From Tubiluchus corallicola (lineage: Eukaryota; Animalia; Priapulida), in NCBI GenBank assembly GCA_030141605.1, contig JAQGDQ010000875.1, positions 21,610-85,609 of the forward strand: a DNA stretch of 64,000 nucleotides, written 5' to 3'. The position numbers and the translations under genes are program-made. The notes under the pieces are model-generated. The model was not told the DNA's origin. It ran no database searches and was given only the letters and a program-made list of their open reading frames with translations. Positions within the stretch are counted from its first letter, which is position 1. Each line of letters starts with the position of its first letter. Positions 1 through 64,000 of this stretch are shown one piece after another.

Positions 1-142
1 ACTCAAAAACGTATGATGACAATACAACATAAATTTAAATTTAGAGTAATTAAAATGATTTTCTTCTGTCCAGTCACATTCTGCTTCAACACATTAGCGC
101 CGTTAAGCGTGAACTTACTGTATGTATGTATGTAATACGTAC

Positions 143-217
143 CTTTGATGAAACCATGTCTGAGAAGAGAAAAAACATCACTCCTTTAACTGCTTCACCT
201 TCACTCATGACTCTACC
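143..217 (-). CDS. NOMO1: NOMO exon 7 (gene continues beyond window start)
   Basis: Reads GRVMSEGEAVKGVMFFLFSDMVSSK (compare GSVRSDGEPMKGVKFLLFS); CAG acceptor, GTACGT donor. Confidence 0.88.
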
Positions 218-605
218 CTGAAAATAACAGCGATAACAATTTGGACTAGAAGAACGCAAGGCGGAACAATACTTTAAGCTGACAAGCGAGTATTTTTTAT
301 TCTTTTGAAAAGCAACACTGAATGAATGCTTAATCATTCAACACATGGTGCTAAATGATTCATACTGCGTAATATCTTGTACTTTTTTTGAAAAGTTAAC
401 CCAAATCTACGAATTTGAGCAGCATTAGCATGAATGATACAATCACGTTAAATCTAACAGGTTAAGTTTGCAAAACGCTCTCATTCGACTTTCATCAACT
501 ACAACAAATGTTTGACACGGGCATTTATGACAATTTCTACTTCTATAACAGAGAAGTTAATAAAAAGAAATGAAAGAATTTGTAATGGTAAAACTGAAAA
601 ATTAC

Positions 606-680
606 CTCCACATCATAGCCTTTCACAACAAGATTATCAGCAGCAGCATTGTCATTAGTAATCGTCACTGATACGGTGCT
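606..680 (-). CDS. NOMO1: NOMO exon 6
   Basis: Reads STVSVTITNDNAAADNLVVKGYDVE; phase 0 at both ends, TAG acceptor, GTAAT donor. Confidence 0.85.
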
Positions 681-764
681 CTATAAATTAACATAAGATA
701 CTAATGAATCGGTCTTTTCTTTCCATTTTGTAAAAATAATGTAATATGTCGTAATTTTTCAAGA

Positions 765-1362
765 CGGTTTTGCTTTATGGACTGACAGAGGAACGAAAGC
801 AAAACCGCTACTTCCTCAGAAAAATGAACACCGCAGAACACCCCACATATGATGGTGTTACATACGGCAAGAAAAGTTTCTCCTATTATGGAACCACATT
901 GTGGAATGAATTACCAAACTGTCTCCGAATGGCCAAAAATCTTGGGGAATTTAAACGTCTAATTAACTCATGGTATGGTGTATCATGTAAATGTGCCATT
1001 TGTAAATTCAGCGAACTTCCCAATTTTGTTAAGTCGTAATTAAATGCTGAAATGTTGGCAGGAAAAATTTTTATTGACCTAGATAGCTTTTTGTGTAAAT
1101 TTTAGAAAATGATACTGCCTAAAAAAATTTACTCTCTCAATTCTTAACTGTCTCAATTTTTACTGTCTTCATGTAGTTTTAATTTTTCTTGTACCAATAC
1201 CTCTGGTGGCATCCAAAAGATTTAAGAAGTACATATTATTACCATGTTATCGCTCATATACATTATGTTTGATATCGGTTTACGAGTTTTAAGCTCATGT
1301 TTCTACAAATATGTACTGTTTATATCATACGGATGAAAATAAATATTATCTTATCTTATCTT
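765..1362 (+). mobile_element. 5'-truncated L2/CR1-group LINE 3' end in NOMO intron 5
   Basis: ORF 770-1039 carries the ORF2 C-terminal motif YGKKSFSYYGTTLWNELP...FKRLI..W.G..CKC..C. It is followed by a 3' UTR, AATAAA and a (TTATC)n tail at about 1345-1362. Confidence 0.75.
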
Positions 1363-1769
1363 AAGACATATAAAAGAACAGCAACTTGCTAAAAAGTCAG
1401 GGTACTGAAGCCTTTTCACAACTTTTAACGTCTTCTGTCACCTGACATGAACTACATTATAGATTCTCATTTGTTTCAACTTCCGTGAAACGTAGAAATA
1501 ATTTGTTTTAAACAGTAACCACCAGCAGCCATTGTATTTATGTTAAATAGCAACAAACATATTCTCATCTGTGATTCATTTGCCTTACATATAGAAATGA
1601 AGTATTTATTTGAAAAGAAATGACTTTATGGAATTTTTGCAATTTTACCATTTTAATAGCTTGATATTGTATGAGATAAATCAATTCAAGCCTCATTACA
1701 AAAATACCATATCTAGCAATGTACGTAAATAGTGTCATAATTATTAAAATTATCAAAACAACTAAAGCT

Positions 1770-2309
1770 TTAAAGGAAGACCATGATTGTTTAGACCATG
1801 ACTCAATCTCATTTTATTTACTGTCCAAAATATACATATTCTTGCCTATAAAAGTTAACAATTGTTCCTTATATTTGAATAATTAACGGCAACCGAACAC
1901 AGCTGTTGCTTACGTCAGAAGCTAACCACACTTTGTGCAATGGCAGGTGTCTTCCCTTGTGTGTGAAGCACATTTGCATAGGTGTTACAGTACTGCTTAA
2001 ATGCAAGATGTCACGAAAATGGGCTCTACATCATATGACGTCAGAAACTAACACTGCAGTTCATGATCACAGTTATCACGGTACTGCCTTCTATTTATCG
2101 GCCACACGAATGTGACAAAAAGGCGCCGCTGCCAATCTTAGTAGATTCACGACCCACGCATAGCTTTGAAAGTTTAAAGAAATTTGAGTATCCGAGGTAA
2201 TTATTATTTAATCTAAGCTTTGATTTAAAACAGCTTTTGTAGTTTTCAATATGTTAAAGCATTCTTTATTCTGAACTAATGTTTACACAATCGTCAGGTT
2301 TTCCTTTAA
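1770..2309 (+). mobile_element. T2/Kolobok-type MITE copy 1 (TTAA target, AGGAA termini)
   Basis: TTAAAGGAAGACC...GGTTTTCCTTTAA ends; body shared with copies at 7949, 16371, 38552 and 48487. Confidence 0.85.
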
Positions 2310-2346
2310 AGGTATAAAAAAGACTCCAAATCAGTCAGCCACTAAC

Positions 2347-2419
2347 CTTTTCAAACTTCCACTTTGGATGAGATGTTGAGATCATGTAAGTTTCAGGCAT
2401 AACTTTGTTAAAGAAATAC
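2347..2419 (-). CDS. NOMO1: NOMO exon 5
   Basis: Reads YFFNKVMPETYMISTSHPKWKFEK (compare FFKVLPGDYEILATHPTW); donor GTTAGT. Confidence 0.88.
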
Positions 2420-2730
2420 CTAAACAAAGCATTTAGTACAAGATAATCATGATAACTTGCAGGATTTTAGTGACATTCTCCTATAATCACAGTCTAATGG
2501 TGTTTAAAATTTTGCACAATGTACTGTAAACTGTCCGTAAAAAACAGAAGATAAAAATGATAGAGGCTGAAGTGTTTAATCAGATTAATGAGGTTATATG
2601 TTAGAGAAATGAAACTTTGCAATCTTTGCGATTAACCACAAAAGAAAAAAGTTGTCACGACACATCTTTAAGGAGCTTGAGAAATAATCTAACTAATCTT
2701 AAGATTTTAAATTTATTGCAGTCTACTCAC

Positions 2731-2837
2731 GCGCCATTAGTGTCAGTCATAACAGTCTGCAATACATCTTTCTTATTTTTTGTTTTGATTGTCACAGTTA
2801 GGCCTTCTGGTCCCATATGACTATTTTTGCTCAGTAC
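2731..2837 (-). CDS. NOMO1: NOMO exon 4
   Basis: Reads VLSKNSHMGPEGLTVTIKTKNKKDVLQTVMTDTNG; TAG acceptor, GTGAG donor. Confidence 0.88.
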
Positions 2838-3135
2838 CTATATAATGACATAATTTGTATTATTCCAATGCAAGTAACTAGAAGGTAGCTAAATTGAAAT
2901 ATCATTTAGTAATAATTTCCAAAAAACACGATGTTGTAAGCTATGCGGCAAACCAAGTAAAAAGTTATGCATAATGGAAATATTAGTAGTACTAATGTAG
3001 ATATGCTTAAATTGACATTTTGGTCAAAAAATATATATCAAAATAAAAAGCACCAGGGTATTAATAATTTTATGTATATCAAGGAATATCCATAGTCAAC
3101 AAATAATTAAGAAATTGTCTTTTGTAAAGAATTAC

Positions 3136-3236
3136 CTGTCCAGTCACTGAGAAACCTTTGAAATGAAAATTGATATCATCACCTTTAGAGCACATGTCTG
3201 TCTCCCCGTCAATATTTATTTCAACTGTCTCGGGTT
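3136..3236 (-). CDS. NOMO1: NOMO exon 3
   Basis: Reads EPETVEINIDGETDMCSKGDDINFHFKGFSVTGQ; phase-consistent AG/GT boundaries. Confidence 0.92.
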
Positions 3237-3529
3237 CTAAAATAAATTGCAAACTAAATTATAATAAGATTTAACAATAAAATGATATTATCTCATGAGT
3301 AATTACATCAGCAATTGCAAAAATCTTGAACGTTTCTAAACAATTGATTTCAAAAGTTTTTGTAATAGTCAGAATGAAATTCAAAATCACAGCTAAAATG
3401 GGACAGTTTAACTAACTAATATTTCTGACAAAATATACGAATAGACTATTGACAGCACTCTATAATGACAACCCCAGTTGCAGTAACAAATATTTACCAA
3501 CCTTGCCTGGAAACAGATTATCAACTCAC

Positions 3530-3665
3530 CAAAACTCCAACCTGCTGGTGGTTCTATTTTGAGAATGTGCTCTCCCTTATCATACAGTGGTACCATATAA
3601 TACCCATTGTTTGGAGCACAATCAGTCTCGTACTTTAGGCTTCCAAACTTTGTGTACAGTTTAAT
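3530..3665 (-). CDS. NOMO1: NOMO exon 2
   Basis: Reads IKLYTKFGSLKYETDCAPNNGYYMVPLYDKGEHILKIEPPAGWSF, close to recalled human IKLYTKHGTLKYQTDCAPNNGYFMIPLYDKG. TAG acceptor, GTGAG donor. Confidence 0.95.
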
Positions 3666-3770
3666 CTAGAAAGCAATTATATGAGAGAAACACACCAAAC
3701 TAATGACAGAAATGTGATGATACAGTTACTATTACTACGCATTCTATTAAATTTAAAAGAACTTTCTTAC

Positions 3771-3899
3771 CTGCACCAAAGAAAAGTTGATATCTATCGA
3801 TGATTTGACGAAACCACCACATCCTAGAATATCCTGGCATTTTACGAAAACTGCAAACAAAAGAAGCACAAGTGCACTTCTAATGACGAAATTTATCAT
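3771..3899 (-). CDS. NOMO1: Nodal modulator (NOMO / BOS complex subunit), exon 1 with signal peptide
   Basis: Reads MINFVIRSALVLLLFAVFVKCQDILGCGGFVKSSIDINFSLVQ: hydrophobic signal peptide followed by the conserved NOMO N-terminal GCGGFVKS motif. Donor CAG|GTAAG at 3770. Confidence 0.9.
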
Positions 3900-5181
<1,282 letters not shown>

Positions 5182-5394
5182 ATGGCGACTAAGAAAGCTA
5201 TTGAGTGGTTAGATTTGTTAGAAAAAGAGTTTGATAAAGCCTACGTTGACTTGGATTTAATACTAGGGGAGATTGATAGTGAGCAATGCGATTTAACATT
5301 TGAGGGGCGTGAAAAGATGACGGCATTAAGCTCTGCATTTGCTCAAGTGTGCCACAAAGTGCAAGTTATTTATCACAACAGTTTAAAGCTAGAG
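5182..5394 (+). CDS. GOPC: Golgi-associated PDZ and coiled-coil motif protein (PIST/CAL), exon 1
   Basis: Reads [59 protein letters not shown], the GOPC N-terminal signature [24 protein letters not shown]. Donor GAG|GTATG. Confidence 0.95.
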
Positions 5395-5720
5395 GTATGC
5401 TAACCTGTATTTTTTAACTACGATGTTTTATATGTCACTTTTACGCATTTTGCCATTCATCACAATGAATTTAAATAGTAGTAGATAAAAATGTTGGTTC
5501 TGCATAAAACTTTGTTAAACGGAGCCCCACGTAGCTACGTGATTGTAACCTATAAAAAGAATTGACTTCAATGGTATGACACATTTTGCAATTGTCTTAA
5601 CTGGTATGAGCCTATAAGCTGTAAATATGCTAAATGCAGCTAAACAAAAATTTATTTCATGCTATTTACAAAGTACTGATTATGCTTGCCTTAATGTTAA
5701 TGAAATACAATACTTTTCAG

Positions 5721-5885
5721 AATGATATGAAAATGCACAGAGATGATCTCGTCCAACTACGAGCAGCTAAAACTGTGATAGAAAAAGAGTTACATGCACT
5801 TGTTGTACAGCATCACGATGTACAACTACAGCTGCACAAACTGATGGGCCAGTCTAATGATTCTGACAGCATCAAGAAAAAGTTG
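5721..5885 (+). CDS. GOPC: GOPC exon 2 (coiled coil)
   Basis: Reads NDMKMHRDDLVQLRAAKTVIEKELHALVVQHHDVQLQLHKLMGQSNDSDSIKKKL; TTTCAG acceptor, GTAAT donor. Confidence 0.92.
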
Positions 5886-6162
5886 GTAATGAAAGAAACT
5901 TCCATTACATGTGAAATTTGAAGAGCAATGAGCCTGACTGTTAAAAACTATTTGGGCAAAATATCTATTTAAGAGAAAAATAAGTTATTTGTTTGGTGAT
6001 GGTGAGCCTTGATGTTTTTAATAAAACTTTGCTATGTTTGTTAATTTGTTTTTCACTCACGGTTAGGTATGCGACCTGATGAGATGTTGGTTGTTTTTGC
6101 CATTACTGTATTGTGCAATAAATAAATGCCTATAAAGCTAATCCTTCACATGAACTTTTTAG

Positions 6163-6338
6163 GAAAGTGAAATGGACACATTTAGAAGAAATATAGAAAA
6201 GGAAACAAAATTAGATGCAGAAGTAAAGGAATTACACAAAGAAAATCATGAATTGAGACAATATATGAATGCTCTGCAAGGCGAACTGTACGGAGCACGA
6301 TTAGCTGCGAAATATCTAGATAAAGAATTAGCAGGACG
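6163..6338 (+). CDS. GOPC: GOPC exon 3
   Basis: Ends in the conserved LQGELYGARLAAKYLDKELAGR motif. Confidence 0.95.
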
Positions 6339-6779
6339 GTAATTTTACTTGGTATACTTATTCTGTTTTAGAGATCTTTTTAAGTAGAATCGTTTACCTT
6401 CAGTGATAGGAGTTCCACGTTACAAATGCAACAAGTTCCAAAAAACCTGTTCTACTGTGAGTTATACTTTTTTTAAGTAATTTGTATGAGTAACTGCCTT
6501 CCTTGTTATAACTTATAATGTAAATGACAGACATTTTACCATTGAATTTCTCTAGCATTTACTAAAACAACCAAATGTTTATTAATTGTGCAATTTACAA
6601 TATATAATTATTGGCATTTTGCACAGACTCTGTTTTACCGGCTGTACAATACATACTACTGTTTCTTGTTATTTGTCTACAGACTAGTTATAGAATTCTG
6701 CAAAAAGAAAGGCTTGAGTATAATAGTCGGGAAAAACTGCTTAAAGACGAATTTTAAATTAATTTAAAAAGTAATTTAT

Positions 6780-7543
6780 TATGGCTGTAATGGTACACCT
6801 AAGTCACGATATGATACATGTCCTGATACTAACTTCACGCTAAGATTCGTATCATGATACACATTGAGTTAACATTTGCAGGCTTTAATAAAAAAACAGA
6901 TTGAGAAGTTGGTATATTATATGTATGTATTAGATTTATCAAGCAATTTTAAAATTGGTAAGTGGTAAAATAATTCAGCAAATTGTTTGATTTCTGTTTG
7001 TTCTCTTTGCATTGTAAGCCACCAGAAATGTGAGACATTTCAATACGTTTTGATTTAAAATATGTTGATGCGTTTTTTGGTTCACGTTTGATGCAAGCCA
7101 TTCCGGAAGCTTATAGCAAATACGTAATTAGCGTACCATACATTATTATAGACACATTGCGCTTTCAACCGCTTTGCTTTGGCTGGCTGCTAGCAGCAGG
7201 TCAGTCTGTGTCAAGGTCAAGTGCTCACTGCACTGATTTTATCAGCCGCCATTTTGAAATATTTCAATTTTTGTTTGAATTGGATGAGCTGAACCCTAAA
7301 ACATAATTATTAGTTAAACATCACAGTTGGCTTCGTGAAATTATTCTTTCGTACATTATAACAGTAATAATTATAATTACAATGAACAATGTTTAACGAT
7401 ATAAATATAATTATGTTTTTATTAGTCTAACTTGTTCTAAATATCAATGATTCACATTATCGCGATACTGGTGCGCGTACACACGTATGACGATACACGT
7501 ATCAAAAGGTATCATGATGCATTGATGTATCGTTAAAGGCCTA
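6780..7543. mobile_element. Degenerate hAT-like MITE in GOPC intron 3
   Basis: Imperfect TIR (TATGGCTGTAATGGTACAC vs reverse complement TAGGCCTTTAACGATACAT) with subterminal GATAC/GTATC repeats; no clear TSD. Confidence 0.45.
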
Positions 7544-7948
7544 TCCTTTATTTGCATTCTGTATGAACATATGTGTGTGCGTGCGTGCGTGTATTTTTTT
7601 GCATGTTTGCTGCTAATAATGGTGCATATATTCAGATAGAATGAGGCCTAAAAAAATTTCTGATTATTTAAAAATAATTAGGATGGTAGACTGACATCTT
7701 TCATATGTGTTTTATAATAGTTTAGTGTTATAAATCTTCTCACAAGGATGTAATAGCTGAGTAAATGTTATGCATATGGAAGTGAGTCTCTGAAGCTGTA
7801 TAAAACTTGCAATAAAGTAATAATAAACCCATTTGAAAGTAATTAATAAAACTATTTGAAAAAAGCTCAAGTAGACGAGTGCTTGGAAAGTAAAACTTGA
7901 CTAACACATCCATAAAAATACGTAAACGAAAATGTCGTGTTTTAAAGC

Positions 7949-8503
7949 TTAAAGGAAAACTGGATGATTGTGTAAACACGAGTTCAGAATAAAGAATGCT
8001 CTAATGTATTGAAAACTACAATAGCTTCTTTAAATCAAAGCTTAGATTAAATAATAATTACCTCAGATACTCAAATTTTGTTAAACTTTCAAAGCTACGC
8101 GCGGCTCAGTGAATCTACTAAGATTGGCAGCGACGCCTTTTTGTCACATTCGCATGGCTGACAAATAAAAGGCGGTACAGTGATATGCATGATCATGAAC
8201 TGCAGTGTTAGTTTCTGATGTCATATGATGTAAAGTCCATTTTCGTGACATCACGCGTTTAAGCAGTACTGTAACACTTATGCAAATGTGCTTGACGCGC
8301 CAGGGAAGACGCCTGCCATTGCACAAACTGTGGTTAGTTTCTGAGATAAGCAATAGCTGTGTTCGGTTGCCGTTTATTAACTTTCTAAGCTAATTATTCA
8401 AATATAAGGAACAATTGTTAACTTTTATAGGCAAGAAAATGTATATTTTGGACAATAAATTAAAATGAGATTGAGTCTAAACAATTTTCCGGTTTTCCTT
8501 TAA
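7949..8503 (-). mobile_element. T2/Kolobok-type MITE copy 2
   Basis: Reverse complement of 1770-2309; TTAAAGGAAAAC...CCGGTTTTCCTTTAA. Confidence 0.85.
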
Positions 8504-8643
8504 ATAAAAATTGTAGGAAAATGACAAGAAATAATGAAAAATGCAATTTCCGTTTCATACAAAGTTAGTTTGGTTGCCATACTGCTTTGTCTGTGTGATT
8601 GTGTAGAATTTGTTTTTGAGGATAAAATTCCACATGATTACAG

Positions 8644-8809
8644 AATACAGCAGATACAGCTGCTAGGACGAGACATGAGAGGAGCGGAGCATGATCGTCT
8701 CTGGAATCAGTTGGAAGCTGAAATACACTTGCATCGACACAAGACAGTGATTCGGGCATGTAGAGGGCGCATCAGTGCTACTCAGAAACTGCCGGCGCCA
8801 CCAGGGCAT
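8644..8809 (+). CDS. GOPC: GOPC exon 4
   Basis: Reads [42 protein letters not shown]...PAPPGH; donor GTAAGT. Confidence 0.95.
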
Positions 8810-9555
8810 GTAAGTGTTAAAAACTATATTGTCATGTTTGTATGCTGACAGTTGGTATGATCCAGTAATGTTCAATAGCTTTTGCCTTAAGGTGACATGT
8901 GTTCCACTAAAATATGTTATTCTCTAAGAAAACTTACTAAATGTAAGATTTGCAATTCACAATACAAGGACTTCGGGACCTTTTATTATCAAAATCATGT
9001 TGGTATAAAGAGTGCCATTTTTCGCTGGCCTGCTTCAGCACCTACCTGCTTGCTTGAATCTTTTATAGTTTCTGAAGACATTTAACACTCTTTTGGAACC
9101 AAATTTTGCATTTTGTCTACTTTAATCAACTGTATTTTTGTTTAGCCTGAACTACATGCGAAGCAAATCCAAACAAACAGTCAAAACTGCATCAAGTTCT
9201 TGAATAAACAAAAACTGACCTATTGAGGTAGCCCACAAAGGGATTTAGCAAATATAATACCACATTTGAGGGACTGGTTGTGTCCTGCATAGAGTTAGCA
9301 GTGGAGAATAGTTGCTATTAGCACTCAGCAGATGCGATACTGAATAGATCTATTTTAGAATGTCCTTCCTCTGCAATGTAGTAATGATATGGAAGCAAAT
9401 GCAAAGCACATAGCTCATTTTCTGTGATTATATTAATTAAATAAAGAGTTAATGAATGAATTAAGTTGCAAAAGTAAATACTATTGTCATTTGCTGTATT
9501 ACACTACTCGTTTCTAAGATTTTTGATGAAGCACACAATTTTTTTGTAGGTAATA

Positions 9556-9630
9556 CAACGTGTGTGCTATTGGGTAAAACAATGTGTGTGCTAATGGGTA
9601 AAACAACGTGTGTGCTATCGGGTAAAACAA
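9556..9630. repeat. 24-bp tandem repeat x3
   Basis: CAACGTGTGTGCTATTGGGTAAAA-type units at 9556, 9580 and 9604. Confidence 0.85.
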
Positions 9631-9632
9631 AG

Positions 9633-9914
9633 GTTGATCAAGTTTTATCCAATAGCAACATTTTTATCTTGTTTGAAATCATTGTCTTGTATTGAAAATG
9701 TTGTTTCAATTAGTTGTCACAAATGGCAAAATGCATGAAACGTAAAAACAACATGCAAAACTGAGTAGTTGAATATTACAGGCTTGCATACGTCTAGCTT
9801 TAAACTGTTGTGATAAATAACTTCCACTTTGTGGCACACTTGAGAAAGTGCAGTGCTTAATGCCGCTATTTTTTCATGCCCTTTAAATGTTAAAACACAA
9901 TTTTCACTATCAAT
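9633..9914 (-). pseudogene. Inverted partial duplicate of GOPC exon 1 3' half + intron 1 start, inside GOPC intron 4
   Basis: Minus strand encodes [41 protein letters not shown] versus exon 1 [41 protein letters not shown]. Similarity continues into intron 1 sequence (about 5271-5520). Confidence 0.9.
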
Positions 9915-10013
9915 TACTGGTTTTAATTCATGCTTATTTTCAATTTTAATATCTTGGGTGAATGTTGCGCAAAGCATTATTGAAACTAAACATCTTTGTT
10001 AAATCCACATTAG

Positions 10014-10109
10014 GAATTCAAGGCCTTGAGAAAGAAGCAAGGAGTTGGAGAAGAAAGAGTTGTGAAGCTGATGAAAAAAGAGGACGAAGGGTTGGGAATG
10101 TCCATAACA
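10014..10109 (+). CDS. GOPC: GOPC exon 5 (start of PDZ)
   Basis: Reads EFKALRKKQGVGEERVVKLMKKEDEGLGMSIT, including the GLGM carboxylate-binding loop. Confidence 0.93.
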
Positions 10110-10366
10110 GTAAATGATTTTTAATAATTTTTAATTTTTGTTTATTTTTTTATGTTAGCATTTTGTTTAATTAGTGCACAAATATTAAAAATTATAAATG
10201 ACAAGAAACGCTTAATTTGTGCAACATTGTTATTAGTGCACGTATAATCAAAGTTATAATAGATGATAACATAATTCATGACATTGTTATGAGCTTACAT
10301 TTTTTATTTGTTTTTTATTAGGTAATTGTTTTTTTTTAATTTATTGTCCAATGATTACAATTTTAG

Positions 10367-10531
10367 GGTGGTAAGGAACACGGTGTGCCAATATTAATCT
10401 CAGAAATTCATCCACGACAGCCGGCTGACAAGTGTCGTGGTCTGTACATTGGTGACGCCATCATGGAGGTGAATGGTATAGATTTACGTGACATGAAACA
10501 CGAAGAAGCCGTCAGGATTCTATCTCAGCAG
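10367..10531 (+). CDS. GOPC: GOPC exon 6 (PDZ core)
   Basis: Reads [55 protein letters not shown]. Confidence 0.96.
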
Positions 10532-11612
10532 GTGAGAATTTAAGTGGTCTCCCACATGTTTGAAGCATCGTGTAGCAGTTGTTAGTAAACAAACTCGTAG
10601 TATGTTTACTTCTGATTGATTTCTGCATTGAAATTTAAATAATATAGCGAAACTTTCAATTTCAATCAATTTCAATTCAACTTTATTTTTTCATTAGCAG
10701 TTAAAATTCGGCATAACTATTTTTACATTTCATTGCAACTAAAGACCTATTGGTCACTTGATCAGCTGCCCCTTATTAAAAATACAAGTTTACTTACAGG
10801 CGCATCACATTTTTAGGTGTTTTTGTACAACTTAACATTTTAGTGTTAAAAATAGATTTGGTATTAACTTAAGTACTAAGTAGCAGAAATGTATATAATA
10901 AGGTCAAATTTTTAAAGGGCGGAAAGTCAAGCAGAAGAGACTTGTCTAATTCATTGTAGAAGTGAATGTAAAGACAAGGCTTAGGTTAATTAAAATTGTA
11001 AGATCTAAAAAGAATTGGTTAGTTGAGCTACCTTGTAAGAAGTAAATCATCAAGTGCTAGTGTAGCTAAGGAACGTAGCCAGTTAAACTACTGTCCACAG
11101 CTGCTCATACTTTTCCGAATCATAGATGAACGTACGGCTTTAGTTAATTAGCTGAATCAAAAATACCAGAAAGTCATGCTGTAATATGCAGCTTAGGAAT
11201 TAAGGTAAAAATAGTTACAGTGAAACTGCTAATACATTTCCCGCATTTGTCGTTAGTGTATTGGCCGGTTTTCTAGAACTGGACTTTGGAAAAAGCTTCA
11301 TCTCTAATCTTATCTTTGCAAGTTAGACGCAGTTCAGCATACGGTGTTTGCTGTGTCATCTGTGATGTTATAGTAGGAATTGAGACAGCAGTTTTTAGCT
11401 GCACGTGTAAGATAGTCATCTCTGACGTGGACCACATTAGGAATTGGCCACTTTAGCTACCGAGTAGGGTGGCACAAATCTTTAGCTTTGTACGATTAGG
11501 ATATTTACCAGTTTAATCAAACATGTACAGTGGTACATCTCTAAAATATCGGCACGACTTGTAAAGCCCGTATTAGCTTCCATGTAGGCTGAAGTCGTGT
11601 CTATATTTATCT

Positions 11613-13030
11613 TAGGAATTGGCCAGTTTAGCTACTGATGTAGGGTGGTCATCTGTAATTTATCTAAGGAATTGGCCAGTTTAGCTACCGTGTAGGGTGG
11701 TCATCTCTAATTTATCTAAGGAATTGGCCAGTTTAGCTACCGTGTAGGGTGGTCATCTCTAATTTATCTAAGGAATTGGCCAGTTTAGCTACCGTGTAGG
11801 GTGGTCATCTCTAATTTATCTAAGGAATTGGCCAGTTTAGCTACCGTGTAGGGTGGTCATCTCTAATTTATCTTAGGAATTGGCCAGTTTAGCTACCGTG
11901 TAGGGTGGTCATCTCTAATTTATCTAAGGAATTGGCCAGTTTAGCTACCGTGTAGGGTGGTCATCTCTAATTTATCTTAGGAATTGGCCAGTTTAGCTAC
12001 CGTGTAGGGTGGTCATCTCTAATTTATCTAAGGAATTGGCCAGTTTAGCTACCGTGTAGGGTGGTCATCTCTAATTTATCTTAGGAATTGGCCAGTTTAG
12101 CTACCGTGTAGGGTGGTCATCTGTAATTTATCTTAGGAATTGGCCAGTTTAGCTACCGTGTAAGGTGGTCATCTGTAATTTATCTTAGGAATTGGCCAGT
12201 TTAGCTACCGTGTAGGGTGGTCATCTCTAATTTATCTAAGGAATTGGCCAGTTTAGCTACCGTGTAGGGTGGTCATCTCTAATTTATCTTAAGGAATTGG
12301 CCAGTTTAGCTACCGTGTAAGGTGGTCATCTCTAATTTATTTTAGGAATTGGCCAGTTTAGCTATGGTGTAAGGTGGTCATCTCTAATTTATCTAAGGAA
12401 TTGGCCAGTTTAGCTACCGTGTAAGGTGGTCATCTCTAATTTATCTTAAGGAATTGGCCAGTTTAGCTACTGGTGTAAGGTGGTCATCTCTAATTTATCT
12501 AAGGAATTGGCCAGTTTAGCTTACCGTGTAGGGTGGTCATCTCTAATTTATCTAAGGAATTGGCCAGTTTAGCTACCGTGTAAGGTGGTCATCTCTAATT
12601 TATCTAAGGAATTGGCCAGTTTAGCTACCGTGTAGGGTGGTCATCTCTAATTTATCTTAAGGAATTGGCCAGTTTAGCTTACCGTGTAGGGTGGTCATCT
12701 CTAACTTATCTAAGGAATTGGCCAGTTTAGCTACCGTGTAGGGTGGTCATCTCTAACTTATCTAAGGAATTGGCCAGTTTAGCTACCGTGTAAGGTGGTC
12801 ATCTCTAATTTATTTAAGGAATTGGCCAGTTTAGCTTACCGTGTAGGGTGGTCATCTGTAATTTATCTAAGGAATTGGCCAGTTTAGCTACCGTGTAGGG
12901 TGGTCATCTCTAATTTATCTAAGGAATTGGCCAGTTTAGCTACCGTGTAGGGTGGTCATCTCTAATTTATCTAAGGAATTGGCCAGTTTAGCTACCGTGT
13001 AAGGTGGTCATCTCTAATTTATCTAAGGAA
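11613..13030. repeat. 52-bp minisatellite, about 27 copies, GOPC intron 6
   Basis: Unit AGGAATTGGCCAGTTTAGCTACCGTGTAGGGTGGTCATCTCTAATTTATCTA; degenerate units extend left to about 11000. Confidence 0.97.
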
Positions 13031-13227
13031 TACATGATGGATAAATTGTGATGGAAAACCGTGATGCTTGTCCAGTTCATCTTTGTATTAATTAAAGTAA
13101 AGCGGAAGTTTTTCAGAAGTTGAAACTTTGATTCTTACCTTATTTACTGATACAAATAATTTTATTTCGAATAGCAAAAGAAGTAAATAAATCAGTAACT
13201 TTACGTATTTAACAATTTTTTCTACAG

Positions 13228-13313
13228 AATGGTGAAATTGAACTTAAGGTCGTATTTGTGGCACCAGACGACAGCAGCGATGAGGAGACTGGATTAGAAC
13301 CGACTATAGCTGG
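13228..13313 (+). CDS. GOPC: GOPC exon 7 (end of PDZ, acidic patch)
   Basis: Reads NGEIELKVVFVAPDDSSDEETGLEPTIAG (compare GEIEFEVVYVAPEVDSDDE). Confidence 0.92.
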
Positions 13314-14072
13314 GTAAATAATTAGTCAAATTGCTGCTAGAGGGCGTGCTCACAATTTTCATCAATTTTGTCAACATAATTAAAATAATAAAAAAACAAA
13401 CCAAAGCGACTTCATCAAGCGAAAAACTTTTTACAAAACTGTAAATGCCATCTGAATTAATCAGTACTGTCACTTGTTATATAGATGTGCACTTGTTTTC
13501 GTGGTGCTCAGCTATTTAAGAATTATTGCATCTTAATGTCAGATGATTACCCTGTAATTTAGCATTTGTATATTTCTCCTGTAGTGAAGTTTAACGTCCT
13601 TGTGAAAAATAGTTCTGTGTCACTGCTGTGGATGATAAATTATTTTAAAAACCTCAAAACCTTTGAACTGCATTTCAACGACTCGTAAGTTTATGCAAAT
13701 TCACGTCGCTAAAGAAGTTGCCTTTGATGGTGTTTTTTGACACTACAAATCCACAATTAATGAAATTTTGATGCCAAATTGTGGAATTGCAACATCATTA
13801 ATAATAATCTTGATATTAAGTATTATACTAATTATTGCATTGTTTTTAATTCACTTTTAATTTTCTTGTACATTAAACTCTTTTTGACTCTATTAAAAAG
13901 TTTCCATATTACTGTCAGTATGATGTGTTGCTAAAAAATTTCTATATTGCAGTTATATTATAAAGTATGATATTACGCGAAATAGTAATGTACCATCATA
14001 CCAAACTAAATAACATCATGTGCTGCACTTGTTTTAATATATTAGTGTCATATTATTAATGTACGGTTGCAG

Positions 14073-14255
14073 TTCAGACGATGTGGATCATAGTCGCAAG
14101 TCTATAATAGAGTCGGATCCAATACCCGCATCTCCGGCATCTACGCCTAAATCATCCATTGAACATGATCTTACAAATGGTTCGGTTGCTGATGACAGCC
14201 TTGTAGTAAACGGTTGTATAGGTAACAGCGACGAACCACTGTCTCAAGCTGATAG
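14073..14255 (+). CDS. GOPC: GOPC exon 8 (low-complexity tail)
   Basis: Phase-2 entry TTGCAG|T TCA GAC matches the exon 7 exit; reads SDDVDHSRKSIIESDPIPASPASTPK...; donor AG|GTATGT. An in-frame alternative acceptor exists at 14046. Confidence 0.75.
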
Positions 14256-14396
14256 GTATGTTACGCCATGTGCAAAGAATGTTTGCTTGGCTTATGTCAC
14301 ATGTGTAGCTTCAAGATGTTTGTTGTTATCTTATGTTTTTCAATGTCGTTTATTTGTAATTAGAAATCTATCCTGCATCTAACAGCTTTTTGTATA

Positions 14397-14931
14397 CCGT
14401 ATATACTTGTGTACAAGTCGAATTTCTGGGAGGCGATTTTAAGGTGAAATTTTTGGGGTCGACTTACGATATGTTTTTGGGAGATGTCGCTAAAGAGTCG
14501 TCTACAATACAAATGTGTAAAGAAATAATCCTTCATTATATTCTGGTGTCACATCTTGACATTACTTCACAAAATTAACAAATATTACCGTAATTTATTT
14601 TAATTTTAATGTGAAATTAAGTTAAAATTTATATATTGCCGTTAAATAAACTAGCGACGGAGCACTCGATCAGAACATGGAAATCGCCAATGTCGGCTTC
14701 CGTGGGAAGTTTTACACTGACCTTGTATATGCGTGTTTTATTGGCAAAATATCGATTAACACAGTAGGCTATTGATTTATTACTCGGCCATTGTTGACAT
14801 CATTTTCTCTGGAAGATCTTAATATTTTATGGTCGACTTGTACACAGGTAACATATAAAATGATGCAATTTTTGGTCTTAAAATGCACATTGACCTGTAC
14901 ATAAGGTCGACTTGTTCACACGTATATACAG
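14397..14931. mobile_element. Tc1/mariner-type MITE (TA TSD)
   Basis: TA|CCGTATATACTTGTGTACAAGTCGA ... TCGACTTGTTCACACGTATATACAG|TA inverted ends with internal GGTCGACTT repeats. Confidence 0.75.
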
Positions 14932-15156
14932 TAATCTGTAAGTAAGTAGAGTCCAACAAAAGCAAGCGTTGAGTTTGCACTGCACGAAAGACATTTATTT
15001 TGCGTTGTTATGAGTGTTGTGCAAGAAATTTAGTTTAAATGATTAAAATTTGCGATTATCATCTGTTACTCGTGATTCACTGTTTAATTTTATTTCGTGG
15101 CTAGAATGTCTAGATGTGTAATTTTGCATGTTTTGCTTTTTTTCGCACAACTCTAG

Positions 15157-15232
15157 TGAAAGTCCTACAGAGGTCTTAGACAACAAAGACAACGTGACAG
15201 AAACAGCAGTGCATGAAAATGGGAAACTGTAG
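15157..15232 (+). CDS. GOPC: GOPC candidate last exon A
   Basis: Polypyrimidine tract + CTCTAG acceptor, phase 2; reads SESPTEVLDNKDNVTETAVHENGKL*, giving a 441-aa protein. Confidence 0.65.
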
Positions 15233-16370
15233 TTCATTGTTATTTATGAATAGGTATACAACTTTTTGATTAATTTGTTCGTTATTTCAATGACGTGTAC
15301 GTAATCTCTCTTGCATTTTCAAATGCTCATTATGTTTTTGTTTCAGTTTTGCATGAGCACTTCGTGGTTTATGACAAAAAAGTCTGAAACTTCAATATGC
15401 TTGCGTGCATTTAATAATCCTAACCCCAGACGTACTAGCATCTTTTCGTGCTCATACAAAAGAACTTTTATTATAGGTCCATATCCACTTAAAGGACATG
15501 AAAAGGGGCACCTGAAGTATATTTTAGAAAAATTTCCTTAAAAAATTACACTACTTTACAGCAATTTTATGCACATATTGTATTTGCGTTGAATGGAATT
15601 TTCGTTTGTTTTCATTTTAAATCTCCCACAATACTGTTTCGATGGCTCCATTACATGACGTCACTACGCCACGTAAATTGGGGGAAGAAAATGCAATGTT
15701 AAATTATGACCCAAAAAACTTTCCGTGCAATTCTATATTACTTAGCATTTCAGCTACCTGCTGGAAAGAATTATGTAACTAGAAATAATAATTTAAAATG
15801 TTTGTGCCAATTGGTAAAATGTCTCTGATTCATCCTCCATTCACTAGCCAATAACGTCTTTTTAATCTTATTGACATGATACAATAATTTAAAATTTTAC
15901 TTAATTAGCAACATGTATGCTACGAATGCTCTGATCATTTTTTTTAAAACTTTACTTAATGTTTTCAAAACTTGTTTCAAATGACCTACTATTAAAATGG
16001 CTGCGCCTAACGGTCATCACGGGAGTTTAAATTTACACGTTTTATACAGCGTTACTGCTGATGTAAGCCATGCATACGAAAAGGTAGTTATGTAAGTGGT
16101 ATAAAATTTTGAGACGAATTTTTTAAGCTTTATGCAAGTGGAGGGTTCTCTTGTGGTCTAAGTCAATGGTTATTATTGTCATTAGCATCTGTCTTACTGA
16201 TTAGAGCCAAGAAATGTTAAAAAGCAACAAAGAAGAGCGTCATGTAACATTATACCTAGAGAAATGCTAGGATATGTGATTCTGCCTAAAGAAATAACGA
16301 AGTGGGAATCATTTTTATTTACTTTAGCATTTCTTCTTATTAAACAATGGAGAAAGTGTCTGATTCTTTT

Positions 16371-16735
16371 TTAAAGCAAAACCGGACGATTGTTTAGACT
16401 CAATCTCATTTTAATTTACTGTCTAAATTAGACATGTTCTTACCTATAAAAATTAGCAATCGTTTCTTATATTTGAATAATTAGGTTAGAAAGTCAATTA
16501 ACGGCAACCGAACGCAGCTATTTCTTACGTCAGAAACTAACCACAGTTTGTGCAATGGCAGGCGTCTTCCCTTGCGCATCAAGCACGTTTGCGTAAATGT
16601 TACTTTACTGCTTAAACGCATGATGTCACGAAAACGGGCTCTACGTCATACGACATCAGAAACAAACACTGCAGTTCATGATCATGGTTAAACACGGTGA
16701 ACTAATGTTTACACAGTCGTCCGGTTTTCCTGTAA
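16371..16735 (+). mobile_element. T2/Kolobok-type MITE copy 3 (internally deleted)
   Basis: TTAAAGCAAAACCGGACG...CGTCCGGTTTTCCTGTAA; lacks about 180 bp of the right-hand body. Confidence 0.82.
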
Positions 16736-17955
16736 TGGTTGAAAACAAACCTCACTGTTATCAGTTAACAAAAGAACATTTCAATACAGAAGAGGTCATT
16801 AACTAATTTATGGCAGCCACTGGTGTTAATCAGCTTAATAAGCACAGCTCCAGGCAGTTCATTTCGAATAGCAAATTATATGTAAATGGTTCCAAGTTTG
16901 AAATATATTTGTTTAAACTTTATAATCAGAATTTTAGAATTAGCATTAAAGTTTACAATGCTAATTTAAAGTGGCTTTGGCAGTTTACTTTGCTTTTCAA
17001 ATAAATTTAAATCATACGTTGTTTACTAATAATTGGGTTAGCTGATGATTAAAAATATTTTAGTTTACATAAATAATGTTGTAATCGGTAAATGGTAGGT
17101 TATGGTATTGAGGTCATTTACCTCAGTAATAACTTGCTGTTTTTCCCACTAGATGGCGGCAAAACGCAACATATTCGGAGCTACTTATTCGGAGCTACTT
17201 TTCTAATACTAACATTAACTGGATCTGGATTGTAATGTTCATTGCTGACTTTTATTAAGGAATAGATATAATTTATAATTACTGTACGTGTACGAAATTT
17301 CCTACACTTACATGAGTGGAAATATGCGCAAAAAGCTTGTCACAATTATAACTGTCGGTATGCTAATGCTAGCCCAAGCAAATATCAGCTTGAAATAATC
17401 AGTATTCTAGTATCCACTCAGAGGGTAATGTGTAGTTGTACACTCGAGATGAACTTACAATTTGCAAAAATGTCAAGAGTCCTATCGTTAACTGGTAACT
17501 TAGTGTCCTGCTGTAACGTTCTGAACCTAATATCGTGACGTGTTATGATATCATTACACATGCATGTTCAGTTGATCAATAAATAGAGTTCATGCTGAAA
17601 CTTCTCATAATCAAGTGCAAATAAATATATTTAAGTTTCAAGGCATGAAAATAATTTATTTACAGAAACTTCACCTTCGTTAACTTCAACTTAAAACTGA
17701 AGTAATTTTCTTCGTCATGTTCATTTTTGTCGTGCCATGGGGACCTAAAAATATTTTATTTTAGTTCTGTGTCCACCGTAATTTTTTTGAAAATGCTTTG
17801 ATCGCAAAATAAACTGGCTTTTATTTAAATAAATAAACTATTGTTTTATAAACTTTTATTTTAATAAAATAAACTTTAATTTATTTCTTATTAAATAAAC
17901 TAAATAAACGATTGAAAATTTACGGTTATTTTTTTTCATTTACTTTTTTATCTAG

Positions 17956-18145
17956 AAGCTATTTAACTCAGAATAACCAATCAGAAAGTAGTCCTCAGCT
18001 GGTAACAATGGAGGAACTATACGGAACAATGGCGGGCAGCGCTTCGGGCAGCACAATTGTTTGTGATTCAGTCGATTCAGAGATTACGTCAACTAACAAA
18101 AATACCGATCAGGTGGAGATAGTCTATCATTTCAACTACGACTAG
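17956..18145 (+). CDS. GOPC: GOPC candidate alternative last (or penultimate) exon B
   Basis: TTTTTTATCTAG acceptor, phase 2 compatible with exon 8; reads RSYLTQNNQSESSPQLVTMEELYGTMAGSASGSTIVCDSVDSEITSTNKNTDQVEIVYHFNYD*. GC-richer than its flanks. Confidence 0.5.
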
Positions 18146-18395
18146 CATTTTCATGCTTGCTGCTGAATTTAAAACTGTTGTCAGGTGGAGATAGTCTATC
18201 ATTTCAACTACGACTAGCATTTTCATGCTTGGCGCTGAATTTAAAACTGTTGTCAGGTGGAGATAGTCTATCATTTCAACTACGACTAGCATTTTCATGC
18301 TTGCTGGTATATTTAAAACTGTTGTCAGGTGGAGATAGTCTATCATTTCAACTACGACTAGCATTTTCATGCTTGCCGCTGAATTTAAAACTGTT
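18110..18395. repeat. 72-bp tandem repeat x4 overlapping the end of GOPC exon B
   Basis: CAGGTGGAGATAGTCTATC... units at 18110, 18182, 18254 and 18326. Confidence 0.95.
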
Positions 18396-18745
18396 GTTGT
18401 TGTACAATGTATTTATTTACCATCTATTTGTGATTCCTAAAATGTTTTTTGGTTGTGGGGGGTGGGGGTGGTGGTCTTTGGGGGGTTAAGTGTAAAGCAA
18501 CAACAGCGCTTAACTTTAGCAAACAAGTAGATTGCTTGCACCATATCTATTGTCAAAGTTTTTCTTTCTGATGCTTTAATTGTATGTTGAAGTTCACATT
18601 TTGGTAATGATATTGTGTAAATACACGTTATTATAACTAGCATTATCACACAATTTCACCTGTGGATCTTATGCTGATTTTTTTTGCTAAATTTATCATA
18701 ATTAACAAGAGATTAACGTTAATTATTAATACCAATGTTTATTAG

Positions 18746-18830
18746 CTGTGGAGAGCCCGACAATGAGCACATCTCGGAAGACTCTGGTTCAATTCCCGGA
18801 TTAGATAATCTCAGATTCTTTATTAATTAA
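18746..18830 (+). CDS. GOPC: GOPC candidate alternative last exon C
   Basis: TTTATTAG acceptor; phase-2 reading gives SCGEPDNEHISEDSGSIPGLDNLRFFIN*. AATAAA at about 19489 downstream. Confidence 0.45.
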
Positions 18831-20405
18831 TGCGTTTGAAAGGGAATTGCCATTGATAGTGTTTTGTTATATATTTCTAACATTTTTAGAAATCTGTAAT
18901 TAAAACTAATAGTCAATTTGTTTGCCTAATCAGATCTGATCGCCACACGTGGCATTTCATGTACATTGAACATAAAAATGCGGACATGTTACAAAGCATT
19001 AAGTATTTAGTTTGAGATTTATTGTTTTGGGTATTTAATACCCATTTATGGACTTATGCTTTATAAATTTAATAAGAATGTGCTTGAAGAGGCTGTTTTA
19101 TTTAATTGTTTATTTATGTGGGAGTGCAATAGAACTTGTATAAATTGCAGTCTGATTTAATTTGACTTGAAGTGTCTACGTCGTTATAACTGCAGTAATT
19201 ACAACCAATTACAACTTTGTTCAAGTAAAATCAGGTGTATAAATCTACGTGCATAAATTGACATTGTTAACTGACATAACTTAAAATTACAAAATTATTT
19301 TTTGAAGAAGTGAGTTCCATGTGTCTTCATGTCCTGTTGGATTTATGTTTTTAAGTTTTTGTCGAAATTTCAAACACTTTCTTTTTCTCACAAGTGCACA
19401 CATCCTACATATACAAGTATTCTGTTGTTACTAATTGTTATATACATGATGTGTACATGTATGTGTTGTGGGTTAGGTGTTGAAAATTTAATAAATGTTT
19501 ATCATTGTCAAATTCACTTGTAATCATTTCATTTTTAATACGATTTCACATACTTCAAGCTGGTGTCCATTACTCGACTGAAGGCTAGATGTAGGTGGTT
19601 GTGGGGCTGGATAGGAACCTAGTTCACTATGAAGGTAAAACCAGAGAAAGAGGTACCTTGAACATGTACTGAACCGGCAGAGCCACATTCGGATAAGGAT
19701 ACAGTTCCCACATCGGAGGCAAATGGCAAATGAAATTGCCCAAGAGCAATTGCCCATCCGTTTACTGATCAGACTTAGCATTGTTTAACTTCAGCCTCTA
19801 AGCACATGCATTGGTTACTCAGATGCAGCCCTGCTGAAATGATGTAGTTTACTTGGTTTTGTGTACAGTAAAAACATTTTGAATGGCATAAATTTCTATA
19901 TAGTAAAAACACTGTTTTTGCACAATGCAAATCACGTGATTTCTTGTAAAAAGCAAAGCAATAGAGACTCGGCAATATTGTAGTTACTAGAGATGAGACA
20001 TCTTATCGATTAGTAATAGTTTCAATCCTGCCTGGTTTAAGTAGAAACCAAAAAATAGAAAGACGCTAGTTTGACAGAGAGGCTGAGCAAAACTGTCTTA
20101 TGAAATATCTGTTGCTTTATAATTGATAAAGGTTACGATGGGAAGACTTCTAAACAAAGCAAAGTGCAAAAACCCTTATGTACGTAACCTTCGAAAGTTC
20201 ATCAAAGATCATTTTGTTTGTGGTTTTCTAGTCAGATCATGCTCTAGGACAGGCTTAGATGCCTTCTGACGAACAAGCTATGACAGGGTTCAGCTAGTCT
20301 AACTGAGGATTAAGATTATTATCTTGTTGGATTATTGTGAAGTGAGCTGCCTGTATAGCTAACCATTGACAGGATTATTATTTACAAAATACAGTGATTT
20401 AAAAC

Positions 20406-20935
20406 AGTAATAGTAATAGTAATTTTATTTTCCTAAATAAATATACAATGATTTGACAATAAAATACACAAAAATACAAACGAACATAGGAGAAAGGGTG
20501 GCGAAAAACCAAAGGTTATCGAGTCAACCACCCTTCTCAAAGGACAGTAAACAAAAGGACGCTAATGACAGTAGACATAACTATAATAAAAAATACATAA
20601 ACGTGCAGAAATACAAAAACAAAAATACAACAGCAAAAAAACCCCAAAAACCATGACAAATTTGCGAACTACTAAGCAACTCATAGAACGTGACTTTGCA
20701 CCTCATAAAAAGATGTTTTTCAGCGAAAGTTACCACAAGAATGTGCATCTAATAGACAAAAAAACTGATTTATTTGTAAGTTTTAAGAAGTGCCTTAGCG
20801 TACTGTTTATTTAGCGAATGCGGAGGTAAAGAAGTCATATGAGCAGGTAGGGAGTTCCATAATACTGATCCCTGATATTTTAACGACCTTTGACACTTAG
20901 ATGTATTAAATCGTTCGATGAAGAAAGAACTGCTA
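20406..20935 (-). mobile_element. 5'-truncated L2-group LINE 3' end
   Basis: Minus strand reads FFIERFNTSKCQRSLKYQGSVLWNSLP...KALLKTYK*, then a 3' UTR hairpin (GGGTGG...CCACCC), AATAAA and an (ATTACT)n tail. Confidence 0.7.
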
Positions 20936-21508
20936 GAAAGAAACAAATAACACCCAAGAGTTTATTTAGCATGTTTTATAGATACAAGTTGTTTTTATTA
21001 ACAACTAACCTCACCTAATCTTTTTTTAATACATGAAGCAAAATGTAATGATCGTAAAAAATTAGAAAAAAACTTAAAAAGTCATTATTATTATTATTAT
21101 TGTATGAAATTATGTTTCTTGTTCTACTAAACGTCATACTATGGGCGTCTTCTCAAAACAACGTTAATTTTGTTCACTTTCAGTATTTTTTTAAAATTTG
21201 CTTTATTTTGGTATTTAATTTTGATGGAAATAACTTGATAACATGTATAAAAAACTTATCAAATTTTACACATGAAAATTATGTATTTACATGGTAATTA
21301 TCTACAATTACTTAACAGACAACTTTACGTCATTATTTAATCTGCCGTGTTAACCAGTGCCCAAATTAACCTATTTTGTTCCCAAATAAAGGGTAGCTGA
21401 ATGCATGACTTTTTAGTCAATTCGCTACCCTATCTCTTCAACTTTAGACTTACTTTACTAACACATTTATTACTCTAATTACGTTTGTATATATATATAT
21501 ATATATAT

Positions 21509-21979
21509 ACTACGGCCAAATCACGTTGAAAACATCGGTTCTCGTCTGATCACCGAAGTTATGCAACGTAGAGCCTGGTTAGTGCTTGGATGGGTGATCG
21601 CCTAGCAATACCAAGTGCTGTAGGCTTGCGGGATGCCCACACTGTATCTCGACACTAGGCGGAGGAGCTGCACAAGCAGCCTACGGCAAGAGGGCGGAGG
21701 TCAAGTGACCCAACGGCCATGTGTAGAGGAGTAAACCTTCCAAATCAGGAGTGGAGCCCCGAAGGCAGACCAGTCCAGCATGCTCACTGACTCCAGCCGC
21801 TCCTGCAGTCAACCTGGTGCCAAATGTATCGCTCTGCTTTCCTTTGGACTACACCAGGGAGGAAGAGAGGGGTTCCTGTTGTCTGTGCAACTCAGGATAT
21901 CAATACACTTTGCCCAGGCGTGCGCCCTGGAGAGGCCACTCCAGTGGTTCAAGGATCTGTCTCGGAAGGCAATGGAATG
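21509..21979 (+). mobile_element. 5S-rRNA-headed SINE (SINE3-type) copy 1, inserted in (TA)n
   Basis: 21509-21627 is a near full-length 5S sequence (A box GAAGTTATGCAA, C box TGGATGGGTG). No oligo-T terminator follows; a GC-rich body is shared with 28160. Confidence 0.85.
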
Positions 21980-24900
21980 TATATATATATATATGTATAT
22001 ATACGTTCCTGAAATGTTACAGAGAAAAATAAACTTGATTTGGTTTGACTTGATTTAGAAAAACCTCTGCTGCTTGGTCAGTAAAACAACTAGTACCCCG
22101 ACGACTAATTGACTAAATTTATTAAGCGAATTAAGTTCAATCAAAAAAGATTCTAATGATTTTGCACTGGCCTCAGTAATCAGACTGTTTCACCTACACA
22201 ATTATATTTATATTTCTCATTCTGTGCACTTACCAAAACAGCCTCCTGACAAAATCAACTTGGCAGCAAAATTGTATTTTAGTATACATAGTATTAGTTT
22301 TTAAATTTTACAAGTGAATTGGAATTCACCTAACTGGAATGTAACAGAATCTAGCTTACGATAGTCTCTCTTCAAACGTTGGGGTTTATCCACAGCTGCA
22401 AAAACTCAAACTTCGAATCCAAATCTCAGATGCTTGAGCTAATTAACAAAAAGTTTTTCATAAATTTGCCATCTGAGCATTTGTCACTTAATTATTAGAT
22501 GATGACAACGACAATGATGAAGATGATGTTCATGTCAGCGACGATGATGATAATAGTAACAATGATAACAATTTTGTCAAACAACTAGGACAGTAACAAA
22601 GCAAAGATGCAAGCGTCATATTGCCATTCAAATTCGCCGCATTGTAATCACCTTGGTATCGTATTAGCCTCTCCCAATATTCAGCTGAATGAAACTCCAA
22701 AATTTTCTCAAGAAATTAATATCTATTGTAACGGAGGAAGGAAAAACTCATACTAACCGCTTTCACATGTGATTTTTGATTCGTTGACCCGTGATGTGAT
22801 TACAAACTGCATTACAACTCTACACAACTATCATAAATGTCTATCATTACGTTTTAAACTAATTAACACTTGGCTTGCAATAAATTATATTTTCACTATA
22901 AAATTACGAAATAAGTTAAATTTAGTCGTCTTATTCTTGAATGATGGCGTTAACCAGGTAGATTTATTACTATTATGATATTCACGTCCCGTGATTAATG
23001 TGTCACAAAGATTTTATCAATTATAAACAACTAGGAAGAGCTCTGTGTTGTTCTCTGTTCTCTTGTTTACAAACTTCAGATTATTTAAAATGTTCCCGGT
23101 AAGAACAACACCGGCCACTATAGGTCCATTTTTGGTTGATGACCTTGATGCGTTCACAAACAGCTATCTTTTTAAAATCTGTCCGGAAACGTAATTGTGT
23201 TTTAATTTGGTTTAATGAGTGTGTTCGGAATTAACTTTAGGTCATGTCGCTTATTGTACAAAGTACGCGAATGTTTGTACTATTTGTAAAGTTTTGTTAA
23301 TAGTATACTACATTAAAGTAATGAAATGATATATGCTGCCACCTACAGGCCTCTTCAGTTAATTGTATAGAGTTTATCAGGAATGAGTTTATTAAGTCTT
23401 TAAGCGTTTTTCCTTTTCCCAAAATATTGGTTTAGTGGCTTAATTAAATTGTTAATTTTATTCTTGGAGAGAAATTCATCATTTGACAGCTTAATCAAGT
23501 TATTTTAAATTTACATACTATTAAAAATAATAACCTTTCTATCTTTTATATCATCCCATATATGAGCTTCATTCATTACGTCATTCCATTTTAAGCACTA
23601 ATGTTTTTTGTAATCACGATTCACTTTAAATGTTCAGATTATCTCCATTATTTTTTTTCTATAACTGTGTGGGACAATCTAACAAGCCCTGCTTTTTGAT
23701 TGCCCGCAACACATTTACCTTCGTGTATAGGTGAACAGTGTTTGAGGCTTTTCCTGTGCAGTATTTCTTATTTGTATTATATCCATTGTAGGCCCTTTCA
23801 CTAGATATTGTATATGTAACCATTGTAAATGTGTAATGTGAAATAAATGACTTATGACTTGATAATAGAAAATATAGTTTGGTAATAGAAAACACAAGAC
23901 AGCTCTTTCTATGCAATGATTTTTATTCTGCTCAATGAAGCCAAGTACACTCAATGAAGCCAAGTGACATTGATGTATCTAGTAGTCTGTAGAGTATAGG
24001 TGATCTTTCCATTTATGGTCTGTATGCATGAGTATGATGTACCTTCCAATAGGAACTTGAATCTCTAGTCATGTGACTTACATCTCAATGTTTGTTGCTT
24101 TCATAACCAATGTGTGTGGAGAGAATTTTTGTGACAATGAAACAAGTTATACAGTTATTCTAGATTCTACCATCAGCAAGAACTGAGGTCAATATTTCAC
24201 AATATGGAAAATATCAATAAGAAGAAAGCAAAGGAAGAATACAGCCCACATATACTTTCAGAAAAATAAAAAACGTCTAACCATAACTCAAAAGTAACGA
24301 AAAACAACGACATATCTTACAGCAAGACTCATATTTAGCCCTATCATAATCTTTAAAGCTGTTAGGTTAGGCAGTCGGAGAACTTATATAAGCAATGTGT
24401 CTGGTGAAAATTAACTTAAAATAGTCTTCTGTGTCATGTTCAACATGCCAGTTGACTAGCGAATAAACGAATGTTATTAATACCAGTAATGTCACAACAT
24501 TAGCACGTTTGAAAGATGGTCACAGGAGCTGGAAGCATCCAGGTTTTTATATTGCAGCCTTGGTTGACTGAGGATTACAAATGTTCCAGGAAAAAACAAC
24601 AAAAATGCTATTTCATAAAATTACAATATTGCTACACGAAATATTAACTGGAATTTGTAGCAAAATTAAATACAGAATAAAAGTTTCTAATTGCGGGTAG
24701 CCATTTCTAAAATCACTAACTTTGACTCCGAGGATCAAACATTTCAATTTATTCAACATCTAGTCAAGTTTCTTGGTTTGTTTTTGAGGAAAGAAGTAAC
24801 ATGACATGCACATATGAATGCTTTCCCTCACACTGCAATTGAAGCAAAATATGTTACGTCATCCATTCAAAAACCTATTTTAGAATTCATCTGTATCATC

Positions 24901-27458
24901 TTATAATTGTGGACCTAATTAACGTCACCTAGTATAATATGTCTGCCAAATTTCAGCTATAAACGTAACTCACAAACGTTAACACGATTAATAAATCCAT
25001 CGAACCTGATTATTTAATCATGTGTAATAGCAGTTATGCCCAGATTTTACTCATTTCGGCACCGCAAAGTGTTTTAGAAATGTAACATGTAATACAATTA
25101 TCAATTTATACGGCTTACGTCTCCATAACTCCCATTTGCTGTTACTTCATGTTCATGTAACCTGATAGCTAGAACTCAGTGCCAGAGGTTGTGCTCTGTT
25201 TCATTACAAAGCCTCGATTACATAAGCTAATTAGTGAAACCAGAATTACAGGTAGTTTGAACTTTAAACTGCTACAGCAGACCCATAAATACCTGTAATT
25301 AAAACTGCTCACAAAACTACAGCACGCAATGCGTTTCAAACGCCTAAAACTAGTTTCATAATAAAATGAATGTTCTTATAATATTATATTGTTATTTTAA
25401 CGTTAATTAATACTAATTACGTAACTGTGACATTAACTTGTTCATTCCATGGAAAGATCTACCTGCTGAATAGCGCAAGAGATAGGACAATGCGATTGGC
25501 TGACTGTATTACGGTGTAAGACGCCGTATCTTAGCTACCGAAAATACATGTCGGCCTACATGCTCAAATAGCATAGAGAAAGAAGCGACGAACTGTGAAC
25601 TAGTAGTAAAATAATTACTATACTGTTACTATGATAACTGCAGGCGGTAGACAGGTTAACGTAAAGTGCGCTTGTTTGCTGTTTCATAGCTGTTCATTTT
25701 TATTCTCTCGCAATAAACACAGCGGGAAATTTCTTTGCGGAATTGTCGAGTGGTGAATCATTATTTCTGGATATACTAATCATTTCATGGTAAGTAATAA
25801 TTCCAATATCGTCAATTTAGAAAAAAGACATTGTGATGTGTAATTGATGATGATGATATGTCTTTATTAGCCTCTTTTTGCAGGCAAAAATATCTGTACT
25901 AAGATTATACAATTTTACATAGACACTAGACAGAGTGAATTCAACAATCTTACATTTACGGATTCTGTAATTAGCTTTTCTAATTTGTGCGTATAACATT
26001 ATTTACAGTGATGTTAAACAAGAAGTGTTGAAGTGCGTGCTAAAATCAAGGTTCTTAATGCAGCAAGTTTCCTGTGAAGTAACATAAAAATGCCGACAAA
26101 TTGATATACCAAATTATTAAATTCCAATTCAATGTTTAAGTCCACAAGAGTTACAATCAGTAATCTCAAGAACTACACAATTTGAATCCCTGTTTTACTA
26201 TGGTAATCTGTGAGGCAAATGTGCTTTAACACGAGCTTTGTCTGAAATAAAAATTAACTTATTTTACTTATAGTTATAGGCTTATGTATAATTATAGCGC
26301 TAACATAAGTTCTTCGTTATAGACTAGCATAAATTAGTTACAATTTAATAGTAATACTGATAAAATTTGTACTAAAATACCAGCTCAAATTTAGACCTTA
26401 TTAATTAAAACACAGATTTGGGTAAGACAAAATTATGACAATAGAAATAGTTCCAGTGGTAAATTACAATAACGCATTACGTAGAATATCTGCTGTATAA
26501 TTAGAGACGGATGAATTTAGCAAAAATTAAGCTGTGCAAAGGTAATAAACACTATTGAAAGTTTTGGCAATGCGGTCATAGGGCGTTTTTATTGACAGCA
26601 ATTTCATAGAGTTTCTAATTTAGGGTAAAATTATGAATCATGAGTGTTTTTTGTAGCCGAATCGCGAAACACTTTTGGTGAATTCCATTTACCTCCTGCG
26701 CATAAAATCACGCTGCTGCTAATAACATAAAAAGTAAATCACAATTGTGAAATTGGTAAAATTAATATAACATTATTGGCATAATTTCAAGAGTAAATTT
26801 CGTCAAAAGTTGTTGCAACTGCTGTTACCATGATCTAAAGTAGATACGCTGTGCTATTGCACTCCAATTGCTTACAAATTTTTCGGGAATAGCCTATATT
26901 TATGCAGACAACGGCATGTTGAACAGCAGTTAAAAAACTTCCGGTCGGAATAAACTGTTTCCGGATTTGTGAGTCGCAAGCTTGAATGTTTTGGAGTATT
27001 TGTGTATTTGAATATGCAAAACTTTTGCAGGATATAATACAGTTCAATTGTGGAAATATATATAATTTCAATCCAAACGTATAATGTTTTGTAATACGAA
27101 AAGTCACGTCGTATGTTTTCAATAGCGATAGATTTTTGTATCAGATTTTCTGAGTGCCACTAAACAATTCTATTATCTTCGTCAAAGAAAATCTGACAAT
27201 TGATAGGCTTTTCGTTTGCAAAACTGGACTTATACTTTTAAATGAAATTAGGTGAGAGCTTTTTCGTCTATTTTGTCTTCTTTCTGCTTCGTTTTTTTCG
27301 TTTATTCATCAATATTTCATTATTTTTCTTTGTTTTGTCCGTTCTTTACTGTTTTATCGTTTCCTTACTTCTCTTTTTCCTCCTTCCTTTCTCGTCTTTT
27401 TCTTCTTCCTCTTATTTCTTTGAAAAAATAATGGCAAGGAGTCATGATCAGCGGGAAC

Positions 27459-27640
<182 letters not shown>

Positions 27641-28159
27641 CACACTTTTTATGTAGATGCAGTGACAATCATATTAGCTATCTGAAACGGCTAAGCCTCT
27701 GGAAAAGCGCCACCTGGAAGTTGATTTAATTAATCACGTGCTACAAAATCGTTCACAAGGAGTTGTAACTACATTTTGACAATTTTTTTACTAAGGATAT
27801 TATCAACAAAAGCAGGAGTAACGATTCACTTAAACGCTCTGTTAGACGAGCTAAGGGAAATGCATTTGGTGCTTGTTCTCGAATAGGATAGTCCCACTTT
27901 GGAATAGCTTACCCGCGCAAGTAAGGCAACAAAACTAGACTGAATGCTGTGCATTTGAGTAGATATTTATTTTTATATGCGCTAACAAGCAGGTAATTTA
28001 GCCTCTGATCATCTCCCGCACATCATTGATTTGGTGATTTTTTTTGTATAAATATTTGTTTTTAATTATTGTTTACGTACGATATGAAAGAAATGAAATA
28101 GATAAAACGAAGGCTGGAACCACCAGGACTACATATGTTACGAGGGCTAATATACAGAT

Positions 28160-28685
28160 GACTACGGCCAAATCACGTTGAAAATTCTCGTCTGATCACC
28201 GAAGTTAAGCAACGTAGAGCCTGGTTAGTACTTGGATGGGTGACCAGGTGTTGTAGGCTTGCGGGATGCCCACACTGTATCTCGACACTAGGCGGAGGAG
28301 CTGCACAAGGCAGCCAGCGGCTAGAGGGCGGAGGAGTTCAAGTGACCCAACGGCCATGCGTAGAGGAGTAAACCTTCCAAATTAGGAGTGGAGCCCCGAA
28401 GGCGGACCAGTGCAGCATGCTCACTGATTCCGGCAGCTCCTGCAGCCAACCTGGTGCCAAACGTATAGCTCCGCTTTCCTTTGGACTACACCAGGGAGGA
28501 AGAGAGGGGGTTCCTGTTGTCTGGGCAACTCAGGATCTCCATACACCTTGCCCAGGCATGCATCCTCGAGACGTTCAAGGATCGGACTGCTCAGCCACAG
28601 TCGATGCTGCAGCTCCATCAATGTGATCAATAACTGACTCTCTTGGCGCACACTCCATTATCTTCCGAGACAGAAGGATGGCAAC
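28160..28685 (+). mobile_element. 5S-rRNA-headed SINE copy 2, apparently with its full 3' end and an 11-bp TSD
   Basis: 5S head with two small deletions, same body as copy 1. Flanked by AATATACAGAT (28149-28159) and AATGTATAGAT (28686-28696). Confidence 0.85.
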
Positions 28686-29571
28686 AATGTATAGATATTA
28701 CTTTGAATTGTTACAATAATAACTATGCCGTACTGGAGGAAGTACAATATTCCAGCATGAATAATACACAATGAAAGTTAAATTACGATGTGTTCGCACA
28801 ATAACCCCCAGTATCAATCGTATCACGATAATATAAACACATTTATCCGAAAAGCTACAATAAAGTCTACGTTACACGGATTATAATGCTGGATATTTTG
28901 GGATTTTGAGATAATAAATGGATTAAAATGTTACTGACTCCTGTAGAATCAAACACTGAATTTACTCTGTCATTATTTCCGGACAACTATATCTCGAATC
29001 AACGATCTGACACCACGGATCATGAACTATCAAGAGGGGATTACTGCAGCGCATTGGCTTGACCGCACATTCCTCGCGAGCTACTACAACACCTACTAGA
29101 AAGTTCAACTGGCCATTGTCATCACCGGGGACAGGATATACGGCACAGCTTTCTATGATCATAATCTAATAACAATGAACGCACTGTGCTGCTCTCATCA
29201 ATATTGACACAGAAAAACACCCGTGGGCCTACTTGATGCACTCCAAAAACTACTATGGCGTCCAGGGTTTAAGCACTAACAATAGGTTCAAGATCATCCG
29301 TGCTCGTCATTATCGTTACTTCAACTTTCGCGAGCGAAGTTCACGTGCTGGCATTCCTCGTAAAGCCAAAAATGAAATTTTAGTTCATCATGTTTTTCCA
29401 GTAAAACCCTGGAAAGTGTTATATAGGCCTACTCGACAGATGATATTTACAAATTTCATATTATAAAATTCAATCAAATTGATTAATTATAATCTTAATT
29501 TCAAAATTATCCATTAGTGATGAAATGGATCAATAATTGCTAAACTTTTCAAACCAATAAAGTGTATTAAG

Positions 29572-29967
29572 TAGGGGTGAGCATCGAATGTTCGAATTTC
29601 ATTCGAACGAGTTTTTTTAGTTCGAATTCGATTCGAACCTAAAATTATAGATTCAACACTTCAGCCACATACGTTCTTTATCATTAAAATATTTGAAGTA
29701 GCATGCAATTCGTACAATTTTACTGCAGTTTCTGTGTAAAATTTTTAACAAACTATTAGTGGTTTTACTGCAGACAAAGCAGGTGCTATGCATGATCTTT
29801 GTAAGACCACTTTTTACTAGTGGTTCGAAAACGTGTTCGAAAATCTTTCAAACTCAATTCGAATTTGATTCGGAATCGAAATACTGAAATTCGGTTTGAT
29901 TCGAATTTGAAAGTCACAAATTCGGTTCAATTCGAATTCGCTTTCTCGTAGAGAATGCTCAACCCTC
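29572..29967. mobile_element. hAT-like MITE
   Basis: TAGGGGTGAGCAT ... ATGCTCAACCCTC ends, many TTCGAA/TTCGAT subterminal repeats, and near-8-bp TSD GTATTAAG/GTATTAGT. Confidence 0.65.
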
Positions 29968-32489
29968 GTATTAGTAAGTATACCAAAAATCCAGCTTCAA
30001 TTCAACTTATTTTACAGCTACTTTCCGTTAATTTTAGTTCAGAATGTGTAATAATTTAGGTTTATTCTACAGTATTATTATAAGCGCAATATTTTTTCAA
30101 ACAGATCAAACCACCCCAGTTAAAAACAAACTTGAAAAAAGTGCCCGCATTAATTATATACATTCTACGCATACACGTAAATGTAAACATCTTTCACATT
30201 TTTCTACATTACTTAATACTTCACTTGTTCTCACATACATGAATGCAGTGCTGTGGATTGTTTGAAATAAGCAAGTTTACAGTCGTACGGTGTAACATAA
30301 AAAGCTTCTTGCTGACTGGTTTAGATTTCTGAATGTCTCTGATCATGTGACTTTGTGTGATGACGTTTATAAGTGTCAAGTTTTTTATTCGGCTAAGCCT
30401 AATACTGAATTAACGTCAACAAGGTTAGAGGCTAAGTATAAAATTTCTTAGAAAAAGAACTTGGTCTCGTGCTTGACTACAATGGAGACCGCTTTACCAA
30501 TGCTTGTACGCATCAGGTCACAGCGAACTATAAAAATGTTTGGCATGTGTTGACAGGTGTCATGTTGTTATGAAGAATCGCTGACAATTCTTTCTACTGG
30601 GTCAGCTAGTCAGTATAATAAAAGTATTGCAAGAAGTGCAAAACAGTAATACCTCGTCTGTCTAACTATCAAAATTAGTAGTGTGATAAAGTAGCTTTAG
30701 TTATTTTTAATTAAATATTTAAAGTATGTTTTTAATCTTTAAAAATTGACGTGAAGTGTTGTGTATCCATAACATACAGAGGCGGTTATTCATAAAGAGG
30801 TTTATTAATAAAATCGATATTCCGTGAAATAATCCATTCATTGTGGTGCACATATAATAAATTACACAAATTTCCTAAATGTAAACATTTAAGAACAGTA
30901 AACGCCTAATTTCTATATAGATTACACTACAGCTGCCAAAGAGACAAAACGAAATCCATAAGCAATGACTGTGTAATTTTTTACAAAATTGTAAACTGAT
31001 CTTGTATCTTGTATAATGATATGATCAGTAAGAATTTTGCCACGTGTACACGTTACGAAAATCTTTAGGCTTTAGTAGGCAGTGACTTGTAAGCCTAAAT
31101 GGGGCTGGGATTATATCTCAACTTTTGTCGTACAGGGAACAGTGAAATGATTGTAAATGTACGACTGGTGTAAATATTTTCTCGCTCTCACTGACTCACT
31201 CACTCACTAAATGACCAATTTTCGCATTTCATTCAGGCTTCTACACAACGCAGTAAGATTTTAATAAGCTTGGCATCCATTGTCGAAAATACTTATAAAA
31301 CAAACATTACAGACAGAATCATGCATGTTATTATAAAAAGAACTATGTTTTAATTTGCTTACGAACAGATATTTCGAATTTCGCAGCCCTAATATCAGGA
31401 ATCACCCCATAATGGACTGCGAAATGCCTGTTTATTAGCCAATAAAAACTCAATTCTTTTATTACACAACACCCATAACTGCGCCTATAATCTCTAGTTC
31501 ATTAACATAATGCAGTGGTTTCGTACCTGGTGATTTTTGAAAGACATTTTGACATTCAAAAACTTTGACGACGTTGTGACAAGATGTAAAAGACGTAACG
31601 AAACGAAAATTGCTCCGAAAATAACTGCAACTGCAAGTTTCTTTCGTAAGTAAAAATTATAAAATCAAATTTCCGGTTGATGGAAACGTTCTTATTTTAC
31701 GTTTTAGAAGAAGCCATACTGTTTGCATAAAACGTCTTTTAAACCATTTAGCGAGTTTTAAGCAAACAACATGGATCATGCTATTACATATAGAAATAAC
31801 CGAAAAATACGGTTAATGAGAAACCAATTTTGTCACTAAAAACGGGGACGGCGCTGGTCAAATGTGACAGCTTTGCCATAATCCGACGCATTAATCAGCA
31901 ATGGGATTTGAACTTTATCGGGCAAACATTACCGCGCATTATAATTCTCGGGTGTGAAGTCAATTCGAAGGTAATTTATGACATTCCTAATCGCACCATT
32001 TCAGTTCAGTTACGCAAAGCTGAACTCAGAGAACAGTGACCCTACACAGCATTGCTCAGACAAGAAACAGTAGCTCTCAGTTCTCTTTAGGGCTTAATTG
32101 CTTGCTTATATGGAGGCTCAGCGAACAAATAGCAAAAAGCAGTTAATCAGCAGAAGATGCACAATTCCGAATTAAACAACGTCTAGTTTGCAACTGCTAA
32201 CTGTAGCCTGTACCACACATCCATCTAATTCCTATTACATTTAACAAAACGTTTGTATTTTAGTCAACAAAATCACACTGTAATGACGTGAAATCATTTA
32301 ACTGAGTTTGTAGAGAAACCTACTTATTTTATGACATTGAACAAAGCGCAAATTATTTACATAGTTTTCATATTTTGCAGGTGAATGGGGAAGACTGCTC
32401 TGACAAAATGGATATTTGCACTTCAAAGCGACAAGCCGTGCACACGTGTACTTCAAAATTCGCTTCCGATAATACGTAACAAGTTGTGA

Positions 32490-32714
32490 ATGTTGTGCCA
32501 AAATGCTACATATAACAGTAACAGTCGCGTGATGTCGAGTGTCAGCCAATCAGGGACTATGTATCTACCGCGGGAAGTTACGGAGGTACCGAGTGACCTG
32601 ATAAATACGTATCCTCACTCGAAGCGAGTGGGTTGCTACTTACTAGGGAAAACTCTTGGCCAAGGGTCATTCGCGAAGGTCAAGGAGGGTGTCCACACGC
32701 TAACTGGAGAAAAG
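32490..32714 (+). CDS. HUNK: HUNK-family (SNF1/AMPK-related) Ser/Thr kinase, coding exon 1
   Basis: Reads YPHSKRVGCYLLGKTLGQGSFAKVKEGVHTLTGEK (Gly-rich loop; compare HHKRVGNYLIGSRLGEGSFAKVREGLHVLTGEK). The start could be a later in-frame ATG; upstream acceptor at 32380. Confidence 0.9.
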
Positions 32715-32994
32715 GTAATTTTCGTAGACTAAAAATAGAACTAGGCTACCCAAGCAGTGTGAGAAATCTCTTACTAATAATATTGTCATGGAATGAACGA
32801 GAAGTGTATTAAAGTAAGGGGTGCTGACCAGGCCATTGTCATGGAAGTTACTAGTGTCTGCTGGTTTATCTGCTGTGTTTACCTTTTAGATTTTTTATGG
32901 GAGTCTGCTACCAAATCTCCTAGAAAATAGTTGTTCGCTGGGTAATTACTTTTTAACTACTTTGCTCAACTGATAAAATACGTGTGCGTTTAAT

Positions 32995-33300
32995 GACTAG
33001 TCCGGCGTACGAAGCATTGGGTTACTCGCGTACCGAGATTCGCGTCGGCTTCGAGTACTACCATGACGAAGCATGGTTGTGCCCAAAAGTTCAGTTTCCT
33101 AGCTGCTCTGCAAGCCGAGTTGCAGCTGTTTTTCAAAACAAGCTGCTCTAAAAGCTACGATCGTACACGCGCGCACGCACGCACGCATGTATGTTTTGCT
33201 CGAACGTATGTGTACAAGCTTTTAGTACCGAATACAATTATTTTGGCTGGTGCCCTTTCGTCGGTTCCTTTAAGCTACGCAACGTTTTTGCAATAGTGCT
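32995..33300. mobile_element. Possible Helentron-associated (HINE/DINE-like) non-autonomous element
   Basis: CpG-rich block starting ACTAGT, with a TGTGCCCAAAAGTTCAGTTTCCTAGCT core and an internal (CACG)n microsatellite. Single copy, so the assignment is weak. Confidence 0.25.
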
Positions 33301-35399
33301 CTATTTATTTCGTCACGATAAAAAAAAAACACCACCCGCACTATACCATAAAACAACAGAAACAACAAAAATATTTTTCACAATTTTGAAACTCGTGAGA
33401 TGACAAGCGTAACTCAATCATGCGCGAACGTTCTACATAATCTTTGCTTACTGCTGTCGAAATTCTGATAATAGGCGAACTATAACAGATGTACGGTTGT
33501 CATAGTATCCAAATTCTCGCGAAAATTTGGAATGCGCATTGCTTGCCTCACAATCAGTAAATGGCAAAGTTTTTTATTATATAGCTAGAAAAAAAATGAA
33601 AAGGAGGTCGTCTTCACGGCGAAAAAGATCTGTGTATAAGAGTTACATCGCAAGCAAGTAACCCAAAAAGTTTAGGGTTCAAGTCTTACTGGACCATAAT
33701 TACTAATTTAATGAAAAATCCCACAATTGAAAAACAAGGAAAAACACGATATTTCAAACCAATTGATTTTCAAGTGAAGGAAAAAAGGAAAAAGAACTAC
33801 ATGAAATTTCCACTTTTTTCTTCCACAAGAAGATAATCTATTGCAATACTTTGAAACGTCGTGTTCTTCTATTTTGTTTTCAATTTTTCATTATTATTGT
33901 CACTATTCTTGTTAATAAGAATTAAATTTGCAATATATGATACTAATTTGTTACGTTATTTTTTAAAATACCCTGCTACTTTTTTATCTAGCATATTTTG
34001 GTAGAAACAAGTACAGAATTGTATTTACTATCATTACAGTACTAGCAAAGGCCCCGCAAAAAATTTGCGTATAAATACACTTATAATCAAAAATACGCTA
34101 ACATCCTACATAGTCCTCTTTTATAACACAAAGCCAGCAACAGCAGCTTTTACTGAATTAAAGTTACAAGATTATAGACAGAGCATAATGGATGACGTCA
34201 CAATAATGGCTTTGCGTCAGCAGTTTTCTAAGCGAAAATTGCCGAAAATGGAACATCTAATTAACTCGTCGGTACTCCTCTTGGTGGACGTGTACTAAAG
34301 CATGACCCACATCATCTTGTAGCCCTGTTCTTCCACTTTCTAAAGAGCTACATATCTCCTTCCGAGATTCCCATCAGGCCCCGCTAGAACGTTTTTTCCG
34401 CATGCTGTTTGGTTAAAATTTCGAAAAAATCGCGAGTTGGGTCCGGGAAAATGCCCGTTGTGGGACACCGTAGCCCTCTCGCGAATTCTAAATATGCTTA
34501 CTACACCCACCGCTGAACGGGCTATCTATCCATGGCTAGCACCACCCCCGGCCCGATTAGAAATATGAAATGTTAGACGAGTTAACGCGCAACGTGTGAA
34601 CGCCAGTACGCGTGAGATCACCGTGTACCAGTGCCACTGAGGCAAAAGTTAATACCTTACTTCCCTTTCAGTTCACGGAAATGCAAACAGGGCAGACAGC
34701 TTAGATTAAACAGAGTTTAATAACAGCGCTTCATTCACTATTCATAACACACTTGTTTACTTAATGTTTACTTTCGAATTTTCACTCGTTGAGAAAAATG
34801 ACAGTGTCAACAACCCGTGTGTTTACGTACGCGTCCGTCTGTGGTCAGAACAGCGAGTTTTTACGCCTGGAGACAAGAAGCTTCATTGTTCTCATTGTAC
34901 AAATGCGGAATAACAGTTTATTACACAGCCACTTGTATAAATTTGCTTACTTATTTGACTGTTTTGTTTTAACGGTAGTAAATGAGCAAGAGTAACAGCT
35001 CAACGCTTCTGGGTGAGTTTAAGGCACGTTCACATACATTTGACAACAGCAATGCGGTTATCCGATTCATCCAGTAATAATTTCACGCTTTGTGCCATAC
35101 ACGAAGAAAACGACATGTATATAAGTCAATTCGATGCGCTTAGAGGTTTATCAGAAAAGCCGAAATGAAGAGGTCACCGATATGTATTCCCTTGGTAGTT
35201 TGACAAATTAAACTTAACATGCATTTGACCTATTGCTACCAAAGCCTTAAAATAGCGATTACCTGTAAATGACCTGTTTCAATCGGCCGGCAGACTTGGC
35301 ATTTTACACTTTGACACATCTCACACTAGTCGTATTGTAGCTTTTCTCAAGACAAATACTACTTCTACTGGTCCTTATCTTCAAATATGAACTTTGAAG

Positions 35400-35469
35400 A
35401 GACACAAGGAGATAGAAGAGAAAGATACGAAAGAGAGGGAGAGAGAGAAAGAGAGGGGGAGAGAAAGAC

Positions 35470-35525
<56 letters not shown>
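35400..35525. repeat. (GA)n / purine-rich microsatellite
   Basis: Seen directly in the sequence. Confidence 0.9.
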
Positions 35526-35527
<2 letters not shown>

Positions 35528-37272
35528 GGAGGAGAAAAGGGAGTTAGGAAGAAGGAAAAGCGAGGAGTAGAAAGGAAGAAGAACAAACGAAAGAAACGAA
35601 TAAGTGACGAAATGAACAACAAATAAGTTTAGAAAGTTTTCGTAAACAAACGTGTCAACAACTGGCCAACTCGCAAGGAAGAAGCGAATTATGATCGAAT
35701 GAACGGAAAAGCAAAACATTGAACAAACATCAGTGGAGTAGAGTGGTAGTAAGTGTTCAGTTTGAAAGCTACCTAACCACATGTTAATCTGCAATTAATC
35801 TCCAATCAGTAATTGACAGGTACACTTCAACCTGCCCCACTGACGACAGTATCACAATTGTTTTTCTTGTTAACTCTATAGCCCAATTATGTTCAATATA
35901 ACCGATTATCTAAAACAGTTTACTGATGATTGATGGTTGACGTAACATACATACATCATCGCATTAATAAGAACAGTAAACTTGTTATTCTGATCGTTAG
36001 TTCTGAAAATGGTTTCACTGTTAATTTTCAGGACTTTCAGATGCAATAATAACTAAGAAATTGAGATTATGGCATTAATGCTGTAGTTTAGAGAGTCTAT
36101 TGCGACATCCAAACATTTTACTGCAATGAATTTTCAATTTCATTCGTTTTCTGGAAAGACCTGATACAGTAAATATCCTTTTTTAGCAGTCCTTGGCGTG
36201 AGGAGGATGAACGAGTTTGAGAAATGGCCAAAACAAAACATAACGCTTGTATAAGACCTTGCGTGTATTTTGTAATGATTGTAAACTCAATAAAAACATG
36301 CATTATCATGAGGCGTTTAAATCCGAATTCAAACTACAATAGTAATAGATAACATAAGTGTTATCGTTAGTTAGCAAAACGATTCGAGAACACAAAACAG
36401 GCTTCTTTGGCATCGATCTTTCAAATCACTTTTTCTTGTGCCAGTAAAAAATAGACACTTCAAAAATTAAAAGCACAATTCAGTGTGCTGCTTCATAATG
36501 GTCCGTTACACGATGTCAAACTCAAACTGTCAAACAAAAACTGTCAGTCTAAAACCTGACGCGTGTTTAGACGACATCAAATTTGATTCCGTCAGACGCA
36601 AATATGCAGACGTGCTTTGTGGTCTATTAGCTTAACTTGTACGATTAAATAAGAGAAATTGGAAAGGAGAAAGTTTGGCAGTTACAGCCTGATTTTCAAG
36701 GATTGAAACTTTGAAGTGTCGACCATTAAACTAAATTTAAAACAGTCGTTCTCACAGTCCCGCACATTTCTTTATAATCTCTCGTTTCCCCAATTTCTTC
36801 AAGACTTTGAATTGTCATTTATTTTTCCATCGTTATATTTTATAATGTATATAGTAACTAGCGAAACAATTAAGAAACTATTTTTTCTAATCGCAATCAA
36901 ACGAAAACAGAAAACCTTATTTAAAACAATCGCTAACCGTACTTGTCTTACCATAAAAAAGAACAAAAAGAAACGGTCTCTTGTTTGAGAATCACTGAGA
37001 TAACCAAAGCAGGAACGGTCACAATGACTCGTTTCAATTAGTTCTAGTATGCAAACATGAAATTCATTAAGACTTATTCGTTTTCATGAAGCAAAGCAAT
37101 AGGCCTAATTATAATTAATATGATAATTATAAACAATATACTTTATATGTGTATGGCTCTCACGTGGTATTAGGTAACGTCAGCATGTTAAACGTTATCA
37201 GATTATTAAGTACGAATTGTTAGCATGGATCGTAATAGGTGTATATCAAGATTACACTTGAGGGTTTTTCAG

Positions 37273-37444
37273 GTTGCAGTGAAGATTGTCAGTAAGAAGA
37301 AAGCCAAAGAAGACGCGTATGTGATTCGAAACCTGCGACGGGAAGGCAAACTGCTTCAGTTGGCAAGACATGCCAACATCATTGAAATATATGAAGTAAT
37401 GGAAACAGAAAATAGCTATTACCTTGTCACTGAGCTTTGTGCAG
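37273..37444 (+). CDS. HUNK: HUNK exon 2 (VAVK lysine, alphaC)
   Basis: Reads VAVKIVSKKKAKEDAYVIRNLRREGKLLQLARHANIIEIYEVMETENSYYLVTELCA. Confidence 0.95.
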
Positions 37445-37930
37445 GTGGGTACCTCTTAATTATTAGTACCAGCATAAGCTATAAGGTAAAAAGATAGATA
37501 TTAAATTGTGTAAGGTTTCTCAAATTAACTTTATTGCTGATCTTCAGTGTTTTTTGCCTATAACAAGTGTTTGCATAGAGATTATCCAACAAAATTATTA
37601 TTAGGGAATACTCCTAATTATGATTAGGGAAAGACGAGAGAGGAGGTCAAGTGGCAAATGTAATCTATTTATTCTTCCTAAAGCTCACTAGTGATTTGTG
37701 ATGTTCTATTGTTTCTTCTTGATTTTCGTGTTCATGTATTGGTGGTGCACATCACCACTTGGGAATGCAGTCTGTGAGTCAGCTGATCATTTGATTGTTT
37801 GTTTGTCTGTTCATTCTTTAATCTTTATTTTATAAATCTTTCCATTCGTTCATTCATTGGATTGCCACTGATTTATTTTTTCATAGTTTAATACCTCGTT
37901 CAGTCATTCATGGCGCTATTTATTTTGTAG

Positions 37931-38051
37931 GCGGTAACATGATGGATTACATTTGCAAAAAGAAACGTCTGGAAGAAAAAGAAGTGCGTCGATTCATGCG
38001 CCAAATGATCTCCGCTGTGGATCATCTTCACAGACATGGGATACTTCACAG
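37931..38051 (+). CDS. HUNK: HUNK exon 3
   Basis: Reads GGNMMDYICKKKRLEEKEVRRFMRQMISAVDHLHRHGILHR; donor CACAG|GTATGG. Confidence 0.95.
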
Positions 38052-38551
38052 GTATGGTGCAGTATACGTCACAGGTATGGTGCAGTATATTACTGCTAGG
38101 GATACTTCACAGGTATGGTGCAGTATATTACTGCTATTTCCAAGATTACGGTTTATAGACTCCAGCACAAGAAGTTTACCAGAAACTTGGTATTCACGAA
38201 GTAAGAAAGAAACACCGGTTGAAATTTTCTCTAAAGAATTATTTGTTGCTAAACTTGTTGCCAGAATTAGTGTTTTAAAAAAATGCAAACAGCAAATTAT
38301 ACAGCCAAAGACACCAAGTCCTGCTGATCATCCTGTCAATCTGTAGGCCTAAAACTCCCGAAAGTTTTCTATTGAAATTCTACGACATTGTTATGGCTTT
38401 CTTACGTGTGTATGTAGTCCAAGTTATTGAAGTTACACGATATACAGGTGTACGAAAAACATTAGTACTCAAGTAGGACCCATATTCAATCATCTGTTAA
38501 GCCAATTAGTACATCATCATTTATCAATTTCGTTGATCATAATGATGAATC

Positions 38552-38887
38552 TTAAAGGAAAACCGGATGATTGTGTAAATATGAGTTCAGAATACAGAAT
38601 GCTCTAAAATATTGAAAACTACAATAGATTTTTTTCATTCAAAGCTTGGGTTAAATAATAATTACATCGGATACTCAAATTTTGTTGAACTTTCACAGCT
38701 ATGCGCGGCTCAGTGAATCTACTAAGGTTGGCAACGGCGCCTTTTTGTCACATTTAACTTTCTAAGCTAATTATTCAAATACAAGGAACAATTGTTAACT
38801 TTTACAGGCAAGAAAATGTATATTTTGGGCAGTAAATTAAAATGAAATTGAGTCTAGACTCTAGACAATCGTCTGGTCTTCCTTTAA
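38552..38887 (-). mobile_element. T2/Kolobok-type MITE copy 4 (internally deleted)
   Basis: TTAAAGGAAAACCGGATG...GTCTGGTCTTCCTTTAA; central part missing. Confidence 0.82.
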
Positions 38888-40619
38888 ACTCTTCTAAACT
38901 CTCTCACTTACTTGACACGAACTAATGTGAGTGGTTACGGCAATTGTTTGCAGGGTTGCCATATCAGAATGATAGCTCTTTACTTGTAGATGTTTTGTAT
39001 TTCAAGAGTTTAGGTCAGCAAAGATTATCAATAAGTATTCAGCGTTTTCAGACGGGGCGGGCATCAACACTTAACACTAATTTACTCTAATTATTGGGTT
39101 TGCTGAAACGAAGGAAGAGACAGCCTTGATACAAAAGACATGCATAATTACACTTTTATGAAAATTCCTCGCGTTTTTCATGCGAAAGACTATTCTAAAA
39201 AAGACAATTTAGCCCCCTGGTAATAGAGGTTATCTTCACGCACAAAAGCAGTTAAATAATACCCGTGCATACTACAACTTTAATGCCTCCAGCTGTTTAG
39301 CAAGCGTCTACACATCAGACACAACCAAATACGTAGTACAATAAATAAAACCAAATCTGTGTTTTCTGCAAGGCTATGGGTCAGCAGAACTAAAACGTGC
39401 CAGAATGTAGGGAAGTGAACTCAAAACTTGGCAGTGACACAGTTTTGCTTACAAACCAACAAAACGCAAATGGCGACACAAACAGTTGAAAAAAATAGGT
39501 CGTTTTAGATCAGTTCCCGTGTACGAAATATTAATGCGTTACTCGAGTAAAATATACATAGGTAAAAATATACACATGCCTGGAGAGCAAATGTAAATAT
39601 ACAGACCTTGAAAACTTCAGTTTCTTTTCACGTACAGATTATGCAACCAATAAACTGTAAAATTTGACACATCATACAGCCTAGCGTACCTACAACGTGT
39701 GTAACTAAAAATAGACACATTATCCTGCTGACGTATTACGAATATAGAACCATTGTTACAGACAAGCTTTTCCGTTGAAAATTAACCAGACCATACCGCT
39801 AAATTTACTGATTTCCAAAACTTGTTTATCCTAAAAACCAATAACTGCAACAACAACATTATTTTTAGGGTGAAAAGAAATTACGAAACCAAATGATAAA
39901 TTCCCAAACCGCAAAAGATAAACGAAAATTCATTGGAAATAAGTGTTGTAACGTGCAATCAACCTGTTTCGCGAAATTCTTTTATACTGTATTACCAGTT
40001 TCTTGTCCTAAACCTATCATTAACTCGAGTAACTAGCGGGAATCTTCAATTTTCGCAAGAACTCGGAAATAAAATGTGAGATTATAATTCCTTTCGCATA
40101 GCATTAGTGTCGTGTTTAGAATACTTCGTAAAAAAATACTGAAATATCGTAACATTACAGCAGCAGGACGGAAACAAGACAGTTAAGTGTAAGACCTATT
40201 ATAATAATTTACGGTGATGATTAACGGCTTACAATAAGCACGAATACTGATTAGCTATATCTTAACTGAAGCAGCGATGTTTTCTTTGTTAAAAATGATA
40301 AATTTAACCAGTTTGAATCAGGCGACAAAGCTGTAATAAATCGTGACTGAAGTTAAATATAAAACCTCACGCTTGGGGGCTTGTTTAGCTGCATTTAGTG
40401 TGTTAATAAGACAGCGTTGATATGACAATTGAATACAAAATCATATGAATCATATTTATGTCAGTGTTTACATAATAGGATTACCTTGTACCGATAACAT
40501 AATTGCAAATGAACAAACATAACAATAAAATGTATATTTGCTGCTGGCCTTAGAGGATCTTAATTATGATACTTAAACCACAGTCACATTAGTTTGCTGA
40601 TAGCGTATTGTTTAATTCA

Positions 40620-41176
40620 TATGGTAATGAAAATCCTAGCGAACGTAGGGCTGAATGAACGAATGGATGGACGAACGAATAAATAAACGCATGAATACGT
40701 GAATAAATAATGAAGGAAAAGAGGAAGGAAGAATGAAACGATTGACTGAAAGAATAAATGAACTGACGAATGCAACAGACTGACTACAAATAAATAAATT
40801 AGTAAATAAATAAACAAAAAATAAATGAATGAATGAATGAATGAATGAATGAATGAATGAATGAATGAATGAATGAATGAATGAATAAACGAACGAACGA
40901 ATGTATAAATAAACAAATGAGCGAAAGAACGAACGAAAGAATGAATAAATGAATGAATGAATGAATGAATGAATGAATGAATGAATGAATGAATGAATGA
41001 ATGAATGAATGAATGAATGAATGAATGAATGAACAATTGAACAAACGGACTGTTTAGTGAGAGAAAAGATATTCTTGGCAATCAGAATATTCCTAACTTT
41101 CTTGAACTCTTTAAAAACGGTTTTTCTGTAAATTGGTGTAAACCTGGGCAAAATTGTATAAGTTTTTACTGTTATT
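40620..41176 (+). repeat. About 560-bp block containing (GAAT)n/(GAAC)n, copy 1
   Basis: Direct repeat of 43263-43856, including unique sequence on both sides of the microsatellite. Confidence 0.9.
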
Positions 41177-42285
41177 TGTCATTCACCTTTTTTTGTTAAC
41201 CTTAATCATGAAAAAATGTTTACTAAAACTTCGATTTTGACGACGCCAATCGAATGCTAACACAATATATAAGTAATTATTGCATTCTGTATTGTGATGG
41301 TATTCTGTATTGTGCCGTGACAAAACGTTCGTCACAACAGGAAGGTCGCTTAATTTCCGTAAGTATGCAATAGTTAATCAAACATAATTGATCATACCAA
41401 TAACTTTTCGATCAAACTATGAAAACTGAATAACAAAATACTGCATTGGTCTTGGTTCGTTAGCTAGACATGTAAGGGACCTTGGTATGTGGCGATTGTG
41501 CGCTACCGTACATCCATCGCGCAAACAACCTTTACTTAGTGTAATTAGCTGAGGATATTCACGGGTTTTATTTTAAAAGTAAACTCTCGAACATGCAAGA
41601 TCAGGGAAAAGACAAAAAACTAAAGCCATTGTTATTTGTTTAGACAGGCGAGAAGTTGGTCAATGGGTCATTGATGTAACACGCACCCTTACAGCTCAGC
41701 AATGAGTTAGGCCTAATCTAAAGAAAAAACATAACTTTTGATTTTGAATTAATACCACTGTGATTAACACTTTCGATTCAAGTTTGAACGGGAGTAAAAA
41801 ATGTAGGTATTTGCCATTTCATTAGCTACATTGATTCGACATATTCGCTAAGAGAAAGAAAGACAAGCAACCAAAATGTACTTGAAAACATTGTCGTTAA
41901 CTGGTTATTTATAGTTATTAAAAATATTCTTACATATGTTTCGACAATTGAGATATTATTTACGAGAAAAATTCGTCCTTGAAACCCAGGAACTTGACAC
42001 ATTTTAACGAAACTTGGCCCTATTTAAGATTTGAAAACAATGTTTGAACGAAAAAACACGGGCTTAAAGAAAGAAAAATATTAGTGAAAAAAGGCCAAGA
42101 CATGCACGGAATTCTTACAAATCACAGACTATTTACAGGGCAAAAAGAATCACTAATTGCGCAGTGCTCACGCATAGTTCAGTAATTTATTTTAAATCAA
42201 TTCTCCTGGCTGTGTTGTGCATACATAAACTTTGACGCAAGTTATGCAAATACGTTAATTGTCAATGTCTTTATTTTCTTTTCAG

Positions 42286-42341
42286 AGATTTAAAAGTTGA
42301 GAATTTACTGCTAGACGAAAATCGTGACATTAAAATTATAG
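42286..42341 (+). CDS. HUNK: HUNK exon 4 (catalytic loop)
   Basis: Reads (R)DLKVENLLLDENRDIKII(D); TTTCAG acceptor, GTAAGC donor. Confidence 0.96.
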
Positions 42342-43262
42342 GTAAGCATAATCTATATTTCAAATCTAAAAACTGTGATTTAGTTGGTTTCTGTGTTTTA
42401 GTATAGACCTATAATGGAACCGCTTCAAATATTCTTATTATACCACGATTGATAATGTATTTTCCTTGCCTTGTAAAGCAACTTATTAAAATTTAATGGA
42501 GCGAAAAAATACACGCATCCGATGATTTGCAATAATTATGATACGTTATTGTGATTCCAGGTAATGACTGTTTTGTCTGGGTAATAACGCACAATTTAAT
42601 TGTAATAAAACCTCATTAGAATTTGTTGGAAGGCTCTTTGAAATTTGTTTCCTTTTTGGTATAAGAAATTTTTGCTAATTCGTAAAATTATCAGAGAAAT
42701 GTTATCATGGTGTTTTGTTTTCAAAAGAAGTAGGCCTGGTTGTTACGCTTAATAATTCGTTTTTATAATCACGTGTTACTTGCAATGTCGTCAAGTGGTC
42801 TAAGACACCTGATCTAGAGAATGCTTGTTTGGCTGCTCATCGCAGGTAATTCGACTACTTAACGTTATAATTCCTACTGCTTAACGTGAAACGCGCTGTA
42901 TGAAAGCGAATAATTTTAACTAATTTACTTATCGCAGATACCAGACGACTTGTTCGGTGCGACTAGAGTAAACTGATATTGCATTGAAGCACCTACGACC
43001 GCATATGAGCAATCGCAGTCACGTTTTGTGCCTTCTCATTAATTTAAATGTACACATTGTTATCGCCCAGCATTATTCAACCTTTACATTCGGTTGGGTA
43101 GTGATACTACATAGAATTGTCGTGCATCATTGAACCTGTAATGCACAGTGTAACCGATAAGATTATCGGTGATAAGTCGATTTGACGATGTATAAATTAC
43201 CTCCAATGCAGACACAACCAGCTTGTGCAACGTGGCAATGCCATAGGAAGCAGAAACGTTTT

Positions 43263-44083
<821 letters not shown>

Positions 44084-44471
44084 TAAGTAAAAAATCAATA
44101 AGATTCCATATGATAAAATTAATTGAATTAACTCAGCTCAGCTTCAGTAGTTAAGTAAATGCTTCACTATGCCAACAGACACTTGGAGTACTAATATAAG
44201 TTTCACTCACCTGTTATATCACCACTATTAGTTTTAACTTACGTGTAACTTTACGTGTTTTAATATGCAATAGTTTAAATTAGTTTCTGCAACTGCTAAT
44301 TATAATTGTAAGTTTATTTTGAAATTTTATTGCATGTGTACTTTTTAGTATGTAATTTTGCTTGACGTATCTGAAAAATTACGAACTGTTAATTTTAATC
44401 GTAATTTCTTCTCATTATTTCAACGCATTATATTGTAACGTGTAATTTTACTATGTAATTTACTTATTTAA

Positions 44472-44475
<4 letters not shown>

Positions 44476-44558
<83 letters not shown>

Positions 44559-44645
44559 CTGTGTGTTTGTCTGTTTGTCTGTTTGTCTGTTTGTCTGTCT
44601 GTCTATCCATCTACCTGTCTGTTTGTCTGCCTGTCTGCCTATCTA

Positions 44646-44680
<35 letters not shown>

Positions 44681-44965
44681 GTCTATCTATCAATCTATCT
44701 GTCTGTCTGTCTGTCTACCTACCTACCTACCTACCTACCTACGTATATCCATCCACGTATCCATCCATCCATCCATCCATCCATCCATCCATCCATCCAT
44801 CCATCCATCCATCCATCCATCCATCCATCCATCCATCCATCCATCCAGCCATCTATCTACCTGTCCACCTACCTACCTACCTACCTACCTACCTACCTAC
44901 CTACCTACCTACCTACCTACCTGCCTACCTGCCTACCTACCTACATACATACCTACCTATCTATC
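44476..44965. repeat. Compound microsatellite (CT)n-(GTCT)n-(CCTA)n-(CATC)n-(CCTA)n
   Basis: Seen directly in the sequence. Confidence 0.95.
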
Positions 44966-46992
44966 TCCCTATAAGTTCCAAACTTTTGAATAGATGTTTT
45001 TCGACCTTAAATGGCTCATGAACATATTGATGCCACATTTGACAACTACGTCTCTCAGCCCCTTCCTTCATCCTAATAAAATTCTGTATTCTCTGCAGAG
45101 CATAAAAGCATCTCTGTTTTAGTTAGAAATCTCTGGATCTGTTGCGACTAACAATGCGTAATTCGAATTTATGAATGGCTCTTAATATGTGTAAAAACAA
45201 GTTAGATTATCCAATTATGCTTTACACGAGAAACCATCTGATTTGAATACATCAGCTATCCCATAATGTTCACCAGTAAAAACTAAACTAATTCACAATA
45301 ATATTTATTTATAACACAACCGACTTAATTATCACATTTCAAAATAATGGCTTTGGAATGTGTAAATTTTCTGTCGTTACATCATTTCGTGATGACTTTT
45401 GTTCATTGGCACTTTAGTAAAACATTTTATCCTAAAAATTAATGTGAATCTCATTGTTATAATCAGAATTACTGATCGATTCAAATCTAGCCAACAATAT
45501 GAAGTAATTACGTCTTAATTAATCACACTTTTTTACACACCTGTACATAAATTTTTTACCGGATTTAAAATTAAACACTTTAAACACACTAAAGAATGCT
45601 CATTTTGCGAACGGAGAGGTAGATGAGTGGTCACGGTGTGCTTAGCCATCAAAGTTAAGCAACGCCGAGCCTAGTGAGTGAAGAGATGACATTCGCTCGC
45701 CTGCATGGCACATTCGCCCTACTGATCCTAGCTTTGCCTCGTTACGTGAGGACGTAATCACGTCTGAACACGGCTAAGAGAGTGTCTCATTTTAGACCAT
45801 TAGTCTTGATAAGCAAAATTCCAATCTTGTCACAACCATTGACAATTGGTCATAACGACGAGTGCTGCACAACACAACAGTTTACATTATGTTCTGCCGA
45901 ACTGTACTAAAAACTATGTTCTATCAAAATTTGATTAATTTCCGGCTACTTTGAACCGCCATTTTCTATCCCACAATGCCCATCGCGCATCACATTAATT
46001 CCAAGAATTACAATCAGTAACTTACCTAAGAAAGCTTAACAAAACAAGAGAAAAAGTAACTGACGGCTGACATTATGCTACACGTCCGTTAATCTTTGTA
46101 TTGATAGTCAGGTGGCGTTTTTAATCGGCTGTAAAATTTGATTTCGTATTCAGCAAACTAAGCGTTGTATTATTACGGTACAGTAAACAATAGAAAGTGA
46201 CCGTTTTAGGACATGAATTTCAATGGGCTGCGTTTTAGGTTAAGAATTTTATGATGACACAGATTTTCAGTTTTATGACGTTCATGTGTTGAAATAAAAC
46301 GTTTTGGTTTGCCCGTGTGAAAAGTAAATAACAAGCTGGTGTGAACGCCGCTTTTACCTTTTTGTTGCAAATGGTAGAAATTCAATAAAACTTGACGACA
46401 TTCTTGTGAACAAAGAAATTGGAAATTTATAATTCGGTTAGTGAACAAGTTGTTGTCAGTAGCGTAAATAAATAAAATTAAGTGGCGATTGACGCAAAAG
46501 TTTATGTAAAACTTTGTCCTAAAATTAGATTTCGGGAAAGTAATATGTAATATGAAGATTTTACAGGAAAAGCCTTTAGGGATTGTTGTAAACGGGATAA
46601 CTGTGTGGAAAAATCAATTTTTTCAGGATTTTATCCGTATTTCTATGCATTAGGCCTAGATAGTATAACCTGATTCGTACATCACAAATACTTCATACTC
46701 GCTTTAAACAATAGTCAGCACCACTATACACAAAAAACAAAGCTAGACAAAGGTTTAGAAAAATTTTTTAAACAAGGTTAGAAGTTGAATTCAGGCCAGA
46801 ATTAGGGGGATCGAATAACTAGATGTTTAAAAAAGTACGAAAAGTCTCTATGCAACCAGAATTCTTTAGTTCTGAATTTAAACGCCATACATGTAAAACA
46901 GAAACGAATGACCCGCTAAATTAATGGATTTATAAGACCTATTCATGGTGCACATATTTCTATTGCAAACGTTTTTGTTAATTACAATTTAA

Positions 46993-47449
46993 CCCTTTCA
47001 TACCCGTTGTATCCCGTGGGATATGGGAATATTTTCTGCATTTAAAATTAATAAAATTTTAAAACTGACAGTTATTTGATCTGTTAATAGTTATTTTGAT
47101 TTAAGCCAATAACAATAGACTAAAACTGGTGATAAAATGGCAAACTAGAAAATCTACATAGCATAAAAAACTGCTCAAGGTACAGTACTTTAGAGACGAC
47201 TTTGTACAGATCAGCATAGCGTGCATACTAAATGTCTTAAATACTTTATAAAAAATTATCAGCAATTGCAAAATGAAGCACATTTCATGCTTCCGTTGAA
47301 TCTCAGTGTATCCCGTGGGATACAGGCTATATTTAGCACGCGGATACAGGCAGAAAAAAATTATTATGTGTAAACAAGATGGACATACTGAACAAAAGTA
47401 CCAAGCCAAAAAATTTTTTTATTACAAAAATAATTTGGGACTGAAAGGG
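46993..47449. mobile_element. piggyBac-type MITE
   Basis: TTAA|CCCTTTCATACCC ... GGGACTGAAAGGG|TTAA; internal GTATCCCGTGGGATA repeats. Confidence 0.8.
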
Positions 47450-48486
47450 TTAAACAATAAACGAGGCTTAGGCTACTGTAGTTACAGCGATAACAGCAGA
47501 TTAAAAACACCCGTGTAGCTAAGAATTCAAATTGCCTAACTAAATTGCTCCAGGGTTTTATTAAATTAATGACTATCGACTTATGGAAATATATCGGCTC
47601 ACAAGAAAACGTAAAGCATTGTTTTCTTGCTTCATATTTTCAAACACATTTCAAATAATGTAAATAATATAATCCATAAAGTCCCAGGTAAATCATGCTT
47701 AGACCAAAGCATCTTAAAAATATAAAAATTTTAGATGAAATCTCGCTGAATAAGGTTATAAAGCCAACCGTTGATAATGTGCATTAAATTAATGGAAGTA
47801 GGTTAAGCATACTTTTGCTAAATTCCTTTTTAAAAACCAGTTTCTTCTTAAATTAAAAACACCACAATTAATAATCACATCCAACCAGAGTTTAGGACAG
47901 CATAATTTAATTTATATAGCGTAAAATTATCGAGTTACTTCAACAAACAAGCAACAACAATAATTACAGCAATGAGTAAACGATTTCGATAATTACTAGC
48001 CCATCAGCTAGACAAGAAAAATGGAACAGTTCACAAAACGCAAGCATATTTACATTAGTTTGCTCAAACAATTGTTGATGAATTGCCATTTATGAGTAAC
48101 CTGCCCTTCCTGTAAATATTGCTCAATGAATTTTATCATTTTGTCCATCTGAAATAAGTCAGTGCGCTCATTATAACTGTATTGTGCGAGGATAATGGGT
48201 TTTTGCTCTTAATCTGATAATTTACCGTCGCAAAATGAGTTCAATACCAAGCGCATTGTAATTCAGCAACAAATCTTGCAGGTGTATTAATATTATTACC
48301 ATCAAACGAATGTTTGTCATTAATCAAAGATCGTCTTGAATAGTACACTGGGCCTGATATATCTACAAATCAATATACTTTCATTGGCTTTTCTTACTTG
48401 ACTTGTGTATGTAGTCAAAACCATACAGTATCTTATACTTTTCTTTAATATTTGTCCATCTTAGTAATCCCGCTAAACTGAAGAGT

Positions 48487-49034
48487 TTAAAAGAAGACCG
48501 GACGCTTGTTTAGACTCAATCTCATTTTAATTTATTGTCCAAAATATACATTTTCTGGCCTATGAAAGTTAACAATTGTTTCTTATATTTGATAATTAGG
48601 TTAGAAAGTTAATTAACGGCAACAGAACACAGTTGTTGGTTACGTCAGAGACTAACCACAGTTTGTGCAATGCGCGTCTTCCCTTGCGCATCAAGCACAT
48701 TTGCATAAGTGTTACTGCTTAAACTCAAGATGTCAGGAAAATAGGTTCTACATCATATGACGTCAGAAACTAACACTGCAGTTCATGACATGGTTATCAT
48801 GGTACCGCCTTCTATTTGTCGGCCACGCGCATGTGACAAAAAGGCGCCGCTCCCAATCTTAACAGATTCACTGAGCCGCGCGTAGCTTTAAAAGTTTAAC
48901 GAAATTTGAGTATCCGAGGTAACTATTTCTTAATGTAAGCTTTGATTTAAATTAAATCAAATTGTAGTTTTCAATATTTTAGAGCATTCTTTATTCTGAA
49001 CTAATGTCTACACAATCATCCGGTTTTCCTTTAA
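48487..49034 (+). mobile_element. T2/Kolobok-type MITE copy 5
   Basis: TTAAAAGAAGACCGGACG...CATCCGGTTTTCCTTTAA; full-length body. Confidence 0.85.
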
Positions 49035-49280
49035 TAATATAGATGGATATACACAGTATAACCAATCTATATAATATATTTTTAACACAAGCTTTCAACT
49101 ATACAAAAGATAAAAAGGTTTTAATGTGTTGTGCAGACCCAGTACAAGGAATTCTTAATTGATAAAAACGATGAATTTGTTGACGAAACAAAGTCATTAA
49201 GAAATACCAAATTCAAAACGTAAACTGTTTTCATTCGGAAAAACGGGACCTAAATGAACAAGAATTTGTAATTCTATCAA

Positions 49281-50643
49281 ATGTTGTCACATAGTTTTAC
49301 GTAATTGTCTAATGATGAGTCTTGTTACAGTGGGGTGAATATGTTGCCACATAGTTTTACGTAGTTGTCTAATCATGAGCCTTGTTACAGTGGGGTGAAT
49401 ATGTTGTCACATAGTTCTACGTAGTTGTCTAATCACGAGCCTTGTTACAGTGGGGTGAATATGTTGTCACATAGTTTTACGTAGTTGTCTAATCATGAGC
49501 CTTGTTACAGTGGGGTGAATATGTTGTCACATAGTTCTACGTAGTTGTCTAATCATGAGCCTTGTTACAGTGGGGTGAATATGTTGTCACATAGTTTTAC
49601 GTAGTTGTCTAATGATGAGTCTTGTTACAGTGGGGTGAATTTGTTGTCACATAGTTTTACGTAGTTGTCTAATCATGAGTCTTGTTACAGTGGGGTGAAT
49701 ATGTTGTCACATAGTTTTACGTAGTTGTCTAATGATGAGCCTTGTTACAGTGGGGTGAATTTGTTGTCACATAGTTTTACGTAGTTGTCTAATGATGAGT
49801 CTTGTTACAGTGAGGTGAATATGTTGCCACATAGTTTTACGTAGTTGTCTAATCATGAGCCTTGTTACAGTGAGGTGAATATGTTGCCACATAGTTTTAC
49901 GTAGTTGTCTAATCATGAGTCTTGTTACAGTGGGGTGAACATGTTGTCACATAGTCTTACGTAGTTGTCTAATCTTGAGTCTTGTTACAGTGGGGTGAAC
50001 ATGTTGTCACATAGTCTTACGTAGTTGTCTAATCATGAGCCTTGTTACAGTGGGGTGAATATGTTGTCACATAGTTTTACGTAGTTGTCTAATCATGAGC
50101 CTTGTTACAGTGGGGTGAACATGTTGTCACATAGTCTTACGTAGTTGTCTAATCATGAGCCTTGTTACAGTGGGGTGAACATGTTGTCACATAGTTTTAC
50201 GTAGTTGTCTAATCATGAGCCTTGTTACAGTGGGGTGAACATGTTGTCACATAGTTTTACGTAGTTGTCTAATCATGAGCCTTGTTACAGTGGGGTGAAC
50301 ATGTTGTCACATAGTCTTACGTAGTTGTCTAATCTTGAGTCTTGTTACAGTGGGGTGAACATGTTGTCACATAGTCTTACGTAGTTGTCTAATCATGAGC
50401 CTTGTTACAGTGGGGTGAACATGTTGTCACATAGTTTTACGTAGTTGTCTAATCATGAGCCTTGTTACAGTGGGGTGAACATGTTGTCACATAGTTTTAC
50501 GTAGTTGTCTAATGATGAGCTTTGTTACAGTTGGGTGAATATGTTGCCACATAGTTTTACGTAGTTGTCTAATCATGAGCCTTGTTACAGTGGGGTGAAT
50601 ATGTTGTCTAATCATGAGCCTTGTTACAGTGGGGTGAACATGT
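49281..50643 (+). repeat. 60-bp minisatellite (22 copies + one 39-bp unit) built from the HUNK intron 5/exon 6 junction
   Basis: Unit ATGTTGTCACATAGTTTTACGTAGTTGTCTAATCATGAGCCTTGTTACAG|TGGGGTGAAT; the final unit is the real acceptor at 50629. Confidence 0.97.
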
Positions 50644-50757
50644 ACGCAATGCTAACAGGAAATCTACCGTTCACAGTGAGTCCCTTCAACATCAAAGCTC
50701 TTCATACAAAGATGATAAACAAAGAGATGAACCCCATGCCGGAAAATCTTAGTAAAG
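50630..50757 (+). CDS. HUNK: HUNK exon 6
   Basis: Reads GVNMYAMLTGNLPFTVSPFNIKALHTKMINKEMNPMPENLSK (compare GVNMYAMLTGTLPFTVEPF); donor G|GTAAGA. Confidence 0.95.
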
Positions 50758-50950
50758 GTAAGAATTTCCACAACTGTTAGCTTATACGTGGGCGATGCCG
50801 GTGGGGGGGGGGTACAAGACGAGATTAACGAGACAAGTGTGTGTGTGTGTGGGGGGGGGGGTCGTAAGTCCCACCATTTGGCAGGTAAACAATGATACTT
50901 AGTGGTATCTAAATGATCTTTGCTTAAAAGTGAGTTGATTTCTAACTCAA

Positions 50951-51292
50951 TGGCTATCCAGGTGCAGGACTGCCTAACTTCGTAATTAAGCTTACACTTT
51001 GGCTATCCAGGTGCAGGGCTACCTAACTTCGTAAATAAGCATACACTTTGACTATCCAGGTGCAGGGCTAGTTAACTTCGTAATTAAGCATACACTTTGA
51101 CTATCCAGGTGCAGGACTACCTAACTTCGTAATTAAGCTTACACTTTGACTATCCAGGTGCAGGACTGCCTAACTTCGTAATTAAGCATACACTTTGACT
51201 ATCCAGGTGCAGGACTACCTAACTTCGTAATTAAACATACACTTTGACTATCCAGGTGCAGGACTACCTAACTTCGTAATTAAACATACACC
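50951..51292. repeat. 49-bp minisatellite x7, HUNK intron 6
   Basis: TGACTATCCAGGTGCAGGACTACCTAACTTCGTAATTAAGCATACACTT units. Confidence 0.95.
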
Positions 51293-51407
51293 ATTACTTT
51301 TCAATGTTTCTCGTTCTGATTACAATTCATTAGTCGTTGCCATAAAATTATCAGGGTGGTAAAATAGTTTATCTGCATAATCAGATTTTCATTTCATCTT
51401 TATGTAG

Positions 51408-51500
51408 CTGGATGTGAATTCATGTTAAAGCTACTTGCTCCTGATCCTGAGGAAAGGATCACTTTAGCAGATGCCATGCAACACAGGTGGATTAACGAAG
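51408..51500 (+). CDS. HUNK: HUNK exon 7 (end of kinase domain)
   Basis: Reads AGCEFMLKLLAPDPEERITLADAMQHRWINE. Confidence 0.93.
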
Positions 51501-52826
51501 GTAAACATTTTTTTACCAGAACCAGTTCTTTGTGGAATTTAGCACTAATGTCGTCATTGTCGTGTTTTATATATGCTGTAAACAAAAAGCACGTAAACAA
51601 ACTTAGACACCTACTGTGTGACAAACATGTATAGCATCCATTGTACTGATATTGTTGAGCGTTTCATAGAGTTAATGATGTATAAATATACTCTAATTAG
51701 CTAAAACGTAAATAATTACTGCATACTTTATACGAACTGCCAATGACTAGACACACCTGGTGAAATATTAATTAACCTGCACATGTGTGAACTATTAGTT
51801 AATTACAGGTGCCAGTCAGTAACCAAGAGAAGACAGTTTGCTAATGCAGGAACAGTAGGTTTAACTTATACAGGATCCAGATTCACTACATTCTTGTTAT
51901 CCATTATTTATAAACAACATTCAATGAACTTGATGATATATAGTGTCAGTATCAGTGAATGAAGTAGCACTGATGCTCTTAGCAAGGTTTCTTTACTAAT
52001 GAATATCTTCACAATCAAACGACGATGTCTCGAATGTCAATAAACTTGTTATTCAAACCTATTGTTCTCTACTTGACTCAAGCAGTGTGGCTTCTCGTAG
52101 TCACAGTGCAGCCACCATTTCTAAAACTTGATGAGGGTGATTCAGCTTAACATATTCTTGAAATCTGGCAGATCAGGCAAAGGGCCAAGCTAGACTTTGC
52201 ATGGAGCCTTGCATGTTCTGTAACTCAGAAGCAGTTGGTGCTAATGTCATACAAAATGCGGAGGTTATACCCACTCCAAGGCTTAAAGTTTTTTATCTGA
52301 CACAAATATGAAGGCTACAGGTCATGGTCGAGTGCTCGCAAATCGCGCGTAGTATATGCACGTATGTCTTCTGCCCTTAAATGTAAGAGGTACTTAATAT
52401 CAGATGCTATTGAACTGGTTAGGTTAGTCCCCTAGTCGCATTCATCTAAGACAGATCGAGACACAAGAGTCAAATGCTCCACTCTCTAGCTTACATGTAA
52501 AGCAACTATGTCCAGAAATTCTGTCATAAAGATATAGATATTTTAAAGGGTACTATGTAAAGCATGTGGAGCATGTATAAAACAGCGAATGATCTGATTC
52601 TATTATCAACTCATTGAAAAAATTTTGAGACGTACTTCAGAACTACATGTGTTAGTAGTCTGATCAAACTTATAAATTGATTATTTTACTATTAAATTGT
52701 ATAAACCTAATGGATCAGCACGCACGGCTTTCACAATGAAAGGTTTCTGATCCTTATTCTAGACTGATTCTTAAGGATTTACTTAGACAATCTATTGTTA
52801 ACTTCCCATTTACGTTTAGTGTAATA

Positions 52827-53310
52827 CAGTCAACTTCGAGTATAAGGTACTCGCTTATAAAGGACCACCAGCACCGGTCCCGATTTTTCGTAACGTTTTT
52901 CCTATGTAAAAGTCTTCGTATATAAGGTACTCGGATATAAGGGACTTTCGGTTATAAGGGACGATATCTTCAGGTCCAGTGTAATAGAACTCCGGTAAAT
53001 TACCTCATAATATATAAGGAACCCTATGATCAAAGCGAAATTGATCGATTTTTAACCTCAATTTTTTTGCAAACTCGGCTTACGAACAGCTTGGTTTCCG
53101 CGTCACATACATCTCGCATCACTGAAGGAGCTTCCTACATATCGTTTGCACTGAATGTGTAGCAATAATCCATAAAAATATGGGTAAAGGTGCAGAAAAG
53201 TACAAGTCTAGATACACCTGCGATCTGACTCAACTTCGGCTATAAGGGACATCGGATATAAGGGACGGTCTTTTCCGGTTCCGAGGTGTCCCTTAATCCG
53301 AGGTTCACTG
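52827..53310. mobile_element. pogo/Tigger-type (Tc1/mariner) MITE
   Basis: TA|CAGTCAACTTCGAGTATAAGG ... CCTTAATCCGAGGTTCACTG|TA; internal GGATATAAGGGAC repeats. Confidence 0.75.
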
Positions 53311-54779
53311 TAATAATCGGTCCCAGATTTATAAGTAGAAGTTACATCCCACTGGTGTTTTATCTCACAATTTGTAAAAAAAAGCCAACACGTTGTAACT
53401 TCGGTACGTAAACCAAACGAGGTGACAGGAACATGACACTAATTATAAAAATATTTGTTTTCTATTACACGTTTAACCTTGCTTCAGGAACTGTTTCTTC
53501 GTGACGCGCTGGAAGGCGACCTAGCTAAAAACTGGACCAAGAAACTAAAAACAACTCCCTAGTCTTGATACTACTAACCTCTACCTGTCATTCCCATAGT
53601 GTGTAAGTAAATTAAGAGCAAGAAGAAATTAGCTGTCACAAGAGCATGAGTTACTTAGAGTGCTCGACCTCGTACCTGGTAATTAATGCGTTACATAAGG
53701 AATACCCGAGGTTATGGCACAGACTGAATATACATGACCTGAAGGTCTGGAAGGTAACACGAAAAGTTAACCGATTTGTAACAGTGACCTTATTTTCCTT
53801 GTAAAAGAAAAAACGATGTGCCACAAATTGTTGCCTAACGGAAAATTTTCAGTGGAACGACAGTGAGGAGTTTTCGAAAGAGTGACCAATTCTTTGAGGT
53901 CTCCAAGTACATTAGAGGTCTCCACAGAAAATGACAAAGGTACTCTGTGAACAATGGGACTTGCCTTATTGTAGGAGACGTAACTGTTGTCATGTATGAC
54001 TACAACATTAGAAACAAAATAAATAAGAAATGATCTTTTGCAATCTTACTGTTATTGAAAAGGTATCTATTCAAACTGTTTAGTTCATGTAGAAGAAACC
54101 TTGGTGATAAGAAGATATTTACTAAAGGGTTTGGTGAGCATTATCAACAGTTTTTTAATTAATTTAAATATCAGTAAGTAAACCAGTTTTAAACCATTAA
54201 TTGAAATGAAATGATGCATCAGAACGTTTAAAGTTTGAAGCTTTTATTATTATCACATTCAGTACCATATAATGACGTGTAATACATGGTAACATCAAAA
54301 AATTATTACGTCATACTGTAATAAATTATTATGTTTCATACACTATTGTTATCACAAAAGAATAATTGTACTGCAGTGGGCTACAGAAGCAAAGGCTTGT
54401 ATAAGCCCGCTGTTATGTTAACCTGATAAAAAAGAATGGATGAGTGAACAAAAAAAGAACTGGGAGAAGGTTTTATCACACGGGACAGGAAGAATGATGA
54501 GTTAGTGGAAATAGTAGGAAGAAAGACAGTAGACTGTGCGCTATTTACATCAGCTCTAAAGATTTATCAATGATGTTTTGTATAATCTGTACCAGGATTG
54601 TAGTATGATTATCATTAGAAACTAATGATATAAACTATCAATACACCAATATTATGAACATGCTGAATTACAACAACGTCCAACTGCATTCTCTTCTTTT
54701 CAAAGAGAATTTTTCTGCAAATGTGATAATTATTCATTAATATGGGTATGGACATCGACAAACAAAGGCATATTTTATC

Positions 54780-54963
54780 GGTTATCTAGGATAAGATGAC
54801 TCAAGAGAGGTGTCTTAGCTGAGTTAGGAATACATACATCCTCAACAAAACAAACAGTATAACAGATAAAGCAGTTTTCCTAGCAGACACCCATCCATTT
54901 ACGGGCCAAACTCTGTGCTGCTTAGCTACTGCAGCTAAGTTCACACTGTGAATACTCAGCTGT
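54780..54963 (-). mobile_element. Second, diverged 5S-derived SINE family (another head at 55666-55745)
   Basis: Minus strand AGCTAAGCAGCACAGAGTTTGGCCCGTAAATGGATGGGTGTCTGCTAGGAAAACT resembles the 5S A box/C box region. About 75 bp is shared with 55666-55745. Confidence 0.5.
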
Positions 54964-55184
54964 TCAGGTTTTGGTAATCTTGACATTTCTGCCCTATAAT
55001 AGCGTTAGATGATTTCGAAATAAGCTTTGATTGCAGATTGTAATTTTGCAAAGTTTTATTCCATGCTGTCTGTGTTTGTGAGTTTAATGAAACCATCGTG
55101 TTCATATCAAATTCACAAAAAAATTACGTTCTGACTCTGATGGGCTTATTCTAATTATTCTAACAACAAATTTACTTATTCTAG

Positions 55185-55312
55185 GTTATAATAAACCTCT
55201 AATGCCGGCTTCATTCCCAAACAAGATCAAGTCAGAAGACCTCAACTTTAACATCATGAAGCACATGACGGACAAAATGAGTTTTACTCTTAAAGATGCT
55301 GTCAGCCATATT
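55185..55312 (+). CDS. HUNK: HUNK exon 8 (UBA/SNH-like region)
   Basis: Reads GYNKPLMPASFPNKIKSEDLNFNIMKHMTDKMSFTLKDAVSHI (compare YPNRISLEDLSPSVVLHMTEKLGY). Confidence 0.88.
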
Positions 55313-55740
55313 GTAAGTACATACACATTTATGATGATATACAGCGTCTCCTAGCATTTATCACGATGGCGAGTCAATTTTATTTTCACGTTGAACTGTT
55401 TTTACTTCACTTTTGTGCCAAAGAAATAACAACTTACAGCGTTTGTCATTTATACACGTGTGTGATGCCCTGTAAACGCAGACGTGACAACTCTCACACA
55501 TTAGGCGTGCGTCACACGCATTTTGAGTCTTTCACACGTGCACACGCATCAAATTTCAGTTCCCACGCATTCCGTAACTTCACACGCAAGTTTGCTAATC
55601 ACCAGCTTCGAATGATACGCAAAAAATATCATAATTTTTTTATTTTTTGCCTCAATTTTTTGATGACACCCATCCATTTGTGGACCAAGCTCTGTGCTGC
55701 ATAACTATTGCAGCTATGTACACGCTGTTGTAACACAGTT

Positions 55741-56623
55741 GTAACTTGGTCTATACGTCGCTAATGAATGCGAGCATTTACCATTATGAGCAGTAACTTG
55801 GTCTATATGTCGCTAATGAACGCGAGCATTTACCATTATGAGCAGTAACTTGGTCTATATGTCGCTAATGAACGCGAGTATTTACCATTATGAGCAGTAA
55901 CTTGGTCTATACGTCGCTAATGAACGCGAGTATTTACCATTATGAGCAGTAACTTGGTCTATACATCGCTAATGAACGTGAGTATTTACCGTTATGAGCA
56001 GTAACTTGGTCTATACGTCGCTAATGAACGAGAGTATTTACTATTATGAGCAGTAACTTGGTCTATACATCGCTAATGAACGCGAGTATTTACCATTATG
56101 AGCAGTAACTTGGTCTATACATCGCTAATGAACGCGAGTATTTACCATTATGAGCAGTAACTTGGTCTATGCGTCGCTAATGAACGCAAGTATTTACCGT
56201 TATGACCAGTAACTTGGTCTATGCGTCGCTAATGAACGCGAGTATTTACCGTTATGAGCAGTAACTTGGTCTATACGTCGCTAATGAACGCGAGTATTTA
56301 CCATTATGAGCAGTAACTTGGTCTATACATCGCTAATGAACGCGAGTATTTACCATTATGAGCAGTAACTTGGTCTATATGTCGCTAATGAACGCAAGTA
56401 TTTACCATTATGAGCAGTAACTTGGTCTATACGTCGCTAATGAACGCGAGTATTTACCATTATGAGCAGTAACTTGGTCTATACGTCGCTAATGAACGCG
56501 AGTATTTACCGTTATGAGCAGTAACTTGGTCTATACGTCGCTAATGAACGCGAGTATTTACCATTATGAGCAGTAACTTGGTCTATACGTCGCTAATGAA
56601 CGCGAGTATTTACCATTATGAGC
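55741..56623. repeat. 52-bp minisatellite, about 17 copies, HUNK intron 8
   Basis: Unit GTAACTTGGTCTATACGTCGCTAATGAACGCGAGTATTTACCATTATGAGCA; unrelated to the 11.6-kb 52-mer. Confidence 0.97.
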
Positions 56624-56678
56624 AAAACTTATCAGGTGAGCTGCTTGAATTTTTTAAAGAAAATTTCTATTATTTCAG

Positions 56679-56807
56679 GTAAATAATCAAGCAAATACAG
56701 GCGCTCTGGCAGTTTATACGCTGCTTCACAGGCGACTACAGAAACACAGTCTGGAGAAGAAAAATCGAGCTTCATTTCAATCTGACAAGGAATCTGTTAA
56801 AACAACT
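56679..56807 (+). CDS. HUNK: HUNK exon 9
   Basis: Reads VNNQANTGALAVYTLLHRRLQKH... (compare NRACHILAIYFLLNKKL); phase 0/0. Confidence 0.85.
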
Positions 56808-57519
56808 GTAAGCAGCCATTGCTAATAAAGTCTGGTTATTGTTTTGAGTTATTTTGATAATAAAAAGTATTTTGAAACACTTATTTTGGCACTAAAGTAC
56901 AAAAACTTGTGAAGGTCCATTCATGGAGCTCTCGCAGTTTATTGCCATTTATGTTCCAAATGCATTGAATTTTTTATAGCACCAATGAAAAATACTTTTT
57001 GTGCTAACTTTTTACTATATATTCATAGTTATATATACACCCTTTTCTATAGCTAGCAGATGACTGCTTCATGTTAAATTTTCATCCTCACTGGCTTGTT
57101 CACATCCGTTTCTTTCATTTTTTTATTCAAATGAAATTTTTTTATACAAGACCTGTTACTTGAAATTTCACAGTCTGGGCATTTTTACAAGCTTGGCTTC
57201 TTTAATGCCCTGCAACACAAACCATTTAATTGGGTAGCTAATATTTTTTTTAAAATTTACTTCTTATTGGGTATCTTACTGTTTGTTAACCATTGAAATA
57301 TTGAAAACTTTTTGTTTCCTTTAATGTATTTTATGTATTTGTTGTAGATGTGAAATAAACAATCTTGAATCTTGAAATCGTGGATCTCTCACAGTTTATT
57401 CACATTTATGTTCAAAATACATTTAATTTTTTATAACACCAATGAAAAATACTTTTTGCAGTAACAGATGACTGGTTTATTTCAAAATTCTCTTCCAATT
57501 GACATTTATTTTCTTGCAG

Positions 57520-57751
57520 AGTTCTACAATGATCAAGATGAGTTTGCCGCCTTCGAGAGCGGATAGTGTAAAGCCTCTGCACGCGACGCATCCAAGAAGC
57601 CGAAGTCGACAACATCAACAGAACATTACAGTTAAACCAGCTGATGTCAATCAGAAACCAATAGACTTCACAAAACCCCACCAGGCGGAGCTTGCTGTGA
57701 CAGACGATGAACGAGAGAAAAAAGATACTGAGGCACCCCAAAAGCTTGAAG
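57520..57751 (+). CDS. HUNK: HUNK exon 10
   Basis: TTGCAG acceptor; reads SSTMIKMSLPPSRAD...QKLE; donor G|GTAAAG; phase-consistent. Confidence 0.75.
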
Positions 57752-58077
57752 GTAAAGAAGTGGTACAGAATTAACATATATAGAAGAAACAGAATTTGAG
57801 TGCCTTAACTAAGTTTGTACTTTGATGTTTGTGGAGGACTTTATTTACATAAAAAAGGAGCACATTTCTGTCTTACAATATCATTTCAAATGTTTACAAT
57901 TGCTGAGGTTTCAGCTTCCATTCACCTAACAGATGGAAAGTAGGTGATGAAGTTTGTAGGCATGATTTTTGTTAACAGAACTTATTTCTGTTTTCTAAAT
58001 TGCTAGTGAGTTTAAGATTTCACCTTTTAAATTAAATCATATGCTTGTACAGTGTACATTATACACTTTTCTTCCAG

Positions 58078-58931
58078 CTAATGTTACTGCCAAAAACACG
58101 ATCAACATCAACAATACCAACAATCAGAACATAAACAACACGCTGACACCTGTTGGAGACAAACCGAGGGTAGGAGATGATACCACGTGCACAGAAGGAG
58201 GTGCAGGAGAAGTGGGAAAGAGAAACAAAAAAGCAGTGGAAAAGCTCGACAAGCTGCTATATGGCAAGGATAAGGATATTAACATCGAAGATGCTGAGAG
58301 AGAAGACAATGCATATAAATTCCAAACGATAAGGACGGATGGAAAAAACGCAGAGTGGCTTGCAAAGAAAATCCAAGAGCAGACGAACAACGCCAACAAG
58401 CCGAACTGCAAAGATTCATTTTCCGATACGGAAAAGAATCATTCAAATAATAACAATAACAAATCTAAGCGTAAAACAAAACTTTCCATATTGTCCAACA
58501 ATGTGAACACTCGAGTGTACACGTCGCCAAGTAGAGACTCGAAAGCCAGTAATTTGCAAAACCACTTGAAGAACATTTACAGCCGACCGTTACATGCGGG
58601 AAAAAAGAAAGGCAACACAGAGGCGACATCACATCAGCCTACTGCAAAGGAGAAAGACGGCGCAAAGGGTCAGCTACCGGTTATGGTTGGAGTAAATATG
58701 GCATCGAAGCCAAACGACAACCGACTCGGTGCAAATGTGGAAAATCATAAGAAAGTCGAAGCCAATGAGAAAGTGGAGGACAAAGTGCTAACAGTAGAAG
58801 ACAGAATCATGCCAAAAGAGGAAGTGAAACTGCCTCGTGTAAAGCTGCAAAGAAACAGACCTGTGATCAAAGAAAAAGTTAGAACGACACCATATAGAGA
58901 AAAACTACATGACGTGGTGGACACTAAATAA
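58078..58931 (+). CDS. HUNK: HUNK last exon (Asn/Lys-rich disordered tail)
   Basis: TTCCAG acceptor, phase 1, open frame to TAA at 58931. Summed exons total 2295 nt (764 aa). AATAAA at 60361. Confidence 0.78.
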
Positions 58932-60384
58932 ACCAATGTGACACAACAATGCTCTTTTATTTAAGTCACATTGGGTAGTGTTAGACAAATGTGCCAAATA
59001 TTAGTCACTGAGTGGTATATTTTGACACTTTCCGCATAGGACATACCCAATAACAGCAGTACCTCTTCAAAGCAAGAGAAAAAGCAGATATCAGACACTT
59101 GTTATCATTAGACTTGGGTAATTTGCTGTTGCTAGGTTCGTTAAAAGCTGAACTTCAAAGACTTCGTTGGTAGGTAATACTTTTCTGTAGTGAAGACCAA
59201 CAGGATGGGTATAGGCTAATAACAGTATTAAGTTATTAACCCCTGCAATAATGCTGCTATTGAAACCTTCAGCAATTTAAGAACAAAAAACAATGCAGTG
59301 TCATGCAGTCAACAATGCAATGCAGTGCAGGTTAGAATCCAGCTAATATGGCTTTATAAGAAAAAATAATGACACGATTCTCATTAAACACAAACAGCGC
59401 CAGCTGCTAACGACTGCTCAGTATTATTGTGAGCTATCCATAATTTTGTTGTGCCAATGCCCATGTGGCGATATCTGTAAATATCGCACGTCCTGATTAC
59501 TCTCTTCTTTTAGATGGCTTTAAAATGCATAAACATCATTCTTGAGGTACAATGAAATGTGGACTTCAGAGAGTGGAACTGGTACACGGTAGCAATACAA
59601 CCAGTTTCACCCAACTACTGGCAGTACGTTCTGCATGTGCTGTGATTACCATCACATGAACAGGAAGGCTGTAATTGCCCTTATAATTATTTGTCACCCC
59701 GAGATTTCCTGGGTGTGATGCCTGTAAACGAAGCTGTGATGATATTTGAACCAGCCTTAGTCGTGCAACTGCCATGCATTTAATTTATTATGTTATCACT
59801 GACTTTCATTAATGTATACAGAAATTAGTAAATTTGCTGGTTATACTTGTTCAAATTTAATGTAGTGATGCTTCAACTCGGTTTATAATTTATTAATTTA
59901 AAGTGATTTAATTAACTAACAGGGGTAAATGGACATGTTAGTATGCTTGTTTATTGTAATCGGGCTCTGAAGAAAAGAAAATATTTTTGTTTGTTTATTG
60001 AGTATGTAATATAATAATAGCTGAGTACGTCTATAGAGTAGGACTGAAAGGTGGTTCCACAAGTTTCGTTTGGATAAGCACGCAAAAAGCAATAGGTAAT
60101 TAATGCTAGCAATGAGAAAATGTAGGACTGGAAGCTGGAATTATAATCTGACGTAATAGAAGTTAGTTTTGCAGTTGCTTTTTCATTACACTAGGTGCCA
60201 ATAAGATCTCATCTGTGCTCACTATTTTTGCTATTATGTAACACTATAAATAGCTGTATTTATACATATATATATATTAACAAAGCCTTGTTGAAGCTAT
60301 TCTACTGTTATTGCTTAACAGCTCTGGAGTTTTTGTCACATTTAGCACTTGTTGTTGAAAAATAAAAATCATGTGCTAACGTAA

Positions 60385-60630
60385 AACTACATTGTTTTAC
60401 ATTTATTTTATTTGTGATAAAACACTCAGCTGATAACAACGTGAAGTATCTTTACTATCAGATGCAACTACATTGTTTTAAATTCATTTTATTTGTGATA
60501 AAACACTCAGCTTATAACTACATGAGGTATCTTTACTATCAGATGCAACTACATTGTTTTAAATTCATTTTATTTGTGATAAAACACTCAGCTTATAACT
60601 ATGTGAGGTTTCTTTACGATTAGATGCAAT
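60385..60630. repeat. 81-bp tandem repeat x3 between convergent HUNK and YRDC 3' ends
   Basis: AACTACATTGTTTT... units at 60385, 60466 and 60547. Confidence 0.9.
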
Positions 60631-61225
60631 TGCTTTTATAGCCACGTGAGGCCAATGAATAATAACGTGGAGGGAAATCGTTATAAAATTTTCAATTTAT
60701 AGTGCAATCGTAGTTAAACCACCGTAACAAAAAATGTGTCCAACTTACCAAAAATTAAAACCTGACTAAAATGTCTTTAGGTTGAGTTCTAAAAAACTAG
60801 CAGACGGCTCACTTAAGTTAAAACAGTTCTCATGAGTTAGAATAAAAAGCTCAATGAATCCACAGAAATTTACAATTAAATCAAAAAATGGTCCCATAAT
60901 CACCCACTCAGTATGTAATTGGGTTCAGATGCCAAGTACACACGTTCTAACCCTTTAGAGAAGCTTGTTCAATTTCCTGATAAAGATTTTTCATTCACTC
61001 AGACATAAACTGTGTCATTTGTAAACCATTCATCATCAGTCAAACGAATGTAAGTAGGCATTTCAAAATCACAAATTAATATCATTTATCCTCATCCTCC
61101 CGGCTTCATCCGGTCATAGTACCTTTTGTACAAATCCGGAACAGATTATGAAAGACAAACTTCGTTCTCACTGACAGTCTCAACGACAGCTTCTTTAGCA
61201 TACCTTTACTGATAACTATAGCTGG

Positions 61226-61289
61226 CTATTTCACAACCTCGTTTAGATTGTACTTGTGAACTAAAACATCTATTGTAGATTGGTAAGAC
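61226..61289 (-). CDS. YRDC: YRDC last exon
   Basis: TTACAG acceptor, phase 2; reads RSYQSTIDVLVHKYNLNEVVK* (compare ALESTTAILQQKYGL). Confidence 0.8.
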
Positions 61290-61303
61290 CTGTAAGAATA
61301 ACA

Positions 61304-61528
61304 TTGTCGTAAGTATCCTTAAAATGATGTATTCAGATTAATACCTTTAATTCTGAATATGTTGCATGAGATTAGTGATGCAATCAATACTTTGAATACT
61401 GCAGATTAAGAAATAAAAGTATATGTTTCAACTATAGTATTCGAAGTATTGCGTCAGTAATCTCACGCAACATATTCAGAATTGAAGGTATTAATAAAAA
61501 GACAATATTTAACGATACTTATGACTAA
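61304..61528. repeat. About 225-bp imperfect palindrome (foldback/MITE-like)
   Basis: Arm ATTAATACCTTTAATTCTGAATATGTTGCATGAGATTA... pairs with ...TAATCTCACGCAACATATTCAGAATTGAAGGTATTAAT, plus outer arms. Confidence 0.85.
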
Positions 61529-62204
61529 ACTAGCATGTTACAACTTTGTATCAAACATGATGTACTTGTTACACATATACTGGCAGTTGTGGCAGGAATT
61601 TATCTAATAATCAAGTTTCATCTTCTGAATTATCCAACAGTCAAATATCAAGTACAATCAAGATGAGGCACTGAGAAGCCAAAAACGACTTTCGCAGTCA
61701 ACCAATTTACTATGCAGGTCAAGTATTGGTTAACTTCAAATGCAAAATGCAGACAGTGACCATTCAACTATTCTTCTTATCCTTTATATGAAACAATAGA
61801 ATTTTGAAATTTACCGCAGTTATGAACGATTAAAGTTTAGTAGTGTATGCTTGCACACTATGCACAGCAGAAAGTACTGTGTAATATATCAAATACTAGT
61901 AATCCAAACACCATTTTCATTTGATAATATTATAGCAAGTGGACTAATATACAGTTTAAGATACAACAGTGCGTGTACAAGTTTAATCTTTAAGAACAAA
62001 GTTAGGATTGTTTCCCAGTTCAAATTCAAGTGCGACATTAGTGCACTCTTTTGTTCCACATTCTTTTCTTTATATTAAACATCATTTTAAAAAATGCAAT
62101 AGATGATGGACGCATTCACTCATTCCATCATTATGGACAATCTAAAAATTAATAACAACTATAATTGTTATTAAAGCTAAGTAAAAGGTAATTAACAGCC
62201 TTAC

Positions 62205-62347
62205 CTTTTGCTACCTTCTCGGACGATTTTAAAATATCCCTTCTCAGAAAGGTCTATCACTGTTGATCCCTGTCTGGAATTACCGGAATCCTCCAACTTT
62301 CCACCATCAAAAACCAAATCCAACTTTGGCCACAATTCTCTAAATTC
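62205..62347 (-). CDS. YRDC: YRDC (threonylcarbamoyl-AMP synthase, Sua5/TsaC family) penultimate exon; rest of gene lies beyond the window end
   Basis: Reads EFRELWPKLDLVFDGGKLEDSGNSRQGSTVIDLSEKGYFKIVREG (DGG...STVVD...IIR.G motif); CAG acceptor, GTAAG donor. Confidence 0.92.
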
Positions 62348-62680
62348 CTGAGACACAAACAACTGATATTATTACTCCAATACAAGCAAAAGAACAAGTA
62401 AAGTCAATAAATGTCTTAACACCAAATAATCTCATGAGTAGTTACTATGCTACAACATAAATTTTTTTTATTCAAAATGTAACATAATTCAGTAGTTATT
62501 ATCAGGACTTGGAAGAAGTTAAAGGCTGACCACATGGTCATTCAGTCCACTGTGAGTGCTGGTCAGTGTTGAAGGATCATGTGCATATGGACACTGCCAG
62601 GCAAATCTGAATATTATTCAAGTTTGACCATATCAGGCAGGTCCTTATTTTCATCAGTATCAGTCATTATCATCAGAATA

Positions 62681-63937
62681 AACAGCCAATAATAATGTGT
62701 GCTGCTGACTCAACTAGGAGAACAGCCAATAATAATGTTTGCTGTTGACTCAACTAGAAAAACAGCCAATAAGAATGTGTGCTGCTGACTCAACTAGGAA
62801 AACAGCCAATAATAATGTGTGCTGCTGACTCAACTAGAAGAACAGCCAATAATAATGTGTGCTGCTGACTCAACTAGAAAAACAGCCAATAATAATGTGT
62901 GCTGCTGACTCAACTAGAAAAACAGCCAATAATAATGTGTGCTGCTGACTCAACTAGAAAAACAGCCAATAATAATGTGTGCTGCTGACTCAACTAGAAA
63001 AACAGCCAATAATAATGTGTGCTGTTGACTCAACTAGAAAAACAGCCAATAATAATGTGTGCTGCCGACTCAACTAGGAAAACAGCCAATAATAATGTGT
63101 GCTGCTGACTCAACTAGAAAAACAGCCAATAATAATGTGTGCTGCTGACTCAACTAGAAAAACAGCCAATAATAATGTGTGCTGCTGACTCAACTAGGAG
63201 AACAGCCAATAATAATGTGTGCTGCTGACTCAACCAGGAGAACAGCCAATAATAATGTGTGCTGCTGACTCAACTAGAAAAACAGCCAATAATAATGTGT
63301 GCTGCTGACTCAACTAGAAAAACAGCCAATAAGAATGTGTGCTGCTGACTCAACTAGGAGAACAGCCAATAATAATGTGTGCTGCTGACTCAACTAGGAG
63401 AACAGCCAATAATAATGTGTGCTGCTGACTCAACTAGAAAAACAGCCAATAATAATGTGTGCTGCTGACTCAACTAGGAGAACAGCCAATAATAATGTGT
63501 GCTGCTGACTCAACTAGAAGAACAGCCAATAATAATGTGTGCTGCTGACTCAACTAGAAGAACAGCCAATAATAATGTTTGCTACTGACTCAACTAGGAG
63601 AACAGCCAATAATAATGTTTGCTGCTGACTCAACTAGGAGAACAGCCAATAATAATGTGTGCTGCTGACTCAACTAGGAGAACAGCCAATAATAATGTGT
63701 GCTGCTGACTCAACTAGGAGAACAGCCAATAATAATGTGTGCTGCTGACTCAACTAGGAGAACAGCCAATAATGTTTGCTGCTGACTCAACTAGGAGAAC
63801 AGCCAATAATAATGTGTGCTGCTGACTCAACTAGGAGAACAGCCAATAATAATGTGTGCTGTTGACTCAACTAGGAGAACAGCCAATAATAATGTTTGCT
63901 GCTGACTCAACTAGGAGAACAGCCAATAATAATGTGT
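62681..63937. repeat. 40-bp minisatellite, about 31 copies, YRDC intron
   Basis: Unit AACAGCCAATAATAATGTGTGCTGCTGACTCAACTAG(GAG/AAA). Confidence 0.97.
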
Positions 63938-64000
63938 GAGCAATATGCAACTGAACGCATACATCATAGTTGTCATAGCGATATGTGATCACTGTGTGCG

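What the first reader, a model, noticed from the sequence alone, without database searches (positions are those of the whole stretch)
49281..50643. Array of 22 decoy 3' splice sites in front of HUNK kinase exon 6
Seen: each 60-bp unit contains a branch-point motif (GTCTAAT), the acceptor CTTGTTACAG, and the first ~14 nt of exon 6 (TGGGGTGAAYATGT). Acceptor AGs recur every 60 nt from 49330 to 50590, and the real one is at 50629. Splicing to any of the first 21 reads T-GVNMLSHSFT-stop (or a close variant), truncating the kinase in its C-lobe. Splicing to 50590 inserts 13 aa in frame (GVNMLSNHEPCYS). Inference: the spliceosome must skip 22 near-identical acceptors, presumably by exon definition. 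Array length could then act as a heritable dial on productive versus NMD-targeted HUNK mRNA.
Basis: partly seen in the sequence, partly recalled or inferred. Interest (0 to 1): 0.8.

Follow-up and report, generated by a model that had tools for sequence, protein, structure and literature searches.

The report
Splice-acceptor "mirage" repeat in HUNK gene
A 60-base piece spanning an intron end and the next exon's start in a kinase gene of what is likely a priapulid worm is repeated 22 times in front of the real exon; splicing likely skips the copies, so this is probably an ordinary, tolerated case of a repeat type already known from lancelets and humans, not a proven gene-dosage dial.

Summary
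In detail: 22 acceptor copies end at 49330+60n up to 50590, and the real AG is 50629. Use of 21 copies predicts a stop at residue 232 of 741; use of 50590 predicts a 13-residue in-frame insertion. The gene is HUNK-like, closest to a Priapulus protein. The array is present in DNA reads, including a second sample. The intron sits at the same position in 26 of 26 related loci that hold it, and none has a duplicated acceptor, so the array is local and not a conserved device. It fits the lancelet "mirage" class (tandem copies of intron/exon boundaries, reported not to disturb splicing). Human CBS 844ins68 has nearly the same anatomy, and there the downstream acceptor wins. Best reading: a microhomology-seeded minisatellite in a minisatellite-rich region, with the last copy chosen by exon definition. 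No RNA covered the locus, so acceptor choice and the NMD dial are untested. Read depth weakly hints at a shorter array in the second sample. The scan noted such arrays before in other genomes (seven of eight notes listed). Verdict: new member of a known kind; interest 0.2.

The parts
49281..50608 (+). Minisatellite of 22 units of 60 bp. Each unit is the last 46-50 nt of intron 5 (branch-like CTAAT with its A at -19, weak pyrimidine tract, CAG) plus the first 10-14 nt of exon 6. 16 distinct unit variants, mean pairwise identity 94.9%.
49281..49284 (+). ATGT microhomology at the array's 5' end, matching ATGT at exon 6 +11..+14 (50640-50643); inferred seed of the first duplication
   Evidence: sequence; mechanism inferred
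50591..50629 (+). Terminal 39-bp unit: a 60-bp unit lacking 21 bp between two GTTGTC hexamers. The missing part holds the in-frame TAG, so acceptor 50590 would add 13 aa in frame.
   Evidence: not covered by any read contig (inconclusive)
50630..50757 (+). Exon 6 (128 nt; GVNMYAMLTGNLPFTV...), real acceptor AG ending at 50629, donor AAG|GTAAGA
   Evidence: same phase-2 intron position in 26 of 26 related loci with the intron
43926..44082 (+). Exon 5 (DFG...APE...DVWS), donor at 44082; intron 5 is 6547 nt
   Evidence: 8 of 8 listed X5 differences synonymous
38041..38136 (+). Second junction duplication in the same gene: the exon 3 donor (38051) is repeated at 38074 and 38112. Use of either copy would shift the frame (stops at 160 and 175).
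32559..58931 (+). HUNK-like kinase gene, 11 coding exons, 741 aa: 32559-32714, 37273-37444, 37931-38051, 42286-42341, 43926-44082, 50630-50757, 51408-51500, 55185-55312, 56679-56807, 57520-57751, 58078-58931
   Evidence: 73.7% identity over 388 aa to Priapulus caudatus P0002 and 53.8% over 351 aa to bird HUNK P0054

Best explanation
This is a minisatellite made of tandem copies of the gene's own intron 5/exon 6 boundary (a "mirage"), which likely arose by DNA slippage, is likely tolerated rather than functional, and is likely removed with intron 5 because the spliceosome would pick the last copy. Shown: the unit is the junction itself, and both ends of the array carry the same ATGT. Neighbouring units are more alike than distant ones. 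The terminal unit lacks 21 bp between two GTTGTC hexamers, and the intron is ancient while the copies are not. Inferred: (1) a first 60-bp duplication by mispairing at ATGT; (2) growth by slippage or unequal crossing-over; (3) a deletion in the last unit. (4) The acceptor is weak and identical in all copies from about -28 to +14, so choice must come from downstream. Only 50629 is followed by a whole exon and lies 128 nt from a strong donor, against 167, 227, 287, 347 nt and more for the copies. Cross-exon definition would therefore select it. (5) A small leak to the nearest copies is expected: 50530 and further upstream would feed NMD, and 50590 would give a likely inactive kinase with 13 residues inserted in helix alphaF.
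For: Anatomy and microhomologies. Unit differences rise from 2.5 between neighbours to 3.5-3.9 at 9-10 units apart. The exon +10 C allele is in 9 of the last 12 units and the real exon but in 0 of the first 10. Nine tandem arrays with periods of 24-81 bp fill 9.4% of the window, and a second junction of the same gene is duplicated (2 of 20 junctions). Of 46 related loci, 34 held both exons: 26 have the intron at this position with 0 acceptor copies, and 8 are contiguous without any insertion. The other 12 had no exon 6 match (many loci are close kin, so not 26 independent lineages). No insertion at this site in 27 of 27 proteins matched by pattern, nor in 6 more read by eye, among 56 homologues. 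The gene is under purifying selection. Weakest acceptor, strongest donor. Precedents: lancelet mirages do not interfere with splicing (PMC3087553; PMC3902484). CBS 844ins68 duplicates 52 intron + 16 exon bases and the distal site is strongly favoured (PMC7490669; PMC2630376). F7, LMNB2 and PDGF donor-side arrays use only the authentic site (PMC1557585).
Against: No RNA read or transcript contig shows which acceptor is used. No copy has lost its AG. The 13 variable columns avoid the last 8 intron bases plus CTAAT with P = 0.027 (columns chosen after seeing the data; P = 0.12 for the last 8 alone, 0.61 for the AG). In the human 6-16 gene and CBS intron 13, two pseudo-sites are used besides the real one (PMC1557585), so leakage can be real. 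Three to four copies lie within about 300 nt of the donor, and four score slightly better than the real site in the crude matrix (49690, 49930, 49990, 50350). The matrix rests on 9-10 sites, and 95 of 230 upstream intronic AGs score as well as the real one, so it has little power.
Confidence: 0.75

Rival explanations
1. Length-dependent dial: each copy captures a fraction of splicing events or of U2/U2AF, so longer alleles send more HUNK mRNA to NMD and array length sets kinase dose.
For: 21 of 22 copies predict an early stop with five junctions downstream. The real acceptor is weak and the signals are intact in all units. A rough depth estimate gives 5-9 units in sample X2 against 18-23 in X1 and 14-23 in X3, a weak hint of length variation; the tool warns that summed contig depth is no copy number.
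Against: Not conserved in 26 of 26 related loci. Under exon definition only the nearest few copies compete, so units added far upstream should add little (inference). Published mirages are reported not to disturb splicing. Similar arrays lie deep in introns of the same window, away from any junction.
Confidence: 0.12
2. Alternative-acceptor isoform: the array as a whole is inert, but the nearest copy (50590) is used often and makes an NMD-resistant +13-aa kinase. Less likely, a 30-nt in-frame mini-exon inside a unit (AG ... TAC|GTAGTT) is included.
For: 50590 gives a normal-sized 167-nt exon, in frame and without a stop. [quoted passage not shown] PMC3087553 proposes that a mirage unit can become an exon.
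Against: The insertion falls in the DVWSxG helix (alphaF; established kinase structure, recalled), where 33 of 33 homologues read at this site have no insertion. The in-unit donor scores 2.7 against 3.6-8.7 for real donors (the real ones scored leave-one-out). The 39-bp unit was not confirmed in read contigs.
Confidence: 0.08
3. Assembly artefact: the array, its length or the terminal 39-bp unit is mis-assembled.
For: No listed contig spans the array or the 39-bp junction.
Against: The unit is present at high depth in three runs of two samples. Rough depth-based counts in X1 (18-23) and X3 (14-23) fit 22, and the left junction is assembled in X1 and X3. The 16 unit variants show an ordered gradient.
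Confidence: 0.05

Closest known systems
Lancelet 'mirage' minisatellites (Adh3, globins BflGb6/BflGb9, troponin C, PGBD5); PMC3087553 and PMC3902484, passages read
   Same: Tandem repeats spanning an intron/exon boundary. BflGb6 is also acceptor-side (intron 3' end plus exon 5' part). Many units keep splice signals, units are 10-160 bp, there is concerted evolution with distinct boundary units, and both 5' and 3' boundaries are affected.
   Different: Likely a priapulid rather than a cephalochordate. 22 copies against 3-6 for BflGb6, and all copies keep the AG. Splicing outcome and instability were tested there, not here.
Human CBS c.844_845ins68; PMC7490669, PMC2630376, PMC11017215, passages read
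   Same: Duplication of the last 52 intron bases and first 16 exon bases, against 46-50 + 10-14 here. The downstream acceptor is strongly favoured and mRNA is normal. A TGGGGT lies near the duplicated exon start in both. A reference title (Romano 2010, title only) names G runs as silencers of the unwanted 3' sites.
   Different: A single extra copy, not an array of 22; vertebrate; tested by RNA.
Human donor-side junction minisatellites: F7 intron 7 (37 bp, 5-9 units), 6-16 (25 pseudo-sites), CBS intron 13, LMNB2, PDGF; PMC1557585, abstract, Introduction and Discussion read
   Same: A VNTR whose end unit spans an exon boundary and repeats an identical splice site; the exon-proximal site dominates.
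   Different: Donor side, where 5'-3' scanning explains the choice. On the acceptor side the chosen site is the last one, which needs exon definition or silencing instead. The exon 3 donor copies of this gene (38051, 38074, 38112) are the direct match to this class.
Regulated unproductive splicing (AS-NMD, poison exons; recalled, no call)
   Same: Alternative acceptors would introduce an early stop.
   Different: No isoform seen, no conservation (0 of 26 loci), and no sign of a regulator.

Membership tests
Mirage (junction-spanning minisatellite) | Tandem repeat whose unit spans an intron/exon boundary of the host gene | tested here: met
   Unit = 46-50 intron nt + 10-14 exon nt; 22 copies of the junction 20-mer within 2 kb
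Mirage (junction-spanning minisatellite) | Minisatellite-sized unit (10-160 bp in the lancelet cases, PMC3087553) | tested here: met
   60 bp, plus one 39-bp unit
Mirage (junction-spanning minisatellite) | Many units keep AG/GT splice signals | tested here: met
   AG in 22 of 22 units
Mirage (junction-spanning minisatellite) | Concerted turnover inside the cluster with distinct boundary units | tested here: met
   Differences rise with distance; private variant in the first unit, two in unit 50530, deletion in the last unit
Mirage (junction-spanning minisatellite) | Length instability between alleles or cells | tested here: inconclusive
   Rough depth estimate 5-9 units in X2 against 14-23 in X1/X3; contig depth is no copy number and low-depth runs lose variants
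Mirage (junction-spanning minisatellite) | Regular splicing is undisturbed | not testable with these tools
   No RNA holder listed; the one RNA-guessed run laid nothing
Regulated unproductive splicing (AS-NMD) | Alternative splice event creates an early stop upstream of further junctions | tested here: met
   Predicted only: stop at residue 232 for 21 of 22 copies
Regulated unproductive splicing (AS-NMD) | The unproductive isoform exists and rises under NMD block | not testable with these tools
   No RNA data
Regulated unproductive splicing (AS-NMD) | Arrangement conserved across species | tested here: not met
   0 of 26 related loci with this intron have a duplicated acceptor; close priapulid relatives not tested
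Recursive splice sites (AG immediately followed by GT; definition recalled) | Acceptor directly followed by a donor GT | tested here: not met
   AG is followed by TG or TT in all 22 units
HUNK kinases | Ser/Thr kinase domain whose nearest named relatives are HUNK | tested here: met
   Pfam Pkinase on exons 2 and 5; named hits are HUNK or MARK-like labels, vertebrate hits all HUNK; 53.8% to bird HUNK over 351 aa
HUNK kinases | Orthology by phylogeny against MARK/AMPK outgroups | not tested
   No tree was built

The most novel reading that the evidence does not exclude
The array is a length-polymorphic acceptor sink. Because exon 6 has the weakest acceptor of the gene, each intact upstream copy diverts a share of splicing to NMD, while the shortened last unit opens an NMD-proof +13-aa kinase-dead isoform. 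Minisatellite length would then be a fast-mutating, heritable control of HUNK dose, and alleles of about 5-9 versus 22 units in one species would be a natural experiment on how 3' splice sites are chosen among identical competitors.
Probability: 0.12. Interest if true: 0.55.

Novelty: new member of a known kind. Interest (0 to 1): 0.2.

Why it matters
As it stands it is one more case of a known by-product of repeat turnover. It extends mirages to a likely priapulid and shows that 22 intact acceptors in front of a weak real one can be tolerated in a conserved kinase gene. Its use is as a test bed. The sites are identical and differ only in distance to the donor, so one RNA-seq data set would measure how sharply exon definition favours the nearest acceptor in an invertebrate. 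If allele length changed the productive fraction, it would be a clean example of a VNTR splicing dial on the acceptor side. Practical point: such arrays mislead gene predictors and homology alignments; tblastn with P0006 ran into the last units.

Tried and rejected
No whole genome is held, so no genome-wide count of junction arrays was possible. No RNA holder listed. Run X6 (RNA is a guess) laid nothing on either stretch, which is no evidence either way. X2, of unknown kind, proved to be DNA: one contig runs through both ends of exon 5. No contig covered 50609-50613 in any run, or exon 6 in X1/X2; filters and bubble removal can cause this. X5, the diverged relative, was laid on exon 5 only, so the age of the array is open. 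RNA structure as the selector was rejected: predicted unpairing of -10..-1 is 0.002-0.030 for copies and 0.004 for the real site. Recursive splicing was rejected (no AG|GT). Exon 6 skipping gives a stop at 224, so it is no productive escape. Rfam finds nothing in or near the array, only two 5S-like matches elsewhere. The unit was not among the matches printed outside its array in the window (listing cut at 40 rows). Pfam gave no family for exon 6, exon 1 or the first GOPC-like exon alone (3 of 7 queries). Paper searches listed no paper on a HUNK or priapulid array, but none used those words, so absence from print is not claimed. PMC4732748 was checked and is irrelevant. The original Adh3 paper and Romano 2002/2010 were not read, and no supplements were read. 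No earlier scan note lies near this place or resembles the sequence.

Full report
Observation. The window holds a 60-bp tandem array at 49281-50608 (22.1 copies, 95% matches, score 2362) and a 39-bp period at 50564-50643. A pattern scan finds 23 acceptor-type AGs: 22 at 49330+60n up to 50590, and one at 50629. GTCTAAT and TTGTTACAG are unchanged in all 22 units. Thirteen of 60 columns vary, giving 16 distinct units with 94.9% mean identity.

Gene. Snapping tblastn hits to AG/GT gives one open model of 11 exons and 741 aa at 32559-58931 (my first attempt had off-by-one exon ends and was discarded). A search with exon 2 returned 56 proteins. The vertebrate hits are named HUNK and the invertebrate ones HUNK-like or MARK-like. 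The model is 73.7% identical over 388 aa to a Priapulus caudatus protein, at most about 62% to any other, and 53.8% to bird HUNK. It also matches the Priapulus protein in the poorly conserved tail, so the animal is likely a priapulid. No tree was built. The gene looks functional: a diverged orthologous contig in run X5 differs at 8 listed exon 5 positions, all synonymous, where 21% of random changes would be (the contig had 11 differences in all, 8 listed).

Predicted products. From donor 44082, 21 of 22 copies give a stop at residue 232, 50590 inserts GVNMLSNHEPCYS in frame, and 50629 gives the full protein. Skipping exon 6 stops at 224. The insertion falls right after DVWS-x, in helix alphaF by established kinase structure (recalled). 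Among 56 homologues, 27 matched a pattern across this site and all have one residue there. Of the 29 unmatched, 9 were read by eye: 6 span the site without an insertion and 3 lack the APE motif used to locate it. The other 20 are short fragments that I did not inspect.

Is it real DNA? Four runs were laid on 50482-50950. X1 and X3 (one sample, possibly the source) and X2 (another sample) hold the unit at summed depths up to 6668, 378 and 104, against 174, 10-14 and 5.5-8.2 for unique contigs. X1 and X3 join the left flank to a unit. A rough conversion gives 18-23, 14-23 and 5-9 units. The tool warns that such depth is no copy number, and low-depth runs lose variants, so the shorter X2 figure is only a hint of length variation. 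No contig covers the junction of the 39-bp unit, which is inconclusive. No RNA holder was listed, X6 laid nothing, and X2 is DNA. Acceptor use is therefore untested.

Origin. The array begins with ATGT (49281-49284) and the copied part of the exon ends with ATGT (50640-50643), which suggests microhomology-guided slippage. The last unit lacks 21 bp between two GTTGTC hexamers, and the missing part holds the in-frame stop (mechanism inferred). Neighbouring units differ by 2.5 bases and units 9-10 apart by 3.5-3.9. The synonymous C at exon +10 is in the real exon and 9 of the last 12 units but none of the first 10, the pattern of local turnover. The region is rich in such repeats: nine arrays with periods of 24-81 bp fill 9.4% of the window, and those I read (11573, 50954, 55741) lie inside introns away from junctions. 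Two of the gene's 20 junctions are duplicated, this acceptor and the exon 3 donor. Random placement of the gene's nine tandem loci would hit at least one junction with P = 0.19 and two with P = 0.02; without the focal array P = 0.16. No special targeting is needed, though mild enrichment is not excluded.

Conservation. Thirty-four hold both exons. In 26 the intron lies at the same phase-2 position with AG before x-G-V, and none has a copy of its junction. Eight are contiguous with no insertion, and 12 had no exon 6 match. Many loci are close kin, and none is identifiably a priapulid. The intron is old, 50629 is its conserved acceptor position, and the array is lineage-specific.

How the right site is likely chosen. 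Copies and real site are alike from about -28 to +14, and predicted RNA structure does not separate them. In a crude matrix from the gene's own sites, this acceptor is the weakest of 10 (leave-one-out -3.4; 10 of 18 pyrimidines) and the exon 6 donor the strongest of 10 (8.7). The matrix is weak: 95 of 230 upstream AGs score as high as the real one. The real exon is 128 nt; the copies would give 167, 227, 287, 347 nt and more. A weak acceptor that leans on the downstream donor would favour the last copy (inference from the exon-definition model). A second, untested contributor is the G run after each AG. Against a purely neutral view: no copy has lost its AG, and the variable columns avoid the last 8 bases plus CTAAT with P = 0.027. 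That set was chosen after seeing the data; P is 0.12 and 0.61 for narrower sets. Homogenisation with the constrained real copy could give the same pattern.

What is known. [quoted passage not shown] It reports length instability, concerted evolution and no interference with regular splicing. PMC3902484 (passage) adds troponin C and PGBD5. I was led to this name by earlier scan notes and checked it in the papers. PMC1557585 (abstract, Introduction, Discussion) lists human donor-side arrays. Only the authentic site is used in F7, LMNB2 and PDGF, while two pseudo-sites are also used in 6-16 and CBS intron 13. CBS 844ins68 duplicates 52 intron and 16 exon bases, and the distal site is strongly favoured (PMC7490669; PMC2630376; passages). 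Seven of the eight earlier scan notes listed describe acceptor arrays of three or more copies in other genomes; they are unchecked AI notes and no evidence for this locus.

Verdict. The thing works like, and by four of four resolvable features is, a mirage; length instability is inconclusive and splicing outcome could not be tested. I give 0.75 to a tolerated by-product with the last acceptor dominant and a small leak. I give 0.12 to a length-dependent dial, 0.08 to a substantial +13-aa or mini-exon isoform, and 0.05 to an assembly fault. New member of a known kind; interest 0.2.

Noticed in passing
window 38041-38136: The exon 3 donor CACAG|GTATGG of the same gene is present three times (38051 real, 38074, 38112); the copies would shift the frame. 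A small donor-side mirage.
   Followed up: partly
window 11573-13031, 18109-18397, 50954-51291, 55741-56624, 60385-60629, 62681-63938: Six further minisatellites (periods 52, 72, 49, 52, 81, 40 bp). The 52-bp array in a GOPC-like intron has a diverged solo copy at 11437-11472.
   Followed up: partly
window 5173-14379 (+) and 3411-3665 (-): A GOPC-like gene (PDZ domain at 10367-10540; the name GOPC is recalled from the sequence) and a NOMO1-like exon on the other strand. A frameshifted reverse copy of the first GOPC-like exon lies at 9704-9914 (80% identity to 5272-5475).
   Followed up: partly
window 21499-21933 and 28150-28571: Two 88%-identical elements of about 430 bp that begin with a 5S rRNA match (Rfam 80 and 56 bits), likely a 5S-derived SINE.
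   Followed up: no
window 1760-2319, 7940-8511, 16363-16698, 38548-38894, 48476-49034: A dispersed repeat of about 560 bp, five copies in both orientations at 81-89% identity; one lies 250 bp upstream of the array. Likely a non-autonomous transposon.
   Followed up: no
window 40621-41176 and 43264-43857: Two 84%-identical elements of about 570 bp with an internal AATG microsatellite, in introns 3 and 4 of the kinase gene.
   Followed up: no
run X5 on window 43900-44094: A contig about 94% identical to exon 5 and its flanks in a run with the same species label as the source: a diverged population or a cryptic relative.
   Followed up: partly
window 62205-62350 (-): A probable last coding exons region of another gene on the minus strand, ending toward the kinase's 3' end; not identified.
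   Followed up: no
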